From contig DAOVZK010000002.1 of NCBI GenBank assembly GCA_030635145.1, positions 21,119-85,118 of the forward strand: DNA of 64,000 bases, given 5' to 3'. The notes under the pieces were generated by a model. The model was not told the origin of the DNA, made no database searches, and saw only the letters and a program-made list of their open reading frames with translations. How positions within the stretch are numbered: the first letter of the stretch is position 1; every line of letters begins with the position of its first letter. This document shows positions 1-64,000 of the stretch, piece after piece. The translations under genes were made by a program, and so were the position numbers. Source of the stretch: Planctomycetota bacterium. Lineage in GTDB: Bacteria; Planctomycetota; Phycisphaerae; SM23-33.

Positions 1-3000
1 TACATGCACCGCGATGTTGAGCGAGCAGGTCTTTCAGTGCGTTTGCAAATTCGTCATCGCTGGCTGGGGGGAATGAAATTTCTAACATGCCGGTGTACAA
101 CTCGACGGCCTGATCGATGGGTACGACCTCGTCTATCTGAATGCTTGCGCGGTCGCGAGAGCGGTCGACGGTGCCGGTAATGAAAACCATTTTTTCGGGC
201 GCGAGTTGGTCGGCGTAGGTTTCGTAGGCGCGGGGGAAGATAACGGCTTCGCATTTTCCGGTGATATCTTCGAGCGTAAGCATCGCCATTTTGCGATTAT
301 CTTTCCGTGTAAACAGCGGGCGTATTTGAACGATCATACATCCGATGCGAACTCGCGAACCTTGCAGATACCTCCCCGGGTTTTGCTCGAAGGCACCGAT
401 GAAAACTCCGTCCGGCCCTGAGAGGCTCGCCATTTCGCGGGCGTATTTTACCAGCGGGTGCGACGAGACGTAAAAACCGAGCGTTTCTTTTTCGGCGGCG
501 AGAAGTTCACTTTCGCTCCACGGTTTGACGTTGGGGAACTGCGGTTTGACTTTCTCTTCGCTGCCGAACCCGCCCCCGCCTCCGAAGAAGCTCATCTGCC
601 CGCTACGACGATTGACCGCCGCCTCTTTACCCAGTGCGATTGCTTTTTCCATCGCGCTGACCATTGCTGCCCGCGACGCGCCAAGTGCGTCGAAGGCACC
701 GCACTTTATCAGTGCTTCAATCGCGCCTTTGTTCACGGCCCGCGGGTCGATGAGTTCGCAGAAGTTGTACAGGTCGGTGAATTTTCCGTGTTCTTCGCGG
801 GCTGCGACGATTGCCTCCACCGCGCTGTGTCCCACACCCTTGACAGCTGACAGCCCGAACCGAACCGCCTCGCCATCGACGGCAAACGCATCTCCGCAGG
901 TGTTGATGTCGGGTGGGAGGATTTTGATTTTCATGCGCCCGGCTTCGGACATGTATTGAACGACTTTGTCCGTGTCGCCGCATTCAAACGTAAGCGTAGC
1001 TGCGAGGAATTCTCGCGGGTAGTGCGTTTTGAAGTAGGCTGTCTGGTAAGCGACGATGGCGTATCGCGTGGAGTGCGACTTGTTGAAACCATAACCGGCG
1101 AACTTGAGGATCAGCTCGAAAAGATCTTCCGCCACTTTTTCGGTGATGCCGTTTTCGACCGCACCCTTGATAAAGTCAGGCCGGGCCGCGTCAATAACCT
1201 TGAGCTTCTTTTTCGAGATCGCCTTCTGCAGCGTAAGCGCGTGGTTGAGCGTCATCTTGCCCAGACGGTTCATCACGAGCATGACCTGTTCCTGGTACGC
1301 CATAATCCCGTAAGTTTCGGCGAGAATGTCATCCACAATCGGATGCAGCGAGGGAACCTGCTCCTTGCCGTTTTTGCGGCTGCAATATGCGGGAATCAGA
1401 TCCATCGGGCCGGGGCGATAGAGCGCATTGGCGGCGATAAGGTCGTTGATTTCCGTCGGCTGCATCTGGCGCAAAATCCCCTGCATACCTTCGGATTCAA
1501 ACTGGAACACGCCCGCGGTATTCCCGTGGCGGAACAGCTCGAAAACGTCGGGGTCGTCGAGTGGAATTTTTTCGGGGTCGACGTCCTTCCCAATTCGCTG
1601 CTTCACCAGCACGCGTGCCCGCTGGATAATCGTCAGCGTTCGCAGCCCGAGGAAGTCCATCTTCATAAGCCCGGCGGCTTCGCTGGTGGGCCCATCCCAT
1701 TGGGTAATCGCATCTTCGCTGTCGCTTTGTTTGTACAGCGGAACGATGTCTTCGAGTTTGCAGTCGGCGACGATGACTCCGGCGGCGTGGACACCGGCGT
1801 GGCGGGCGAGGCCTTCGAGTTTTTTCCCGTGCTCCATCATGAGCTTAATCTGCGGGTCAGACTCAATGAGTTTTTGCAGTTCGGGTTCGAGCTTGATGGC
1901 CTCTTCCAGCGAGTCGGATGTCACGAGCTTACAAATCTTGTCGACTTCCGGCAGCGGAATATCGAGAACGCGGCCGACGTCACGAATGACGGCCTTGGCC
2001 TTGAGCGTTCCGTAAGTGATGATCTGCGCGACGTGCCCGTATTTTTCGCGAACGTATTGGATGACCTTGGCTCGGCCTTCCTGGCAGATGTCGATGTCAA
2101 GGTCGGGCGCCTCGTCGCGTTCGGGGTCGGTGAATCGCTCGAACAGCAGCCCGTACTTCAGCGGGTCGACCTCGGCAATTCGCAGGGCGTATCCCAGCAG
2201 CGTGCCCACCCCGCTACCACGCGGTGCCGACGGAATATCGTTCTTCCGCGCGTACTCCACAAAATCGTTCACGATGAGAAAATAGCTGCTGTAGCGTTTG
2301 TCGGCGATGACCTTTAGCTCGTGGTTCAGGCGGTCGACGTATTCCTGCGGCGGGTCGGCGTCGTCGAAACGCTCGCGCAGGCCTTGCTCGGCAAGTGTGC
2401 GGAGAAAATCGTCGTCAGTCTGCCCCTTGGGAACAGGGAACACCGGGAGATACTGCTTGGTGAAATCCAGCTCGACGTTGCACATTTCCGCGATTTTGAG
2501 TGTGTTGTCGGCGGCACCGGGAAATTCGGAAAGCGCATCGCGCATTTCGGCAGCAGGCCGCAGGTAGAGACTTTCGGGATAATGCATCGCCCCGCCGTCG
2601 GCAAGGATTTTGCCCGTAGATATGCATGTAAGCACCTCGTGCGACGGTTTGTCGTCGGCCCGCAGAAAGTGCACGTCGTTCGTCCCGACAATACCCACGC
2701 CGAGGTCGTTGGCGATTTTCACGAGGTCGGGATTCGTGCGGGTCTGCTCGTCCATGCCGGCGTTTTGGATTTCGACGAAGAATCTATCCTTCCCGAAAAT
2801 GTCGCAGTATTCGCCCGCGATTTTCAGGGCCTTGTCGTAGTTGTTCCCCAGGAGGGCCGCGGGAATTTCGCCCCCGAGGCAGGCGGTGGTGCAGATGATC
2901 CCTTCGTGCAGCTCTGCGAGCAGTTCGCGGTCGATTCGCGGTTTATAGTAGAACCCTTCCATGTAGGAACGGCTGGAAAGACGCTTGAGATTCACCCAGC

Positions 3001-3297
3001 CGGTTTCGTTCATCGCCAGCAACACCATATGATAGCTCGCCGTCCGCTGATTATTCATCGACTTATCGAAACGAGTCGTCGGAGAGATGTAGGCCTCTAA
3101 TCCGAGGATGGGTTTGATTCCGGCGCGCTTGGCGGTATTATAAAAATCGACTGCCCCGAACAAGTTCCCATGATCCGTCAGCGCAAGAGACTTCATGCCG
3201 AGATCGGCAGCGGTTTTAACCAACCCTCCGATGCTGGCGGCTCCGTCCAGCAGCGAATAGTGCGAGTGCACGTGAAGATGTACAAAGTCGTCCATGA
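1..3297 (-). CDS. dnaE: DNA polymerase III alpha subunit (DnaE). The N-terminal PHP domain starts at 3297 and the C-terminus runs off the window edge.
   Basis: Reverse-strand translation from 3297 reads MDDFVHLHVHSHYSLLDGAASIGGLV...GTNDVHFL...FNKSHSTRYAIVAYQTAYFKTHYP, the PHP and polymerase core motifs of DnaE. The frame is open through position 1. The plus-strand ORFs listed in this interval are antisense artefacts. Confidence 0.9.
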
Positions 3298-3347
3298 ATG
3301 CGTCCTTACTCCGTGAATACGAAGCATCAATATACCATCTACTCATG

Positions 3348-3559
3348 TAAGCGTTCACACTCTTTTTCCTGTCAATCAAACTATTTTTTGACAGGATTAC
3401 AGGATTAACTATGAATTATTAAAAAGAAAACCAGAATAAAAGCGACTAGCTACAAACGACCTCGCAAAGAATACAAATTTCTATGTAAATTAATCCTGAT
3501 TAACAGGATTTTTAAGCCTATATTCCATCCTGTTATCCTGTCTAAAATTCTGTGAATGG
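3348..3559. repeat. AT-rich intergenic repeat element, copy A of a four-copy family
   Basis: GC ~30% against ~57% in the flanks. It shares its ends with copies at 7630, 9344 and 61946. The left end is aagcGTTCACactctttttCCTGTCAATC...tttttTTGACAGGATtACAGGATtaacta and the right end is AATCCTGATTAACAGGATttttaagcctatattccATCCTGTTATCCTGTCtaaaattctGTGAATgg. The GTTCAC/GTGAAT termini are inverted. Confidence 0.75.
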
Positions 3560-3614
3560 CTATCTACCCGTGAATCTCCCAAGCATCCAATTTAAAAAAT
3601 CTACAATTCCCGGT

Positions 3615-3835
3615 GGGTCGTAGCACTGGTGGTATTGTTGTCAGAAGCTGGGTGCCGTGGTTGCGGAGTTTGCAACCACGTTTAACCCTACCACTGGAAT
3701 CCAGGGGATGTAGAAACGACACGGAAAATCCTCTGGATCCCCGATCGGGGTCGGGGATGACACAGAGGCTGACGCCTATTGCCAAGTGCCTACATTTAGC
3801 CTCCGGTGCTACCGGTGCCTCCCTCGCAGAGGGTC
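3615..3835. repeat. REP-like palindromic element cluster (copy 1), containing the perfect hairpin CCGTGGTTGC-ggagttt-GCAACCACG
   Basis: The 42-bp block ctgggtgccgtggttgcggagtttgcaaccacgtttaac recurs at 52748-52790 with one substitution. The boxes GGGTCGTAGCAC and CCGGTGCTACCGG are shared with 52548-52672, partly in inverted orientation. Several further GC-rich hairpins (ccctcgcagaggg, ccccgatcgggg) are present. Confidence 0.4.
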
Positions 3836-4021
3836 GCATGAATACTTTGTTTGATAAACAGGCAAAAGGGCATGAATATTTAGATTTTTTATTCTACCTT
3901 CGTAATACCACGGGCGTAAGCCCGTAGTTATTTACTTTCTTAAAAAAGTGTTGTCTGGTATGCTCTGAACCGCAGTTATCGGAGGCTGTTAGAAGCCTCC
4001 ACGATTCTTCAGGAGATTTAC

Positions 4022-5284
4022 ATGACCGCACTAAACAGTATCGAATCCGTCCGCAACGCCGCCGTCAAGGCCGTCGCCGAAACCACCATCACCGACCTGC
4101 ACACGCATATTTTCCCGCCGTCTCACGAAAACCTGCTGCTGTGGGATATCAACGAGCTGCTGACGTACCACTATCTGGTGGCCGAGCTGTTTACCATGGC
4201 CCCCGCCGAAATTACGTATCAGGCGTTCTGGAAAATGTCGAAAACCCAGCAGGCCGACCTGGTTTGGGAAAACGTGTTCCTGAAGCACGGCCCGCTCTCG
4301 GAAGCCTGTCGCGGAGTGATGACGGTTATCAGCAAGCTTGGGCTGCAGGATGAGCTGGCCAAACGCGACCTCGGGGCCATCCGCAAATGGTTCGCCGCGC
4401 AGAAGGTCGAAGATTACGTCCAGAAGGTGTTCGATATCGCCGGGCTGGACTACGCGATTATGACAAACGATCCGTTCGTACCGCTTGAAGCTACGCAGTG
4501 GACCGAGGACAAACCCGGGCATCCGCTGATGAAGACGGCACTTCGCATCGACAAGCTGATAGTCAACTGGCCGCACGCCGTGGAGATAATGCGGTCGTAC
4601 GGGTACGACGTTCAGGTGCTCGACGATAGCAGCTATTCCGAGGCGAGGCGGTTTTTGAAGCATTGGGCCGAAAAGCTCAAGCCCGAATACATGGCTGCCT
4701 CGTTGCCGCCCGATTTTGAGTATCCCAAAGACGACGCCATGGGCCGAGCGATGCAAAACATCGTCTTACCAGTGGCCGAGGAGCTGAACCTTCCGCTGGC
4801 GATGATGATCGGTGTGCGAAATCGCGCTACGGTCAACCCCGCACTGGGTGATGCCGGTGACGCCGTCGGCGTGGCAAACGTCGAAGCTGTGCAAAACCTC
4901 TGCCGCGAGAATCCCAACATCAAATTCCTCGTGACGATGCTGTCACGCGTAAATCAGCACGAGCTGACCGTGCTTGGGCGAAAGTTCCGCAACCTGCATC
5001 TGTTTGGATGCTGGTGGTACTGCAACAATCCGAGCATTATCGACGAAATGACGCGGCAGCGATTCGAGCTGCTCGGCACCGCGTTTACGGCGAATCATTC
5101 CGACGCCCGCGTGCTGGACCAACTGATCTACAAGTGGACGCACACGCGAAAAATCGTCGGTGGCGTACTGGCCGACAAATACGCCGACCAATTTATCGCC
5201 GGATGGCGAGTCACCGAAGACGAAATCAAGCGCGACGCCCGCCACATCCTCGGCGGATCGTTCGAAGCATTTATGAAAAAATAA
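4022..5284 (+). CDS. uxaC: glucuronate isomerase-like amidohydrolase (UxaC family)
   Basis: The N-terminal DLHTHIFPP resembles the DYHCHLPP metal motif of UxaC. The C-terminal FGCWWYCNNPSIIDEMTRQRFELLGT...ANHSDAR parallels UxaC GSGWWFNDQKDGM...MLTDSRS. An AGGAGA RBS sits 6 nt upstream of the ATG. Confidence 0.55.
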   Translation: MTALNSIESVRNAAVKAVAETTITDLHTHIFPPSHENLLLWDINELLTYHYLVAELFTMAPAEITYQAFWKMSKTQQADLVWENVFLKHGPLSEACRGVMTVISKLGLQDELAKRDLGAIRKWFAAQKVEDYVQKVFDIAGLDYAIMTNDPFVPLEATQWTEDKPGHPLMKTALRIDKLIVNWPHAVEIMRSYGYDVQVLDDSSYSEARRFLKHWAEKLKPEYMAASLPPDFEYPKDDAMGRAMQNIVLPVAEELNLPLAMMIGVRNRATVNPALGDAGDAVGVANVEAVQNLCRENPNIKFLVTMLSRVNQHELTVLGRKFRNLHLFGCWWYCNNPSIIDEMTRQRFELLGTAFTANHSDARVLDQLIYKWTHTRKIVGGVLADKYADQFIAGWRVTEDEIKRDARHILGGSFEAFMKK

Positions 5285-5327
5285 TCTCGCTGTAAATAAA
5301 TCCAACGGCGCAAAAGGCGCAAAAAAA

Positions 5328-5358
5328 TACCCCGGTCGGCAAAACCCGGGGTATTTTT
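5328..5358. terminator. bidirectional rho-independent terminator between convergent genes
   Basis: The hairpin TACCCCGGtcggcaaaaCCCGGGGTA is flanked by an A-run on the left and TTTTTATTTTAT on the right. It can terminate uxaC-like (+) and the lipoprotein gene (-). Confidence 0.6.
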
Positions 5359-5370
5359 ATTTTATATCCT

Positions 5371-6102
5371 CTACCACTTGTAGAAAGTCACAACGCCGCG
5401 TTTGGAAACGTAAACGGCGAAGTGGTTTTTCCATGATCGCCGTCGCGGATTTTCGCGTTCAAACAGAATCCAGTAGTTCCCGTCGATTTTCTTGTCTTTG
5501 ATTTTATACTCACCCAGTTTGGCACCGTGGCGGCGGGCGAGTTTCTCGGCGAACCTGTAGGCCTCTTTCTTTTTAACCTTATCTTTCTCCATTTTTCGGC
5601 CGAAATCGCGCCGGTCCCCGTCCATGTACGTCGTAACGTGGGTTTTACCTCGCGGCCCGCGGGCTACGCGAATGGCGAAAAAGTCACGGCGGCGATCGCG
5701 GTTTTTATGCTTGTCACGCCGATGCGTAAACAGCATCCAATACACACCGTCGATTTCCTTGTCCTTGATCTTGAAATGGTCGACCTCCATCCCACGAGCT
5801 TCGACAAGTTCTTCGGCAATGTCGCGGGCCTCGTCTTTTTTCAGCTTCTTGTGTTTGCGGCGGCGATGCCTTCTGTCGTCGTCATCGTCGTCATCCCGGT
5901 CGCGGTCGTGGTCGCGATCTTCCCATCGATCGTCATCGTCGTCATAGCGAACATAACGATCATCATCGTCGTAGTAGTCGGGGATGTCGACGTTGCCCTG
6001 CACGCAGCCGACAGCTGAAATCACGACCCCAGCAGAAAGAAGAACTAAAACCACCCACGCCTTCGAAAACTTCGGAAATTTCGGTAAAAAACGTTCCGCC
6101 AT
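5371..6102 (-). CDS. lipoprotein with an Asp/Arg-rich low-complexity region and two tandem ~70-aa PepSY-like repeats
   Basis: Signal peptide plus lipobox (LLSAGVVISAVGC). A D-rich tract (DDDDRYVRYDDDDDRWEDRDHDRDRDDDDDDD) follows. The duplicated module is ...HFKIKDKEIDGVYWMLF... and ...EYKIKDKKIDGNYWILF... Confidence 0.7.
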   Translation of the reverse strand: MAERFLPKFPKFSKAWVVLVLLSAGVVISAVGCVQGNVDIPDYYDDDDRYVRYDDDDDRWEDRDHDRDRDDDDDDDRRHRRRKHKKLKKDEARDIAEELVEARGMEVDHFKIKDKEIDGVYWMLFTHRRDKHKNRDRRRDFFAIRVARGPRGKTHVTTYMDGDRRDFGRKMEKDKVKKKEAYRFAEKLARRHGAKLGEYKIKDKKIDGNYWILFERENPRRRSWKNHFAVYVSKRGVVTFYKW

Positions 6103-6260
6103 GATATGTCTCCCAAATTAGCGTTGATAACATCAAACAATTATCGCGACACCCTACGCCCCAGCTGACTCACCGCAGGCGACCCGTCAAACTATGTGCC
6201 TTTATTCTATCCCCGCCAACCCTGTCCATCAAACGAGAATGAAAAAATTCAACCCCGCGA

Positions 6261-7589
6261 TTAATACGCCCTTAGTATTTTGGCACCTGGGTAGTAGAAT
6301 TCGAGAATTTTCTCAGCGGACTGGCCGCTCTTGGCACGGTCCTCGGCGCCCCATTGGCTCATCCCGACACCATGCCCGTAACCGGTACCGGCGTAGAATT
6401 CGATAGCGTCGCCGATGTCGCGAATTTGGCAGTTCATAGAGTAGAGTTTCTTGGCGGCCTCGACTTTACTCCGCAGCATGCACAGGCGAAGATTCTCGGC
6501 ACGGACTTTTACGCTTTTTCCGTCGCGATTGACGACGTCAAAAAATATCGGGCGGCCGTAATCGGTCTTAGACTGAACCCGCAGCGTTTTCATATTCCCG
6601 AGCTTGCGGATACTCGAATACTGTTTTGCCAGCGCGTTATAGATGTCGGTTTTCCGCAGCCGAACCGGATGCCACGAATATCTCGGGGAATCCTTACCCA
6701 TTCCGTCATGCTGTCCGCCCTGCAGCGGCGGCCATTCGACATCCACACCGTCGCGAATGACATACGCCCCGTTAACATACCCGCCATTGCTCGCGGAAAA
6801 TTGCGACAGGAAGATTCGCTCTTCGCCTTCAGGGCCATACGCTAAGACCCATCCGTGCGTTTTGCGGACGGCGTCCCAGGCTTTGTCGGTTTCGTAGAGC
6901 ATACCCTGATAGACCTGCGATATCTGCGTGGCCCAAACGTCGAACGAGCTTTTCTTCCCGCGGGTGACCATCTCGTAAAGGGCATACGTGCGGGCAGCGA
7001 CGGCCTGGGCGCGGTAGGTCTCGGGATGGAAATACGCGTACAACTCTTTGGGAACGACCCCGGCGACGTAGCTTTCGAAGTTGACATTGTTGTGCACGTA
7101 AAAGTTGTTGTCCTTGGCGGGTATCAGTACGAGCTTACCGCGATACAACCGCTTGTCGAACCCCACGAGTCCGTTGTTTTTGTCGGTGGGTTCAATCGTG
7201 AGCGTTTTACCCGGTATCTTGTCGTCGCCGAGAATCCACAATCCGTTTTTACGACGCACGGTCGTCTTGGGCATTTTCTGATCGTTGCTGCCAACTTTGT
7301 TTCCGTCGACGAAAATCTTGTACGGCGACGACGTAGAAATCACCGCCTTGGACACCGAACTACTCGTCAGACGAACGCGAATTGTGGGCACACCCTGAAA
7401 GCACAGCGGTTGATGCTTTTCGTTGCGCAAGTTCGTCTTGTTGTCACCACAGCTGGAAAGTATCAGCGACGCTGCCCCGCACGCAACGAGCATCATCAGT
7501 ATCGGAATCAACGGAGCGTAACGATTAACCGTAGCTCGCCAGTTTATTTTCATGTTCGCATCTCGAACGATTTGTATGCCATATTTCAT
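6261..7589 (-). CDS. SpoIID/LytB domain protein (amidase enhancer family), probable lipoprotein
   Basis: AARTYAL, SQFSASNGG and GYGHGVGMSQWGA motifs with an N-terminal signal and a LILSSC lipobox. GGAGA RBS upstream. An alternative start at the internal Met (7553) is possible. Confidence 0.85.
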   Translation of the reverse strand: MKYGIQIVRDANMKINWRATVNRYAPLIPILMMLVACGAASLILSSCGDNKTNLRNEKHQPLCFQGVPTIRVRLTSSSVSKAVISTSSPYKIFVDGNKVGSNDQKMPKTTVRRKNGLWILGDDKIPGKTLTIEPTDKNNGLVGFDKRLYRGKLVLIPAKDNNFYVHNNVNFESYVAGVVPKELYAYFHPETYRAQAVAARTYALYEMVTRGKKSSFDVWATQISQVYQGMLYETDKAWDAVRKTHGWVLAYGPEGEERIFLSQFSASNGGYVNGAYVIRDGVDVEWPPLQGGQHDGMGKDSPRYSWHPVRLRKTDIYNALAKQYSSIRKLGNMKTLRVQSKTDYGRPIFFDVVNRDGKSVKVRAENLRLCMLRSKVEAAKKLYSMNCQIRDIGDAIEFYAGTGYGHGVGMSQWGAEDRAKSGQSAEKILEFYYPGAKILRAY

Positions 7590-7629
7590 AACGTCTCCGC
7601 CGTTTCAAAAATTTTCAGTTCCGTCTGAA

Positions 7630-7880
7630 AATCCTTTTCCTGTCAATCACACTAATTTTTTTGACAGGATTACAGGATAGTTGTTTATTTTAAGTTTTCA
7701 GTTATCAGCAAACAGGCTTCAGAAAGAGAAGATTAATCACCGTAAGAGATCGCAAAGAACGCGAAAGAAAAACATCTTTCTTTGTGGTCTATGTGTTCCT
7801 TGTGGTGAATCTTCTTTTTATATTGGATTAACATGATTTATTTTTGATCCTGTTATCCTGTCTCGAAATTCATCTGAATC
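7630..7880. repeat. AT-rich intergenic repeat element, copy B (most divergent)
   Basis: ttttCCTGTCAATCacactaattttttTTGACAGGATTACAGGATag...GATCCTGTTATCCTGTCtcgaaattcatctgaatc. It shares the internal tcgcaaagaa block with copy A and has the same orientation as the other copies. Confidence 0.65.
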
Positions 7881-7959
7881 AGTCTATCAAGAATTCAACC
7901 TCACGCCAAATTATTATCGGCATGATTGTGTCGCCCGCCGCAGCATAGTTGAGGAGCGC

Positions 7960-7991
7960 AAAAAAAACCCCGCAATCTTGCGATCACGGGG
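7960..7991 (-). terminator. rho-independent terminator (minus strand)
   Basis: The minus strand reads CCCCGtgatcgcaagattgCGGGG followed by TTTTTTTT. Confidence 0.55.
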
Positions 7992-7997
7992 CGGCGC

Positions 7998-8050
7998 TTG
8001 GCAAGCAAGAGATCGGGGAATCGAACCCCAACTGGGTCACCACGCTCTCC
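7998..8050 (-). other. tRNA-like 3'-half fragment (T-arm plus acceptor-like 3' strand), not a complete tRNA
   Basis: The minus strand reads GGAGAGCGTGGTGACCCAGT-TGGGG-TTCGATT-CCCCG-ATCTCTTGCTTGCCA. The T-arm is canonical but no D-arm or anticodon arm and no matching 5' acceptor strand can be found. Confidence 0.3.
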
Positions 8051-8168
8051 TGCGATTGCTGTATCTACAAATGTCATTGTAGCAGAGATTGCTTAGGTGT
8101 GGAGAGGAAAATCTAAAAAAATCAGGGATTTCCCTACTCGGCCTAATCATCGATTTTGACACACAAAC

Positions 8169-8201
8169 AAAAAAAAGCCCCAAAAACGTCGTTTAAGGGG
8201 C
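8169..8201 (-). terminator. rho-independent terminator downstream of tRNA-Gln (palindromic, could act bidirectionally)
   Basis: GCCCCaaaaacgtcgtttaaGGGGC hairpin flanked by an A8 run on one side and T5 on the other. Confidence 0.55.
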
Positions 8202-8208
8202 TTTTTCA

Positions 8209-8279
8209 CAGGGGATCAGGGATTTGAACCCCGACTAAGTGGTCCAGAACCACTCGTGCTACCATTACACTAATCCCCC
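8209..8279 (-). tRNA. tRNA-Gln (anticodon CUG)
   Basis: Hand-folded cloverleaf: acceptor GGGGGAT/ATCCCCT, D-arm GTGT-AATGGTA-GCAC, anticodon arm AGTGG-TTCTGGA-CCACT (U33, CUG, G37), T-arm CGGGG-TTCAAAT-CCCTG, discriminator G. CCA is not encoded. Confidence 0.85.
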
Positions 8280-8363
8280 GAATGGGGAATGCGGCAAATG
8301 TCACCGCTTCTGGAATTCCTACTGCAAATTTATCTGGTGCAAAAAATGTCAACCAAACAAAAC

Positions 8364-8449
8364 TGCCCGGGACTGGAGTCGAACCAGCACTTGGTATTAA
8401 CCAAACTAGGCCCTCAACCTAGCGCGTCTGCCTATTCCGCCACCCGGGC
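8364..8449 (-). tRNA. tRNA-Leu (anticodon GAG), long variable arm
   Basis: Acceptor GCCCGGG/CCCGGGC, 3-bp D-stem GCG-GAATAGGCAGA-CGC, anticodon arm CTAGG-TTGAGGG-CCTAG, variable arm TTGGTtaatACCAA, T-arm GCTGG-TTCGACT-CCAGT, discriminator A. Confidence 0.85.
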
Positions 8450-8663
8450 TTTTTCACCAGTTTCCGGCAAATCTCCATCGAAAAATCCATTACCGAAAAT
8501 TACCGAAAACAAGGACGGATAACATAGTCGCGAACCTCCAGAATGTCAAGAGCGAGCTGAAATTCTTGCTCAGGTATTTTTTATGCCCATGTTTGGGAAA
8601 CCAATGCATGAAAACCACCAGTGAGCTATTGCCCCGAGCCAAAAACGCCGGTATAAGAAGCAT

Positions 8664-9347
8664 ATGCTGAAACTATTCGTCAAAATTTGCGGTATCACCC
8701 AGCCAAAACAAGCCCAGCAAATCGCTGCACTCGGTGCCGATGCCATCGGGCTTGTATTCGCCAAATCTCCGCGCCAAATCACACCAGTGATGGCACGCGA
8801 AATTGTGGTGAGCTTACCCGACGAGTTTCCAACTGTGGGCGTGTTCGTAAATTCCTCCGCCGATGAGATCAACCCCATTGTCTCGCAAACCGGAATCAAA
8901 TACGTACAGCTACACGGAAACGAACCGGCATCGATTCTCGCCGACATCGACGCGCCCTGCATAAAGGTCTTTACTATGCGCGGGGAAGATTGGCTCACCG
9001 AGATCCGCGAATTCCTCGACACCGTCGACGGGAATGATGAAAAAAAATCCGATAACCTCGCAGCTATCCTTATCGACACGTATAATCCGAAGCTCGCCGG
9101 TGGGACGGGTGAATGTTTCGACTGGACTACCGTCGCCGCAGCACGCGATAACGGCGAGATGGACTTGATGCCCCCACTGCTGATGGCTGGTGGGTTGAAA
9201 TCCGAAAACGTCATCGAAGCCGTCAATCTCGTCAAGCCCTGGGGCGTCGATGCCTCCAGCGCTTTGGAAATCGAACCCGGGGTTAAGGACATGGACAAAG
9301 TCGAGGCGTTTATCGGCGAAGTTCGCCAAAACTGCGATAAATGTTAG
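8664..9347 (+). CDS. trpF: phosphoribosylanthranilate isomerase
   Basis: KICGIT...VQLHGNE...GGTGECFDW...PLLMAGGLKSENV matches TrpF signature segments. Confidence 0.85.
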   Translation: MLKLFVKICGITQPKQAQQIAALGADAIGLVFAKSPRQITPVMAREIVVSLPDEFPTVGVFVNSSADEINPIVSQTGIKYVQLHGNEPASILADIDAPCIKVFTMRGEDWLTEIREFLDTVDGNDEKKSDNLAAILIDTYNPKLAGGTGECFDWTTVAAARDNGEMDLMPPLLMAGGLKSENVIEAVNLVKPWGVDASSALEIEPGVKDMDKVEAFIGEVRQNCDKC

Positions 9348-9562
9348 CTGTTCACAATTTTTCCTGTCAATCTGCTAAAACATTTTTTTTGACAGGATCA
9401 CAGGATTAACTACAAATTATGGAGAAGAAAAAAAACGTTAACCCCATGGTATCGGGACTAATACTACCACAGGTACAAACATGCCGTCCTGAATTTTGAT
9501 CGACAGGATTTTTTAGCCCTATATCTTATCCTGTCATCCTGTCACAAATTTTGCATGAACGG
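9344..9562. repeat. AT-rich intergenic repeat element, copy C
   Basis: ctGTTCACaatttttCCTGTCAATCtgctaaaacatttttttTTGACAGGATCACAGGATTAACTAcaaat...cgACAGGATttttTagccctatatcttATCCTGTCATCCTGTCacaaattttgcatgaacgg. It starts 3 bp before the trpF stop codon and ends ~100 bp before the next start codon. Confidence 0.7.
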
Positions 9563-9665
9563 ATACGGTAAATGACCATCCCACATTTTCAATAGACTCT
9601 TGATTCTCGCTCGCAGGGGCGTATGATGCCTATCTCGATTTGTTCCCATAATTCAAGGAGCGTAA

Positions 9666-10343
9666 ATGGCCTCGTTTAAGATGAATCTTGCAACAATTGA
9701 AGGATGTCCCGACCCCAAGACCCTGTCCGATGCGATGGAAGAGTACGGGCTGCCCGACGACGAAGAGTTCGGTGTGCTTAACTGCTCACCGGGCGACCAG
9801 GCGTTGTACGGAACCATCATTCGCAAGACGAATCAGGCGATCCAGAGGCTCGACCCCGAAACCCACGACGTAGCCACGACAGCTGTCGAAAAAGTAACCG
9901 TCTATCCGTTGGGCGTGTTTACACAGCGTAAGGTTTTGGAAGTTTACGAGGGTTCGACCACCGGCATTGAGCAGGTTGGAGCGTTTTTCGCCAGTGCCCT
10001 CGCCTTACCGACCGTCGTTACTCCCATTGAGCTTGATATCGTTTCGACTATCGAGAAGCTGCAGAAAAATACCCAGCGGTTTCAGCTGCGAAGCGTGCGA
10101 ATTTCCGACTACGCACACAACTCGTACATGGCTGGGCCTTACGCGCCGAAATTCCTCGACAGCGACCACGGTGCCGACTTCCTCGCCGAATACGCAGACT
10201 TTGTCGCCTCGGCGTCGGTGCGATTTCATGGCCCGCACGGAAGAGTTACGCTGAACCTCACCCCAAAAGCTTGCTTTAGATATTCGCTTAGCAACGAGGA
10301 CGACAAACCCGCCGTCCAGGCAATACTGCGAAAGCTGATCTGA
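9666..10343 (+). CDS. hypothetical protein (no recognisable domain)
   Basis: 225-aa ORF with a strong AAGGAG RBS 6 nt upstream of the ATG, coding-like GC content, and a hairpin (ATGCTGcaagaCAGCAT) after the stop. Confidence 0.6.
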   Translation: MASFKMNLATIEGCPDPKTLSDAMEEYGLPDDEEFGVLNCSPGDQALYGTIIRKTNQAIQRLDPETHDVATTAVEKVTVYPLGVFTQRKVLEVYEGSTTGIEQVGAFFASALALPTVVTPIELDIVSTIEKLQKNTQRFQLRSVRISDYAHNSYMAGPYAPKFLDSDHGADFLAEYADFVASASVRFHGPHGRVTLNLTPKACFRYSLSNEDDKPAVQAILRKLI

Positions 10344-10528
10344 CGAAATGCTGCAAGACAGCATAAACTCGAAATACGAATATCGAAGCTCTAAATAAAT
10401 ACGAAATTCAAATCACCAAAATCTAAAACAATTGCGGATGAACAACCGGAACTTCTGTCTTTGTTTTGGAGATTAAGATTTGGGATATTCGAAATTGTTT
10501 CGCGTTTCGGATTTAGAATTTCGCAATT

Positions 10529-11451
10529 CTACCTTGGAACATCCAGCAGCGAGCTGACAGATGGATGCGATCCGTACTTTACGATCAGGGCTGACAGTAC
10601 CGCGAACGCAAGCATCACGATCCACATTCGCCTGTCGCGCAGCAACACCACGACCGGATCACCCTTCCCGCAACGCGATGTGATGAGGTAGTAGCGGAAC
10701 ATCCCGTAAACAACCAGCGGAATCGTCCAGATCATATGGGCAGAGCCGACACGCTCGATAGTCTGCGGGGCAAGGGTGTAGATACTGTAAGTGAGAATCG
10801 CCATCGACGCCGAAACGCCCAGCATATGCTCAATGAACGGCAGGTCGTAGGCGCGGAGAGCTTTTCGCGTCTGGTTCGACTCATCGGGTGAGAGGTCCTG
10901 GATTTCGCTGCGGCGTTTACCCAGCGCGATGAACAGGCAGATCGTAAATGTACAAACGACTAACCACGGGCTGATAGGAACGGTAATTGCAGCTGCCCCG
11001 GCAACGGCCCGGATGACAAAACCCAACGCCACGATGATAACGTCGAGAATTACTACCGACTTTAATCGCAACGAGTACAGCAGGTTCAGCACCAGATACG
11101 CAGCTGCCCAAACCAGCACCCCAACCCGCTGAAACATCACGTCACATCCATAATTCGCCCACGTAACCCAACCCGCCAATCCCAAACCGGCAGCGATGAG
11201 GAAAATTGCAGCGATAGCGGCGGTGATTGGTGACAATCGTCCTGATGCGATAGGTCTGCTGCATTTGGAGGGATGGGCGGCGTCGGCCTTTCGGTCGGCG
11301 ATATCGTTTATGAGGTATACGGCGCTGGACAGCAGGCAGAAACTCGCGAAGGCTGCGAGGCATCGCACCCAGGCCCAGGGGTAAATGAATTGTCCCGAAA
11401 ACAGAATCGGTGCGACGACGAAGGCGTTCTTGATCCAGTGCGGAATCCGCA
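10529..11451 (-). CDS. UbiA-family prenyltransferase, decaprenyl-phosphate phosphoribosyltransferase-like
   Basis: Start MRIPHWIKN (DPPR-synthase-like), the NDIADRKAD Asp-rich motif and ~8 TM helices. The ORF-track start at 11593 adds an unlikely 47-aa extension. Coordinates around the start are ±2 nt. Confidence 0.75.
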
Positions 11452-11715
11452 TCGTCTTAAGAATCGCCCCAAGTCCGGTGGGGCTGGGGGTTTCAGAGAT
11501 AATTTTGTCAGCCAATAGATTTTCCTTTCCGGTTTTCCGGCAGAATTTTCGGTAAAACACCTTCGCCAAAACCGACTCTATTCTTATCGTCATATTTGGG
11601 TAATTGTTTTAGCTGTGAAAATATAATTACGCTAATACAGAAAAATCACATCCAACAAGTTGCTTTTCTTAATCCAAATAAAATTAGGATTTGATGAAAA
11701 ATTTCCGAATTTCTA

Positions 11716-11744
11716 TTGACCTATTCTTCCTTTAGCCCTAATAT
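11716..11744 (+). promoter_or_regulatory. sigma70-like promoter (TTGACC-N17-TAATAT) directing a leaderless transcript
   Basis: -35 TTGACC at 11716-11721, 17-bp spacer, -10 TAATAT at 11739-11744. The ATG at 11752 lies ~7 nt downstream with no RBS, so the mRNA is leaderless. Confidence 0.45.
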
Positions 11745-11751
11745 ATGCAAC

Positions 11752-12123
11752 ATGAAGAAAACACTGATATCAAAACTGTGCCCGTCTTGCAATTTGCCGA
11801 TGCAAACGGCAGCCATGGCCTGCAGCTCCTGTCAGGTCAAAATTGAAGGTAGTTTTAGTGAGAATTTTTTTGATCGGCTCACTCCTGAAGATCAGCAATT
11901 CCTCGAAGAATATCTATTGGCTGGTTTTAGTATAAAAACTTTAGAGCAGACCAGTTCACTTGGATACGCAGCAATACGTTCACGATTAGATAAATTAATT
12001 ACTAACTACAAAAATCTCAAAAAGATGGATGCGCAGAAAAAAGCTATCCTGGAACAATTGCGCGAAAATCAAATTACCGTAATGCAGGCAAAAGGTAAAC
12101 TCGAAAAACTTTCAAGGGAGTAA
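11752..12123 (+). CDS. DUF2089-like protein (N-terminal zinc ribbon plus HTH)
   Basis: CPSCNLPMQ...CSSCQ zinc-ribbon followed by a helix-turn-helix-like segment. Low GC (~37%). The ORF-track TTG start at 11716 lies inside the -35 box and is rejected. Confidence 0.65.
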   Translation: MKKTLISKLCPSCNLPMQTAAMACSSCQVKIEGSFSENFFDRLTPEDQQFLEEYLLAGFSIKTLEQTSSLGYAAIRSRLDKLITNYKNLKKMDAQKKAILEQLRENQITVMQAKGKLEKLSRE

Positions 12124-12126
12124 AAT

Positions 12127-12540
12127 ATGGAAAATTTATCAGCAATTTCATCAGAAGAAGAATTAACGAAACTTCGTGAGGAAGGAAAAGTCAGTCAGGC
12201 TGAATACGAAGAACTTCATGCGGCTATGGCTAAACAGTCAGATGAAAAAATACCTTTAGAAGCCGATAAACCCAAATCAAAAGACAAGCTTGGCAAGTTG
12301 GCACTAATATTGATGCTGACAGGATTTGTTTTGCACGCAGTTTTATGGTGGTTCGTAGATTCTGCCGCTCAAGGCCGTAGTCCAAACCTTGCGGCCCCTA
12401 AACCTTGGTTTTTTCTCGGTGTTGCTTTTGAAATATCGGCATTTGTATTAGGCATTATTGCATGGTCAAGTGCATTTGGAAAAGCGGTAGTAGTTACTAT
12501 TGCATTTATCCTTGTTCTTCTTGTTCTTTTTACTTCATGA
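12127..12540 (+). CDS. membrane protein with an N-terminal SHOCT-like motif and 3 TM helices
   Basis: EEELTKLREEGKVSQAEYEEL (SHOCT-like) then hydrophobic helices. It starts 4 nt after the DUF2089 gene, has low GC, and DUF2089 genes are typically paired with a downstream membrane partner. Confidence 0.6.
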   Translation: MENLSAISSEEELTKLREEGKVSQAEYEELHAAMAKQSDEKIPLEADKPKSKDKLGKLALILMLTGFVLHAVLWWFVDSAAQGRSPNLAAPKPWFFLGVAFEISAFVLGIIAWSSAFGKAVVVTIAFILVLLVLFTS

Positions 12541-12670
12541 ATATTATAGGGAACCGCGGACGACTATTTTGTTTGTTGCCTCAGCCGACGCATTTGTTTA
12601 CAATTTGAGCACAATCAAGGTTTTATGTAGGTTGAGGGGCTTAGCTGGGCGGGCCTGACGCGGGAAAAAT

Positions 12671-12686
12671 ATCGACACCTGTCGAT
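12671..12686. promoter_or_regulatory. perfect 7-2-7 palindrome ATCGACAccTGTCGAT, candidate operator ~100 bp upstream of the giant gene
   Basis: Dyad symmetry read directly in the sequence. Its position is consistent with a repressor or activator site. Confidence 0.3.
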
Positions 12687-12787
12687 CAAAAATGGGTTGT
12701 ATTCGTAATGATTGGAAAAGGACGTAATTTTGTGCGAACTATTTGCAATGTGGAGTGTCCAAGGGAGGAGTTAAACGAATAATTCCA

Positions 12788-15700
12788 GTGAAACAGATCA
12801 ACAAAGGACAATTTCGTAACCGCCTGGGGTTTACTCTGGGATTTTTTACCATTGCTGCGATAGTTCTGCAGTATGCGGGTTCTGCTGCGCTGGGCGCCCC
12901 TGTAAAAATCTCGCGATCCGGAAAATCTACAACCAACGGCCCGGCGGCGTTGGTACGGTGCGACTACGAACTATGCGATTTTCTCAAGAAGGCCCAAAAG
13001 CACATCACCAAAAAGGAATATCCCCAAGCCGTCAAAATTCTCCAGGCCCTGATCGAAAAACCAGACTCCGGATTCGCACCCCGTAAAGATGGAAACAACC
13101 AGCGATTCGTCTCCCTGCGATCCGAGGCCGTCCGATTACTCGGAACAATTCCGCCCGAGCACCTCGAAGGTTACCGCCGCCTCTACGACTCCAAGGCCCG
13201 CAGCAAATTCAAAAAAGCCCTGCAAACCGGAAACATCCCCGCACTGAAGCAAGTCGCCGAAATCTACGCTCTTACAAGCGTCGGGCCGATAGCTATCGAG
13301 CGGCTTGGCGAGATGGAATTCGACCGTGGGGGGTTCACCCAGTCAGCTGCATACTGGATGCAACTCTTGGAAATTACCAGCGGCACCGAAAAACCCCCGC
13401 TGTTGCTGCTGAAAATCGCAGTCGCCAGCCATCTCGCCGGGCTTGACTCCCAAAGTAAAACCTTCGCCGACAAACTCCGCAAAAATCATCCCGACGCCAC
13501 AGCTGTTCTCGGTGGGCGACAGCAGAAGCTTGTGGAGTTTCTCGATGCGATGTTGAAAATTCCGGCCAAGTCGGCCTCGACAGTACCCTCCCTCAGCAAT
13601 TCGTATCCCGGTTGGGGCGGCATTCCTAACGGGTTGGGCACGATGAATGACTGCAGCGTGTTGATGCTGCCAAAGTGGAAATACCCCGCGGGGCAACCCA
13701 AGGGGAAAAACATCTACAACAAGCTCATTCCGCAGTTTGGGTTATCATCTCTCGACAGCAGTGGTTACCACGGGCGTGGAGATTCAAACGACATGCGGGC
13801 CGAGCTGATTGGCGGGAATATCCTCCTCGGGTTCGGTAAAAAACGTGTCAGCAGGAAAAAATCAATAATTCTTCCCGCGATTCTCAAACCCGTATTAGTT
13901 GACGACGCCATCATTTACCGTGATGACAATCGCGTGGTTGCACTGGACATCTTCACCGGGGAGTTGCAGTGGAAGTCGCCCAAACTGCCAATGGAAGCAA
14001 CCATCGAAGGCGACTCGAATAACTACTATTATTACGGGGGAAACTTCACGGAAACGGGTCGGTATGCATTAACTGCAGGCGGGGGTAAGGTTTTTACCAT
14101 CTACGGATTCGCTCCGCAGGTTTTTTCTCACAACCGCGGACAGAAAATCGAGAATTCGTCATCGCTGGCGGCCGTCTCGACGAAAGCTCAGGGCAAGCTG
14201 CTTTGGCAGATCGGACGAGGCGGACCTAAGGGCAACGAGCTTGCGGGGTTTACCTTCGTGTCTTTACCCAGATATGTCGCAGCTGGCAAAAACAACGACG
14301 AGAAGCTGTATACAGTCGCGGCAAACTCCGAGGCCTTCTACCTGATCGCACTGAACGCGAATACGGGTAAGGTTATATGGAAAACCGTCATCTCGCAAAT
14401 ACCCGTAAATTCGGGTGGGCATTTCCGCGGCCCGTGGGGCAGAGGCGGCCAGCAAACGTTCGCCGGAACCCCGCCGGTTTACCACGACAACCAAGTGCTG
14501 GTCGCCACTAACGCCGGAATCATCGCAGCTGTCGACGCTGCCACCGGACAACCAGTATGGGCATACCAATACGAAAAAAAATCTCCAAACATTCGGCGCC
14601 ATGGAGGCCGAAATCGCTCCACTTCCATCCATTCGCAGTTAAACCCGCTGATCGTAACGCATGGACAGGTCATCGCGCTCCCAGCTGACCATTCTGACGT
14701 GATATCCCTGTCAGTCATCGACGGTTCACCAATCTGGAAAGCACCCAGCGTAGGAATGTCGCAGCTGACCGCCATCGATGCCGGCCGCATTTGCCTCAGC
14801 GGAAAAAAACTCAAAATTCTCAACGCCAAAGACGGAAAAGAACTTTTTAAAAGCGACACCATCAAAAGCCCCGCGGCGCATCCTCTTGTAACGCCCACGC
14901 AAATCATCACCTGCGGGGAAGGGACGCTGACGAGTGTCTCGCTGAAAGATTATAGCACTGCGGTGATGGGCACGGTCGAGGGCGACGGTTTACTGGGAAC
15001 GCTGATAAGCACGGGGCAAACACTGATCGCGGCAAACGCGTCGGGTGTTTGCGGGTATTTCGGTTTCGACAGCGGATTCGCCGAACTCTCCAAACGCATG
15101 AAAAACGCCACGCCTCTCGAACAAATCAAACTGCTGATGCAGCGAGCATCACTTTGCGATTCAGCAAAAATGCACGACAAAGCTTTGGGCAACCTGCTTG
15201 AGGCGCAAAAACTCATCGCAACCATTCCCGATGAAGAGCCAAAGGAAAAACTCGACGCGAAACTGCTCCGCCGATTGATGAACGCGTATATCAGCAACGC
15301 CAACCGCGCCGCGGGACCAAACGCCGTGGAAGAAATGCTGGAGAATTTCAAAACCGCAGAAAAATTTGCCGCCACCCCCGAAGAAAAAGCAACCATGCAG
15401 CTGCGAATAGCAAAGTACTACGAGTGGATCGGCAATCTCGAAAAATCAATCGATGCGGCGAATCTGTTGATTAAAAATTATCCGACCGTTAAGGTTGCAG
15501 ATGTACCTATCGGGCAGAAGGGGGTGGGATTTCGCGCGGCGTCGGGAATATCCAAAACCGGGGAACAAATGGGCAATGCATTTATCGAGAGGTTGCTGCA
15601 GATTCACGGGCAGGAAATTTATACGACCTTCAACGAGCAGGCGAAAAAGGCGATGGACGCAGCGGCGGCGGAAAAAGACATCGCTGCCCTCGAAGCCGTC

Positions 15701-17434
15701 AAGACCAGCTTCCCGCACAGCAAGTGGGGCAACGAATCCATATTCCTCGCTGCCGAAATCGCCTACCGCGCCAACAACATTCCCAAGTCGACCTCGCTGC
15801 TGTGCGTTTTGGCGGGGCAGAACGATAATTCGCATCGAGTGTCGGCGGGGGTGGCGCTGGTGGCAATATACACGCAGCAGAAATGGACTCAGGCTGCCGA
15901 ACTTACTCGCGGCGAACTGGAGAACATTCCGGCCGACACGCCCGTGAAGTTTGCGAACATCAGCGGAACACTTGGCGAGGTGCTAAAGCAAATCGACGGT
16001 GGAAACGTCACACGCCCAACCACCAACCCGACAACGAAACCAGCGGACACCACCGGCGTAATTCCTCCATCGATATACACCCCGCTTAAACCGATCTTCA
16101 CACTGAAAGGTAAAAACGCCTTCATCCTCACAGATACGGACGACAAGGCGATAGAAATCGGAACGAATATCCTGATTCAAAGCGGCGACCAGACGATTCT
16201 TTTCAACCCGACAGCGGGCGATTCAAAGTCAGCTGTTGTGAAAAAGATATCCACACCCGCCACTATCGGCCAGCGTCACATCAGGGAAACCCGTTTTTAT
16301 GCCCCGCAGTTTTTGGCGCGAAAAACCGGAGGCCCCGACGACCCCCGCCAATGCAGTGTGGGTTACACCAACAAAATTCTCCTTACCAGCCATGAGGATA
16401 TCGTTCTGTTCAATGGCGCAACAGGCAAAGTTATCTGGACGAAAACAGCAAAGGAATTCGGCCTGAAAGAGTTTCGGGCCCTCCAAAGCAACTATCGCCT
16501 CTTCGTTACCGCAAACGCAGGCGAACTTATCGCAGTCAAATCAGCCGACGGGAAAATTGCGTGGAAAGCCTCGCTGGGCATCCGTATATCAAAAATCACC
16601 ATGCGCGCCGGATTTGTCATGGTTACTGGTGCATCCCGATCCGGAAGAACTCGCAAAGTATTCACAAAGGTATTTAACGGCAAAAACGGCAAGTTAGTTT
16701 ACAAGCACGAGCAAGACCACAACTCCGCTGCTTACCACGAAATAAGCAAGCAAGGTTATCTGTTCTGCAACTCCGGTGAAGGCAAACTTGAAGTGCGAGA
16801 CTTGTCGAAAAAGGGCGCACCAGTTATATGCGAAACAACTTTCAAACCAAAAACTCAGGCGTTTGGCATACGACTAACCAAGCATGACCTTGAGATATAC
16901 CCCCAGTCCAGGCGGCAGGGAGGATGCCCGAATAATTTTACGGTGTTGTTGGCTGTACCAAAATTCAGGACATTTGAGATTCCCGTCAAGCAAGACTCTG
17001 GCGTAGCAACGCCCACAAAAGTGCTGTTCGACGGTAAACACTACTTCTCGCTGAATTACACCATGCCCTCCAACCACGGCGACAAACTGAAAGTAACCAT
17101 TTGCAAATTTTCCCCGAAAAAAACCAAACCGATAATCCAAGCAGTGCTGCTACCAGAAAAACCACTGGCCAAGCAAGAGCGAATTCGATCCTGCTTTATG
17201 TCGAAGGACAGAATTTTTGTAATTGCGCGAAACTATAACGTCAAAAATGCGTCTAACTGTTACGTGATTGATAAGTCTACATGCAAGGTATTGCAAAAAA
17301 TTCCGGTGTTTCCCGCAAAACAGAAGCTTAACAAAGAGGAAAACCGGCGGCGTAGGCTTATCGGTAAAGCGGTGTGGGCAAACGGGCGATTGCTTATCGA
17401 AACTCCCGAGGGTATAACTGTTTACGGGAATTAG
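12788..17434 (+). CDS. giant secreted TPR plus PQQ-like beta-propeller repeat protein (~1548 aa)
   Basis: GTG start 17 nt downstream of a GGGAGGAG RBS gives the signal peptide KQINKGQFRNRLGFTLGFFTIAAIVLQYAGSAALGAP. PQQ/BamB-like blades repeat through the protein (ALDIFTGELQWKS, ALNANTGKVIWKT, AVDAATGQPVWAY, NAKDGKELFKS, NGATGKVIWTK, VKSADGKIAWKA) with TPR-like helical stretches between them. Confidence 0.8.
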   Translation: MKQINKGQFRNRLGFTLGFFTIAAIVLQYAGSAALGAPVKISRSGKSTTNGPAALVRCDYELCDFLKKAQKHITKKEYPQAVKILQALIEKPDSGFAPRKDGNNQRFVSLRSEAVRLLGTIPPEHLEGYRRLYDSKARSKFKKALQTGNIPALKQVAEIYALTSVGPIAIERLGEMEFDRGGFTQSAAYWMQLLEITSGTEKPPLLLLKIAVASHLAGLDSQSKTFADKLRKNHPDATAVLGGRQQKLVEFLDAMLKIPAKSASTVPSLSNSYPGWGGIPNGLGTMNDCSVLMLPKWKYPAGQPKGKNIYNKLIPQFGLSSLDSSGYHGRGDSNDMRAELIGGNILLGFGKKRVSRKKSIILPAILKPVLVDDAIIYRDDNRVVALDIFTGELQWKSPKLPMEATIEGDSNNYYYYGGNFTETGRYALTAGGGKVFTIYGFAPQVFSHNRGQKIENSSSLAAVSTKAQGKLLWQIGRGGPKGNELAGFTFVSLPRYVAAGKNNDEKLYTVAANSEAFYLIALNANTGKVIWKTVISQIPVNSGGHFRGPWGRGGQQTFAGTPPVYHDNQVLVATNAGIIAAVDAATGQPVWAYQYEKKSPNIRRHGGRNRSTSIHSQLNPLIVTHGQVIALPADHSDVISLSVIDGSPIWKAPSVGMSQLTAIDAGRICLSGKKLKILNAKDGKELFKSDTIKSPAAHPLVTPTQIITCGEGTLTSVSLKDYSTAVMGTVEGDGLLGTLISTGQTLIAANASGVCGYFGFDSGFAELSKRMKNATPLEQIKLLMQRASLCDSAKMHDKALGNLLEAQKLIATIPDEEPKEKLDAKLLRRLMNAYISNANRAAGPNAVEEMLENFKTAEKFAATPEEKATMQLRIAKYYEWIGNLEKSIDAANLLIKNYPTVKVADVPIGQKGVGFRAASGISKTGEQMGNAFIERLLQIHGQEIYTTFNEQAKKAMDAAAAEKDIAALEAVKTSFPHSKWGNESIFLAAEIAYRANNIPKSTSLLCVLAGQNDNSHRVSAGVALVAIYTQQKWTQAAELTRGELENIPADTPVKFANISGTLGEVLKQIDGGNVTRPTTNPTTKPADTTGVIPPSIYTPLKPIFTLKGKNAFILTDTDDKAIEIGTNILIQSGDQTILFNPTAGDSKSAVVKKISTPATIGQRHIRETRFYAPQFLARKTGGPDDPRQCSVGYTNKILLTSHEDIVLFNGATGKVIWTKTAKEFGLKEFRALQSNYRLFVTANAGELIAVKSADGKIAWKASLGIRISKITMRAGFVMVTGASRSGRTRKVFTKVFNGKNGKLVYKHEQDHNSAAYHEISKQGYLFCNSGEGKLEVRDLSKKGAPVICETTFKPKTQAFGIRLTKHDLEIYPQSRRQGGCPNNFTVLLAVPKFRTFEIPVKQDSGVATPTKVLFDGKHYFSLNYTMPSNHGDKLKVTICKFSPKKTKPIIQAVLLPEKPLAKQERIRSCFMSKDRIFVIARNYNVKNASNCYVIDKSTCKVLQKIPVFPAKQKLNKEENRRRRLIGKAVWANGRLLIETPEGITVYGN

Positions 17435-17438
17435 AACC

Positions 17439-18611
17439 ATGAAACAAATTGACATATCGAGATGTCTGTGCGGAGGTATTACCGTTGCGGTCGCAGCTGC
17501 GATTGTGCTGTACAGTTTACCACTGAACTACGTCTCAGCTGCCCCCACGACGATTCTCCCAAACATGGTCACTAAGAAAACCGACCAGCAGATCGAGCGC
17601 GGGTTGAAATATCTCGTGCGAACCCAGCGGCACGACGGTAGTTGGCTAAACGCGGGGGGGTACGGGTCGTATCCTGTCGTGATGACATCGTTGGCAGGGC
17701 TGGCGTTGATGGCTGGTGGGTCTACGCCCGAATCCGGACCCTACTCCAAAAACGTCGCCCGCGCACTGAACTACATTCTAAACGCCGCCGAAGGTTACGC
17801 CCAAAAAAAACCCACCAAGGACGAACAAATTCTAATCAACGCCGGTTCTTCCGGCGGGGGCGGACGCAGCATGTACGGGCACGGTTTCGGAATGCTGTTT
17901 CTCGCACAGTGCTACGGTATGGAGGGCGACAAATCCACAGATCGGAGCAAACGCCTCAAGCGAATCCTCGACGGTGCCGTCCGACTCACCGCCGCCGCGC
18001 AGTCCGACCTGGGCGCCGCTGTCAAGCACGCCGGGGGTTGGACATACTCTCCCAACGCCAAAAGCGACGAAGGATCGGTTACAGTAACGCAGCTGCAAGC
18101 TCTGCGGGCGTGTAGAAACGTCGGAATTAAAGTTCCAAAGCAGACCATCGACCGTGCGGTTTTGTACCTCAAGGCCTGCCAGCAAGACGACGGAGGCATC
18201 GCATATCAGTACAGCCGCCGCAGAGGTGGCTATAGCAGAAGCCAATCCGCCATCTCAGCCGCCGCGATTGCGTGTTTCTACTCGGCAGGGATCTACGACC
18301 GAAGAACCGGCGGGGCAGGGGCCGAAGCGAAAATGGTCGAACGCCTCGTGGACTACTGCAAAGCGAACATCACCCCCGACTCGCATAACGGGCACTACTT
18401 CTACACGCATCTTTACATGTCGCAGGGAATGTATCAACGCGGCGGGAAAGACTGGAAAAACTATTACCCCGATATTCGCGACAGGTTTCTGGAAATGCAA
18501 AGTCCCGACGGCAGCTGGAACGGCGACGGCATCGGGCCGGTATACGGCACTGCTATCGCCACGATAATTCTTCAGCTGCCCTACGGATACTTACCCATAA
18601 TGCAACGATAA
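17439..18611 (+). CDS. secreted prenyltransferase/squalene-oxidase-repeat (alpha/alpha toroid) protein
   Basis: Signal peptide. Repeated QxxDGSW/DGG motifs typical of terpenoid-cyclase/prenyltransferase alpha-alpha barrels (QRHDGSWLNAGGYGSYP, QQDDGGIAYQY, QSPDGSWNGDG). It starts 4 nt after the giant gene. Confidence 0.7.
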   Translation: MKQIDISRCLCGGITVAVAAAIVLYSLPLNYVSAAPTTILPNMVTKKTDQQIERGLKYLVRTQRHDGSWLNAGGYGSYPVVMTSLAGLALMAGGSTPESGPYSKNVARALNYILNAAEGYAQKKPTKDEQILINAGSSGGGGRSMYGHGFGMLFLAQCYGMEGDKSTDRSKRLKRILDGAVRLTAAAQSDLGAAVKHAGGWTYSPNAKSDEGSVTVTQLQALRACRNVGIKVPKQTIDRAVLYLKACQQDDGGIAYQYSRRRGGYSRSQSAISAAAIACFYSAGIYDRRTGGAGAEAKMVERLVDYCKANITPDSHNGHYFYTHLYMSQGMYQRGGKDWKNYYPDIRDRFLEMQSPDGSWNGDGIGPVYGTAIATIILQLPYGYLPIMQR

Positions 18612-18737
18612 CGAATATTTTTTTGAGGCCGCCGCGCCTCTGCAGAACAAAAGGAGATTTTTCAAATTTTGTATTAGCCGACAGCTAACATAAAATCTTT
18701 ACAACTTTGGAGTAGAAGTTTAACACAGGAGATAAAT

Positions 18738-19853
18738 GTGACATATCCCATAGACAACAGTAAATTACCCGCCGATCAGTCCACAACCACCGACGCCTCG
18801 CAGCAACCCAGCGGTGGCGACATCGCGGCCGTCGAAAAACTCACAGACGCCTACAAGAAAATTCGCGACGAAATGTCTCGGGTTATTGTCGGGCAAGACG
18901 CAGTCGTCGAACAGCTGCTGACTTGCGTGTTTGCTCGCGGGCATGCGATTTTGGAAGGTGTACCGGGATTGGCGAAAACGCTTATGGTTTCGTCGCTGGC
19001 GAAGTGCCTCGATCTGGGATTCTCGCGAATTCAGTTTACTCCCGACCTCATGCCGTCGGACATCACCGGCACCGAAGTCATCCAGGAAGACAAGTCCACC
19101 GGGCATCGCGAATTCAAATTCTTAAAAGGCCCGATCTTCCAGAACATCATCCTCGCCGACGAAATTAACCGCACGCCCCCGAAAACGCAGGCTGCACTTT
19201 TAGAGGCCATGCAGGAACGCCAAGTTTCCGTCGGTGGTAAGCAGCTGCCGATGAGCGATCCGTTCTTCGTACTGGCGACGCAAAACCCGATCGAGCAGGA
19301 AGGAACCTATCCCTTACCCGAGGCACAGCAGGACAGGTTCATGTACAAGATTTTCGTTTCGTATCCAAACTGGGACGACGAATTCGAGGTCATCCGCCAA
19401 ACAACCACGACCGAGCAAACGCAGCTGAAACCCGTGCTCGACGGTGAGACGATTCTCCAGGCCCAGCACACGATCCGCCGCGTACCCGTAGCCGACAGCG
19501 TTATCCAGTACGCCATGCGACTTGTGCGTGCGACGCGAATAAATGAATCCGACGGGCAAGGCGTACCAGAAATCGTGCGCGAGTACATCAGCTGGGGTGC
19601 AGGCCCGCGGGCGTGCCAATATCTCATACTCGGTGGAAAAGTCCGCGCGGTTCTTAACGGCCGCTTCCATGTCAGCACCGACGACATCGCCGCCGTCGCC
19701 AAACCCGTGCTGCGGCACCGCATCGTCACAAACTTCAATGCCGACGCAGAAGGCTTCGACCCCGACAAAATCATCGCCGCCCTGCTGGAATCCATCCCCG
19801 CACACGAAAGCAACATCGCGACAAATCCGCGAACGTCGAAGGCAGTGGAGTAG
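18738..19853 (+). CDS. MoxR-family AAA+ ATPase
   Basis: Walker A GVPGLAKT, Walker B ILADEINR, ~320-aa core, GTG start with an AGGAGA RBS. Confidence 0.9.
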
Positions 19854-19922
19854 TTACGGGTGAAAAGTGATACAAGATAGCACAATGGTTAGTTATAGAT
19901 TGGCTTAAAGGCTGGTGTCATT

Positions 19923-21275
19923 ATGAAAAAGAGTTATTTGATTTGTATAACGAGCATGTTTTTATTGGCTTCAATGGCTTGTGGCGAGGAAATAAAACTC
20001 ACATATGAGCTAGTCAAAACGGTAGAAAAAGGGTACCTTCAAGGCAGCCCTCCACTACCAAAAAAAACTGAAAAATCAATAACCGTTGGCTTGAATAAAA
20101 ATGCCTTATTCCTGAAAACAAACGAGACCAAAACGATTTTTGATTTTACACAAAAACGCATAACAAGATTACGATTGAAAGAGAAACGCTATGAATCTGT
20201 TCCGCTTATTTCTATCGTAGACTTCAACGTTTGTGAACTTACAAATTGCATGGCAATGAAAAAAGCAGTGGCTGCTTTTGGTTTAGAACCAGGTAAGATG
20301 TTGGACAGTCAATTTAATATGGAAAATGTTTTTTGTGTTGAGTCTCCCAATAAGGAAATTAGGGACGAGGTGGGGAAAGTAAAAAAAGTTCAAAAGGGCA
20401 AAGAAATCCTGTTTGAGTATGACGGAAAAACAATTGTCAAATTTGTGCCGTCCAGTCATTCGGTACCCAAGGACTTTAGAGCATCTTTTAGACGAATGCT
20501 GATCTATGTAATGCCCATGCACCCTCAAATAAGACATGAAATCCAACAGATTAACGTATTTCCAGAAACATTGTATGTTCGGGCCTCGCATGGAACGATA
20601 ATTGTTTCAGAATGGAAATTAAAATCCTTCTCCAAACATAATGAAAACAGTTGCGTAATACCTAAAACATTTACGCCATACATTGACAAAGACGATTCTC
20701 TAAGAAGCGTTTTGCTGATGTCTAAAAACACAAAACCTCAGAGTAAAATGCAGGTCGTGCAACTTGTGGATGAGTTTGTTGAAGATAAACAATATCTTGA
20801 CGCGATTTTAGCTATTATAGAATACGGCTTCTATGCAGACGATTTTTCTCGCGAAAAATATTCTGCTGTTTTTAAGCAAACAGAGAATGATGAACACGTC
20901 AGGCAACTCATGCAATATGTTTCGCTTTGTTCAAAAAACAAACCTTCTCCACAAGCCGCCATTAAAATTTTAGATAAACTTCGAAAGCACAAGTTGAAGA
21001 AGGGATATGTTCTCGATATATGGAAAGCGAATTGGTTGACCGACTTAAAGAAATCTGAGCAGGCCAAGCAAATATTTTTAAGTGTTCTTAAAAAAAACCC
21101 GCATTTGGTAGGAGTATATCATGATTTGGGGAATTTATATCGAAGACAATATGATATGCCGTCAGCATGGCTGTGTTGGGATATGGCTTTGCAAATCACC
21201 CCAAACCATTCGATGCTTTTTCGAATCAAAATGCTAAAAAAGAAATTGGCCGAAAATTTTCCAGACTTTTTCTAA
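19923..21275 (+). CDS. low-GC hypothetical lipoprotein with a TPR-like C-terminus, inserted between moxR and DUF58
   Basis: GC ~35% against ~58% in both neighbours. Signal peptide plus Cys (LLASMAC). The C-terminus GVYHDLGNLYRRQYDMPSAWLCWDMALQITPNHSMLF is TPR-like. No other domain recognised. Confidence 0.65.
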   Translation: MKKSYLICITSMFLLASMACGEEIKLTYELVKTVEKGYLQGSPPLPKKTEKSITVGLNKNALFLKTNETKTIFDFTQKRITRLRLKEKRYESVPLISIVDFNVCELTNCMAMKKAVAAFGLEPGKMLDSQFNMENVFCVESPNKEIRDEVGKVKKVQKGKEILFEYDGKTIVKFVPSSHSVPKDFRASFRRMLIYVMPMHPQIRHEIQQINVFPETLYVRASHGTIIVSEWKLKSFSKHNENSCVIPKTFTPYIDKDDSLRSVLLMSKNTKPQSKMQVVQLVDEFVEDKQYLDAILAIIEYGFYADDFSREKYSAVFKQTENDEHVRQLMQYVSLCSKNKPSPQAAIKILDKLRKHKLKKGYVLDIWKANWLTDLKKSEQAKQIFLSVLKKNPHLVGVYHDLGNLYRRQYDMPSAWLCWDMALQITPNHSMLFRIKMLKKKLAENFPDFF

Positions 21276-21301
21276 CAACAAACTATTAGTCAAACATAAA
21301 T

Positions 21302-22252
21302 ATGCCAAAAACAAAAAACGAACTGCTGGAATTTCTCGACCCGAAAGTCTTAAGCAAGATTTCGCGTTTGGATCTTCGCGCGCGATCCGTGGTAGAAGGA
21401 TTCGTCAGCGGAATGCATCGCAGCCCGTTTAATGGGTTCTCCGTCGAATTTGCCGCCCACCGCGAGTACGTTCCCGGTGATGACATCAAACACATCGACT
21501 GGAAAGTTCAGGCCCGCACCGACCGCTTCTACATAAAGCAGTACGAGGAAGAAACCAACCTCAAGGCAACGTTTTTGCTGGACGCATCGGAATCGATGCA
21601 CTACCCGGCGAAAAAACCGGGGCTTCCCAAGGCTGGGCGACTGACGAAATACGAATACGCCGCCACTACAGCGGCAAGCTTGGCGTTTATGCTGCAACAA
21701 CAGCAGGACAGCGTGGGGCTTGGGATTTTCGACGAGGATTTGAAAACATACCTACCGGCCGCTGGGCATATGTCGCAAATAAAAGCGATGGTACACGCTA
21801 TGAGCATCACCGAAGCCAAGGGTAAAACCTCGCTCGAAGATATCTGCCACACCGTCGCCGAAAAAATCTCACGCCGCGGATTAGTCTGCATCATCAGCGA
21901 CTTATTCGTCGACATCGACGGACTAATGCGAGCTTTGGAACATTTCCGCCACTACGAACACGAAGTGCTGGTCATGCACATCATGGACAGTGACGAACTG
22001 GAGTTCGACTTTCAGGGCACGACGCAATTTCGCGGGCTTGAGGCGATGGGCAACCTCACGGTTCAGCCTCGCGCGCTACGCGACGCATACCTGCGGGAAG
22101 TCGAAGAATTTCACCACCAACTCCGCAGCAAATGCGCAGCTGGACGGATCGACTACAAACTAATTTCGACCGGCGACCACCTCGACGCAGCCTTGTGTTC
22201 ATTCTTAGCAGCCAGGGCGGCGGCGGTTCGCAAAGCCTCAGCGAAACGATAA
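21302..22252 (+). CDS. DUF58 protein (MoxR-associated vWA-like)
   Basis: GMHRSPFNGFSVEFAAHREYVPGDDIKHIDWKVQARTDRFYIKQY is the DUF58 signature segment. Confidence 0.85.
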   Translation: MPKTKNELLEFLDPKVLSKISRLDLRARSVVEGFVSGMHRSPFNGFSVEFAAHREYVPGDDIKHIDWKVQARTDRFYIKQYEEETNLKATFLLDASESMHYPAKKPGLPKAGRLTKYEYAATTAASLAFMLQQQQDSVGLGIFDEDLKTYLPAAGHMSQIKAMVHAMSITEAKGKTSLEDICHTVAEKISRRGLVCIISDLFVDIDGLMRALEHFRHYEHEVLVMHIMDSDELEFDFQGTTQFRGLEAMGNLTVQPRALRDAYLREVEEFHHQLRSKCAAGRIDYKLISTGDHLDAALCSFLAARAAAVRKASAKR

Positions 22253-22341
22253 TTTTTAAATAACGTCCTTACAAACTGCATACGACTGGAATAATTTTCA
22301 CTAACGACTTTACAATGACAAGTAACTGGAATAAATAACGA

Positions 22342-24648
22342 ATGCCATTTTTGCATCCTTTAATATTTTGGATGGGCCTCGGGGCCGTCTCGATCCCGAT
22401 TATCATCTACATACTCAATCGCCGGCGATTCAAGATGATCGACTGGGCAGCGATGAGGTTTCTGCTCGACGCGCTTCGCAAAAATCGGCGACGCCTGCGA
22501 TTAGAAGAACTCATCCTGCTGCTGATCCGCTGCTTGATCGTTATGCTGCTGGGGTTGGGGTTGTCGCGATTTATCGGATGCGGGGACGACGACTCGCTCG
22601 GAAACGGCAACGGTGGGCGGTCGGTTGTGTTCGTGCTGGACGACAGCATTTCCATGGGCCAAAAACGTGGTGGTAGCGCAACAGCCTTCACCCTCGCCAG
22701 AAAAGACCTCGCCGACCGCATCGCAAAACTTTCCAGCAAAGACCACGCCGCCATCATCCTGACGTCTCGCCCGTCGGCGGGCGATGCGTTTTTACGGATG
22801 GGTCCCGTCGGTGACCCGCAAGGCCTGGCCAGCAGAATTAAAACTCTCGAACCTCGCGACACCCGCACGCATCTTGCAGAAGCGATGGCCGCAGCAAACG
22901 AGCTGCTCCGCGACACTGACGGAAAAAAGCATTTGTATATCCTGAGCGACTTCCGAAAAATCGACATTACCGGCGCAGCTGCGACGGGGCCGCTGCAAAA
23001 AGCGTTCGCCAATTTAGGAAACAGCAGCGTAAAAACGCTCGTGATGAATTTCGGCTTGGATTCCAAGCGAAACCTTACTGTAGAGTCGCTTGAACTAAAC
23101 GGAAAGTTCGCGACGGCTCGGGGAGAATCGCGAATTACCGTCAGTGTTCGCAACAACGGTTCGATGCGCGTGGAAAACGTACCCGTGAGCATTTGGGTTT
23201 CACTGCCAAACGGCGAAAAGCTTCGCAACGTCAAACTCCCAGAGATGACGATAAAGTCTCTCGATCCCGAAAAAATATGGAAGAAGGACATCTTCTTCAC
23301 GCCCGAAAAACCGGGCTTCGCCGTCATCAACGCCACCCTCCCAGCCGACGATTTACCGGGCGACAATTCCGGTTGGTTGTCGCTGGACGTGCAAAAAGCA
23401 ACGAAGGTGCTGCTCGTCGACGGGCACCCGAATATGGAGATCCCGGAAGAATCCGAGTCGTATTTCTTGCGGTTAGCGTTAGACCCGACCGGCCGGGCCG
23501 ATCACGGATACGATGTGGAAGTAATCAAACGCAACGACCTACCGGCCACGCGGTTTGAGAATTACGACGCGGTGTTTTTGCTGAACGTATCGGGTTTTCC
23601 GCTCGACCCGCAACCCGTGATAACGCCCGACAAAAAAGAAACCATCGAAAATTATCCGTCGCTGCTGGGGCTTGAGCAATACGTCTCCGCCGGTGGTGGG
23701 TTGGTGATTTTCACGGGCGACAGAATTGACACGAATTTTTATAACGGCCGACTGTTTAAGAAAGGTCGCGGGCTAAACCCCTTGCCGCTACGGGCCAAAG
23801 TCGGCGACCCGGAAAATCGTGACGTATACTTCGAGTTCGCCCCCGGAAGCATTCGCCCCGACGGTGTGATGCAGTTTTTCTCCGGCGAGGCATCGGTACT
23901 TGTTAAGCTGATTCGCTTTTTCGCATTCAACCCCGCCGACGTCAGCGGAAAGGTGCTGTCAGGCAGCGGCGACGAAATCGCATCGCCGATAATCGAAGCA
24001 ACGTACAACGATCCGAATTCGAGCCCCGCGGTTATCTCGCGGCGATTCGGAAAAGGCAGAGTCGTGATGTTCACCACAACATCCTCGCTCGACTGGAACG
24101 ACTGGGCGATGGACTCTGTCGATCAGGTGCGTGGTTTGTACGTGCTGTACATGGCCGAACTCGTCGATCGCGTGGCACGCAAAAAGGCCAACGCCTTCAC
24201 CGCCGACGTCGAACAAAGCATCACCTACCCAATCTCCGACGACCTCCGCGACACAAAGGTAACAATTCGCAACACGGAAACCGGCAGCGACATAACCACG
24301 CTTGTTCCGCAGGCAGGCCCCGCGGGCCAGCAGGTAACGCACAACAAAATTCTCGACGCCGGAATATATCGACTGATTTTCAGGTCGCCCGACTCGTCCA
24401 CAAGCGAGAAACTCTTCGCCCGAAATCCCGACGGGCTAGAAGGCCTACTGGACGTCGGCGACAAGAAAAATATCTCAGCCGCCCTTGGCAGCAGCGATTA
24501 CTCGTACATTGACAGATCGAAAATCCAGGCCGGTAGCAAACGTGACCGGCTTGGCGACAAGCAGTATTGGGTGTGGATCATTATTGGGCTTTGCGTTTTG
24601 CTGGGCGTGGAAACTTTCCTGGCACAACGCTTCGGGCATTGGAAATAG
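22342..24648 (+). CDS. BatA-like protein: N-terminal double-TM anchor (aerotolerance-regulator N-terminal domain) plus vWA plus large extension, C-terminal TM
   Basis: MPFLHPLIFWMGLGAVSIPIIIYILNRRRFKMIDWAAMRFLL...RRRLRLEELILLLIRCLIVMLLGLGLSRF matches the BatA double-TM domain, then VVFVLDDSISMG (vWA MIDAS-like). The C-terminus YWVWIIIGLCVLLGV is a TM helix. Confidence 0.8.
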   Translation: MPFLHPLIFWMGLGAVSIPIIIYILNRRRFKMIDWAAMRFLLDALRKNRRRLRLEELILLLIRCLIVMLLGLGLSRFIGCGDDDSLGNGNGGRSVVFVLDDSISMGQKRGGSATAFTLARKDLADRIAKLSSKDHAAIILTSRPSAGDAFLRMGPVGDPQGLASRIKTLEPRDTRTHLAEAMAAANELLRDTDGKKHLYILSDFRKIDITGAAATGPLQKAFANLGNSSVKTLVMNFGLDSKRNLTVESLELNGKFATARGESRITVSVRNNGSMRVENVPVSIWVSLPNGEKLRNVKLPEMTIKSLDPEKIWKKDIFFTPEKPGFAVINATLPADDLPGDNSGWLSLDVQKATKVLLVDGHPNMEIPEESESYFLRLALDPTGRADHGYDVEVIKRNDLPATRFENYDAVFLLNVSGFPLDPQPVITPDKKETIENYPSLLGLEQYVSAGGGLVIFTGDRIDTNFYNGRLFKKGRGLNPLPLRAKVGDPENRDVYFEFAPGSIRPDGVMQFFSGEASVLVKLIRFFAFNPADVSGKVLSGSGDEIASPIIEATYNDPNSSPAVISRRFGKGRVVMFTTTSSLDWNDWAMDSVDQVRGLYVLYMAELVDRVARKKANAFTADVEQSITYPISDDLRDTKVTIRNTETGSDITTLVPQAGPAGQQVTHNKILDAGIYRLIFRSPDSSTSEKLFARNPDGLEGLLDVGDKKNISAALGSSDYSYIDRSKIQAGSKRDRLGDKQYWVWIIIGLCVLLGVETFLAQRFGHWK

Positions 24649-24666
24649 AAATGGTAAATAGCACAC

Positions 24667-27342
24667 ATGGGTAGCATACTGGAATGGATTTTGAATCTCC
24701 CCTCGGGCAAGCTGGGTGGTGGTGATTGGCGGTTCGCGCTGACGTCGGAGCTCGGCAACTACGTCAAGCTCAGTCTGTTCGCAGCGGCCGTCGGGCTTAT
24801 CTGGTTAACCGTGCATTGCTACCGCCGCGAAGGCCTCGGTTCGCGCCGCACGAAAATCGTCCTCGCCGCCATTCGCATCACCGTAATTCTGCTGGTGCTC
24901 GGAATCCTGCTGCAACCGGCCGTCGTCCTGAAAATTTCGCAAACGCTCTACAGCACCGTGCTGGTAATTACCGACAACTCCCGCTCGATGTCCTTTAAAG
25001 ACCGCTACGCCTCGCCGGAAGAATCGGCCAATCGCGCCGCGCTTTGCAAATCGCTTGACGTCTCGCCGCAACAGCTCGCAGAAATGTCGCGATTGGATAT
25101 CATCAGGGCACAGCTGCAAAAATCGGGTTCGGTGCTGGGCGGGCTTAGCGAAGATCACCCGATCGAGATCATTTCGTTTTCGACCAACGCCCCGGACAAA
25201 GACCCGTACACCAGCGTGATCGATTCACTCGCTCGCGGTTCGGTCGCAAAAAACACCGACGACGCCAATGTACAAAAAACCCTCGCCTTGCTGCAGGGTA
25301 ACGGTTACGAAACAAACCTCGCGGCGGCGATTCGCGATTCGCTCGATCGTTTTCAAGGCAGGCGGTTGGGGGGAATCGTGATTCTTAGCGACGGGCAACC
25401 CGCCGGCAACGCCGCCGACCCCGACGAACGCCTCGCAGCTGCCATCGAATACGCCAAGCAGCGATCCGTTCCGCGATACGCCGTGCTGGTCGGGGATCCA
25501 ACCCCACCGCGAAACCTCAGCGTTTTGGCGCTGCGTACGCCGCGCGAAATTCGCACAAAAGTTCGCACCACCTTCACCGTCATGCTTGGGCATCGCAATA
25601 TGGAAAACAAAACGGTCGACGTCCGCATTTATCGGCGCAAGGCTGAGGAGCGTTGGCCGACCGATTTCGCAAAGCGAAAACCAATCGCGTCGCAAACCGT
25701 TAAACTCATCGACCCCAAAACCCAGGCCCCCGGAGACTCGCCCGGTGTGCAATCGGTGAAAATCAACCTCAAACCCACGAAGGACGACCTTGGGGAATAC
25801 GTCTACCGCGCGATGGTCGTAAAGCAAGACGACGAGCGAACCGGCGAAGACAACCACGCCGACGCGGTCGTGAAATTAACCGACAACAAGATTCGTATCC
25901 TGCTGGTCAGCGGTGACGCCGGGTGGGAATTCCAGTACATTCGCAACTATTTTCTGCGGCAGCCCGACCTGTACCGCCTGAGCGTCTGGCAGCAAAATGC
26001 CGACGCGGAAATCAACCAGTCCGCCTCTACGGGAATGAAACTCACGCGGCTGCCAAAGTCGCTCAAGGAACTCATCGACACCAGCAAAGACGGCGACGAG
26101 TCCACCACTCGGCCGACAACAAAACCTACCGCAACCACCAAACCGTCATCCACATCAAAACCCACAACCACCAGTGTAACCGGCAAAGATGAAACCATCC
26201 CGCCCGGTTACGATGTGGTTATCCTCTACGACCCAAGCCCCACGAAGGACGGGTTCGACAAAAACTTCATCAAGCTGCTGCACGAATACGTTACCGTTCA
26301 TCGCGGTGGGCTTTGCTACATTGCCTCCAACAAGCACACGTTCGACGTGCTGCGCGACCCCGCCGCCAAGGGGCTTTCCGACCTGCTGCCGGTTGTCGTC
26401 GCACGAAACGACATCGACGTGGCACGCATAATTCGTGAAAGCCAACCGAAGGGATGGCCGGTAAAACTCACCAGCTACGGATACAACCATCCGCTGACAT
26501 CGCTCGGGGGTTCCGACGACCGCAACAAGCGAATCTGGTCGCTATTACCGGGGATCTACTGGTCGCATGCCGTGGCCCGAAAAAAACCGCTCGCCCGCGT
26601 GCTGGTTGAGCATTCGGACCCGAACAAAAAAATGAAGTCGCAGCACGGAAGCGTTCCGTTGGTTGCGGTGCACTCGGCGGGGTCGGGGAGGGTTGCGTAT
26701 GTGGGTTTTGACGAAACGTGGCGGTGGCGGTTCGTGGACGACGGATTTTATCATCGCCGGTTCTGGGGGAACATGGCGCGATATTTGGCACCGTCGAGTC
26801 CGCGGCAGGTAATCATCGCGACGGGCGGGGATAAGTTCTCGGCCGGTGCGCGAATCCCCGTCGAAATCGAAGCCTACGATCGCGACTACCGACCGCTGGA
26901 CGATAAGACTTTCACGATAGTGATGATCGACACGAAAACTGGCAAGAAAACGCAGCACATCGCCAAAAACGTCGCCGGCAAGCCCGGCCGCTACAAAACG
27001 TCCATCCTCGCGGCCCACACCGGATCGTACACGATTACCTGCGACAAAAAAATCGCCGACAGCAAACGCGTAGCCTCTAAGCAGATCGAAATTACGCTAC
27101 CGCAGGCAGAGTCGAAACGCACCGAGGCAAACGAGCGAACGATGCAAACCATCGCATCGAAAAAAACTCACTATCTACCCGTAAGCAAAATCGATCAGCT
27201 CGCAGAGCTTATCCCGGCCGGTCGGCTGCAAACGGTCGAAGACGAAAAATACACCCTCTGGGATACCAGCACAATGCTGTGGATAATTATCGCACTGCTG
27301 AGTATCGAATGGTTCCTGCGTAAAAGAAAGAACATGGCGTGA
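24667..27342 (+). CDS. double-TM-anchored vWA-like protein (BatB-like) with a Pro/Thr-rich linker and a C-terminal TM
   Basis: N-terminal TM hairpin, VLVITDNSRSM vWA-like start, the linker TTRPTTKPTATTKPSSTSKPTTTS (26101-26170), C-terminal MLWIIIALLSIEWFLRKRK. Confidence 0.7.
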   Translation: MGSILEWILNLPSGKLGGGDWRFALTSELGNYVKLSLFAAAVGLIWLTVHCYRREGLGSRRTKIVLAAIRITVILLVLGILLQPAVVLKISQTLYSTVLVITDNSRSMSFKDRYASPEESANRAALCKSLDVSPQQLAEMSRLDIIRAQLQKSGSVLGGLSEDHPIEIISFSTNAPDKDPYTSVIDSLARGSVAKNTDDANVQKTLALLQGNGYETNLAAAIRDSLDRFQGRRLGGIVILSDGQPAGNAADPDERLAAAIEYAKQRSVPRYAVLVGDPTPPRNLSVLALRTPREIRTKVRTTFTVMLGHRNMENKTVDVRIYRRKAEERWPTDFAKRKPIASQTVKLIDPKTQAPGDSPGVQSVKINLKPTKDDLGEYVYRAMVVKQDDERTGEDNHADAVVKLTDNKIRILLVSGDAGWEFQYIRNYFLRQPDLYRLSVWQQNADAEINQSASTGMKLTRLPKSLKELIDTSKDGDESTTRPTTKPTATTKPSSTSKPTTTSVTGKDETIPPGYDVVILYDPSPTKDGFDKNFIKLLHEYVTVHRGGLCYIASNKHTFDVLRDPAAKGLSDLLPVVVARNDIDVARIIRESQPKGWPVKLTSYGYNHPLTSLGGSDDRNKRIWSLLPGIYWSHAVARKKPLARVLVEHSDPNKKMKSQHGSVPLVAVHSAGSGRVAYVGFDETWRWRFVDDGFYHRRFWGNMARYLAPSSPRQVIIATGGDKFSAGARIPVEIEAYDRDYRPLDDKTFTIVMIDTKTGKKTQHIAKNVAGKPGRYKTSILAAHTGSYTITCDKKIADSKRVASKQIEITLPQAESKRTEANERTMQTIASKKTHYLPVSKIDQLAELIPAGRLQTVEDEKYTLWDTSTMLWIIIALLSIEWFLRKRKNMA

Positions 27343-29639
27343 GTGATCAATTGTTACAATCCTGTGTACTGGGAAAATTGCGGTCGCTGCGAATGCTACT
27401 GCGCGGGCGACTGCTGCTCGAGGGAGTTGGATGGTTTGTCCTGGGGATTATCGCCTTGATACTCGTGACGCTGGCGTTCGACTACACGCTGCATCTCAAC
27501 CGCGAACAACGAATCATGATCACCGCCTTGTGCTGCGTGGGAATTCTTGTGATTGTTTGGAAAACGCTCCTCGCCCCGCAAACCGTTGCCATGAAAAACT
27601 CCGACCTTGCCCTGCTCGTCGAGCGGCATTACGGACAGCTGGACGACAGACTTATCAGTACACTGGAGCTAACCGACCGAGAAATGATCATCGCCTGCGG
27701 GGCAAGCGAAGAAATGGTCGCCCAGATGTCGCGCGAGGCGAACGACATTGCATCGCAGCTGAAATTTTCAAAGATCGTGGAAATGCGGCGAATGGGAAAA
27801 GTGTGGATTCTCACGGGAATTGCACTGCTGATGATGGGAAGTTTCACGGTTCTTAAAAGCGATGTCATGTCGCTATGGTTTCAGCGAAACGTACTCATGT
27901 CCAATATCGATTGGCCGCAAGACACGTACCTGTGCGTGTACTACGTTAACTACGACGGGCAGCTGGCACCGCTGATGGAAGTGGCACCCGACGGAACCAT
28001 CACCAATACCGTCGACAAATTCGACGTGCTGCGCGGTGAGGACATGAAAATCGTCACCATTACCACGGACGGGAGTGAAACGCCCGATCAGGTAAAGCTG
28101 CACGCGTGGTACCCTTCGGTGGGTGATACCGAAGGATTGGCGGGCAAACTTTCGGGTCAACAGGCTACGAAATATCTTGCGAAGCTTCCGGGCCAGAGTT
28201 CTCGCGGAGTATACGTGCAGAAAATTTCTGGCGTGTCGGAGGAGTTTCGATTTTACGTTACCGGCGGCGACGACAAACGCGATAAACGTAATCCTCACAA
28301 CGTCTGCCTCGTCGATCCACCAGCCGTCAAGCAAATACTGTTTCCCGTGGAATTCCCCGCGTACATGCGAAAAACACAATCCGAACCCGTCGACGGATCG
28401 CGCGGTGTGCTTTCCATTCCGCTGGGGTCAACCGTATACATTCAGGCAATGGTGAACAAAGACCTGATGTCCGGCGAGCTGATCGTAAATGAAAAATCGG
28501 CGAGCAAGCTCGAAATACTCAACGATTCCAAAAACCGCCCGCGCGAGTTGCGAGGGTCGTTCACCGTAGACGGAAAAAACGTACCACGCAGCGACACGCT
28601 GAGATTCACCCTCAAAGACACCAGCGGATATTCCAATCGCCGCGGAGAGCAAATTATTCTGCAGGTTATCCCCGACGCTGCACCGAGCATAAAGCTACAA
28701 TTTCGCGGAGTGCGAAATGTCATTTGCCCGACGGCAATGATTCCGCTGATCGTATCCGGGAAGGATGACAACGGCATTGAGCGGATTGATGTTTCTTACA
28801 TCTGCACACCCCCGGAAAAAGAATCCGCCGACGCACCGGCCTCGCCAACCCGTCGGGCCCTTGAGCCGATCTTAAGCGGGCCTGAAATCAAAAAGCAGTT
28901 GGTTGCAAATCGCACGCTGGACATTCAGCCGCTGAAGCTCATCCCCGGTTCGAAGGTGCGAGTAAAAGCCCGCGGGCTTGATCTGCTACCGAAAAATCTG
29001 CAGGGCCCGAATGCGGCAGATTCCAACGAACTGACGTTTAGTGTGATTACGACCGAAGAGCTTCTCGCTCAGCTCGTGGGCAAGCAGAAAGAAGTTCAGC
29101 TGGAATTCTTCATGGCGATGGGGCAGCAGGCGCTTTCGCAAGGCCGATGCGATGCCGTCAGCAAACAGCTGGCCAGCGGTAAGATCGGCCCCACCGTTCC
29201 ACAGCGTCTCACCGACGCCATCGGCCGACAACTTGCCGTCACGAACGAATCAATCAAAGCCGCCGACACCCTCCACGCCGTCGCCGACGAAATGGAATTC
29301 AACCGCATAGGAAAACCGCAAGACCATCAGGCGATACGCACGAATATCGTGCTACCGTTGCGGCATCTGGTGACCCAAATGCGTGAAGTGTTGCAGCAAC
29401 TCCAAGCTGCCAGCAAAATAAATGACCCCGCGCAGCTGCGGGAAAAACTCGAGAAAATTGTCGCAGAGCAAACTGTGATTTATGAGGAAATGGAAAAAAT
29501 TCTCAAGCATATGCGAAAGCTGGAGAATCGGTTGGAGATAGCACGGCGGTTAGAACAAATTTTGATAATGTCACGCGAACTTGAGGAGATTCTCAGGCAA
29601 CGGGCAGACGAAAGTACATCCGAAACGTTTGAAGACTAA
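27339..29639 (+). CDS. double-TM-anchored large extracytoplasmic protein (third consecutive double-TM protein of the cluster)
   Basis: GTG start overlapping the previous stop (GTGA). N-terminal hairpin FVLGIIALILVTLAFDY...IMITALCCVGILVIVW and a helical C-terminal region. Confidence 0.65.
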   Translation: MSDQLLQSCVLGKLRSLRMLLRGRLLLEGVGWFVLGIIALILVTLAFDYTLHLNREQRIMITALCCVGILVIVWKTLLAPQTVAMKNSDLALLVERHYGQLDDRLISTLELTDREMIIACGASEEMVAQMSREANDIASQLKFSKIVEMRRMGKVWILTGIALLMMGSFTVLKSDVMSLWFQRNVLMSNIDWPQDTYLCVYYVNYDGQLAPLMEVAPDGTITNTVDKFDVLRGEDMKIVTITTDGSETPDQVKLHAWYPSVGDTEGLAGKLSGQQATKYLAKLPGQSSRGVYVQKISGVSEEFRFYVTGGDDKRDKRNPHNVCLVDPPAVKQILFPVEFPAYMRKTQSEPVDGSRGVLSIPLGSTVYIQAMVNKDLMSGELIVNEKSASKLEILNDSKNRPRELRGSFTVDGKNVPRSDTLRFTLKDTSGYSNRRGEQIILQVIPDAAPSIKLQFRGVRNVICPTAMIPLIVSGKDDNGIERIDVSYICTPPEKESADAPASPTRRALEPILSGPEIKKQLVANRTLDIQPLKLIPGSKVRVKARGLDLLPKNLQGPNAADSNELTFSVITTEELLAQLVGKQKEVQLEFFMAMGQQALSQGRCDAVSKQLASGKIGPTVPQRLTDAIGRQLAVTNESIKAADTLHAVADEMEFNRIGKPQDHQAIRTNIVLPLRHLVTQMREVLQQLQAASKINDPAQLREKLEKIVAEQTVIYEEMEKILKHMRKLENRLEIARRLEQILIMSRELEEILRQRADESTSETFED

Positions 29640-29667
29640 ACTAAAAAGTTTGCAACAGGAAATTAAA

Positions 29668-31869
29668 ATGATCGACAAAACGAAATCAAAATCACGATTG
29701 CTTATTCTAGTTGTGTGCGCGTTGGGAATTCTTGCGGGCCCTGCGGTGCTTCATGCGCAGGACTCCACCCCCAAGGACAAAGAAAGCAAAGATCTGGTGC
29801 ACTCGGCGGCGTTTATAAAGAAGAGGCTTAACGAGCTTTTAGTGGCGATGTCGGATGTGGCGACGCTGCTGGAAAAAACTGAGCCTGAGGTGGCGAAAAT
29901 TTTGCGTCGGGCGGTGGATTATGCTCAGTCCGAGGACGTTTCCGATAAGCTGGAAGACGTGATTAATGCGTTGCGGGGCGGGTTAGACGAGGCTGCCCAA
30001 GTCAGCCACAGTGAAGTTATCGCCGACCTTACTACCATGCTTCGAATCATCGAGGGCGGAGTAAATGAAGATTCCGATATGGACAAACGTATCGCCGAGT
30101 TGCGGGCGGTGCGTAATCGGCTCGACAAGACAATCAAAAAGCAAACCGTCGAGGAAAAGAAAACACGCCCCGCCGCCAACGAAAAAGATATCGACGACCA
30201 AACGAAAAAGCTCATCGAATATCTGGAAAATATCGTCAAACAGCAGCAGGAACTGATGGGCAAAACCGGCAAACTCAAACCCGCCACCCCGGATGTTAAA
30301 AATCTTAGCGAACTTCGTAATACCATTCGCGAGCTTATCAAGCAGCAGGAAAAAATCAGCAAGGCCTCCGACACCTCTGCCCTGGCGAAGATTCCGGTTC
30401 TCGGTGAGGCTCAGGCGAAACTGTCGAAAAAAACCCAAGCCGCCATCAAGGCCATCAAAAAATCGAACATCGATCCCAAAACTCGCGACAAAACCGCAGC
30501 ATTCACCAAAGACGCCGCAGACGAAATGACCCACGCCGCCAAGTCGCTAAGTGAGTCGAACCCCAACTCTGCATCGCCGTCGCAAAAGCGAGCGATGGAG
30601 CGACTAAAGGCAGCCGAGAAAAAACTCTCCGAGGCGATAGCGAAAAAAACCGCGGGGCAGCCCAGCAGCGAACTTTCGCAGAAACAGGGCAAGCTCGCCG
30701 AGCAGACGGATGGGCTTAAGGACGAGTTAAAAAATATCGCCGACAAGGCGGGCATGGAAACGAAGAAAACCGGCGATCTCGGCAAGGCTGCCAAGTGTAT
30801 GAAAAAGGCTGAAGATAAACTCTCGTCGCAAGAATCATCTCCCGCGGTAAAGCAGCAGGAGATGGCGTTAAAAGAGTTGAAACGTGCCGTCGACGACGCC
30901 AAAAAACTTCGCCGGCTGGCTGCCGAAAAAGCGAAAACGAAAGTACCCGCCGAGCCGCAAAACGAAATCGCCGAAGAAACCAAAAAACTCGCCGAAGATA
31001 TGAAAAACACCGAATCCAAAAAGCCAATGGCTGGGCAGCCTTCGGTTTCCAAGGCAAGCAAATCAGCGGGGGCGGCGGGGAAGAAACTTTCCAGCGGTAA
31101 GTGCGGCGGGGCAAACAGCGACCAGAAAAAAACCATCGAAGAGCTGAAAAAAGCTATGTCACAACTCGACGAAGAAATCGAAGAGCTTGAACGTCTTTCA
31201 AAAATGGAAAAACTCGCCAGCATTGAAGAACAGCTGGAGAAAGTTCTCACTGACCAGAAGGAATGTACGCAAAAAACGCAGCGGGTGTATACGCTTCGTG
31301 CGAAAACAAAACCGCACTATAACCGCCAAGCCACCCAGACGATTTTGGAAGTTTCCAAACAGGAGAATTCGCTCAGCAAAGACGTTGGTGCGATCCGCCG
31401 CCTGCTTGTTAAGGAAGGAACAACGGTGGTTTTCCCCGAAGTTCTCGACGACATCGTCAAGGATATGCAGAGCGTTTCCAAACGTCTGGAGGCGACAGAT
31501 CCGGGTAAGTTGACGCAGGCGATGCAAAAGGATATCGAAGAAACGATTCAGGAGCTGCTCGACGCCGTCCGTAAGGAGTTGTCGAAAGGACCCGGGCGGA
31601 AGAAAGGCGGAGGAGCATGCAAGGGTGGCGGCAAATCTCCCCTCGTTCCCCCGCTGGCGGAGTTGCGTATGCTGCGTTTGAAAATGAAGCGGGTTAATCG
31701 GGGAACGAAACGGCTTGAGAAAATGAAAACGAGCAAGATGATAACCGAACCCGAGGCTAAAATCCAACACGCCAAGCTCGCCGAACGTCACAAAAAAGTT
31801 CTAGAGCTGGCAGGAAAAATCAAAAGCAAACTTGACAGCTCCCAGCCAAAACTGAAAAATCAGGAGTAA
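29668..31869 (+). CDS. secreted 733-aa K/E/A-rich coiled-coil protein
   Basis: ATG with an AGGAAA RBS. Signal peptide LLILVVCALGILAGPAVLHAQ. The rest is almost entirely charged heptad-like sequence. The ORF-track start at 29581 overlaps the upstream gene and is rejected. Confidence 0.7.
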   Translation: MIDKTKSKSRLLILVVCALGILAGPAVLHAQDSTPKDKESKDLVHSAAFIKKRLNELLVAMSDVATLLEKTEPEVAKILRRAVDYAQSEDVSDKLEDVINALRGGLDEAAQVSHSEVIADLTTMLRIIEGGVNEDSDMDKRIAELRAVRNRLDKTIKKQTVEEKKTRPAANEKDIDDQTKKLIEYLENIVKQQQELMGKTGKLKPATPDVKNLSELRNTIRELIKQQEKISKASDTSALAKIPVLGEAQAKLSKKTQAAIKAIKKSNIDPKTRDKTAAFTKDAADEMTHAAKSLSESNPNSASPSQKRAMERLKAAEKKLSEAIAKKTAGQPSSELSQKQGKLAEQTDGLKDELKNIADKAGMETKKTGDLGKAAKCMKKAEDKLSSQESSPAVKQQEMALKELKRAVDDAKKLRRLAAEKAKTKVPAEPQNEIAEETKKLAEDMKNTESKKPMAGQPSVSKASKSAGAAGKKLSSGKCGGANSDQKKTIEELKKAMSQLDEEIEELERLSKMEKLASIEEQLEKVLTDQKECTQKTQRVYTLRAKTKPHYNRQATQTILEVSKQENSLSKDVGAIRRLLVKEGTTVVFPEVLDDIVKDMQSVSKRLEATDPGKLTQAMQKDIEETIQELLDAVRKELSKGPGRKKGGGACKGGGKSPLVPPLAELRMLRLKMKRVNRGTKRLEKMKTSKMITEPEAKIQHAKLAERHKKVLELAGKIKSKLDSSQPKLKNQE

Positions 31870-31872
31870 GAC

Positions 31873-33096
31873 ATGACCGCAAAACGACTCATAATCGCAA
31901 TAGTTCTGGTTTTCTCGCTGGGAATTCTCACGAGTTCGCCGGTTCGAGCGCAATTCGTCGACGAAAAATACTCCTCCGTCACCTCACAGGATCAGATCGA
32001 CGACATTCTCGCGGATCTGTCCAACGAGGAGCTTGAAGCGATGGTTCAGGCTGCCATTCGGCGGCGTCTGGAAGTAGAGCGGCTGCAGACGGCGGCGGAA
32101 ATTTCGCAGAATATTCTCTACGAACCCGAGCGCATCGAAAAGGCCCTTACCCTGCTGGAGAACGTGGAGAAATCCTCGCAAAGCGACAACATCTCGCGAA
32201 TTTGCAAGGCCTACGCCATTACCGACGCGCGGTTTGCCGAGCCATATGAACTCTACACCAAAGGCAACTACCAAGCCGCCGCCGCCCTCCTGAAACCCAT
32301 GCTCAACCCCGAAGAGGAAACGTATCTCAGCGCGGCGATGCATTATGTGTACGGGGTGTCGCTGATTAAGACGGATAAAATTTGGAAAGGCACCGAAGCA
32401 TTGACGGAAATTCTCGTCAATCTTCCTGACCGCATAAGTTTTGCGTCGGAGGCAGCGTTTCAGGCGGCAGCGGCGTACGAAAAAATGGGCAGAAAAATAT
32501 ACGCCATGCAAATGTACAGCTACGCCATGCAAAATTATTCGCTTACGATGGACAAAAAACTGCTCGACGAAACGACGACAAAGCTTGCGAAATATGAGAC
32601 GATTTACAAGAACCCCATGAAGACGATCACCGAAATGCTTGGCGAGATCAAAGGACGGTTAGACAAAGATGACACGGGCAAAAAAACGCAGCTCAAGCAG
32701 CAAGAAACCCTCGATGTGCTGGATGACTGGATAAAGACGCTCGAAGAAAAAAACCGCCAGAAGGATAATCAAAACCAGAAAAACCAGCAGCGAGAAAAAC
32801 GCAAGCAGGAAAGAAAGAAGACTGAGGAGGAGAAAAAATCCGCAGGAAAAAAACAGGGCAATCCGTCCGGGAGCAAGCGGTCTAAAACCGGCGCGAGGGC
32901 ATCAGTGTTGGTACCAGGCCCGGTGAGTACGCCGAACAATATGGCGAAAAAATTTGGGGCAGGATCGTCGGACAAATGGTCAGAAATGCCCGCCAAGCAG
33001 CGTGAGCTTATCGAAAATCTAATGCGCCAGCGCACCGCCCAGCGGCGAAGCGGATTGGTTAGCGACTACCATAAAAAAATTGCTGAGGGTGAATAA
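31873..33096 (+). CDS. secreted TPR-like protein with a K/E/Q-rich C-terminal tail (BatC/BatE-like position)
   Basis: Signal peptide LIIAIVLVFSLGILTSSPVRAQ, TPR-like helices, and the tail KDNQNQKNQQREKRKQERKKTEEEKK. Confidence 0.65.
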   Translation: MTAKRLIIAIVLVFSLGILTSSPVRAQFVDEKYSSVTSQDQIDDILADLSNEELEAMVQAAIRRRLEVERLQTAAEISQNILYEPERIEKALTLLENVEKSSQSDNISRICKAYAITDARFAEPYELYTKGNYQAAAALLKPMLNPEEETYLSAAMHYVYGVSLIKTDKIWKGTEALTEILVNLPDRISFASEAAFQAAAAYEKMGRKIYAMQMYSYAMQNYSLTMDKKLLDETTTKLAKYETIYKNPMKTITEMLGEIKGRLDKDDTGKKTQLKQQETLDVLDDWIKTLEEKNRQKDNQNQKNQQREKRKQERKKTEEEKKSAGKKQGNPSGSKRSKTGARASVLVPGPVSTPNNMAKKFGAGSSDKWSEMPAKQRELIENLMRQRTAQRRSGLVSDYHKKIAEGE

Positions 33097-34340
33097 TGCC
33101 GATGAAAGCTCCGAAAATCCTGAATATCCTGAAACTTCGGGGGAATTATGCCGCGGCGGCGAGCTTCGTTGTAATGCTGTTCGCGATGATTACGACGAGC
33201 GCTGCGGAGACGGTGGAAACGCTCGACATGCAGCAAATCGAAGGGGCAATTGGCACCTTCGACGGAAAAACGCTGACGATCAAAATCGGTGATGGGGTAA
33301 AGAAAATTTCGGTCAAAGACCTCGCCGAACTCGTATTGCAAAAACCCAAAAACGCCAAATCCGCCCCCGGCACTATTGTGCTGCAAACAGTATGCGGGGA
33401 TATCATCCCCGTGAAAAATCTCACGCTGGACAAAGATCAATTCACGCTGCAAAATCCGCTACTGGGAAAAGTCGCCCTGAAAATGGACAAGGTCAAGGTG
33501 ATTTTCACCCCCGCCGAAAACGAAACTCCGCAGGACGTAATTGACAGCTGCACCGCCAACAAATATAAGCAAGGTTTGCGGGATATGCTGGTGATCGTTC
33601 GCAAAAATGGCGTCTTGCAGTCGGCACGCGGGGTGCTAAAGAGTGTCGGGCGGGAAAAAATCGGCTTCCAGCTCAAAGGGAAAGATCGCAGAATTTCCCG
33701 GGCATCGGTGCGTGCCATTTGGCTTTCGGAAACGCCCCAAAAACCCGCAGCCCCGCGCGGTGTGCTTATCGCAACCGACGGAACGCGGATTAAATTTACA
33801 GCCCTGAAGTTTGACGGAAAAACCGTCGAGGCCGAATCGTGGGTATTCGGAAAGTTGAAGTTCAACCGCCAGATGCTTAGTGGTGTGCGGTTCGTTTCGG
33901 ATCGCGTCGTGACACTCAGCGAACTGAAACCGACCGATGTTAAGGAACATGGATTCTTCGACAGCAAGACCTATCCCTACCGCATAGACCTTTCGACGAC
34001 GGGTAAGCCCATAACCCTGGGGGGTAAGGTTTACATTACTGGTTTGGGGCTTCACAGCTATTCGCAAATAACCTATGCGATCGACAAAAAGTATCGCACG
34101 TTTTTTGCGATTGTCGGAATCGACGACAATGCAAATTCCGACGGCGAGGCTAGCATCACGATTTTGGGTGACGGCAAAAAGCTGCTGCCCGAGACACAGC
34201 TGACAGCTGCGGGCAAGCCCGTCGCGGTTCGCTTAAATGTCACGGGCGTAAAGGAGCTGACGATCATCGTCGACAGCGGATCCGACAAACTTCCCGTCGG
34301 TGACCATGTGGATATCGTCGGTGCGCGACTGATAAAATGA
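33096..34340 (+). CDS. membrane-anchored protein with a C-terminal NPCBM-like carbohydrate-binding-module domain
   Basis: The C-terminus GLGLHSYSQITYAIDKKYRTFFAIVGIDDNANSDGEASITILGDGKKLL...LNVTGVKELTIIVDSGSDKLPVGDHVDIVGARL follows the NPCBM/NEW2 pattern (GlgvHa...F.a.vGvDD...v.F.v..DGk...v.vtGak.L.L.v.d.gd...DhadW). 1-nt overlap with the upstream gene (TAATG). Confidence 0.65.
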   Translation: MPMKAPKILNILKLRGNYAAAASFVVMLFAMITTSAAETVETLDMQQIEGAIGTFDGKTLTIKIGDGVKKISVKDLAELVLQKPKNAKSAPGTIVLQTVCGDIIPVKNLTLDKDQFTLQNPLLGKVALKMDKVKVIFTPAENETPQDVIDSCTANKYKQGLRDMLVIVRKNGVLQSARGVLKSVGREKIGFQLKGKDRRISRASVRAIWLSETPQKPAAPRGVLIATDGTRIKFTALKFDGKTVEAESWVFGKLKFNRQMLSGVRFVSDRVVTLSELKPTDVKEHGFFDSKTYPYRIDLSTTGKPITLGGKVYITGLGLHSYSQITYAIDKKYRTFFAIVGIDDNANSDGEASITILGDGKKLLPETQLTAAGKPVAVRLNVTGVKELTIIVDSGSDKLPVGDHVDIVGARLIK

Positions 34341-34352
34341 CCAGGCATCGAT

Positions 34353-34541
34353 GTGATACTCGATAATCTTGGCGCCCACAAACGACAAGCCGCGATTGAT
34401 GCCATTGAATACGCCAAACCCGCTGCCTACAAAACAATGCGTCGATTACGCGAACGCGGAATGTGGGAAGATGTCGGCATGGCCGTTATCAGAAAAAAGT
34501 GTGAACGCAAATTTGTCAACGTCCGGCAGGTTGAAATCTGA
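34353..34541 (+). pseudogene. possible IS630/Tc1-family transposase C-terminal fragment
   Basis: ILDNLGAHKRQAAIDAIE resembles the DDE_3 segment (lvLDNlsaHKtkaVrewl) of IS630 transposases. The rest does not match and no upstream N-terminal part exists. Confidence 0.35.
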
Positions 34542-34736
34542 TAACTAAGTCATGTAGGCTCGGGCGGTGCGACCGCAGCGACCGCTAGCAGCGGGGGCAT
34601 AATAAAAGAGCTTGGGACTTTGAGATTGGTTGGGGCGTCGGGTATCATCGTCAACCCTTGGGGTTGCCTGCTTGGCCTTCATTTCCAAGCTCGTCCTAAA
34701 CTGCGCATCAAGATGCGATGGCAATTTTAACCCACT

Positions 34737-36050
34737 CTAATTTTCCACAGGTTCTTTTCCGAGTACTTCCGAAACAGAAACAGCCTCGCCGCTATCTACG
34801 CTCTTGTATGCCGCGATGCCGACCATGATGGAATAGGCTCCATCGCGATGCCCAGCCTTGCGTTTCAGCGGGTCAGCCGGGGCGTTTTCCGCATCAAAAA
34901 TCTCAGCCTGAATAATCGGGTCGCCCCCGCCATGCCCGCCCTCGCTGATTTCAACCTCGATTTCCCGAGGTTCTTCAAATTCGGGAATCAGTGTGATTGT
35001 TGTCTTGTCTTTCACTATATCACCTTGGACGGTCTCGTCGCCTGACATGTAGCTGTTTTCGCAACAGGCGTGTTCCAATCTGCCCTTTGTGCCGTTAAAG
35101 GCAATACGGTAGCCTTCATACGGCGAGTAATTGTGCAGCATGTAGCTGAGAATCGCGCCATTTCGATATCTTACGGAAACAGATTCGTTGTCCCAGATTT
35201 CGATATCGTCGGCAAAGACACATTTGTCACGGATGTAGTGCGGGGGATATTTTTCGCAATCAAGGTATAGTTCGCGAAGTCTATCTCCATCAGTAATATC
35301 AATGTAGAACTGGCACTTGTCCTTTACGGGACAGCCCAAACAACGCTCGCCGTGATCCTGCAGCCCTCGCTCAACAGCCTGCTGCGGTGTGTAAAATTTT
35401 CGCGAAGCATGACAGAAAACATTTTCCGGAATATCGTCCAGCCACCAGTTTACGAGGTCGAAATGATGAGTTGACTTATGAACCAGCAGCGACCCGGAAT
35501 TATCACGATAGCGATGCCATCTCCTGAAGTAATCCGCACCGTGTCGGGTGTCCAGCATCCATTTGAAATCTACGCTCAGGATTTCGCCGATCGCGCCTTC
35601 CATCAGAATTCTTTTGACCTGACTACGCGGCAAGGCATAACGATAGTTGAATGTTACCTGCAGGTCTCGCCCGGTTTTCTCAACCGTTTCAAGTATCTCC
35701 CTGCAGCTGACTTCATCTGTTGTCATAGGCTTTTCGGTCACAACGTCGCAGCCCAGTTCCATAGCCCGGCAGATATACTCGCTGTGCGTTGCGTCCGGGC
35801 CGGTGGTGACGATAACCGTATCGGGCTTTTTCTCCGCGATCATCCGGTCGAAATCCTCAGCTAAGTAAGTTGGAACTTCACCATAGCCTTTTTTCTTAAA
35901 CTCGCGATTCCAGTAATCCATTCGGCCCTGATTCAGATCGCATATGCCGACAAAATCAACGGTGTCTTTATATTTATCCGTCATTGGATCGCAGAACATA
36001 CCCGCTCTTCCCCCCATCCCTACCTGAACAAAACGCTTCATGGACATCAC
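34737..36050 (-). CDS. Gfo/Idh/MocA-family NAD(P)-dependent oxidoreductase
   Basis: N-terminal Rossmann fold VQVGMGGRAGMF...DFVGICDL...VIVTTGPDATHSEY...VVTEKPM typical of Gfo/Idh/MocA. Flanked on both sides by transposase remnants. Confidence 0.85.
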   Translation of the reverse strand: MMSMKRFVQVGMGGRAGMFCDPMTDKYKDTVDFVGICDLNQGRMDYWNREFKKKGYGEVPTYLAEDFDRMIAEKKPDTVIVTTGPDATHSEYICRAMELGCDVVTEKPMTTDEVSCREILETVEKTGRDLQVTFNYRYALPRSQVKRILMEGAIGEILSVDFKWMLDTRHGADYFRRWHRYRDNSGSLLVHKSTHHFDLVNWWLDDIPENVFCHASRKFYTPQQAVERGLQDHGERCLGCPVKDKCQFYIDITDGDRLRELYLDCEKYPPHYIRDKCVFADDIEIWDNESVSVRYRNGAILSYMLHNYSPYEGYRIAFNGTKGRLEHACCENSYMSGDETVQGDIVKDKTTITLIPEFEEPREIEVEISEGGHGGGDPIIQAEIFDAENAPADPLKRKAGHRDGAYSIMVGIAAYKSVDSGEAVSVSEVLGKEPVEN

Positions 36051-36419
36051 TTTACTCCCGTTTTTTTACTAATTATAACCTGCCGGCACTCTGTTAATTT
36101 TCATACCACAGGGCCGTATCATAGACAAAAATGTATAGCTTTTCCTTAATTCAAGATTTGCGGCGATTTTGATATGGTATTCCGAGAACCTTAAACCAGA
36201 CGCATATTATCCGAGTGATTGTACTCTGCCAATCCGGGAAAGCCAGACCTTTTTTGCTTCTACCGGGACTTTATGAGGCCTGAGGCTCCTAAAGTCACAT
36301 TCACATAACTAATGTTTTAATATAGAGATAAGCTTCATTATTTTTCTAGTACTACAGCTGCGTATTTGATTTTACTGATAGAATCTTAAGGAAACGGGTG
36401 TTTCCTTGAGGAGAATCGG

Positions 36420-36917
36420 CATGAATAACGTGAAAGAATCGCAAGTGTATAAATGGGCTGATGAGTTTGAGGTTTTGTCTCCCTTCACAGAAAACTTGTA
36501 ACTTTTTACAAATTTTCTGTGAAGGGAGACCCTGGCGGCCATGTTCACGAATCGACAATGCTGGATGTCTTGTTGATTTCGGCCGATGAACATTTGGTGT
36601 CGAATGACGGTACAAAAATTCCTTGGCCGAAAGCTTTGGCTGGCGACAAAGGCTATCGTGCAGATTGGATTGATGAGTATTTGCTGGAGCTGGAGATTCG
36701 GCCGGTGATACCTTCAAAGGAAAATGAAAACCGTGGGTCGCGGCCGGTAGAATTTGACAAGGAACAATATCGCAAACGAAACATAGTGGAGAGGTTAATC
36801 GGCTGGCTGAAAGAAAACCGTAGAGTGCTTAGCCGTTTTGAGAAAACTGCAAAAAATTTCATTGGAATGATCAAGATGGCCTTCATCTACCGATACCTGA
36901 GATTGGCAACAAAATGA
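36420..36917 (+). pseudogene. IS5/IS4-family (DDE_Tnp_1) transposase remnant. The orfA-like stub is truncated and the orfB C-terminal half is retained.
   Basis: GDKGYRADWIDEYLLELEIRPVIPSKENENRGSRPVEFDKEQYRKRNIVERLIGWLKENRRVLSRFEKTAKNFIGMIKMAFIYRYL matches the IS5-family C-terminal consensus (aDKGYds...ie.vIP.k.n......d...Yk.RniVErlfgrlK.frRiatRyeK...nflamv.la). The upstream 26-aa stub MNNVKESQVYKWADEFEVLSPFTENL ends at a hairpin. Confidence 0.65.
36479..36527. repeat. 21-bp inverted repeat CCCTTCACAGAAAACTTGTAA / TTACAAATTTTCTGTGAAGGG (1 mismatch, 6-bp spacer)
   Basis: Read directly. It sits at the junction between the orfA stub and the orfB-like segment of the IS5 remnant. Confidence 0.5.
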
Positions 36918-37124
36918 CTTTTCAGACAGAACCTAGTATTTTTCCACATATTGTAGTAGAATGAGTCTTAGGAATTTGGGATTGAATAGCTGTACGGTTG
37001 AGGTACTGTACGGTTGGTGTGCAAAAATTCCGGAGGTAAGAGCATCGCAAAAAGCGAACTGGCAACTTTGAGATGCTCTAAGTGAGGTTATCCCGGCGTA
37101 AAGCCAGCTGTTAGAGGTTAGTGC

Positions 37125-38717
37125 GTGGACATCGGCAAGGAACAACAAGGCGCCCAATCTATTTACTCGGATGATTTGCGCAGTTTCGGCGCGGCTGATG
37201 TAACCCGCGACGAGGGATACTACACGTCGCTATTTAGCGATCTACCACACGGCATCGTCGAAACCGATCTAAGCGGAAACATTGTGTTCAGCAATCCGGC
37301 GCACCACAAAATGCTCGGGTTTCGCGACGGGGCAATTATCGGCCGACATGTTTGCGAATTGATGCCCGACGAATCGCAGCAGCTGAGGTTCCGCGCGTTT
37401 CTGCAGGACATACTCGCGAACCAGCCCGCCCCCACACCCTACCGGTCGCAGAACGTCAAAGGCAACGGACAAATTATCGACACACTTGCCGACTGGATCT
37501 ACAAACGCAACGACAACGGCGAGGTCGTGGGATTTGTGGCGATCATAACGGACATCACCGCGCGAGTGCGTGCCGAAAACAGCCTCCGCGAAAGCGAAGA
37601 ACGCTACCGGCTGCTGGCGGAAAACGCAAACGATATCATTTCGCGATGTTCACCCGAGGGGTGCTACACTTACGTCTCGCGGGCCTGCAATACGATCCTT
37701 GGGTATCGGCCTGAAGAACTGCTCGGGCGAAACATGCAGGATTTCTGCGGCGGCGATCACGTCGAAAAAATTCGTCAGGTAATCGAAAGCAAAAACACCT
37801 CGCACCCCGATCGCGCCAACGTCATCGAGTACCCCTTCCGCAAGCACGATGGGGCATACGTATGGCTGGAATCGACGTTTCGGATCATTCGCGGGTTGAA
37901 GACCGGGCATATCATAGAACTGATCGTAATCTCGCGGGATATTTCGCATCGTAAGGAAGACGAAGCAAAACGCCACAAACTTCAGTCGCGAATCCAGCAG
38001 CTGCAAAAGCTCGAAAGTCTGGGGGTACTGGCTGGGGGTATCGCGCACGACTTCAACAATCTACTGGTGGGCATTTTAGGTAACGCAGACCTGGCGCTGA
38101 TGGATATTAAACCGTCGGATCCGGCGCACGAACTTATGCAAAACGTAAAAGAGTCGGCCCTGAGGGCGTCGGATTTGACGAACCAGATGCTGGCGTATTC
38201 GGGTAAGGGAAAATTCGTCATCAGCAAAATCGACTTAGGCGAACTCATCGGCGAGACGGCGGGGTTGTTGGCCGAGTCGGAAAACGACGACGCAACGCTG
38301 CACTGTCAGCTCACCGAAAAATTACCGCCGATCGAAGGCGACGTTTCGCAAATTCAGCAGGTCGTAACGAACATTCTGACCAACGCCATCGAGGCCGTCG
38401 CGGAAAACTCCGGAACAGTGACCGTCTTTACCCAGCAAGTCGAGGCCGACGACGATTACATCTCACATTTCTATCTCGGTGAAGACCTCAAGGCGGGGCC
38501 GTACGTCAGCCTGAAGGTTGTCGACTCTGGTGAGGGGATGGACGCAGAAACCCGCAAGCGAATATTTGAGCCGTTTTTCTCGACCAAATTCCCCGGCCGC
38601 GGATTGGGCCTCGCCGCCGTGCTGGGAATCGTTCGCGGACACCACGGGGGCATATCCGTAACCAGCAAACCGGGTGTGGGTACGACCGTTGAGGTTCTGC
38701 TACCGGCGGCTGAGTGA
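37125..38717 (+). CDS. PAS-domain sensor histidine kinase (two PAS, HisKA, HATPase_c), cytoplasmic
   Basis: PAS segments (LFSDLPHGIVETDLSGNIVFSNPAHHKMLGF..., LLAENANDIISRCSPEGCYTYVS...). H-box ESLGVLAGGIAHDFNNLL. N, G1, G2 boxes (NAIEA, DSGEGMD, GRGLGLA). GTG start with a GAGGT RBS. Confidence 0.85.
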   Translation: MDIGKEQQGAQSIYSDDLRSFGAADVTRDEGYYTSLFSDLPHGIVETDLSGNIVFSNPAHHKMLGFRDGAIIGRHVCELMPDESQQLRFRAFLQDILANQPAPTPYRSQNVKGNGQIIDTLADWIYKRNDNGEVVGFVAIITDITARVRAENSLRESEERYRLLAENANDIISRCSPEGCYTYVSRACNTILGYRPEELLGRNMQDFCGGDHVEKIRQVIESKNTSHPDRANVIEYPFRKHDGAYVWLESTFRIIRGLKTGHIIELIVISRDISHRKEDEAKRHKLQSRIQQLQKLESLGVLAGGIAHDFNNLLVGILGNADLALMDIKPSDPAHELMQNVKESALRASDLTNQMLAYSGKGKFVISKIDLGELIGETAGLLAESENDDATLHCQLTEKLPPIEGDVSQIQQVVTNILTNAIEAVAENSGTVTVFTQQVEADDDYISHFYLGEDLKAGPYVSLKVVDSGEGMDAETRKRIFEPFFSTKFPGRGLGLAAVLGIVRGHHGGISVTSKPGVGTTVEVLLPAAE

Positions 38718-38765
38718 TCGGGATAGCAGCAACCCGACACAGACAAAACGCCAGTTCCAAAAACG

Positions 38766-39422
38766 CTATTTGAGCTTTATCGTTATCCAGTCGCGTTGAG
38801 TTTCGACGAGCTGCCCTTCGGGGTTTCGCTTGACTCTGAAAAACACCAGGTAAAGCCTATTTGCCGGGCACTTCTGAATCTTCACGTTTTGCCCGTCGAG
38901 GCAGAAGCCCTTAACGCTGCGGGTGCAAAGATACCCACCACCCTTAGTGAGGGAAACTTGCGTAACACCGTCGGTGTCGTAGCGATGCGAGTCTTTACCC
39001 AGGTACGCCCAGTTGTGATACCGCTGGTTGTTGTCGCTGTAAGCATAGAGCAGCCCCTCGGGGTTCTGGAAATTCTCGCTGATCTGCGAGGAAGCATCGA
39101 TAATTTTGTCCATCCGCACCCCTGCTTTTGCCATCTGCAAAGCGTTGGGGTTGAAAGATGCCTGCACCAGTATCGTATCGAGCTTGTCGAAGTAGAAAAT
39201 CATCTCAAACGGTTTCCTGGTGAGGGTTGCTTCGTGATCGGAAACCGAAATTTTCCTTTCGCCCTGCTGAATGCCGACTGCAAAGCTGGTAGATTTTTCG
39301 GGAATGAATTTGTCAAGCTTGGGTTTGCTCCACATGGGAAGGCATCCTGCACACTGCAAAAAGAGGCCCAAAACCCCGCACACGGTGATGCATCGAACCA
39401 GACTGTTTTTCACGATAGACAT
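38766..39422 (-). CDS. hypothetical lipoprotein (218 aa)
   Basis: Start MSIVKNSLVRCITVCGVLGLFLQCAGC (signal plus lipobox) with GGAG 8 nt upstream. The ORF-track extension to 39917 has no signal or RBS logic and is rejected. Confidence 0.6.
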   Translation of the reverse strand: MSIVKNSLVRCITVCGVLGLFLQCAGCLPMWSKPKLDKFIPEKSTSFAVGIQQGERKISVSDHEATLTRKPFEMIFYFDKLDTILVQASFNPNALQMAKAGVRMDKIIDASSQISENFQNPEGLLYAYSDNNQRYHNWAYLGKDSHRYDTDGVTQVSLTKGGGYLCTRSVKGFCLDGQNVKIQKCPANRLYLVFFRVKRNPEGQLVETQRDWITIKLK

Positions 39423-39759
39423 TATATATGCTCCTGTAATACGTAGCGGCACCGCTAAGGTGGCACCTATCTGTGTGATATCGGCCAAAACAGGCGTTTT
39501 TCTTGGACGCAAATAGATCGTAAAACATTTCTGGTGAAAAAAAACTGACCTGTTTGCAGAAGTACTTGCATTATCTGTGGGGTTCTGTCGATAGTTTGTT
39601 AAACGCACATGCCTGTCCGCACCCGTTGCGGGCTGGGTACAGCTGATTTTTAACGACAAGTCGGGTTGATACCTGCTGCGGTGTGACTTAGAATACATCT
39701 TGCGTGTTTGGCCTTTCGCGTAGAAAGGGCCCGCGGATTCAAGAAAGGATATATAGATA

Positions 39760-41076
39760 ATGATTAAGGCGTTGCTGGAAAAAATTAAAACGAAAAAAGC
39801 ACTCATCGGAGTTGTAGGTCTTGGGTATGTCGGTTTGCCACTCACGCGGGAATTCACCACCGGAGGGGCAAAGGTTCTTGGATTCGACGTCGACGAGACA
39901 AAGATCAAAAAACTCAACGCCGGTAAAAGCTATATCGAGCATATCCCTTCCAGCATGGTCAAGAATATGGTCAAGAGCGGTTTGTTCTCGGCTACGAGCG
40001 ATTTTAAACAGCTGCGCAAGGCCGACTGCATTCTGATCGCCGTTCCTACCCCGCTGAGCAAAATGCGCGAGCCTGACCTTTCATACGTCGAAGCCACCGC
40101 CAACGCCATCGCCAAAACACTCCGCCCCGGACAGCTCGTAGTTTTAGAATCGACAACCTACCCCGGAACCACCACAGAAGTGCTGCTGCCGATACTCGAA
40201 AAGTCGGGACTAAAGGCAGGTAAGGATTTCTTCCTGGCGTTCTCACCAGAACGCGAAGATCCCGGGCGAAAAGACTACACCACCAAAACCATCCCCAAGG
40301 TTGTTGGTGGTAACGACAAAAACTCGCTCGATGCTTCGGTGGCTTGCTACGAAATCGCAATCGATACCATCGTACCCGTCAGCAGCTGCGAAGCCGCCGA
40401 GGCCTGCAAGATTCTCGAAAACACCTACCGCAGTGTGAACATTGCGCTGGTCAATGAACTCAAGATGCTCTACGACAAAATGGGCATCGACGTGTGGGAA
40501 GTTATACGAGCGGCGTCGACGAAACCGTTCGGGTTCACCGCGTTTTATCCCGGCCCGGGCTTGGGTGGGCACTGTATCCCGATCGACCCGTTCTATCTCT
40601 CATGGAAGGCACGCGAGTACAACATGGCTACGCGGTTTATCGAGCTGGCCGGTGAAATCAACGTCGCCATGCCCGAGTATGTCATCCAGAGATTGATGGA
40701 CGCATTAAACGACCGCAAAAAATCGCTGAACGGTTCCAAGGTGCTCGTGCTCGGACTATCGTACAAACAAGATATCGACGACGTTCGCGAAAGCCCGTCA
40801 CTGGAACTCATCAAACTTATGCAAGAACGCGGTGCCAAAGTTGACTACAACGATCCACACTGCCCCCGAACCCACAAAATGCGTGAGTACGATCTGAAGA
40901 TGACGTCAAAACCGCTTACGGCAAAAATGCTCAAAAGCTACGATGTCGTCGTCATCAGCACCGCTCACAGTAAATACGATTACAAGTTCATCGTCAAAAA
41001 TTCGCAGCTGGTTATCGACACCCGCAACGCGACGGTAAACGTTAAGGTCGGGAGAAAGAAAATCGTCAAGGCCTGA
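39760..41076 (+). CDS. UDP-sugar 6-dehydrogenase family (UDP-N-acetyl-D-mannosamine/glucosamine dehydrogenase-like, WecC/WbpA/TviB type)
   Basis: IGVVGLGYVGLPL NAD fold, catalytic GPGLGGHCIPIDP, C-terminal UDP-binding domain. Confidence 0.85.
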   Translation: MIKALLEKIKTKKALIGVVGLGYVGLPLTREFTTGGAKVLGFDVDETKIKKLNAGKSYIEHIPSSMVKNMVKSGLFSATSDFKQLRKADCILIAVPTPLSKMREPDLSYVEATANAIAKTLRPGQLVVLESTTYPGTTTEVLLPILEKSGLKAGKDFFLAFSPEREDPGRKDYTTKTIPKVVGGNDKNSLDASVACYEIAIDTIVPVSSCEAAEACKILENTYRSVNIALVNELKMLYDKMGIDVWEVIRAASTKPFGFTAFYPGPGLGGHCIPIDPFYLSWKAREYNMATRFIELAGEINVAMPEYVIQRLMDALNDRKKSLNGSKVLVLGLSYKQDIDDVRESPSLELIKLMQERGAKVDYNDPHCPRTHKMREYDLKMTSKPLTAKMLKSYDVVVISTAHSKYDYKFIVKNSQLVIDTRNATVNVKVGRKKIVKA

Positions 41077-41112
41077 TGCAATAACGCAGTATCAACAATA
41101 GGGAGATGATAC

Positions 41113-41790
41113 ATGTCCCAGCAGCAGAGCAAAAACGCAAACAGTTCCAGCATTGATGAGGATACGGCCCCGAAGAAAAAATCGAAGCTGCGAAAACTGA
41201 TGTGGTGCGTTCAGTGGGTAATAAATCTGTGCGTGCTGTGCGCGTTGCTGATAGTTTTCACACCGGCCGGTAAGTGGGCGGAAGAAAAACTGATTTCCGT
41301 CGACAAACTCGAAAAGGGCGAAACGGCTGACTATATCGTGGTGCTTGGTGGAAATTTTGACCGCACCGTGGAGGCAGCGCGTTTGTATCGCGAAGGCTGG
41401 GCGCCGAAAATCATCGTAACGTCCACCGGAGCAAATGCCGACGACATGGCCGACCTCGCCATGGAATTCGGAGTCCCGCGAGCCGACATCATCGTCGAAC
41501 CAAACTCCACACGAACCGCCGAGCATCCCGCCGCCATCGCCGCCCTGCCCGGTGTCGATAAAGACACGCAAAAATTCATTATCCTGACTTCTGCCCTGCA
41601 CACTTCGCGGGCACGAGGATGTTTCGACCACAATGGGTTTAAGAACATCATCATGACAAGCCCGGCGTGGCGGTACGGGGGCGAAATGGGATTAGAAGCA
41701 GACTCGCCGTACTTACGGTTCGTTAATCTACCAGCCATGTCTCGCGAAGCCGCCGGCTGGGGACTGTATAAAACGATGGGATGGTTATGA
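41113..41790 (+). CDS. DUF218 (YdcF/ElyC/SanA-like) membrane-anchored protein
   Basis: N-terminal TM then DYIVVLGGNFDRTVEAARLYREGWAPKIIVTSTG, the DUF218 core. Confidence 0.7.
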   Translation: MSQQQSKNANSSSIDEDTAPKKKSKLRKLMWCVQWVINLCVLCALLIVFTPAGKWAEEKLISVDKLEKGETADYIVVLGGNFDRTVEAARLYREGWAPKIIVTSTGANADDMADLAMEFGVPRADIIVEPNSTRTAEHPAAIAALPGVDKDTQKFIILTSALHTSRARGCFDHNGFKNIIMTSPAWRYGGEMGLEADSPYLRFVNLPAMSREAAGWGLYKTMGWL

Positions 41791-42623
41791 ACGAACTGCT
41801 GCCCGCGCCGGTGGTTTTATTCAGCGACCTGCACCTGTGCTCAAAATCGCACCACCATTGGCAAGGCGAGCTTGAACGCTTGCGAGGACTTTGGGCTGAT
41901 GCGAAAACCGTTATCTTCAACGGCGACAGTATCTCGTGGAAAATCGCAAGGCATCACGACCAGTGTGAAAAAATCCGGGACGAGATCACCGACTATTTCC
42001 GCAGCCACGGTCTGGAAACCGTTTTCATCGCCGGAAACTCCGACCAGGAAGTTTGCAGCCGCGATTACCAGTTCATCCGCGACGAAAAAATACTCGTGCT
42101 GCACGGACATGCGATTTTCAAGAGCGTTTCGCCCTGGAATTACCACGCTGCAAAAATAAAACAACTTCGCCATGAGTTTCTCGAATCGATACCGCAAACT
42201 TCACGTAACACCCTGGATGTTGCCACACAAAGCGCCCGCACAGCTACGGTTGAAATCCAGCGACAGTGCATGAACAATCGTTGCAAAACGGGATTGAGTT
42301 CGTACATCTTTCTAAAGAGGCATAATTTTCGCACGCTGATGCGAATCAGCAAAATTTTGAAAAGCTGGAAAACCGCCCCGAAGCTGGGGGCAGATTTTAT
42401 GGAACGATACGCCCCGCAAGCGAAATTTTTGATTATGGGGCATACGCATCGCAGCGGGGTATGGAAAATTGGCGAGCGGATCATCATCAACACCGGCAGC
42501 ATCAAAAAACCGCGTACCGCCCTTTACATAAGGATTGAAAACGACGTGCTAAAAGTGTTCCGCATCCGGCGCGACAAAAAGCAACTCATCTGCGGGCAGC
42601 TCGTGGAAGAATTTGAAGTCTAG
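41781..42623 (+). CDS. calcineurin-like metallophosphoesterase
   Basis: LFSDLHL, GNSD...GHAIF, GHTHR motifs. Overlaps the upstream gene by 10 nt. Confidence 0.75.
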   Translation: MVMNELLPAPVVLFSDLHLCSKSHHHWQGELERLRGLWADAKTVIFNGDSISWKIARHHDQCEKIRDEITDYFRSHGLETVFIAGNSDQEVCSRDYQFIRDEKILVLHGHAIFKSVSPWNYHAAKIKQLRHEFLESIPQTSRNTLDVATQSARTATVEIQRQCMNNRCKTGLSSYIFLKRHNFRTLMRISKILKSWKTAPKLGADFMERYAPQAKFLIMGHTHRSGVWKIGERIIINTGSIKKPRTALYIRIENDVLKVFRIRRDKKQLICGQLVEEFEV

Positions 42624-42639
42624 CCGTACGAGCTTCGAT

Positions 42640-44148
42640 TTAGTCGGCCTTCGTATCAGGTTTTGCCGCCGGTAATTCTTTCGCAGCAACCACCTTCAAT
42701 TTCAGTCGATTCGGCGAGAACCCCGTAATTTTGACTTTGATTGTTTTCAGTTCGGCGAGATTATCCGCAAAATTCTGCGTTGAGAATTCGTAGTCCACAT
42801 CCACGTTGGCCAGTGACTTTGTAATCTCTCGCAGCCGCAGGGCCTTAACCCCGCGAAGTTTTTCAACCTCTGTCTCGAAGATTTTCCAGTCGGCGTAGGT
42901 CATGTTTTCGATTTGCAGATTTATGTCGCGGGTAACATTGACCTGCTTGCGCCATGCCTCCACGACAGCTCCCAGCAACTTAGGCCCTGCCTTTTTCGCG
43001 AGCTTGTCCAACGCCTTACTCTCCCCGCCGGTTTTCTTGAGCGAGTTAACCGTTATCGGGCCAAAAACTTTCGACACTATCAGCTGTGCCGAATCGGTGC
43101 GGATCACACGCACCACCAGCTTCGCCGAGTACTGATGCATCTTGACGTCGCCGACAGTGATATCACCCGCGTACTCCGCCCCAGCTGTGCCGATGATGAT
43201 TACGTCGGCGTTGAACTTTTTCCCGATCGCCGCGGCATCGACCAGATCGTCCTTCCCCGCCGCCAGCATAATGTCACGCTGATTAAGCGCCGTCGCCGTG
43301 CTCTGATCTATCAGCTTGATTCCCTTGTCGATGAAAAATTCTTCCAAACGCCCCTGCGCCACGCCCTTGTCTTTCAGCTCGGTGGCGACGCGTTTCCAGA
43401 CCTTAAAATTGTCGCGGGACCGGGCCGAATCTGTTCGCGATGCTTGTGCGACGCGAATTTCTTCAGCGGCGGTATTTTCTATCCAGCGAGAACGATCTCG
43501 ACGAGTCATGGACGCCCAGTTGCGAGGCCGTTGTCGCCCTGACCACCAGCTGAAATTTCCACGGACTGTATCAACATCGGTACGCCGCTCAGCCGCGGCC
43601 GCCCGGGCAGATTCCCGGCGCATTTGCGAAATCAGCGTCGCCGTCCTGGTACGCTCAGATGCCGACTTGGCGTCAAGCTCCAACTCGTTAACCATTTTCA
43701 CCGTCGACTCACCAATAACCATGATAACCCGCGGATTGTTCTCCTGATGGTACGTGTGGGCGATGGCGGCCCAGTTTTGCTCGAATTTCTGCGTAGACAC
43801 CAACGCTCGCACGCGGGCGTGGTACATTCCGTCTTCGATCCAGCATTTGGGGGTGTCGTGCTTTTTTACATATCCGACGGCGTCGGCGAAGACTTTATCG
43901 TATATCCCCTGATAGTTCTTGGTTTTAGAGCGAGACTTGATAAACACACCGCACCCTTGCTCGACAGCCTTTCGCAGCGCTTTTGCGACGGCTTCATCGC
44001 GGGCCTTTGGGGTCGTCCCCGCGGCCGACTCGGTAACCGTCACCCAAGTGTCGCGAGATTTTTCTCTTATTTTCTGCGCGGCGGCTGGTAGAGCAAGCGA
44101 AAGTAAAACACCAAACAAAACCGTGATTATTGCAGGATATCGAAGCAT
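42640..44148 (-). CDS. secreted protein: N-terminal LPP20/FlgT-N-like domain, Arg-rich linker, C-terminal domain paralogous to the product of 47179-48309
   Basis: Signal peptide MLRYPAIITVLFGVLLSLALPAAAQ (start 44148, GGAGA RBS). VTVTESAAG...ARDEAVAKALRKAVEQGCGVF aligns to VTVTVVGMGESEKDAIKDGKRKAVEQVAGTLV of the 47179 protein. FNADVIIIGTAGAEYAGDITVGDVKMHQYSAKLVVRVIRTDSAQLI aligns to FGAQIFITGVAQATTSGARNINGRRLHIYEADANVKVFRSDTAQLL. Confidence 0.7.
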   Translation of the reverse strand: MLRYPAIITVLFGVLLSLALPAAAQKIREKSRDTWVTVTESAAGTTPKARDEAVAKALRKAVEQGCGVFIKSRSKTKNYQGIYDKVFADAVGYVKKHDTPKCWIEDGMYHARVRALVSTQKFEQNWAAIAHTYHQENNPRVIMVIGESTVKMVNELELDAKSASERTRTATLISQMRRESARAAAAERRTDVDTVRGNFSWWSGRQRPRNWASMTRRDRSRWIENTAAEEIRVAQASRTDSARSRDNFKVWKRVATELKDKGVAQGRLEEFFIDKGIKLIDQSTATALNQRDIMLAAGKDDLVDAAAIGKKFNADVIIIGTAGAEYAGDITVGDVKMHQYSAKLVVRVIRTDSAQLIVSKVFGPITVNSLKKTGGESKALDKLAKKAGPKLLGAVVEAWRKQVNVTRDINLQIENMTYADWKIFETEVEKLRGVKALRLREITKSLANVDVDYEFSTQNFADNLAELKTIKVKITGFSPNRLKLKVVAAKELPAAKPDTKAD

Positions 44149-44467
44149 TTTGTGAATCTCCAATGAGTTAGAGGCTGTTTTAGGACAGCAGTAATTATTC
44201 TTCGGTGTGCAGCAGTGTCATGTGAACAGGAAAATGTTGGTCAGTCAAATTATTTTTTCACTAAGTGCTTGATTTTTGCCCTACCTTTGCCGAATCATAC
44301 AGGGTAAAGTACAGGGTACTTCTAATTATTTGACAATCTGCTAAACCGCTTCCCGCGATAGCCAATAAACATTGGACCCTAAGGCGGGTTGCGTAGTGAA
44401 GAACTAATTTTAGAGTTTATCTACAGTTCACATAGACCATTGGCGACGGGGTAGAGGAGATTTAAAT

Positions 44468-45445
44468 ATGGTGCGGACGTTTCGTAAGTGTACAGTTTTG
44501 CTGCTTTGTGGTGTTGGTGCGTTTTTTGCGGCCGGGTGTGAGACCAAACCCATCGCGATTAGCTATTATCGCCCGGCACAGTATAAAATTCCGTCAAGCG
44601 TAAAGAAGCTGGCGATTGTGCGGTTCGGCGGTAAAGGCAGAACCGAACGAAAATACGGCGAGATCGCCTCGGATAAGCTCGCCTCGACATTAAACGCTTA
44701 CAATCAGAGGTACAAGCGCTTCGAACTCTACGACCGCAAACGCGTTTCAGCCATCATGGACGAACGTGACTTTCAGCTGTCGATCACCGACACAGATGAG
44801 GCCGTCAAGCTAGGTAAGATCGCTAAAGTCGATGCCATGATCTACGGAACAGTCTATGTTGTTGCCAAAGACGAAAGGCTCACCAAACAATATTACGATT
44901 GGAAAAGCGAAACAACCAAAACCCGCTCCTACATTCGCAGATATGCCTCGGCGGCGGTTACCTTCACTATGGATGATATCCATACGACCAAGACGCTCTG
45001 TACGGTAACGATCACAAACAATTATGACTCCGACAAGGGGCAAAGCAGCTGGATGGGTACTGATCCAAAACTGCTTCCCACTGATCAGGTCGTCGACCGC
45101 CTTATCCAGATGTGTGTCGACCAGTTCATCCCAAAAATCAGCCCGCACCAGGTATTTGTGAATTTGCGGTTTGAAAAAGGCAAGAGCAAGGCAGTCAAGG
45201 AAGGTAACAAATTCGCACTGGAACGCGAGTTTGGCGATGCTCTTGAGTATTACCGCATGGGTCTGGTAGAAAAACCCGAAGACCACGGAGCGATGTTCAA
45301 CATCGGAGCATGTTACGAGGGGATGGGAAACTTGAAAAAAGCCCGCGAATACTACAACAAGGCCATCAAGATGAAGCCGGAAAAAAAATACATCAAAGCC
45401 AGGCGTCGCGTAAGGCTTGAGGGGCAACGAATAGGGAATCGGTAA
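44468..45445 (+). CDS. CsgG/LpoB-like (TolB-N-like fold) lipoprotein with a C-terminal TPR
   Basis: Lipobox FFAAGC. KKLAIVRFGGKGRTERKYGEIASDKLASTLNAYNQRYKRFELYDRKRVSAIMDERDFQLS...AVKLGKIAKVDAMIYGTV follows the CsgG/LpoB pattern (lAVlpF.n.s.....g..l.d.l...L...g.f.vvER..l..vl.E..lq.sg......a..lGk..GAd.vv.G.v). The C-terminus ALEYYRMGLVEKPEDHGAMFNIGACYEGMGNLKKAREYYNKAIKM is TPR. Confidence 0.7.
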   Translation: MVRTFRKCTVLLLCGVGAFFAAGCETKPIAISYYRPAQYKIPSSVKKLAIVRFGGKGRTERKYGEIASDKLASTLNAYNQRYKRFELYDRKRVSAIMDERDFQLSITDTDEAVKLGKIAKVDAMIYGTVYVVAKDERLTKQYYDWKSETTKTRSYIRRYASAAVTFTMDDIHTTKTLCTVTITNNYDSDKGQSSWMGTDPKLLPTDQVVDRLIQMCVDQFIPKISPHQVFVNLRFEKGKSKAVKEGNKFALEREFGDALEYYRMGLVEKPEDHGAMFNIGACYEGMGNLKKAREYYNKAIKMKPEKKYIKARRRVRLEGQRIGNR

Positions 45446-45522
45446 AAAACATCAGTTAGTTACCACGCAGAAACAAAATCATGCCCGGTAGCGGGCAAGG
45501 CAATCAATTTAGGAGAAACGAA

Positions 45523-46878
45523 ATGAGTAAATTACAAAAATGTCTATGGGTTGCACTGGGCGTTGCTGTTTTAATGTGCAGCTTGACCCCGGTTTTGGCC
45601 GAAGACGCCGTAACCGCACAGCGGGATGCCCAGCGTAAGCTGCTGGCCCAGCGGGCTGCCCGTGCCGACGCCATGAGAAAATTGGCCGAACGCATCAAAG
45701 GCCTCCGAATCACGTCCAGCACCACCGTGCAGGATTTCGTCACAGAAGACGACACCATCGACACTGCCCTTCGCGCCTGGCTGCTGGGAATGAAGGAAGA
45801 AGGAAAGTACAAGCACAACAACGACGGCACATGCGAAATTACGATGTCCGTTACGCTGCTGACGGTTGAGGATGAACTCACGCGGCTGCACAAGGCCTAC
45901 TACAAGGGCAAAAAGTACAAGATCAAAGACATTCAGAGTATGCGGCGGATCAATAAGCTTAGCAAGATCACCGAAACCGGCATGGGTGCCATGCCCGAAG
46001 AACTCGACGAAAACCCGCTGTCACCGACCGACGCATCAGGCCGAAACCCCGCCAAAGTTCCCGACTACTGGACCAAGCATTGTACCGGTCAGGGTAGACT
46101 GATGGCAGTGAAAGCCGCTCGCGTCGATGCCATGCGAAGACTCGCCGAACGCATCAAGGGCACGCGAATTACATCCGACACGACCGTGCAGGATTTCGTC
46201 ACCGAATCTGACGACATCAACATGGACATGCGTGCATTCCTCAAGGGCGCAAAGGAAGTCGGCGTACGATACCATCGTAAAGAGCTTATCGTCGAAGTGG
46301 AAATGGAAGTTACGCTGAAAACCGTTGTCGCCACCGTTCGCCGTCTGGTAAACGAACGCTACAAAGGCAAGAAGCAAAAACTCAAATATATCGACGAGTA
46401 CATCGAAAAAGTTCGCTACGACAAGATCGTCGAAACCGGCATGGGTGTGCCTCCGAAAAGGTTCCTCAAGGGTTACACTGAAGTGCAGATCGCCGTTTTG
46501 ACAACCGCCGCCGCTGCCCCGCCATGGGCCACCGACACGCTGCGTGCCAAAGGCCAGGCTGCCGTCGATACCGAAAATCCGAATCAGGCCCAGGCGAAAC
46601 TGATGGCCTACCGCGCTGCCGAACTCGACGCCAGACGAAAACTCGCCGAAGAACTAAACGGGCTGATGATCCGTTCCGACACGTCGGTCAAGGATTTCGT
46701 CGCACAGGACGACACCATCGACACCCGCATGACGGCCTTCCAGCTGGGAGCGAAAGTCGTTAAGAATTCGCAGAAACTAAACGCCGACGGAACTGCAGAA
46801 GTGACAGTCGAAATCGAACTCAAGCCTCTGTGGAACATCATTCTGTACGGCCAGAAACGTGGGCTGAGACTTAAGTAA
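45523..46878 (+). CDS. secreted protein with three tandem LPP20/FlgP-like domains
   Basis: Three ~110-aa repeats each begin [AQ]xxK[LM][ML]AxRAAxxDAxR[KR]LAExIxGxxI[TR]SxT[TS]VxDFV[TA]xxDxIxT. Examples: QRKLLAQRAARADAMRKLAERIKGLRITSSTTVQDFVTEDDTIDT, GRLMAVKAARVDAMRRLAERIKGTRITSDTTVQDFVTESDDINM, AQAKLMAYRAAELDARRKLAEELNGLMIRSDTSVKDFVAQDDTIDT. Start 45523 with an AGGAGA RBS. Confidence 0.75.
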   Translation: MSKLQKCLWVALGVAVLMCSLTPVLAEDAVTAQRDAQRKLLAQRAARADAMRKLAERIKGLRITSSTTVQDFVTEDDTIDTALRAWLLGMKEEGKYKHNNDGTCEITMSVTLLTVEDELTRLHKAYYKGKKYKIKDIQSMRRINKLSKITETGMGAMPEELDENPLSPTDASGRNPAKVPDYWTKHCTGQGRLMAVKAARVDAMRRLAERIKGTRITSDTTVQDFVTESDDINMDMRAFLKGAKEVGVRYHRKELIVEVEMEVTLKTVVATVRRLVNERYKGKKQKLKYIDEYIEKVRYDKIVETGMGVPPKRFLKGYTEVQIAVLTTAAAAPPWATDTLRAKGQAAVDTENPNQAQAKLMAYRAAELDARRKLAEELNGLMIRSDTSVKDFVAQDDTIDTRMTAFQLGAKVVKNSQKLNADGTAEVTVEIELKPLWNIILYGQKRGLRLK

Positions 46879-46931
46879 ACCAGGGAAACATCACGCTATT
46901 GAATCGAACAAAATCTAGATAGGAGAATACT

Positions 46932-47078
46932 ATGAAACGTTTTATATTTGGAATGCTTGCTATGGTTGCACTTGCTGGTTTTTGCCTCTCGGCCGGCTGC
47001 GAAAAAAATGAAATGGAAGTTCAACGCACCGAAGAACGCACAGAGGTCATCTCGCAGGAACCAATAGTTACACCATAG
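46932..47078 (+). CDS. 48-aa lipoprotein (missed by the ≥60-aa ORF track)
   Basis: AGGAGA RBS 5 nt upstream. MKRFIFGMLAMVALAGFCLSAGCEKNEMEVQRTEERTEVISQEPIVTP has a signal peptide and LSAGC lipobox. A hairpin-terminator-like sequence (AAAAACCCCC...GGGGGTTTTT) follows. Confidence 0.45.
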   Translation: MKRFIFGMLAMVALAGFCLSAGCEKNEMEVQRTEERTEVISQEPIVTP

Positions 47079-47178
47079 AACTAAATGGTTTTTAAAAACC
47101 CCCAGGCTTCGTGACAACGGGGTCTAGGGGGTTTTTAATTTTCGATATTTCAGAATCGAATCAGAAGGGATGTGAATC

Positions 47179-48309
47179 ATGCGTAGCTTTTTCCTTTTAA
47201 TGCTTGCGGTGGTGCTTGTGCTGGGCTGTTTTGCGACCCCGGTAGTTGCCGCCAACAAAAATCTCGTAACCGTTACCGTCGTCGGGATGGGCGAGTCTGA
47301 GAAAGACGCCATTAAGGATGGCAAGCGCAAGGCCGTCGAGCAAGTCGCCGGGACGCTGGTATATTCCGCCTCCAAAACGAAAGATTTCACACTCATTCGC
47401 GACACCGTGCTTACCCGTTCGGCCGGTTTCGTGCAGTCGCATGAGGTGCTGTCTAAAAGAATAACGACGGACGGAATTTACGAAGTCAAAATGCGCGTCA
47501 CGGTTTCCAAGAAAGGAATCGTGGATCGATGGGGCGTGGTGACGAATCTGCTGAAGGACATGGGGCGGCCGAAAATCATGGTCTTCATCCGCGAAAAAGT
47601 CGGAAACGATTGGCAGGAATCTTCTACGGTGCAGACGCGTGTGGAAAATAGGCTGTTGAAAAACGGATTTCTGCTGGTTGACCGCGATCAGTTAAAAGCC
47701 ATCGATAAAAAGGATATCCAGGCCGCCATCGCGGAGGACAAGCCCGAAAAAATCCAGGCCATCGCGAAGAAATTCGGTGCCCAGATTTTCATTACCGGCG
47801 TGGCACAGGCGACGACTTCCGGCGCACGCAACATTAACGGCCGACGCCTCCATATCTACGAGGCCGACGCGAATGTCAAAGTTTTCCGTTCGGATACGGC
47901 CCAGTTGCTGGGTTCCATTCCCGGCCGCGCCACCCGAGGTGTACAAGGCGTCGCACGATCCGCCGCCAAACAAGCACTCGACGGGCAGGGCCGGATGCTG
48001 GCACCGATGATTACGAACGACATCCTGCGATTCTGGATGGACGTCATGGACGGCCGCGGCGAAGTGCAGCTGAAAATCGACGGGATCAGTTTCGGCCAAT
48101 ACGCCAAGCTGAAAAAGGCTCTGGGGAAGGTCAAGGGCGTAAACGACATCAACGCGAAGTACAGCAACAAGGTTGCCGATATTTCTATCGAGTCGGATAT
48201 GCAAGCTGAGAAGCTCGCCGAAAAACTCGCTGAGGATTTCGAGGACATACTCGAAATTACGGACGTTTCGCAGAACGTCATCAAGGCCGACTACAAAAAG
48301 GCTGAATAG
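47179..48309 (+). CDS. secreted LPP20/FlgT-N-like protein, paralogue of the 42640-44148 product
   Basis: Signal peptide FFLLMLAVVLVLGCFATPVVAANK. Domain VTVTVVGMGESEKDAIKDGKRKAVEQVAGTLVYSASKTKDFTLIRDTVLTRSAGFVQSHEV...DGIYEVKMRVTV. The C-terminal domain is homologous to the 42640 protein. Confidence 0.75.
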   Translation: MRSFFLLMLAVVLVLGCFATPVVAANKNLVTVTVVGMGESEKDAIKDGKRKAVEQVAGTLVYSASKTKDFTLIRDTVLTRSAGFVQSHEVLSKRITTDGIYEVKMRVTVSKKGIVDRWGVVTNLLKDMGRPKIMVFIREKVGNDWQESSTVQTRVENRLLKNGFLLVDRDQLKAIDKKDIQAAIAEDKPEKIQAIAKKFGAQIFITGVAQATTSGARNINGRRLHIYEADANVKVFRSDTAQLLGSIPGRATRGVQGVARSAAKQALDGQGRMLAPMITNDILRFWMDVMDGRGEVQLKIDGISFGQYAKLKKALGKVKGVNDINAKYSNKVADISIESDMQAEKLAEKLAEDFEDILEITDVSQNVIKADYKKAE

Positions 48310-48343
48310 ATAGAGCAGTTAACGATTAACCCCGCCAAACGAA

Positions 48344-48370
48344 GCCCGGTCTGTCGGCCGGGCTTTTTTA
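48344..48370 (+). terminator. rho-independent terminator
   Basis: GCCCGGtctgtcggCCGGGC hairpin followed by TTTTTT. Confidence 0.6.
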
Positions 48371-48403
48371 CGCGCTAATTTTATCCGCAAATAAAATACC
48401 CCA

Positions 48404-48476
48404 AAACCACAAACAGCCGATGGTGAGAATCGAACTCGCAACCCCAGCTTTACGAAAGCTGTGCTCTACCGTTGAG
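48404..48476 (-). tRNA. tRNA-Thr (anticodon CGU)
   Basis: Acceptor GCCGATG/CATCGGC (7/7), D-arm GCTC-AACGGTA-GAGC, anticodon arm CAGCT-TTCGTAA-AGCTG (U33, CGU, A37), T-arm GCGAG-TTCGATT-CTCAC (one C·A mismatch), discriminator U. Confidence 0.8.
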
Positions 48477-48587
48477 CTACATCGGCCTATCCGCCGCATC
48501 GCGACGGGTGCGATATTGTAGAAAATAATCCCAAAAATGACAAGAGGTTTACCTCAGAATCGTGAATATTGCTCACTTGAAATTTGG

Positions 48588-49754
48588 TTATTCTATGAGC
48601 ATCGCGCCGGGGGCAGGATGAGTGGCAAAAATTGGTGGGCGGCGATGGTATTGTTTTTTAAAACCGTCGGAGATCACTTGCGTAACTGACTCCGCGTGGT
48701 TTTCCTCGACCAGCACAATTGCGCACCCCCCAAACCCACCACCGGTCATTCTCGCTCCGAATACTCCGGATCGCGGAATCGCAAGATCAACGATTGTGTC
48801 GAGTTCGGGGCAACTGACTTCAAAGTCATCCCGAAGCGATGCGTGTGAGGCGTACATCAACTCGCCGAATTTTTGCAGGTATCCATCTGCTTTAAAGGTA
48901 AGCAGGTCGGCGGCGGCGAGGGTTCGTGCGATTTCGGTAACCACATGCCGTGAGCGTCGCATTTGCAGGTCGCTGATCTTACTGGCTGCGACGGCTTGGG
49001 CGATCATTTCTTCTGTCGCGTCACGAAGGGCGGGAATCCCGAGAATCTCCGCCGCCGCCTCACACTGCTTTCGGCGAGCGGGATAACCACCATCACCAAT
49101 ATCGTGCGACACCTGCGTATCAACAACAAGCAAAACTGTGTTTGGTGCATCGAAGGGTATCTGACGCGTTTGGCCAGAGCGGCAGTCCAAAAGCAGGGCA
49201 TGATTGGCTTGCCCCATGACGGAAATGGACTGATCCATAATTCCACACGGTGCGCCTGCGAAGGTGTTTTCGGCATGCTGACAGATTTTCGCGAGGAGAT
49301 GCGGTTTGACACTGGATTCGCTACCACAAACCGCCAGAAGAGCAACGCCAGTGGCGACTTCCAGCGAGGCAGAGCTGCTAAGCCCGGCGTTGAGAGGAAC
49401 GTTGCTGTCGAAAAGTATATTGCATCCAGCAAGCTCGATTCCGTTTTCGATAAGCCCTGCTGCAACACCGCGACAATAATTTCCCCATGCGTGCTGCCCC
49501 GTTTCAATCGCAGTACACAGGTCGATTTCGTCGCACTTGTTCGGTTGCTGGAGCGAGGCGAAGACTACTCGTCCATCGTCGCGTGGTGCCCAGGCGGCGA
49601 GGGTTCGTTGCTCGATTGCTATGGGTAAAACGAATCCGTCGTTATAGTCGGTATGTTCACCGATGAGATTGACTCGGCCTGGTGCGGCGACGATGCCTTT
49701 TGGGGTTACCCCAAACGCTTTGCGAAATTCGTCTTTTATCTTTTGGGTACTCAT
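48588..49754 (-). CDS. galK: galactokinase
   Basis: PGRVNLIGEHTDYNDGFVLPIAI galactokinase signature and the GHMP kinase motif GLSSSASLE. Confidence 0.9.
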   Translation of the reverse strand: MSTQKIKDEFRKAFGVTPKGIVAAPGRVNLIGEHTDYNDGFVLPIAIEQRTLAAWAPRDDGRVVFASLQQPNKCDEIDLCTAIETGQHAWGNYCRGVAAGLIENGIELAGCNILFDSNVPLNAGLSSSASLEVATGVALLAVCGSESSVKPHLLAKICQHAENTFAGAPCGIMDQSISVMGQANHALLLDCRSGQTRQIPFDAPNTVLLVVDTQVSHDIGDGGYPARRKQCEAAAEILGIPALRDATEEMIAQAVAASKISDLQMRRSRHVVTEIARTLAAADLLTFKADGYLQKFGELMYASHASLRDDFEVSCPELDTIVDLAIPRSGVFGARMTGGGFGGCAIVLVEENHAESVTQVISDGFKKQYHRRPPIFATHPAPGAMLIE

Positions 49755-52390
49755 AGTTCTTCTTTAAGTTTTCGCAGCAGATCGAGTGCCTGCATCGGGG
49801 TCATGTTTTCGATATCGGCGTGCTTGATTTCTGAGGCCACCCGGGCGGACGGATCGGCGAAGAGATTCATTTGCGCAGCGGCCGCCTTGGCACGCTGGGC
49901 GAGTTCCGGCATATCAAGGCCTTGCGCGAGATGCGCCTGCAGCTGTGGCAGCAATTCTTTCGCGCGATTCACAACGTCGCGTGGCACACCGGCCAGCCGG
50001 GCCACATGCACACCGTAGCTCTGGTCGGTTCCGCCTTTGACGATTTTGTGCAGGAAGATTACTTCGTCGGCCCATTCGCGGACGGCGACGTTAAGATTCG
50101 TCGTTCCGTCGAGGAGCGTTTCCAGCTCGGTAAGTTCGTGGTAGTGCGTGGCGAAAAGCGTGCGGGCCTTGACATGCAACGCGATGAATTCGCAAATCGC
50201 CCACGCCAGAGCGAGTCCGTCGCAGGTGCTTGTTCCTCGCCCGACCTCGTCGAGAATCACCAGCGAACGCGGCGTGGCGTTGTTGAGGATGTTCGCGGTT
50301 TCGACCATCTCGAGCATAAACGTGCTCAACCCGCGCGAAAGTTCGTCGGCGGCCCCGACACGAGTGAAGATGCGGTCCGTCAAACCAATCGTTGCCGACT
50401 CGGCCGGGATAAACGACCCAGCTTGGGCCATCAGCACCAGCAACGCCGTCTGGCGAATGTATGTACTTTTGCCCGCCATGTTCGGCCCGGTAATAATCAG
50501 CAGGCGATCATCTTTCGCGCCCATTTTTACGTCGTTGGGGACAAACTGATCTCGCAGCTGCTGGGCTACGACCGGATGTTTTCCGCCCGTGATATCCAGC
50601 ATGTTTTCCTGCGTAATTGTCGGCCGAATATACCCGCGTTCGACAGCTACCTGCGCCAACCCGCACAAAACGTCCAACGTCGCCAACGCTTCAGCTGCCC
50701 GCTGAAACGCCTCGGTATACGATGCCAACTCGCACCGCAACTCCTCGAAAAGTCGATGCTCCAAATCGCGCCCGCGTTGGGCAGCGGTGAGAACTTCCGA
50801 CTCGTACTTCTTGAGTTCGTCGGTAATGTATCGCTCGGCGTTTTTGAGCGTCTGCTTGCGAACGTAGTCGGGGGGCACCTTCTCGGAATAGGCGTGCGAC
50901 ACCTCTATGTAGTATCCGAAAACGCGATTGAATCCGACCTTCAGCGGAATTCCCGCCTGCTCGGTTTGCGTCTGCTGGTAATTCGCCAGCCACGTTTTCC
51001 CGTCCTGCCCGATGCTTCGCAAATGATCGAGCTGTTCGTCGAATCCCGACGCGAGAACCCCACCGTCGCGCAAAACGTTCGGGCAGTCGGGGTCGATAGC
51101 GTTTGCGATCAGCTCGGCGGGGCGCTCTAATCCGAGCAACGCGGGTTGATGCTGCGCGACGATATCCGAAGCAGCGACGGCCGCGGAAAGTTGCTCGGCC
51201 AGTGCCGGTAAAATCGCAAGCGTTTGCCCCAACCCCACAAGCTCGCGAGGCCGAACGCGCGACATCGCAATGTTCGTCGAAATTCGGTCGATCTGCGCAC
51301 AGTTGGCGAGAAAATCGCGAATGCTTTCGAGCATGTCACGCTGATCAGCGAAAAACTCAACCGCGTCCTGCCGGGCCGTAATCCCAGAATAACTCACCAG
51401 CGGAAACGTCAACCAACGCTCCAACAATCGTGCACCCATCCCGCTACAGGTTTTGTCGATGCAACCCAGCAAGCTACCGGCGCGTTTGTTGCTGCGCAGG
51501 GTTCGGTGAACTTCGAGGCAGCGTAGCGTGTTACCGTCGATGGCCATGAAGTCGGTAGGCTCAAATTTTTTCAGCGTACAAATGTGGTCGAGCGCAGCCT
51601 TCTGCGTATCACGAAGATACTCAATCACGCCACCCGCCGCCGACACACTTTCGTCCCATCCGTCAATACCGAACCCCTCGAGAGTTTTGGTTTTGAAATG
51701 TTCGTTGAGCGTTTTTTCCGAGGCGTGGGCGTCGAAACTCCACGGCGGCCGCGAGGTACCCGGTGCATCGAGCGCAAGACGCAAATTATCGCGCCATTGC
51801 GGAGTGTCAAATTCGCTGCCTTCGGGATAGATAACCTCGGCCGGGCCGATGCGGACGAGTTCGTCCATGGCGTGATGCTTCGGAACGTTCATCGTCCAGA
51901 ACGATCCGCTGGAAAGCTCAACCCATGCAAGCCCGACCATTGACTCGCCGTTAGAGTCGGCGGATTTTGATTTTGACGGCACAGCAAAAACGCCCGCGAG
52001 ATAATTCCCCACCCGCTGATCGAGCAGAGTTTCGTCGGTGAGCGTTCCGGGCGTCACGAGGCGAACAACGTCGCGTTTAACCACACCCTTTGCCTGCTTG
52101 GGATCCTCAACCTGCTCGCAGATCGCCACCCTCTGGTCGGCCTGTATGAGTCTCCCGAGATAATTGTCGAGCGCGTGATACGGAATCCCCGCCAGCGGCA
52201 CAGCTGTCGGGCCTTTCGAGCGGGCCGTCAGCGTGATGCCCAAAATTCGCGACGCGGTCTTGGCGTCCTCGTAAAACATCTCGTAAAAGTCGCCCATCCG
52301 AAACAGCAGAATATAGTCCGGGTACTGCTCCTTGAAGGAGTGGTACTGCCGCATCGCAGGAGTATCGAGTTTTACTGTTTGCTCCGTCAT
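49751..52390 (-). CDS. mutS: DNA mismatch repair protein MutS
   Basis: The N-terminus TPAMRQYHSFKEQYPDYILLFRMGDFYEMFYEDA and the Walker A ITGPNMAGKSTYIRQ. The start is taken at MTEQTV (52390) rather than the ORF-track Met at 52414. The 3' end overlaps the galK start by 4 nt. Confidence 0.9.
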   Translation of the reverse strand: MTEQTVKLDTPAMRQYHSFKEQYPDYILLFRMGDFYEMFYEDAKTASRILGITLTARSKGPTAVPLAGIPYHALDNYLGRLIQADQRVAICEQVEDPKQAKGVVKRDVVRLVTPGTLTDETLLDQRVGNYLAGVFAVPSKSKSADSNGESMVGLAWVELSSGSFWTMNVPKHHAMDELVRIGPAEVIYPEGSEFDTPQWRDNLRLALDAPGTSRPPWSFDAHASEKTLNEHFKTKTLEGFGIDGWDESVSAAGGVIEYLRDTQKAALDHICTLKKFEPTDFMAIDGNTLRCLEVHRTLRSNKRAGSLLGCIDKTCSGMGARLLERWLTFPLVSYSGITARQDAVEFFADQRDMLESIRDFLANCAQIDRISTNIAMSRVRPRELVGLGQTLAILPALAEQLSAAVAASDIVAQHQPALLGLERPAELIANAIDPDCPNVLRDGGVLASGFDEQLDHLRSIGQDGKTWLANYQQTQTEQAGIPLKVGFNRVFGYYIEVSHAYSEKVPPDYVRKQTLKNAERYITDELKKYESEVLTAAQRGRDLEHRLFEELRCELASYTEAFQRAAEALATLDVLCGLAQVAVERGYIRPTITQENMLDITGGKHPVVAQQLRDQFVPNDVKMGAKDDRLLIITGPNMAGKSTYIRQTALLVLMAQAGSFIPAESATIGLTDRIFTRVGAADELSRGLSTFMLEMVETANILNNATPRSLVILDEVGRGTSTCDGLALAWAICEFIALHVKARTLFATHYHELTELETLLDGTTNLNVAVREWADEVIFLHKIVKGGTDQSYGVHVARLAGVPRDVVNRAKELLPQLQAHLAQGLDMPELAQRAKAAAAQMNLFADPSARVASEIKHADIENMTPMQALDLLRKLKEEL

Positions 52391-52544
52391 AGTGAAGGGG
52401 AAATGATAATCCATAGGGCGAGGTTTTTCACGAGAATTCTTATCTGGGTGATGTGTTGGGTGCCATACTTCTATTCAATAGAAGCATGTCTTGATCTTGG
52501 TAAACACGGATTTTGTTCTGTCATGCTCGGCCACGACCGGGCAT

Positions 52545-52800
52545 CCAGGGGGTCGTAGCACAACAGGTAATAAAAAACCCGCGAGAATCGTAAGAGTGGA
52601 ATATCCAACACCCAACACTCAATGTCCAATTTTCAAGGTAAGAGAACCACAGCCCGGTAGCACCGGTGGCGATAAAAGACACAGATAGACACAGATTTTT
52701 TTGTCACCCTCGCGAAAGCGGGGGTCCAGTATTTTCTGGGTGGCTGGGTGCCGTGGTTGCGGTGTTTGCAACCACGTTTAACAAAAATTCCGATTCCCGT
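52545..52800. repeat. REP-like palindromic element cluster (copy 2)
   Basis: Contains GGGGGTCGTAGCAC, CCCGGTAGCACCGGTGG, the GNRA-capped hairpin CCCTCGCgaaaGCGGGGG, the shared 42-bp block ctgggtgccgtggttgcggtgtttgcaaccacgtttaac, and a second hairpin CGTGGTTAtcccgcgaaacgcggtgTAACCACG reusing the same arms. Confidence 0.4.
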
Positions 52801-52844
52801 GGTTATCCCGCGAAACGCGGTGTAACCACGCCACCCGTCGTAAC

Positions 52845-53262
52845 ATTGTAGACTTACATTACGGCATTGCAGGCTTACATCGTGACATTGTAAGGTTACA
52901 TTACGGCATTGCAGGCTTACATCGTGGCATTGTAAGGTTACATTACGGCATTGCAGGCTTACATCGTGGCATTGCACGCTTACATTGAGGCATTGTAGAC
53001 TTACATTACGGCATTGTAAGGTTACATTACGACATTGTAAGTTTACATTGAGGCATTGCACGCTTACATTACGGCATTGCACGCTTACATTGAGGCATTG
53101 TAAGCTTACTCCGAGGCAAAGTAAGTTAACTCTACGGTAAAGTCAGCTTACTCTGTGGCAAAGTCAGTCAACTCTACGGCAAAGTCAGTCAACTCTACGG
53201 CAAAGTCAGCTTACTCCGAGGCAAAGTAAGTTAACTCTATGACAAAGTAAACGATCAAAATA
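52845..53262. repeat. tandem array of ~20 direct 21-bp repeats in two subfamilies, each unit with a dyad core GTAAnnTTAC
   Basis: Units 1-13 fit CATTG-YARGN-TTACAT-YRNGG (for example cattgcaggcttacatcgtgg / cattgtaaggttacattacgg alternating). Units 14-19 fit CAAAG-TMAGY-TWACTC-YRNGG. There are no spacers, so this is not CRISPR. The minus-strand ORF 52633..53082 (LQCRNVT heptads) is a translation artefact of the repeat. Confidence 0.8.
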
Positions 53263-53634
53263 ACGCATAAAGCGTTGATATTAAGGATGTTAAGCTAAAA
53301 ATCGCAAAAAGGACCCATTTCCAAGCCGAAATCCCCCGCCGGTGGGAGTGATGCTGATGGTGGCGCCGCTGGCGACGGGGATCCAGTTCTTTCTGGGTGC
53401 CATGCTTATCTCAGCATAGCGGGTAAGCATGTGGGAAACGAGCGAATACAAAACATGCTTCTGCGAGCAGAAGCATGGCACCCGGCTTTTTTAAAGTGGT
53501 TCCAAGGAAAACCTGTAAACAAGAACGAATAGATTACTTTACAATACGAATGTTGGATGTTATTTTACATTGGTCGCCAATAAATGGAGATTTTGTGTCG
53601 AATGGGAAGTTATGCGTCACAAATGGGAGATGTT

Positions 53635-53799
53635 ATGCCACTCAATATTAATTGTCCAAATTGCGGACAGCCAGCCGTAGTCCCTGATGCAGCGATTAAC
53701 AAACAGGGACGATGGATGGAAAACAAATCAACAAGGAAATGCGTTTGTTGGGCTGGGCGAATTATTCTCCCAAATCCCGATAAACCGGAAAGGGTATAA
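53635..53799 (+). CDS. small zinc-ribbon protein (54 aa), tentative
   Basis: MPLNINCPNCGQ...(25 aa)...CVCWAG gives a CxxC...CxC arrangement. Low GC. It ends 3 nt before the next gene. No RBS was checked, so this is tentative. Confidence 0.35.
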   Translation: MPLNINCPNCGQPAVVPDAAINKQGRWMENKSTRKCVCWAGRIILPNPDKPERV

Positions 53800-53801
53800 T
53801 T

Positions 53802-54518
53802 ATGAAAAATTCATTGTATCTAGCAGTTGTGATTGCAACCTTATTTTTTGGAACGAACACTGTATTTGCGGATGAATCTACTGAGCAGGAAATCAGAACG
53901 CTCCGGGCTGAAAATAAACTACTCAGGTCCACTATAAAAAGGCAAAAGAAGAAAATCGCAGAGCTTGAGAATAAAGTAAAAGCTATGGATTCGGGAACAA
54001 AAAAGGATGCACCAACCAAAACCGAAATAAAGAAGACTCAAAAAAATAAGGCTGCCAAGCTAATAACTCGAACCAAGCTGATATCTATCGCGAAAGAATA
54101 TCTGCACACTCCTGAAAAATTAACCCAAGTAAAACGTAAAAGATATCGAGATAAAGTTGAAACTGAAACTAAAAGCAAATTAATCGACCAGCATATAAAG
54201 ATACAAGGCACGCTTACAGATGTCAGTGCCACAAATACGGGAAAGTTTCGCGTCAGCGTAGTATATAAAAAAAGAGTAAGACACAGGGGGGGAGGACACG
54301 CTAAGCGAACAAGAAGTATCCAGCCCAGTAACTATATATATATTGACTTCATTACTGGAGACAAAAGAGTAATAGACCTTGAACCTGGAAGTGACGTAAC
54401 GGTTGAAGGTGTTATAGATAGTTATAGCATTGGTAGCGGATCTTTATTTAAATCCGGTAGCGACACCATAATCCGCCTAGAGCTTAAAAACGGGGCAATT
54501 ATAAAGAAGGGCGAGTGA
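53802..54518 (+). CDS. low-GC secreted coiled-coil protein, hypothetical
   Basis: Signal peptide LYLAVVIATLFFGTNTVFA, then the coiled coil EQEIRTLRAENKLLRSTIKRQKKKIAELENKVKAM, then a β-rich C-terminal half. Confidence 0.6.
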   Translation: MKNSLYLAVVIATLFFGTNTVFADESTEQEIRTLRAENKLLRSTIKRQKKKIAELENKVKAMDSGTKKDAPTKTEIKKTQKNKAAKLITRTKLISIAKEYLHTPEKLTQVKRKRYRDKVETETKSKLIDQHIKIQGTLTDVSATNTGKFRVSVVYKKRVRHRGGGHAKRTRSIQPSNYIYIDFITGDKRVIDLEPGSDVTVEGVIDSYSIGSGSLFKSGSDTIIRLELKNGAIIKKGE

Positions 54519-54675
54519 CTCTGCTGGGAAAAGAATTTATAGCCTTTATCAGCGAACCACAATCCCCCATGGCTACCCCTTCGGTGTTGCCACGCCACCC
54601 GCCATGATTTAACAGTTGCTCCCAACTTTTGTCAATTGCTAATACTTGATCTCGTCAACGCGGCAAATCTCGTGA

Positions 54676-55251
54676 TTAGTTTCTCCTCGTTAGCATTTTC
54701 ATTCGTTCGTGGAATGGATGAGAGGTATTGTGTTCAGCATTCAGCGGAAGGTTTAAGTGCTTCTGAATGATAAGCTTCTCAATGTCACCAATATCCCCTT
54801 GACTAAAATCGTGAGGCACAATGCCCCCGCCCTTAACAACCCAACAGACAAAGGCGTTTTTCGCCATCCAATCTGACAATTGCTTTTCGTCGAAATCTAG
54901 CAACAGTTTCAGCTTTTTTCTGAGAGTGGAAACGGATTCAGAATTTCCACAGTGGAATTGGCGTATCCTACGGTCAAGATTGTTTGAGATTCCAACATAT
55001 ATCAGCACCTTCTTGGAAAACATTCCGCCAGCTTTTACGCAGCCTCTCGTTGGCACTCCATGTGGAACCTCCTTGAAGTACCACCCATAGATACCTGGAT
55101 CAGGCGGAATACACGGGGACTGAGTGATAATCTTCGTTACACCAGCAAGAAATGAGGGTTTTCTAAACGTCTTGGCGACCTTCTTGGCTACACGTTTCAA
55201 TTGTTTCAAATCTGCCATTAATGCGATCCTCTTACTACAGAAAATTCCCAT
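54676..55251 (-). CDS. GIY-YIG-like nuclease-domain protein with an unknown C-terminal domain
   Basis: PGIYGWYFKE ... VLIYVGISNNLDRRIRQFH resembles GIY ... YVG ... R..H of GIY-YIG with an unusually long (~30 aa) spacer. Low GC. Confidence 0.55.
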   Translation of the reverse strand: MGIFCSKRIALMADLKQLKRVAKKVAKTFRKPSFLAGVTKIITQSPCIPPDPGIYGWYFKEVPHGVPTRGCVKAGGMFSKKVLIYVGISNNLDRRIRQFHCGNSESVSTLRKKLKLLLDFDEKQLSDWMAKNAFVCWVVKGGGIVPHDFSQGDIGDIEKLIIQKHLNLPLNAEHNTSHPFHERMKMLTRRN

Positions 55252-55431
55252 CAGCCATGGGCCGGGTTTTAACCCGGCGTTGTTTTGGTAGCCGCAACTT
55301 TACATAATGCCGGGTCGAGACCCGGCCTACAAGCAAAAAAATCCGTGTCTATCAGTGTTAATCCGTGGTTCTCTTTCTTCTCTTCTCTGCAATTCCGAAA
55401 TCCGAATTCCACAATCCGAAATAGGCCCACG

Positions 55432-56346
55432 CTAGTGGGCAGCGAGCATCACGAGGAATGCAAAAGCGATTGGGGCAGCGAGGAGCGGTGAGTCGAGAAT
55501 ATCCAACACTCCGCCGAATTCCGGCACGACAGCACCGGAGTCTTTGACCCCGGCCGAGCGTTTCATCAGCGATTCGCACAAATCTCCGAACTGCCCGAAA
55601 ACCCCGACGATTACCGCGAATAAAATCGCCACCGAGCTGCCCAAAACCGGCGCGGCTGTCCACTTTAGCAGCCACCACCCCAACAGCCCGACGATAGCGG
55701 CGGCGGCGAGGCCACCGGCGAGGCCTTCCCATGTTTTACCGGGGCTTAACCACGGAATCAGCTTATGCTTGCCGAAAAACGATCCGGTAAAGTACGCTCC
55801 GATATCGGTGCACTTGACAGCTGCGAGGAAAAGTATCAGAACCTCGAGGCCGTAAAACATTCGGATTTCGAGTATGCATCCGGCACAGGCCCCGATGTAG
55901 GCGATGCCCAAAAACGTGCACGCCACCGAACGCAAAGCATCTTTTAATCGCGCGACAATCATCTGCTCTAAAAACGCCAATCCCAGCACCAGCAGAATTC
56001 CGCTACGCGTGCCGAACAGGAAAAGTATCTCCTGCAGCCATCGCGGAAATCCGCCCAGCTCGCCATGCCGCTCCAAACCCGTAATCCACGACCCAACGAC
56101 CAGCAGCACAATCCCCACGATTCCGCTGACCCACAACACCCGCACGCCGGTAGTTTTGACCATCCGCGCAAATTCGATGAAGCCCAAAATCATGATCGGA
56201 AAAAACACGATCACCAGCGGTAATCCACGCAGCGACATTTCCCCGCAATGTTTTCCTTCGAGGAACCAGTCCAGAAGAAATATGCCCACCAGCAGAGCGA
56301 TCATCGAGCCGCCAAACGTGATGCGGGTTATCATTGTTTTTTTCAT
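55432..56346 (-). CDS. cdsA: phosphatidate cytidylyltransferase (CDP-diglyceride synthase)
   Basis: The C-terminal LMKRSAGVKDSGAVVPEFGGVLDILDS is the CdsA signature. Multiple TM helices. The start is taken at MKKTMITR. Confidence 0.8.
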   Translation of the reverse strand: MKKTMITRITFGGSMIALLVGIFLLDWFLEGKHCGEMSLRGLPLVIVFFPIMILGFIEFARMVKTTGVRVLWVSGIVGIVLLVVGSWITGLERHGELGGFPRWLQEILFLFGTRSGILLVLGLAFLEQMIVARLKDALRSVACTFLGIAYIGACAGCILEIRMFYGLEVLILFLAAVKCTDIGAYFTGSFFGKHKLIPWLSPGKTWEGLAGGLAAAAIVGLLGWWLLKWTAAPVLGSSVAILFAVIVGVFGQFGDLCESLMKRSAGVKDSGAVVPEFGGVLDILDSPLLAAPIAFAFLVMLAAH

Positions 56347-56508
56347 AATATCAGCCTTCCTGTAATTGTCAGCCCAATGGGATCTTCGTACAATGAGTAT
56401 TAAACGCAATTTTGTCCATTCAACCAAGATGAAAATTTTCCAAAATCCCATAGGCATTGCAAAAACGCTTGATATACTGAGGAATTCGTTTGCCATCATT
56501 GAAGGAGC

Positions 56509-56970
56509 TTGGAGTTACGTATGGAACTTAAACAGTATCTGAAAGAAGAAAGCGTTTTTGTCGCTGAAGGGACCACGAAGCAACAAGTCCTGGAAGAGTC
56601 GGCGGATGTATGCGCAGCTGCGACGCACATCGACCGCAAGACGTTGCTGGAAGCGATTAACCATCGCGAAAGTTTGATGAGCACGGGTATCGGGCAAGGG
56701 TTGGCCGTGCCGCATGTGCGACTGGCCGAAGCAAAACGCCCTGCCCTGGCGGTTGCGATTTGCCCCGACGGTATCGCCGACTACGCCGCCATCGACAATA
56801 AACCCATAACCATCGTCGTGCTGATCGTTGCGCCTCGGGGCCGGCACGAAACATATATACGCTTGCTCGCCGAGGTCGTCGAAGTTCTCAAGCAACCCGA
56901 ACTGCGCGAAAAAATCATTACCGCCGACACGCCAACGCGGGCGTACCAAAATCTGATCGGAGAAAACTAA
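56509..56970 (+). CDS. ptsN: PTS EIIA type-2 domain protein (PtsN/EIIA-Ntr-like regulator)
   Basis: HRESLMSTGIGQGLAVPHVRL contains the phosphorylatable His region of EIIA-2. Confidence 0.75.
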   Translation: MELRMELKQYLKEESVFVAEGTTKQQVLEESADVCAAATHIDRKTLLEAINHRESLMSTGIGQGLAVPHVRLAEAKRPALAVAICPDGIADYAAIDNKPITIVVLIVAPRGRHETYIRLLAEVVEVLKQPELREKIITADTPTRAYQNLIGEN

Positions 56971-58748
56971 TGGCTACCATCCCATTGGGGGTAATTGAAA
57001 CCGGACACTTGTCCATCTTGCTGCTGTTGGGTTTTGCGTTGTTCGGCGGATCGATGGGGGCGAGGTTATTCCAGAAAATGCGAATTCCGCAGGTCGTCGG
57101 ATACATTGCCATCGGTTTGCTGATAGGTGAGAGCGGGTTCAAACTCATAGCGTCAGCCGACGTCGAAAATTTTCGGCAGTTCAATTATTTCGCGCTGGGC
57201 ATCATCGGATTTCTCGTCGGCGGTGAGCTTAAGGGCGCGATCTTCAAAAAGTACGGCAAGCAGTTCATGGCGATTCTGCTGGGCGAAGGCTTGGGGGCCT
57301 TTCTGCTGGTTGGAATTTCGACGGGTTTGTTCCTGTACTTTCTGATCGACAATCCCACCATCGCGTTGGCTGGTGGCATCGTGTTTGGCGCAATCGCGTC
57401 GGCCACCGACCCAGCGTCGACCATCGACGTTTTGTGGGAGTATCGCAGCAAGGGCGTGCTGACGACGGGATTAGTCGCGATCGTTGCCCTCGACGACGCA
57501 TTGGCGATGACGTTGTACGGTTTGGGAACCGCAGCTGCGGGAATGCTGATGGGCGGGTCGGATTCGTTTGCCGTCGCCATCGGAAAAGTCTGCATCGAAC
57601 TCTTCGGTGCAATCGGCGTTGGGGCAGCAGCCGGTTTGATACTGAACTTCATCATCCGCCACCTCCATCAACCCGACAAAACTCTCACCGTCGCCATCGG
57701 ATCTATCCTGATTGTGATCGCCGCGTCCGTAATTTGGGAGATGGACGTAATCCTGGCGACCATGACCATGGGCGTTGTGCTAATCAACATCGCGCCGCGC
57801 CGCTCAAAAGACCTTTTCAAAATCGTCCGCAGTTTCTCTCCGCCGATATACGTAATCTTCTTCGTGCTCGTGGGGGCAAGGCTTGGCATCGGGTCAATGC
57901 CTGGTTGGATGTGGGGCATCGTGGGATTGTACGTGTTTTTTCGCACGCTTGGCAAAATGGTCGGAACGTATGTTGGTGCCAAAATCACCAAGGCCCCGGC
58001 CGTAATCCAAAAATACGCGGGAATGGGCCTGTTCGCTCAGGGCGGAGTGGCGGTGGGTCTTTCGATTATGGCTGGGCAGCATCTTGGGGACTACGAAGTC
58101 ACCGGTGGCATGATGCTCGGTGATATGATCATCTTCGGTGTGACAGCAACAACGCTAATCGTGCAAATTCTCGGCCCGCCGATGGTTAAGTTGGCGATTC
58201 GGCTGGCGGGTGAATCCGGGATGAACATCACGCGCGAGGATCTCCTGAAATCTTACAGCGTCGCGGATATAATGGTAGCTGACCCGGCGACGTTATCCGA
58301 GGGCGACTCGTTCCACAAAATCATGCAGACGCTCAGCACCACCGACGCGATGACGTATCCGGTCGTCGACGAAAACAAAACGCTGCTGGGTATCATCACG
58401 GTGGAGGGGCTAAAAACGTCGCTGGGCCAGCAGAGTCTCTCGCAGCTATTGGTAGCCTACGACCTTATGCAATCTCCACCGGACACCGCCTCGCCCGACA
58501 TGCCGCTCGAAACAGCAATGACACTTATGCGCGAACAGAACCTGGAATACTTAACGGTTACGTCACCGTCGCAAGATGGCGACGGTAAGCAGCTGGAAGG
58601 TTTGCTGGAATATCGAAGAGTCGAACGGAAACTCGATCACGAACTTCTCCGCCGCCAGGAAGCCGCCTCCGATTGCGAACAATCGATGCTGCTGAAGGCT
58701 GCGATTCAAAAACATCGTAAAAATACTGGTCTGACGAGCGAGAAATGA
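56970..58748 (+). CDS. CPA2-type monovalent cation/proton antiporter with a C-terminal CBS pair
   Basis: ~12 TM helices with GIIGFLVGGELK-like cation/H+ exchanger segments. C-terminal CBS motifs (SVADIMVADPATLSEGDSFHKIMQTL..., TYPVVDENKTLLGIITVEGL). The start overlaps the ptsN-like stop (TAATG). Confidence 0.8.
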   Translation: MATIPLGVIETGHLSILLLLGFALFGGSMGARLFQKMRIPQVVGYIAIGLLIGESGFKLIASADVENFRQFNYFALGIIGFLVGGELKGAIFKKYGKQFMAILLGEGLGAFLLVGISTGLFLYFLIDNPTIALAGGIVFGAIASATDPASTIDVLWEYRSKGVLTTGLVAIVALDDALAMTLYGLGTAAAGMLMGGSDSFAVAIGKVCIELFGAIGVGAAAGLILNFIIRHLHQPDKTLTVAIGSILIVIAASVIWEMDVILATMTMGVVLINIAPRRSKDLFKIVRSFSPPIYVIFFVLVGARLGIGSMPGWMWGIVGLYVFFRTLGKMVGTYVGAKITKAPAVIQKYAGMGLFAQGGVAVGLSIMAGQHLGDYEVTGGMMLGDMIIFGVTATTLIVQILGPPMVKLAIRLAGESGMNITREDLLKSYSVADIMVADPATLSEGDSFHKIMQTLSTTDAMTYPVVDENKTLLGIITVEGLKTSLGQQSLSQLLVAYDLMQSPPDTASPDMPLETAMTLMREQNLEYLTVTSPSQDGDGKQLEGLLEYRRVERKLDHELLRRQEAASDCEQSMLLKAAIQKHRKNTGLTSEK

Positions 58749-58838
58749 CGATTATTTATTAGAGGCTGTTTCAGTGGGATGTGTATGCATTGTGCGAAAC
58801 GCAACCGCTGCGGTAACCTCGGTAGAAGGAGCTTTGCG

Positions 58839-59366
58839 ATGAAAACATTGGGTATCATTTTTTCAGTTTTAGTATGCGTTGCAGTTGCCGGTTGCATGGT
58901 GCCGAAAGACGACTACGAAAAAGTCTCAGCCGAGCTTACCAACGCACAACAACTTACCAAAGAAGCCAACGACGCCCATCTGAAAGTCGCCGAGGAAAAC
59001 CGGCAACTCCAAACCACTCTGAGAGAAACGCAGACGAAGCTCAACCCGGTACAAAAAGAACTCGACGAGGTCAAAGCACAACTCGCCGACTCCAAGGCCA
59101 CACACAAAAAAGATGTCTCTACGCTTGAAGCAGAAAACGAAAAGCTCCAAACCGAGTGCGACGATGCCGCAGCCAAAACGAAAAAGACTAAAAATCAGCT
59201 CACCACCTGCCAGTCAGAACTGGAGGTTGCAAAGAAAAAGAATCAAGGTCTGCTGGAAATGATCGATCGGCAGAAGCTGATAATCAAGGATCTGGAGAAA
59301 AGCAACGCCGCCGCGAGCAAAAATATCGACCCCAAAACCGGCCCCTCTTCCACGCCACAGAAATAA
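58839..59366 (+). CDS. coiled-coil lipoprotein
   Basis: MKTLGIIFSVLVCVAVAGC lipobox then the coiled coil LQTTLRETQTKLNPVQKELDEVKAQLADSKATHKKDVSTLEAENEKLQTE. Confidence 0.6.
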   Translation: MKTLGIIFSVLVCVAVAGCMVPKDDYEKVSAELTNAQQLTKEANDAHLKVAEENRQLQTTLRETQTKLNPVQKELDEVKAQLADSKATHKKDVSTLEAENEKLQTECDDAAAKTKKTKNQLTTCQSELEVAKKKNQGLLEMIDRQKLIIKDLEKSNAAASKNIDPKTGPSSTPQK

Positions 59367-59983
59367 GCGGCTGGAATCATGCTAGACATTTTTCAGTTTT
59401 TTGTCCCGAAATGCCGCGCATCGGCCTCGAAATGTATAAATCCACGAAAAAACTTTTCGCGACAATGTCGGCCTCTCGAAAAAAAAGAATCCCCTCAAAA
59501 CTCTACCTCCCCAGCTTAGGATTACGAAATCTATCGGAAATAAATTCCAGTGGCATATTCGGCGACATTTCAAAAACAGCCCCTTTTTTCACGTTTTTTT
59601 TGGCGTTTTAAATATTTTCACCCAATAGCAGGGCACAATAAAACGCCTTGTAACCTCAAAAATCGATCGGCCTGGCCGAAGCAGATGTTTTTTTCGTGTC
59701 ATTTATTCCTGGATTTTATGAAAACCCCTTGCAATTTTGCCGAACAATCATAATATTTTCCACTTCATTCAATTCCATAAGGCCGGTACAATACATGTGG
59801 TCTCGGGTTGTTTGGGTTTTTTTCAGCTGTGTAAAGAACCGGTGTGTTTGTGATGTAACTGGTTGTATACGCGGGAAAGTCCGAGTCTTGGAGACCGACG
59901 GGGCTTTCTTGGTTTTGTATTTGGTATAACATCGCTTACATACGTCCTCATAACTGCGTGCGAAGTACTCAGGAGTGTGTCAG

Positions 59984-60580
59984 ATGGCTATAGGACGAGT
60001 GAAGTGGTATGACAAGGGTAAGGGGTATGGTTTCATTGAGAGTCCTGAAGGGGATGTGTTTTTCCACTTCAGCGACATCCACATGGATGGTTTTAAGGCG
60101 CTCGCCGAAGACCAACGCGTTTCCTATCGTGTAACTCACAGTGAGCAGGGTTTAAAGGCTCGCGAAATTCGGCCGTTGGACAACCGCGCTACGGTTCGCC
60201 ACGCCGCAAGATATCGCACAGTAATCCTGATGAAACTCAAATCCGGGTGTGAACAGGCATTCGACAATGTCTTTACGGACATTCCCGCATGGTTCGACTC
60301 GTTCGAGCAGGATATCGGGGTTCGCCGAATCGGCACGTGGCGAAACGATACCGCCGCCGTGCATCTTATCGAATCCGATCGCCCTTACGACCAGTCGCTA
60401 AAGTCGGCTGAGACTACCCCTAATTGGGAACACTTCACCCAGTGGCAAGGCGAACTTGATGCACTGCTCGAAAGCGAATCCATCGAAATGAACCCCGTCC
60501 AACCTGACGAGGTTGAAGAAGACGTCGAATCGGATGAGACGCAAGAGCAGGTGGAAGAAGTTTCTACCGAAGAAGCTTAG
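59984..60580 (+). CDS. cold-shock domain protein with a long acidic C-terminal extension
   Basis: [32 protein letters not shown] (CSD RNP motifs). AGGAG RBS. A ~600-bp AT-richer 5' leader/intergenic region lies upstream. Confidence 0.75.
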
Positions 60581-60646
60581 GGTAATGCGGCACAACGGCG
60601 GGCTTTCCGCTGGATATCGGCGTCTGCTGGCGTGTATACTTCTGCT

Positions 60647-61012
60647 ATGCTGATACGAATCAAAGAGCTTCGACTCAACACCATTATCGGTACGAACCCG
60701 TGGGAGCGGGAAACTCCGCAGCAAATCGTCGTTAACATCGAAATGACCGTCGACGGAAAAACTTCCGCTGCAAGCGATGACCTCAACGACGCCGTCGACT
60801 ACGCCAATATCACCGAGCAAATCATTCAACGCGCCGCCGAGTGGAAATTCTTCCTGCTCGAAAAGCTAGCTACCGAAATTCTCAAAATCATCATCAACGA
60901 CGAACGCGTACTCACCGCCAGCGTCGAAACCGAAAAGCCCGCAGCTGTCCCCGACGCGAATGGTGTGTCGATTACCGTCAAATACGATCGCGAATCCGGG
61001 GTCATCGAATAG
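60647..61012 (+). CDS. folB: dihydroneopterin aldolase
   Basis: MLIRIKELRLNTIIGTNPWERETPQQIVVNIEMTVD...DDLNDAVDYANITEQI fits the FolB pattern. Confidence 0.75.
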   Translation: MLIRIKELRLNTIIGTNPWERETPQQIVVNIEMTVDGKTSAASDDLNDAVDYANITEQIIQRAAEWKFFLLEKLATEILKIIINDERVLTASVETEKPAAVPDANGVSITVKYDRESGVIE

Positions 61013-61023
61013 CATCTGAAACT

Positions 61024-61932
61024 ATGGAACAGCAGGTAAAAAAACCAGAGCGGCTGACACCGCGCAGGGTTACCTTCCTCGGGTTGGTGATGAACCTTAC
61101 GCTTGCCGGTGCCAAAATCGCAGCTGGGTTCGCTTTCTCCAGCAAAACCATCCTCGCCGATGGTGTCCACTCGCTGACCGATCTCGTCACGGACTTCGCC
61201 GTGCTCATCGGGCTGAAATACGGCGATGCCCCCCCGGACGAGTCGCATCCATACGGGCATCGGCGGGTGCATACGCTGGTGGCGCTTTTCGTGGGAATCG
61301 TCCTGCTGGTCACCGCAGGTTGGATCGGGCTTTCGGCGATCATGCAGCTGCACGGGCATACAGCAAAAACCATTGATGGACCAATACCGCTGATTCTGGC
61401 GTTGCTGACGATACCTGCAAAGGAACTGCTGTTTCGCCTTACGCGGCGAGTCAGTCGGCGAGACGGCAACCCCGCGTTGCTGGCAAATGCGTGGCACCAC
61501 CGAAGCGATGCGGTGACTTCGATAGTGGCGGCGGTAGGTATCGCAGGAGCAATGTTCCTGGGGCCGAAATGGGCGATACTCGACGACATCACAGCTGCGG
61601 TTTTGGCGGCGTTTATTCTGGCGGCCGCGGCGAAAATGATCCTCACCTCGGTTCTCGAACTGACCGACCACGCCCCACGCCCCGAACTGATCTCACGCAT
61701 CGAAAAAATCGTAGCCGATACCCCCGGTGTCGAGTGTTACCATCAGCTGCGAGCACGCAAACTCGGCGGGCAGGTTGACATGGACATTCACGTACTGGTC
61801 GATCCGAACCTGACCGTCGAGCAAGGGCACGGCGTTGCCAAGGCTGTTCGCGTGGGAATTCTAAACGCCGACCTCAGTGTGCAGCAGGTAATCGTACACA
61901 TCGAACCATACCACCCCGCCGAAAAACCGTAA
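61024..61932 (+). CDS. cation diffusion facilitator (CDF) family metal efflux transporter
   Basis: HSLTDLVTD, HPYGHRRVHTL, six TM helices and a C-terminal cytoplasmic domain. The ORF-track start at 60841 overlaps folB and is rejected in favour of ATG 61024. Confidence 0.85.
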   Translation: MEQQVKKPERLTPRRVTFLGLVMNLTLAGAKIAAGFAFSSKTILADGVHSLTDLVTDFAVLIGLKYGDAPPDESHPYGHRRVHTLVALFVGIVLLVTAGWIGLSAIMQLHGHTAKTIDGPIPLILALLTIPAKELLFRLTRRVSRRDGNPALLANAWHHRSDAVTSIVAAVGIAGAMFLGPKWAILDDITAAVLAAFILAAAAKMILTSVLELTDHAPRPELISRIEKIVADTPGVECYHQLRARKLGGQVDMDIHVLVDPNLTVEQGHGVAKAVRVGILNADLSVQQVIVHIEPYHPAEKP

Positions 61933-61945
61933 CCAATGACGCAAG

Positions 61946-62196
61946 TAAGCGTTCACGCTCTTATTCCTGTTAATCAAATATTTTTACCGAAGTTTTTCTT
62001 AAACATTCTTTTTTTGACAGGATCACAGGATTAACTATAAATTATTGAAAAAGAAAACAAAAACTATTAACGGTAAACCCCGTTGCAACGGTGCAGGGTT
62101 GAATTCTATCAGACGTACAACCTTTTAAATTATGATTAACAGGATTTTTAACCTATATCCTATCCTGTTATCCTGTCAAAATTTTCGCGTGAATGG
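61946..62196. repeat. AT-rich intergenic repeat element, copy D
   Basis: taaGCGTTCACgctcttaTTCCTGTTAATC...tttttTTGACAGGATCACAGGATTAACTATAAAttattgaaaaagaaaac...GATTAACAGGATTTTTAAcctatatcctATCCTGTTATCCTGTCaaaattttcgcGTGAATgg. It is near-identical to copy A over the central block and ends ~95 bp upstream of argG. Confidence 0.75.
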
Positions 62197-62291
62197 TTAC
62201 TGACGCAACCAAGCAGATTTCACTGGAAGCAAATCCTCAAAATGATACAATCCCTCCTTCGTTGTTAATGAATAATTTCAGGAGAAGTCTC

Positions 62292-63506
62292 ATGGCGAAG
62301 CAGAAGATTAAAAAAATCAAGAAAATCGTGTTGGCATATTCCGGCGGATTGGATACGTCAGTCATTCTTCCATGGCTGAAGGACAAGTACGAGTGCGAAG
62401 TCATCGCATACGTCGCAGACGTCGGGCAGGATCGCAGCGAGCTTGTGGGCATTGAGAAAAAGGCTCTGGCCAGCGGTGCGTGCAAGTGCATCATCGACGA
62501 CCTGCGGAAGGAATTCGCCGAGAAGTACTGCTTCCCCATGCTGGCTGCCGAGGCGGTCTACGAAAACGTGTACCTGCTCGGCACTTCAATCGCTCGCCCG
62601 ATAATTGCCAAGGGACAGGTCGACTGCGCCAAAAAACACAACGCCGACGCCGTCGCGCACGGTGCTACGGGTAAAGGCAACGACCAGGTTCGATTCGAGC
62701 TGACGTTCATGGCACTTGGCCCGAAACTCAAAATCATCGCGCCGTGGAAAGATCCCTCATTCGAGCTGACCTCCCGAGAGGCCGCCATCGAATACGCCAA
62801 GGAAAAAGGCGTGCCGATCTTCCAGACGAAAAAAAAGATCTACTCGCGGGATGCGAACTTGTGGCATATCTCGCACGAAGGTGCCGACCTCGAAGACCCC
62901 ACAAATGAACCGCAGGATTCGCTCTGGACGATGAGCGTTCCGCTGAGCAAGGCTCCGGCGAAACCCGGATACGTGCAGATCGATTTCGTCAAGGGCGTTC
63001 CCGTTGCGATTGACGGTGTACGGCTGGCAGGGCATGACCTGATCCAGAAGCTAAACATCATCGGCGGAAAGCATGCCGTCGGGCAAACCGACCTCGTCGA
63101 GAACCGATTAGTCGGAATCAAGTCGCGGGGTTGCTACGAGACACCCGGTGGAACGATTCTGTACGAAGCCCATCGGGCACTGGAGAGCATCACGCTCGAC
63201 AAGGAAACGCTGCACTACAAGCAGCAGGTCGGTTTGAAATACGCAGAGATGATTTACAACGGGCAATGGTTCTGCCAGCTGCGACACGCAATCGATGCGT
63301 TCATTAAGTCGACGCAGCAGAACGTCACGGGTTCGGTGCGGATCAAATGCTTTAAGGGCCACGCCCTACCGGCTGGGATCGAGTCGAAAAAGACTCTCTA
63401 CTCGCACGACCTTGCGAGCTTTACCATGGGCGAGGAATATACACCCTCCGACGCCACGGGATTCATCAAGCTGTTCGGGTTGCAGATGAAAGGCCGTGGT
63501 AAATAG
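62292..63506 (+). CDS. argG: argininosuccinate synthase
   Basis: VLAYSGGLDTS PP-loop and the ...GATGKGNDQVRFE... motif. AGGAGAAG RBS. The ORF-track start at 62193 is rejected. Confidence 0.9.
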   Translation: MAKQKIKKIKKIVLAYSGGLDTSVILPWLKDKYECEVIAYVADVGQDRSELVGIEKKALASGACKCIIDDLRKEFAEKYCFPMLAAEAVYENVYLLGTSIARPIIAKGQVDCAKKHNADAVAHGATGKGNDQVRFELTFMALGPKLKIIAPWKDPSFELTSREAAIEYAKEKGVPIFQTKKKIYSRDANLWHISHEGADLEDPTNEPQDSLWTMSVPLSKAPAKPGYVQIDFVKGVPVAIDGVRLAGHDLIQKLNIIGGKHAVGQTDLVENRLVGIKSRGCYETPGGTILYEAHRALESITLDKETLHYKQQVGLKYAEMIYNGQWFCQLRHAIDAFIKSTQQNVTGSVRIKCFKGHALPAGIESKKTLYSHDLASFTMGEEYTPSDATGFIKLFGLQMKGRGK

Positions 63507-63768
63507 CAACGGGAAGTAGGGTCGGCCATTGCCGACCAATTTCCGCGCTGTCATTGCGAGGAGCGTAGCGACGCGGCAATCCCTAGCAGGGGCGGCAATC
63601 GGCAATGCCAGAGTTAAGGGCGGTGTGACCGTAGCGATTATTATTGCCTCCGCTGCTAGCGGCGAGATTGCTTCGCTTCGCTCGCAATGACAATGTTAAT
63701 ATTACCTCCAGCGTTGCCGATGGTCGGGGATGGCCGACACTACGAGACTTACCCATCAACATAGCCGG

Positions 63769-64000
63769 CTACCACGGGTTTGATTGCACGATACGCGCGG
63801 TGCTTCGGAATTCGTCGGGAATTTTTCCGACAACGTCGGCAGCCTCGGATTCGCTGTCGCAAAGTACGAACAACGTACTGCCACTGCCGCTCATGCACAG
63901 CGGAAGCTCCACGCACGATGCTATCGCCTGGTAAATTTCGGCTAGTTGCGTAAACAATCCCATCGCCGGTCGAGTCAAATCGTTCACCATCAAGTCTCGC
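63769..64000 (-). CDS. GHMP-kinase C-terminal fragment, IspE-like (4-diphosphocytidyl-2-C-methyl-D-erythritol kinase). The N-terminus lies beyond the window.
   Basis: The C-terminus ...CMSGSGSTLFVLCDSESEAADVVGKIPDEF resembles the IspE GHMP motif-3 region (SGSGPTVFAL). Confidence 0.5.
   Translation of the reverse strand, partial: RDLMVNDLTRPAMGLFTQLAEIYQAIASCVELPLCMSGSGSTLFVLCDSESEAADVVGKIPDEFRSTARIVQSNPW

Follow-up and report, generated by a model that had tools for sequence, protein, structure and literature searches.

A five-gene set conserved in Phycisphaerae encodes exported proteins with modules akin to flagellar outer disks

Five exported proteins encoded together in a member of the Phycisphaerae form a module set, strongly conserved in this class, that is akin to the outer disks of certain flagellar motors. 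The genes, termed A to E, lie in a window of 64,000 nt from a Planctomycetota bacterium (Phycisphaerae; SM23-33; assembly GCA_030635145.1, contig DAOVZK010000002.1, positions 21,119-85,118, forward strand). The tentatively preferred reading is that B, C, D, and E together with A build a ring or lattice scaffold beneath the outer membrane that is self-contained and requires no energy source, and in which D would anchor C through its lipid in the manner of PflE. This reading draws on the FlgT-like fold of E, the FlgP sequence matches of C, the PelC-like fold of B, and the LipL41 36-mer. A sequence-only reading of the same DNA had proposed a novel ring- or scaffold-forming assembly, with CsgG-type secretion pores as one precedent. 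Ring formation, extrapolated here from relatives, is still the most economical interpretation, but the pore finds no support. The novelty is tempered by the very large family of E (7413 representatives, LipL46 included) and by the kinship of B and E with the known proteins LipL41 and LipL46.

All five open reading frames are present where the sequence-only reading had placed them, and the public annotation of the contig is concordant, giving products of 502 (A), 325 (B), 451 (C), 48 (D), and 376 (E) aa. Every product carries an export signal, B and D have lipoboxes, and none of the five is a membrane channel, ATPase, or enzyme. The modules named from sequence (LPP20, CsgG/LpoB-like, and TPR domains, a mini-lipoprotein, paralogy, and triplication) are essentially right, so the concern that HMMs might not support LPP20 or CsgG is set aside. 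Across about 60 Phycisphaerae loci, C-D-E are adjacent in nearly all and are mostly preceded by B; in about 25, an A orthologue comes immediately after E within the operon. Because this synteny is repeated in about 60 independent loci, the clustering is far beyond chance. The flanking genes vary, and among about 60 flanks no further gene family is present more than 7 times.

Gene B (44468..45445, plus strand) encodes a lipoprotein with the lipobox AAGC. A PelC/CsgG/LpoB-like domain is joined to two TPRs (about aa 241-302) in a LipL41-like architecture, which bears out the earlier description of a CsgG/LpoB-like lipoprotein with TPR, and the best non-TPR fold match is PelC. B aligns end-to-end with LipL41 (hhalign 95%, E 2.4e-8); the LipL41 query sequence scores 532 bits against the 400-bit cut-off on its model. 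The N domain aligned by itself gives a modest 63% (E 7e-5), and this counts against the scaffold reading. So does the Glu at position +2 of both lipoproteins, B and D, which bears on outer- versus inner-membrane sorting.

Gene C (45481..46878, plus strand) has a probable start at 45523 (451 aa), not 45481. The product is secreted and non-lipidated, has no lipobox, and consists of three tandem FlgP/LPP20 (SHS2-like) domains, in agreement with the call made from sequence: three stretches match Pfam LPP20 with 46.1 bits (cut-off 25.9). The repeats share 39-50% mutual identity, each matches solved FlgP by sequence (E 4e-4 to 1.6e-2), and the best PDB sequence match of C is Campylobacter jejuni FlgP (9HMF_C). 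Gene D (46932..47078, plus strand) encodes the predicted mini-lipoprotein, with the lipobox LSAGC and a 26-residue mature peptide; in 46 of 52 loci, a small lipoprotein separates C from E.

Gene E (47179..48309, plus strand) encodes an exported, FlgT-like, LipL46-related protein with an SHS2/LPP20-like N domain (aa 29-110), a TolB-N/CsgG/LpoB-like middle domain (aa 130-290), and a ferredoxin (HMA)-like C domain (aa 294-372) without metal-binding cysteines. Gene A (42640..44148, minus strand; public gene call) encodes a secreted paralogue (BLASTP 3e-20 and 2e-14, confirming the relationship noted earlier) with an AAA|Q signal peptidase I site and SHS2/LPP20-like N, CsgG/TolB-N-like middle, and ferredoxin-like C domains. 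An Arg/Ala/Ser-rich insert of ~100 aa (about aa 148-256) occupies the linker between the N and middle domains of A, and A orthologues occur both with and without it. The middle and C domains of both proteins had been overlooked. Structure supports the proposed LPP20/FlgT_N-like N domain of A and E, but HMM support is weak, with FlgT_N matching 14 of 46 orthologues, all sub-threshold; the Pfam search gave A no match of its own. BLASTP links the N domains of A and E to the repeats of C (E about 1e-5), and the E-family profile finds FlgP chain 9HMF_C as the best PDB sequence match of the E N domain. The best structural match of E in the PDB is Vibrio FlgT, with the ferredoxin-like domain in place of FlgT_C. 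Residues 59-82 of E, which correspond to the β-hairpin insert segment of FlgP, are the most conserved part of the N domain yet have a pLDDT of about 30, as expected if the segment folds only in an oligomer. The NCBIfam LipL46 model is matched by residues 41-330 of E (E 1.3e-12) and by 41 of 46 E orthologues, and a tandem E-E fusion protein (P0216) is known. E is not a conserved lipoprotein, and conserved lipid anchors are also missing from C and A.

A and B diverge from an intergenic region (44149..44467) that contains no Rfam family and no unusual RNA fold. An 88-nt block (44228-44315) is near-identical in the two closest relatives, both of which lack the adjoining window-specific insert of 121 nt (44316-44436). 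Within the insert is a near-consensus sigma-28-like motif (44342-44368; 11/12 match, 102 nt upstream of B), counted against the scaffold reading; at 31 other loci the region upstream of B lacks a counterpart. The divergent pair to which control of the genes had been ascribed is only a local arrangement. After E, a terminator-like hairpin and T-run (48348..48364, plus strand; a consensus match) likely end the B-C-D-E transcription unit. Beyond the hairpin lies a tRNA-Thr gene (48414-48487) on the minus strand, opposite to B-C-D-E.

In the proposed scaffold, B would oligomerize through its PelC-like domain into rings comparable to the PelC 12-mer and the LipL41 36-mer, and its two TPRs would hold partners. 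C would act as a covalent "trimer" of FlgP-type modules and could assemble arcs or rings resembling the FlgP basal disk by β-hairpin and β-sheet augmentation. Because C itself lacks a lipid anchor, D is the candidate to keep it at the membrane, as PflE does for non-lipidated FlgP in Campylobacter. E and A may dock or co-polymerize through their own FlgP-like N domains, their middle TolB-N/CsgG-like domains would form a second tier, and their ferredoxin-like C domains, together with the long basic linker of A, would face the peptidoglycan. The resulting ring or lattice under the outer membrane would stiffen or space the envelope independently of the flagellum. The genes, their export signals, folds, homologies, and synteny are shown, whereas the outer-membrane location, oligomerization, binding partners, and independence from the flagellum are inferred. 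Also in favor of this reading are the E-E fusion, the properties of Leptospira LipL41 and LipL46, the PflE precedent, the lack of flagellar, curli, and Pel families around the cluster, and a similar module set in Marinimicrobia, where one locus has E-like and LPP20-like genes, an LpoB/CsgG-like lipoprotein, and a TPR+SLH protein.

Counted against the scaffold reading is the one-for-one match of the B/C/E trio to the H-ring set FlgO/FlgP/FlgT. As the main rival, a serious though rather unlikely one, the operon could instead encode the outer-membrane-associated outer disk (H-ring or basal-disk equivalent) of a Phycisphaerae flagellar motor around LP rings encoded elsewhere. The roles would map one-to-one, with B as FlgO, joined by a second CsgG-like lipoprotein of other genomes (F) that has a weak Pfam FlgO match, C as FlgP/FlgQ, D as PflE, and E/A as FlgT. 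The FlgP matches of C, the structural match of E to FlgT, the parallel between three-repeat C and FlgQ, the requirement of PflE for FlgP placement, and the sigma-28-type motif all fit this assignment. A flagellum, L and P rings included, is encoded by most anaerobic-digester Planctomycetota genomes (core flagellar genes in ~70%, FlgH and FlgI in ~77% of the tabulated group; PMC11929135), and this too counts against the scaffold reading. In agreement with the sequence-only reading, the 30 other window ORFs scanned contain no flagellar or curli Pfam family; flagellar, curli, and Pel families are missing from the annotated flanks of other loci, where no flagellar gene occurs within 8-10 kb. This lack of linkage weighs little, since many genomes have dispersed flagellar genes. 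Also against a flagellar role, the FlgT_C domain that scaffolds MotY and the T ring is swapped for an unrelated ferredoxin-like domain, the E-family profile does not find FlgT among PDB sequences, the sigma-28-like motif sits in a non-conserved insert, the E family is very large and includes LipL46, and LipL41 is abundant and dispensable in Leptospira.

The host lineage divides without FtsZ, and A-E might control or localize cell-wall enzymes, or link the outer membrane with peptidoglycan, in an LpoB/LpoA-, TolB-, or Lpp-like manner, not primarily as a ring scaffold. This is improbable: the LpoB matches that suggest it (11 of 46 E orthologues with Pfam, 6 of 41 B orthologues with NCBIfam) are all sub-threshold, and the fold is common to many unrelated lipoproteins. 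The TPR+SLH neighbor at the Marinimicrobia locus is a wall-binding protein, rodA, pbp2, and mreC are about 4-9 kb away at one locus, and E is 55-64% identical across the class, all consistent with a wall function; however, the flanks contain no conserved PBP or hydrolase, no OmpA, LysM, SPOR, or SLH peptidoglycan-binding domain is recognizable in A-E, and the three FlgP-type repeats and the mini-lipoprotein would be left unexplained. It is very unlikely that B is a polymer-export gate in the outer membrane resembling the CsgG pore or the PelBC funnel, with C, D, E, and A as periplasmic accessories. CsgG Pfam matches in most B orthologues (one source labels an orthologue CsgG), the fold match to PelC, which acts together with the TPRs of PelB, and sugar-nucleotide/glycosyltransferase genes nearby, both in the window and at loci L005 and L058, point to a gate. 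These neighbors are not conserved across loci, and the window has no porin, csgA/B/E/F, or pelA/B/D-G family. A CsgG-type secretion pore is unsupported, the model of B having a single long polar β-hairpin (aa 123-170) with a highly charged tip (KDERLTKQYYDWKSETTKTRSYIRR) versus the two amphipathic membrane-spanning hairpins of CsgG. Least probable of all are surface-exposed adhesins for particles or hosts, the function usually assigned to Leptospira LipL41 and LipL46, whose recombinant forms bind host cells and matrix/plasma proteins (PMC9779477). C, E, and A have no conserved lipid anchors, the folds are all of the periplasmic ring/scaffold type, conservation is very high, which is unusual in surface-exposed adhesins, and the listed sources indicate free-living anaerobes of sediments and digesters.

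Compared with known systems, B, PelC, and CsgG are all lipoproteins, and PelC is also partnered with TPRs, which in B are fused to the ring protein itself. B has no transmembrane hairpins, and the cluster has no partner porin, substrate genes, or synthase genes. B and Leptospira LipL41, both lipoproteins with lengths of about 325-355 aa, share their domain order: an α/β domain carrying an insert precedes two C-terminal TPRs, and a Y-[IL]-x-x-R-[RK]-R-V tail follows. The scores of 21 and 47 bits against the LipL41 and LipL46 equivalog cut-offs of 400 bits make B and E distant relatives, not orthologues, and LipL41 and LipL46 are not known to be encoded in one operon. LipL41 self-assembles into a 36-subunit double-layered particle (PMC3861479), both proteins are termed major outer-membrane proteins of Leptospira (PMC9779477), and LipL41 knock-down or knock-out cells are still viable and virulent (PMC10326724).

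The C. jejuni FlgP/FlgQ/PflE module supplies the top PDB sequence match of both C and the E N domain. The innermost FlgP ring consists of 17 trimers, ring formation tracks the β-hairpin insert, and FlgQ is described as a two-FlgP repeat (PMC12222027). Positioning of the functionally non-lipidated FlgP at the outer membrane depends on PflE, a lipoprotein of 57 aa (bioRxiv 10.1101/2025.04.02.646747), and D beside non-lipidated C may be an analogue of PflE. The C. jejuni module differs in having no FlgT-like or TPR-lipoprotein partner and a strictly flagellar function. Vibrio FlgO/FlgP/FlgT (PDB 8Z5N, 3W1E, 9YDS, 9YEF) are arranged beneath the outer membrane as concentric rings with lipid anchors. 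FlgP is reached from C by sequence, whereas FlgT is not reached from E. Vibrio FlgP is a 140-aa lipoprotein and C a non-lipidated, three-domain protein; B is twice the size of FlgO and has TPRs; E occurs in two paralogues with a ferredoxin-like domain instead of FlgT_C, and the cluster has no flagellar genes nearby. The Vibrio H-ring and B/C/E have the same three kinds of module in common: a small lipoprotein of the CsgG/LpoB superfamily, an LPP20/SHS2 protein, and a third component that combines an SHS2-like N domain with a TolB-N-like middle domain.

Five genes for exported proteins occupy positions 42640-48309, with A divergent from B-C-D-E. Gene A (42640-44148, minus strand) encodes 502 aa, B (44468-45445, plus) 325 aa, C (45523-46878, plus; the ORF opens at 45481) 451 aa, D (46932-47078, plus) 48 aa and E (47179-48309, plus) 376 aa. 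All five ORFs are present as an earlier, sequence-only reading of this DNA had described them, and public gene calls on the identical contig concur. A terminator-like hairpin (48348-48364) follows E and precedes a tRNA-Thr gene on the opposite strand. Each of the five products carries a signal sequence. B and D have lipoboxes (AAGC and SAGC, respectively), the other three (A, C and E) carry sites of the signal peptidase I type, and the set includes no cytoplasmic, inner-membrane, enzymatic or barrel component. The source is an uncultured Phycisphaerae bacterium, and all matches from three protein searches and the genome scan come from uncultured MAGs.

B was first described as a TPR lipoprotein, and strong TPR matches together with a lipobox Gly-Cys that is invariant across 41 orthologues agree with that description. 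The window protein scores 14.8 bits on the Pfam CsgG model (PF03783), below the cut-off of 20.8, and most orthologues carry a precomputed PF03783 match. B shows the PelC fold in a lipoprotein. CsgG forms its barrel from two amphipathic transmembrane hairpins per protomer; the B model (pLDDT 90) contains a single long β-hairpin (aa 123-170), the tip of which is highly charged, and B is therefore not a CsgG-type membrane barrel. A CsgG-type pore was rejected on the basis of this one polar hairpin and the failure to find curli genes, as the partners csgA, csgB, csgE and csgF are absent from the window and from the flanks of the other loci examined. Pel-like export was also rejected as the main reading because no pel genes (the pelA-G operon, the PelB porin) were found in any genomic context examined and the sugar-gene neighbors of the operon are not conserved across loci.

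The B-orthologue profile aligns along its whole length with LipL41 of Leptospira (hhalign probability 95.3%, E = 2.4e-8, 295 columns), and the N domain of B alone gives 62.9% (E = 7.1e-5). The LipL41 query sequence scores 532 bits on the NCBIfam LipL41 model, which has a cut-off of 400. B and LipL41 share their size, lipidation, an alpha/beta domain and two C-terminal TPRs. On the LipL41 equivalog model itself (NF033161), window B reaches 20.9 bits in the TPR region only, below the 400-bit cut-off, and 9 of the 41 B orthologues match at E ≤ 1e-3.

C was predicted to consist of three tandem LPP20 domains, and the Pfam LPP20 model (PF02169) recognizes it at 46.1 bits (cut-off 25.9) in three stretches. 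The repeats are 39-50% identical to one another, and in sequence searches they match solved FlgP chains of both Vibrio and Campylobacter (E = 4e-4 to 1.6e-2). Typical FlgP/LPP20 proteins have one domain, span about 100-170 aa and are usually lipidated, whereas C has three domains in 451 aa and is non-lipidated. Essentially all C orthologues have a signal peptidase I type signal and lack a lipobox, and no lipobox was seen on C in the loci that are missing D. The 48-aa lipoprotein assigned to D has a mature peptide of 26 residues, and 46 of 52 loci have a lipoprotein ORF separating C from E. The lipoprotein at this position takes two forms, a short one resembling D and a long one whose mature part is about 115 residues. 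In Campylobacter jejuni, FlgP is functionally non-lipidated and depends on PflE, a 57-aa lipoprotein, for its placement at the outer membrane (bioRxiv 10.1101/2025.04.02.646747), and D, encoded beside the non-lipidated C, parallels this arrangement. The D/C pair combines a lipoprotein of <60 aa with an invariant lipobox Cys and an LPP20 partner without a functional lipobox, as expected of a PflE-type pair.

A and E are paralogues with an N domain (SHS2/LPP20-like), an M domain (TolB-N/CsgG-like) and a C domain (ferredoxin/HMA-like). The E model (pLDDT 79) has three domains, the first SHS2/LPP20-like, and the best Foldseek PDB matches of the whole chain are Vibrio FlgT structures 8Z5N and 3W1E (E = 2.4e-10). 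The LPP20/FlgT_N-like domain proposed for A and E is supported by structure, and only weakly by the Pfam FlgT_N model (PF16548), which matches neither window protein and is reached only below threshold in 14 of 46 E orthologues (best E = 7.9e-4). The N domain of E also matches the LPP20 repeats of C (BLASTP E about 1e-5). In E an SHS2-like N domain precedes a TolB-N-like middle domain, which is the FlgT-type order, and a different domain takes the place of the FlgT_C that scaffolds MotY and the T ring in FlgT. Metal binding by this HMA-like C domain was rejected because the CxxC motif is absent. Residues 59-82 of E, the hairpin-equivalent segment, include several invariant positions yet form the least confident stretch of the monomer model, a pattern expected where ordering occurs only upon oligomerization. 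A carries an Arg-rich, poorly conserved insert of about 100 aa in its N-M linker, which is common to a subfamily of A orthologues and missing from the others.

E matches the NCBIfam LipL46 model (NF033164) at 47.1 bits (E = 1.3e-12; residues 41-330 aligned to positions 58-358 of the 413 in the model), as do 41 of the 46 E orthologues. This score lies far under the 400-bit cut-off, and E is a distant LipL46 relative, not an equivalog. LipL46 is a lipoprotein, whereas Cys17 of the window E is not conserved and the family consensus is a signal peptidase I site (AxA followed by Q). Identity of E across the class is unusually high at 55-64%. A search of 1.84 billion proteins with the E profile returned 7413 representative proteins at E ≤ 1e-3 and 2336 at E ≤ 1e-10, including a 143-member Marinimicrobia cluster. 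The matches also contain E-family fusion proteins (P0216, P0302, P0330 and P0307). Fusion architectures comprise a tandem E-E, proteins of 914-949 aa that join an E-like region to a transglutaminase-like core and TPR, and a middle domain with seven ferredoxin-like C domains in a row behind it.

The order C-(D)-E is adjacent in nearly all of 63 loci located by tblastn. B lies upstream in most Phycisphaerae loci, and an A-type gene directly follows E in about 25. In about 12 loci a second CsgG-like lipoprotein gene, F (Pfam CsgG 2e-10, weak FlgO), is divergent and upstream of B; F is absent from the window, where A fills that divergent position, as it does in the closest relative. B is missing from a second, high-GC clade of Phycisphaerae, whose loci contain C, C′ and E. 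The flanks are variable and include rplM-rpsI with argCJ, glycosyltransferases and an ECF sigma factor, among others. In neighbor clustering every other family was limited to at most 7 of about 60 loci; its ORF calls were crude and noisy in high-GC loci, and it was used only to establish the absence of a further conserved partner. The locus L005 illustrates about 12 similar loci, with F at 5782-6750 (minus) and a long D-position lipoprotein of about 137 aa at 9460-9873 (plus). Next to the F/long-lipoprotein operon, L005 also encodes an ECF sigma/anti-sigma pair as well as a protein whose motif is LTXXQ-like (CpxP/Spy-type). A Marinimicrobia locus has an E-like gene (hhalign 99.8%) followed by genes for an LPP20-like protein, a thioredoxin-like protein and an LpoB/CsgG-like lipoprotein, and a TPR+SLH protein is encoded divergently.

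A noncoding block of 88 nt between A and B (44228-44315) is conserved almost without change between the window and two relatives (L068 and L069), despite B proteins that are only 70-78% identical, and is probably a shared promoter or leader. The block has no Rfam match. That the 319-nt intergenic region contains a riboswitch or a structured leader was rejected, as Rfam returned nothing and the fold z-score is -1.1.

Several other features of the window were recorded. A protein of 1563 aa with PQQ/BamB-like β-propeller repeats and a TPR (12743-17434) is followed by a squalene-hopene-cyclase-like protein of the prenyltransferase fold (17439-18611). A long Bat/aerotolerance-like operon (18738-34340, plus) encodes a MoxR AAA ATPase, DUF58, BatA/VWA and DUF4175 proteins, several large proteins without a Pfam match and a last protein with NPCBM. 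A predicted lipoprotein of about 214 aa (38766-39410, minus; …FLQCAGC) without a Pfam match is flanked by PAS histidine kinase and UDP-glucose dehydrogenase-like genes. A noncoding array at 52844-53250 adjoins mutS and consists of about 19 tandem copies of a 21-nt unit, with consensus CATTGTAAGCTTACATTACGG and then GGCAAAGTCAGTTAACTCTAC; first-part units include a short palindrome, and the array yields spurious repetitive ORFs in ORF lists.

Each part of the operon belongs to a family whose characterized members oligomerize under the outer membrane. PelC is a 12-mer. LipL41 assembles as a 36-subunit double-layered particle (PMC3861479). FlgP forms concentric rings of trimers, with ring formation tied to a β-hairpin insert (PMC12222027), and in a further study FlgT is a 26-mer ring and FlgO and FlgP are 58-mer lipid-anchored rings (bioRxiv 10.64898/2025.12.02.691832). 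From these oligomerizing relatives, the hairpin segment of E and the PflE precedent, the operon products are proposed to form a lipid-tethered ring or lattice. The oligomeric state and contacts in this model are predictions that complement the observed folds, homologies, export signals and synteny. B would form rings bearing TPR arms, and C polymers would be tethered to the membrane through D, with sorting of the lipoproteins to the outer membrane presumed. E and A may add a second tier, in which the C domains and the basic linker of A would point toward the cell wall. The physiological role suggested by this arrangement is that of an envelope scaffold.

The preferred reading is a non-flagellar scaffold, held at slightly short of even probability. 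The main rival, held to be less likely, is a flagellar disk, and B/F, C and E/A correspond one to one to FlgO, FlgP and FlgT. No flagellar or curli genes were reported in the sequence-only reading, and a scan of the 30 other window ORFs agrees and extends the absence to Pel; flagellar, curli and Pel families are also missing from the annotated flanks of other loci. Linkage to flgO/P, motX/Y or LP-ring genes was found neither in the window nor in the annotated loci. In favor of a flagellar role, most anaerobic-digester Planctomycetota genomes encode flagella (PMC11929135, with flagellar gene frequencies in its supplement), and there is a candidate promoter. A motif matching 11 of 12 positions of the sigma-28 (FliA) consensus (TAAA-N15-GCCAATAA, 44342-44368) is located 102 nt upstream of B. 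However, this motif sits in a 121-nt insert (44316-44436) that is unique in the window and missing from the two closest relatives, and the motif has no counterpart in 31 other loci. It was rejected as evidence of flagellar regulation because the insert is window-specific and the motif is not conserved in the loci compared. The replacement of the T-ring-binding FlgT_C in E and the very large size of the E family also argue against a flagellar disk. Against a flagellar role, too, the Leptospira relatives are abundant outer-membrane lipoproteins (PMC9779477), and cells without LipL41 stay viable and virulent (PMC10326724).

A non-flagellar scaffold would represent a previously undescribed envelope structure spanning the class in Planctomycetota, in which the envelope and FtsZ-less division are poorly understood, and the torque-supporting disks of polar flagella would probably have evolved from it. 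It would also provide a testable structural function for LipL41 and LipL46, major outer-membrane lipoproteins of Leptospira known only as antigens and adhesins. If the structure is flagellar, H-ring/basal-disk motors would reach the PVC superphylum with a new motor composition of TPR-fused FlgO-like protein, triple FlgP, and a FlgT bearing a new C domain. In either case, the operon joins five uncharacterized families in one system.

A more far-reaching proposal, held to be less probable than the scaffold itself, is that the operon encodes a stand-alone, non-flagellar ring or lattice organelle beneath the outer membrane, related to the flagellar H ring and basal disk but free-living, and that LipL41 and LipL46 in Leptospira and related sets in Marinimicrobia build assemblies of this kind. 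An envelope scaffold of general function and ancient origin would then have supplied FlgO, FlgP and FlgT as co-opted parts, and a physiological role would be gained for two of the most-studied Leptospira antigens. No published description of this operon was found. Its components belong, as distant members, to known fold families, and as a whole it resembles the known ring scaffolds beneath the outer membrane, from which it is set apart by its composition, its genomic setting and the connection with LipL41 and LipL46.

Follow-up and report, generated by a model that had tools for sequence, protein, structure and literature searches.

Iterons, like type Ib and type II centromeres, typically consist of tandem direct repeats of about 21-22 bp in phase with two turns of the helix; such centromeres also sit upstream of their own operon. 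Centromeres made of tandem repeats include R1 parC (ParR), TP228 parH (ParG) and the heptads of pSM19035 (omega). The repeat units of known type III antitoxins measure 34-45 nt. To our knowledge, almost no cis-regulatory elements have been characterised in Planctomycetota. A comparable arrangement of operators has been described: within the promoter of a restriction-modification/DarTG island, the RptR repressor binds three 9-bp direct repeats that each contain the short palindrome TAGCTA (PMC12255303). We describe here an array of 21-bp repeats in a 64,000-nucleotide stretch of planctomycetal DNA (the window), which shares features with each of these systems.

Like the RptR operators, the array consists of direct repeats with a short palindromic core (consensus GTAAGCTTAC) that lie 5′ of, and co-oriented with, defence genes, and the family is, as for RptR, widely conserved together with its own site. 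Unlike them, it has 21-bp units in 2-20 copies instead of 9-bp units in three, there is no adjacent repressor gene, only about half of the units retain the palindrome, and binding is predicted. With R1 parC, TP228 parH, pSM19035 and the iterons it shares phased direct repeats 5′ of an operon, a predicted cooperative coating and a 21-bp period equal to two helical turns. Unlike plasmid centromeres and iterons, it comes with no par or rep genes and no plasmid or phage context among the loci listed, it occurs in several chromosomal copies, and the downstream gene encodes either a protein with a fibronectin type III (fn3) domain or defence cargo.

The same spacer-less tandem layout, preceding a co-oriented protein gene among defence functions, is seen in ToxI, CptI and TenpI, and in the window a terminator-like hairpin separates array from gene, as in type III antitoxins. 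In contrast to these antitoxins, however, the units are 21 nt and not about 34-45 nt, the copies number up to 20, no endoribonuclease gene is conserved downstream and no RNA fold is conserved; neither of the two ORFs that follow the array in the window (71 and 238 aa) has an endoribonuclease toxin domain. REP and BIME elements are likewise short extragenic repeats of palindromic character clustered between co-directional genes, whereas the units described here are strictly head-to-tail and not alternating, occupy few loci per genome, are conserved across classes instead of being species-specific, and are accompanied by no RAYT transposase gene that we could see. With the attI/attC sites of integrons, the only resemblance is the sequence GTTAGGC near the array end, and no integrase recurs.

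Results

Structure and setting of the array

The 1.17-kb gap in which the array lies is flanked by mutS (49751-52414, minus strand) on one side and by small plus-strand ORFs on the other. This gap is the beginning of a low-GC island (GC about 0.36-0.48 vs. about 0.56-0.59) that contains a 71-aa ORF, a gene for a 238-aa secreted coiled-coil protein and a GIY-YIG_2 gene, followed by cdsA; both the island and the neighbouring GIY-YIG gene had been recognised in the initial annotation of this DNA. The features of the locus are as follows.

52679-52703, plus strand: left arm of a 25-bp inverted repeat, ACACAGATAGACACAGATTTTTTTG, including a 10-bp tandem repeat in two copies
52706-52830, plus strand: three stable hairpins directly 5′ of the array (fold z = -4.9; inverted repeat I4), at 52706-52725 (GAAA loop), 52752-52776 and 52798-52830
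52844-53116, plus strand: 13 A-type 21-bp units, CATTG-YANGN-TTACAT-YRNGG (TRF, units aligned in register)
53117-53242, plus strand: 6 B-type 21-bp units, CAAAG-TMAGY-TWACTC-YRNGG, in phase with the A units (TRF, register)
53243-53309, plus strand: terminal module of 67 bp, three decayed units CAAAGTAAACGATCAAAATAA / CGCATAAAGCGTTGATATTAA / GGATGTTAAGCTAAAAATCGC, homologous to the module of the family
53317-53325, plus strand: ATTTCCAAG, possible remnant of the 5′ end of an fn3 gene (ATGGCAAGATTTCCAAGAACA); a weak 9-mer match, from comparison with fn3 gene starts
53393-53496, plus strand: long hairpin followed by GGCUUUUUU, terminator-like (-43.6 kcal/mol, z = -4.2; inverted repeat I2)
53584-54518, plus strand: ORFs of 71 aa (weak zinc-ribbon match) and 238 aa (signal peptide and coiled coil), 3′ of the array and co-oriented with it
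54676-55251, minus strand: third gene of the island, GIY-YIG_2 domain (Pfam PF20815, E = 3.6e-16)
55334-55358, minus strand: right arm of the same inverted repeat, 23/25 complementary, just beyond the stop codon of cdsA

The units follow head to tail on the plus strand with a period of exactly 21, 13 of type A and then 6 of type B. Tandem Repeats Finder (TRF) returned a period of 21 with 12.7 copies for the A stretch (52844-53109, score 273, 0% indels) and 6.4 copies for the B stretch (53115-53248, 0% indels), which bears out the array of the initial annotation but moves its start from 52845 to 52844. The thirteen plus six or seven units counted there become, in register, 13 A units, 6 B units and a decayed 20th unit (53243-53263), which is the first part of the terminal module. 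Divergence between units is about 23%, yet the 21-nt period is strict. Since a period of 42 (score 350) and also a period of 63 score above the period of 21, the alternation of two or three unit variants noticed earlier is real, and these superperiods are consistent with growth by block duplication on longer time scales. A and B units differ by a symmetric swap, from T4/A15 to A4/T15. The A and B consensus sequences gave 7 and 4 matches, respectively, at up to 3 mismatches, compared with 0 in 100 shuffles, and no A or B consensus units were found elsewhere in the 64 kb. A profile HMM of three-unit blocks from other loci also matched the A stretch (E about 1e-19).

The 25-bp inverted repeat brackets the low-GC island, and its two arms are the only copies in the 64 kb. 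A (CACRGATNN)n motif with a T-run, related to the left arm, occurs 3′ of the fn3 stop codons at loci L007 and L149. The hairpins 5′ of the array are not conserved at other loci. The terminator-like hairpin, with its U6 tract, separates the array from the first downstream ORF on the same strand and is made of genome-specific GGGTGCCATRCTT boxes; separate REP-like hairpins (GGGTGCCATRCTTCT...) adjoin the array. Neither the 71-aa nor the 238-aa ORF has a counterpart at any related locus, and a BLAST comparison of the flanks of the window array with the related loci gave no match beyond array and module. The neighbours of mutS are completely different in relatives at 75-76% MutS identity, so that synteny at these relatives is uninformative for the age of the island.

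Coding, CRISPR and RNA-family tests

An ORF of 149 aa, composed of QCRNVSL heptads, spans the array on the minus strand. The frames and the conservation pattern led us to reject such a coding repeat: the best frame is open in 26 of 65 related arrays of at least 8 units (among the loci listed), the other frames with any open array are open in 3-5 of the same 65, and in the stop-poor frame T12 and T3, at which the Val and Gln codons have their third positions, are 91-93% invariant, contrary to what a coding sequence would show. The ORF is spurious, being open only because the variable positions in that frame cannot create stop codons. A repetitive protein with a reading frame conserved in relatives, the alternative named in the initial annotation, is thus contradicted, as no frame is consistently open and it is the third positions that are conserved. 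A CRISPR array was rejected as well, in agreement with the earlier view, given that the units are contiguous in the 21-nt register, there are no spacers and no CRISPR or RNA family matched. At the Rfam gathering score, only tRNAs pass in the whole window, and the best sub-threshold matches in 52400-53620 are chance-level microRNA and small-RNA (FtrB) matches. The minus strand of the array folds better than the plus strand (z = -6.1 vs. -1.7), which is no evidence for an RNA because the repeats contain palindromes.

A family of arrays in Planctomycetota

A scan with the pattern CATTG-N5-TTACAT-N5-CATTG-N5-TTACAT (22 specified bases) found 27 loci in GTDB species genomes, mostly Planctomycetota metagenome-assembled genomes (MAGs) of the Pirellulales, Sedimentisphaerales and Phycisphaerae, some of which carry several arrays, and at least 120 loci in JGI metagenomes. 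Together, these make at least 147 loci, almost all of them in Planctomycetota, whereas the same pattern had 0 matches in 2.9 million viral contigs (IMG/VR). The unit and module sequences occur in none of the papers indexed, and keyword searches of the literature returned nothing on such arrays in Planctomycetota. These roughly 150 near-identical arrays are a previously undescribed family. A few arrays in Bacteroidota have only the CATTG-N5-TTACAT skeleton in common with it, and may be unrelated.

The arrays are 2-20 units long across the loci listed, 121 of which carry units of the GG type found in the window. The logo of 951 units from these loci reads C A T T G [T/C] A [A/G] G [C/G/T] T T A C A T [C/T] [G/A] [T/A] G G, so that GGCATTG and TTACAT stand out as near-invariant blocks, with centre-to-centre distances of about 9.5 and 11.5 bp and with free spacers between them. 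The initial annotation had centred every unit on a GTAAnnTTAC dyad; in the window, however, the perfect dyad is present in only 5 of the 13 A units, the remainder having GCAGGCTTAC, GCACGCTTAC or GTAGACTTAC. Throughout the 951 family units of the loci listed, the right half, TTACAT, is nearly invariant and the left half is free, and no covariation that would maintain the dyad was found. As the left half varies without compensation, the dyad is a property of the consensus and not of each unit. CAAAG-type units (e.g., CAAAGTAAGCGTGACCTGTGG) adjoin A arrays at 14 or more other loci, usually upstream and sometimes downstream. Many other tandem repeats of 7-10 bp are present in the same intergenic regions.

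Copy number was compared among related loci. In all 11 groups of loci with both flanks in common (at least 90% identity), the copy number is identical, and differences are seen only between loci with one flank in common. Hence, the arrays are not hypervariable VNTRs on short time scales, and the VNTR behaviour that had been proposed as a check was not observed. The window is 100% identical over 16.6 kb to contig JAGLOU010000034.1 of a Phycisphaerae MAG (GCA_023138805.1); apart from this identical NCBI contig, the locus has only one other copy, on a Logan contig that stops about 300 bp short of the array.

The terminal module and the fn3 gene

In 64 of 139 loci (among those listed), the array ends in phase with a module of about 63 bp made of three decayed units, CGTTGTAAAYGGGCAAAAAGG / CAGATAAGTCGTTTATTTTAA / GGAAGTTAGGCGAAAAA. 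The window has a diverged copy: an nhmmer profile of the module, built without the window and without A-unit columns, matched 53247-53309 (E = 1.4e-5) and nothing else in the 64 kb. Between loci on a 2.9-Mb Sedimentisphaerales scaffold and loci on Pirellulales-binned contigs the module is near-identical, and this agreement across classes suggests either horizontal spread or very strong constraint at the sequence level. One nearly invariant stretch of the module, GTTAGGC, conforms to the integron core GTTRRRY. A structured RNA in the module was rejected, as RNAalifold predicted 0 pairs and no consensus structure for 48 terminal modules and the hairpins found in a fixed place at a few loci look like small insertions; in the window, the module stretch is unstructured (fold z-score -0.6). 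We also compared unit and module by eye and by scan with the consensus sequences of sigma-70, sigma-54 and ECF promoters and of IHF sites, none of which fits well; for sigma-70, the module has no convincing promoter, the best scan hits being 8-9/12 matches inside units.

Of 105 non-redundant loci, 96 have the array between genes. In 84 loci, the nearest gene downstream has the orientation of the array in 75 (median distance 165 nt), and the nearest gene upstream does so in 65 (median about 170 nt); all these counts are among the loci listed. The only recurrent neighbour gene encodes a protein of about 202-206 aa that starts with M-[AP]-RFP-[RK]-[TK]-EAEI; its N-terminal half is helical, and its C-terminal domain is a titin-like fn3 domain. 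This family comprises 1353 clusters at 90% identity, with "fibronectin type III domain-containing protein" as its best annotation. No recognisable DNA-binding domain was found in the protein; a search of PDB sequences returned only titin-like fn3 domains, for the C-terminal half, and the AlphaFold model is poor (pLDDT 59), too poor to bear on a ribbon-helix-helix fold considered for the N-terminus. We rejected a phage origin, in view of the 0 viral-contig matches and the lack of a PHROGs match for the fn3 protein.

Among the loci listed, the 206-aa type of the fn3 gene, or a C-terminal remnant of it, lies within 1.5 kb upstream of the array in 36 of 76, and the 202-aa type, or an N-terminal remnant, lies downstream in 11 of 48; with one exception, these genes and remnants are on the array strand. 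At L111, which has no cargo, the module continues directly into the ATG of a 202-aa fn3 gene, 78 nt past the last unit. At other loci, the module is followed by decayed fn3 starts (ATGAGATTTTC, GATTTCACCACGAAG, ATGGCAAA), then by variable cargo, and then by an intact fn3 gene with a similar ribosome-binding region. In the window, no fn3 remnant is detectable at the protein level.

Defence genes beside the arrays

Restriction-modification, GmrSD, SIR2 and toxin-antitoxin genes are common between the module and the fn3 gene. The 114 non-redundant co-oriented neighbours of the roughly 147 loci listed include N6/N4 DNA methylases (5 clusters), GmrSD_N (3), HsdR_N (2), SIR2_2 (2), HNH (2), an EcoRI methylase and a HindIII endonuclease; nucleotidyltransferase/HEPN pairs also occur beside arrays. 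No HTH or other regulator recurs among the neighbours of these loci. At L093, L107, L110 and L122, the array edge coincides exactly with the point at which a methylase gene is cut off. Array loci on long contigs have housekeeping genes on both sides, and one 92-kb contig carries, between such genes, the order fn3 - cargo - small array - C5 methylase - fn3. In summary, the array-leader locus is a position repeatedly filled with defence genes.

Discussion

We tentatively favour the view that the array is a phased platform for a protein encoded elsewhere, which would control the downstream operon; the initial annotation had mentioned a binding platform for a host regulator as its second choice, and this part of it now gives the best reading, predicted from the sequence and plausible, if somewhat short of probable. 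Each 21-bp site would present GGCATTG and TTACAT about one helical turn apart, and the sites would recur every two turns and therefore all lie on one face of the DNA, where a sequence-specific protein could coat them cooperatively. At the array end, the three decayed units would serve, at cargo-free loci, as the leader, ribosome-binding region and start codon of the gene for the fn3 protein of about 202 aa. The platform would therefore set the transcription of any gene placed downstream, with repression, silencing or activation as the outcome. In many genomes, including this one, the downstream position would have been filled by horizontally acquired genes, mostly for defence. The protein binding, its regulatory outcome and the history of cargo insertion are what we infer from these arrangements.

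Several results argue for a platform. At the nucleotide level, two blocks with variable spacers are conserved over 121 loci and 951 units among those listed, with a strict period despite the divergence between units, and there is no coding potential, no conserved RNA structure and no Rfam family. Placement is intergenic and co-oriented, with the module running into the fn3 ATG at L111 and remnants of fn3 starts elsewhere. The symmetric swap between A and B units is as expected for two related dimer specificities, the identical copy number in the 11 groups with both flanks in common indicates that the arrays are stably maintained, and RptR provides a precedent for a repressor acting on palindrome-containing direct repeats in a defence-island promoter. 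Against a platform, no binder presents itself as a candidate: no regulator gene is consistently adjacent and the fn3 protein has no known DNA-binding domain. The module lacks a convincing sigma-70 promoter, a symmetric dimer site would not usually leave the left half of its dyad variable, and twenty sites far exceed the need of an ordinary operator. Co-orientation and the terminator-like hairpin suit a transcribed RNA element equally well. Moreover, since the near-identity of the module across classes suggests horizontal spread, the conservation may reflect the element's own machinery and not host regulation.

An RNA element, transcribed with the flanking genes or alone and ending at the hairpin and U-run of 53393-53496, is unlikely. 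As a sponge or leader, it could bind an RNA-binding protein in many copies, as CsrB and the TRAP-binding trp leader do; alternatively, it could be a precursor that is processed into pieces of 21 nt, in the manner of the type III antitoxin ToxI. The co-orientation with both neighbouring genes at most of the loci listed and the co-directional genes around the arrays favour it, as do the hairpins 5′ of the window array and the terminator-like hairpin with its U6 3′ of it, all on the same strand, the GG dinucleotide conserved in every unit, and a defence-gene setting, which is where repeat-RNA antitoxins occur. However, neither units nor module show a conserved secondary structure, the flanking hairpins of the window are not conserved at other loci, and the units are shorter than those of known type III antitoxins (21 nt vs. 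34-45 nt); the downstream genes vary (methylases, helicases, GmrSD, membrane proteins), and therefore there is no constant toxin or partner. That array and module act as the arm to which protein binds at an attachment or insertion site, much as in the arm-type sites of integrases or the repeated transposase sites at the ends of Tn7 and Mu, and organise cargo capture or exchange at the start of the fn3 gene, we regard as fairly unlikely. Such a site would account for a cargo that begins at a near-fixed junction past the module, for decayed fn3 5′ ends after the module with an intact fn3 gene and duplicated leader past the cargo, for C-terminal fn3 remnants upstream and N-terminal ones downstream, and for the methylase genes cut exactly at the array edge; the non-coding sequence that is near-identical across classes in several copies per genome, the inverted repeat bracketing the window island and the GTTRRRY-like GTTAGGC would also fit. 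On the other side, no integrase, transposase or recombinase recurs (a single Mutator transposase in the 114 neighbour clusters of the loci listed), and 2-20 perfectly phased copies are unlike any known att site or transposon end. The array is always on one side of the cargo and is present at the empty site, L111; it is therefore resident and not incoming DNA. Array, module and fn3 gene may constitute a previously unrecognised, phylum-wide docking locus in which the array, as a multi-site platform, recruits a dedicated protein that both controls the expression of defence cargo and directs its site-specific capture, which we consider doubtful. The recruited protein would then possibly be the fn3 protein itself, through its invariant N-terminal M-x-RFP segment. 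Capture at the first fn3 codons would resemble that of an integron, with the tandem-repeat site in place of attI/attC and no tyrosine recombinase; this, too, we hold to be doubtful.

The two remaining explanations are the least probable. A selfish or neutral satellite, expanding through slippage or unequal crossover and of no use to the cell, is improbable: it would agree with the 42/63-bp higher-order periodicity, the range of 2-20 copies between loci and the many other 7-10 bp tandem repeats of the same intergenic regions, but not with position-specific conservation, free of indels, over hundreds of diverged units in two classes, with a fixed position and orientation relative to a conserved leader, or with a copy number that is stable where both flanks are common. 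The initial annotation had preferred iterons or a parC/parS-like centromere, the relic of an integrated plasmid or phage, which now appears very improbable. Nineteen 21-bp tandem direct repeats without indels do fall within the roughly 17-22 bp of iterons, and they lie in a low-GC island. Yet no rep, parA/parM, parB/parR or integrase gene was found in the island or recurs among the neighbours of the roughly 147 loci listed (114 non-redundant co-oriented neighbours), where a search for ParA/ParB, Rep or integrase genes had been proposed, and it is this lack of Rep, Par and integrase genes beside the arrays that leaves the explanation unsupported. An integrated replicon is further opposed by the viral contigs, 0 of 2.9 million of which matched, and by the chromosomal contexts, with housekeeping genes flanking the arrays on long contigs and several arrays per genome. 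Finally, what the array accompanies is the start of a small fn3 gene, not a replication module.

Phased tandem arrays of binding sites are already known, whereas this unit and module are new to the literature indexed. The 21-bp unit and the leader of about 60 bp are kept almost base for base between Phycisphaerae/Sedimentisphaerales and Pirellulales-binned contigs, and the arrays mark, several times per genome, where restriction-modification, GmrSD, SIR2 and toxin-antitoxin genes accumulate. If the platform is real, the unit would provide a defined DNA bait for a regulator or organiser of planctomycetal defence islands and a sequence tag with which such islands could be located in metagenomes; should the array instead prove to be an RNA or a site of recombination, it would add a new type to that class. 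The array-leader-fn3 locus as a whole has a real chance of being a cargo-docking system of a new kind. For the annotation of the window, the array accounts for both a puzzling non-coding gap of 1.2 kb and the spurious 149-aa ORF.

Repeats enclosing and flanking the array

The entire 2.6-kb low-GC island is enclosed by an inverted repeat, ACAC[A/T]GATAGACAC[A/G]GATTTTTTTG, of which there is no third copy within 64 kb. The array itself is bracketed by REP-like hairpin units, which are mutually inverted and lie on both sides of it with about 1 kb between them, and by a direct repeat with one copy on each side; within the window, both of these elements are confined to the array locus.

52679-52703 (+) and 55334-55358 (-): 25-bp inverted repeat, 23/25 complementary
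52458-52493, 53395-53407 and 53449-53483: REP-like hairpin units, GGGTGCCATRCTTCT-loop-AGAAGCATG
52719-52742 and 53376-53399: 24-nt direct repeat, CGGGGRTCCAGTWYTTTCTGGGTG, 88% identical
53290-53296: GTTAAGC, in the terminal module (counterpart in most loci GTTAGGC)

Array edge and terminal module

We found that a DNA methylase gene (DPPFKSDQDYNILF...) is truncated at one identical base in four loci (L093, L107, L110 and L122), namely at the start of the first A unit on the 5′ side of the array (...CAAATCAAGG|CATTGTAAGG). This pattern suggests that a rearrangement had its breakpoint at that edge. At the other end, the terminal module carries a 25-32-nt hairpin (CTTGCCCTGAG..GTCGAAYGGGGCAG) in seven loci (L003, L013, L014, L059, L082, L124 and L143), always inserted between TTTTAAG and TTAGGCG, and further hairpins occupy two additional fixed positions of the module in L003, L018, L014 and L143.

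The heptamer of the terminal module, GTTAGGC or GTTAAGC, is nearly invariant, matches the integron core-site consensus GTTRRRY and is positioned near the transition from conserved sequence to cargo. An integron integrase was not observed, and the match may be a coincidence.

The fn3-domain protein family

The proteins of about 202-206 aa, which combine a helical N-terminal half with an fn3 domain, form 1353 clusters at 90% identity, reaching 91% identity to the query, with M1, R3, F4 and P5 invariant. Their genes occur as paralogous pairs around variable cargo (L010, L026, L061, L075, L111, L134, L142, L148, L149 and others), and remnants of them are also found, C-terminal ones upstream of the arrays and N-terminal ones downstream. 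After the fn3 stop codons of two loci (L007 and L149) lie (CACRGATNN)n + T-run motifs related to the inverted repeat of the window, with an inverted copy also present past the cargo in L007.

Other tandem repeats and repeat artefacts

Many other short tandem repeats share the array-bearing intergenic regions (L005, L008, L013, L019, L023, L100, L121 and L150), including 7-10-bp units such as AGTCGAGA, CACCGTCC (41 copies), GACAGAA, CTGTGGA and CTTCGTGNN, as well as an additional 21-bp unit type, GCGTGATATGCCACAGATAAC. Tandem repeats appear to characterise the variable regions of array-carrying genomes in general. Arrays of 10-19 units of 21 bp that share the CATTG-N5-TTACAT skeleton were also found in Bacteroidales, Prolixibacteraceae and Cytophagaceae MAGs (L004, L009, L015, L017 and L025), where they are without the GG, the terminal module and the fn3 genes. 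These arrays could be independent and picked up by the search pattern, or could represent a distant branch of the family.

Two ORFs in the window are composed purely of repeat units; both are repeat artefacts, which gene calling could mistake for genes.

52633-53082 (-): 149-aa ORF, QCRNVSL heptads
52985-53140 (+): 51-aa ORF, HCKLTLR heptads

A contig from a separate short-read assembly of the window mutS region (L001, Logan SRR13892605) is 100% identical to window positions 48451-52548 over its full length and stops about 300 bp short of the array. This end point fits with assemblies that break close to the repeat.
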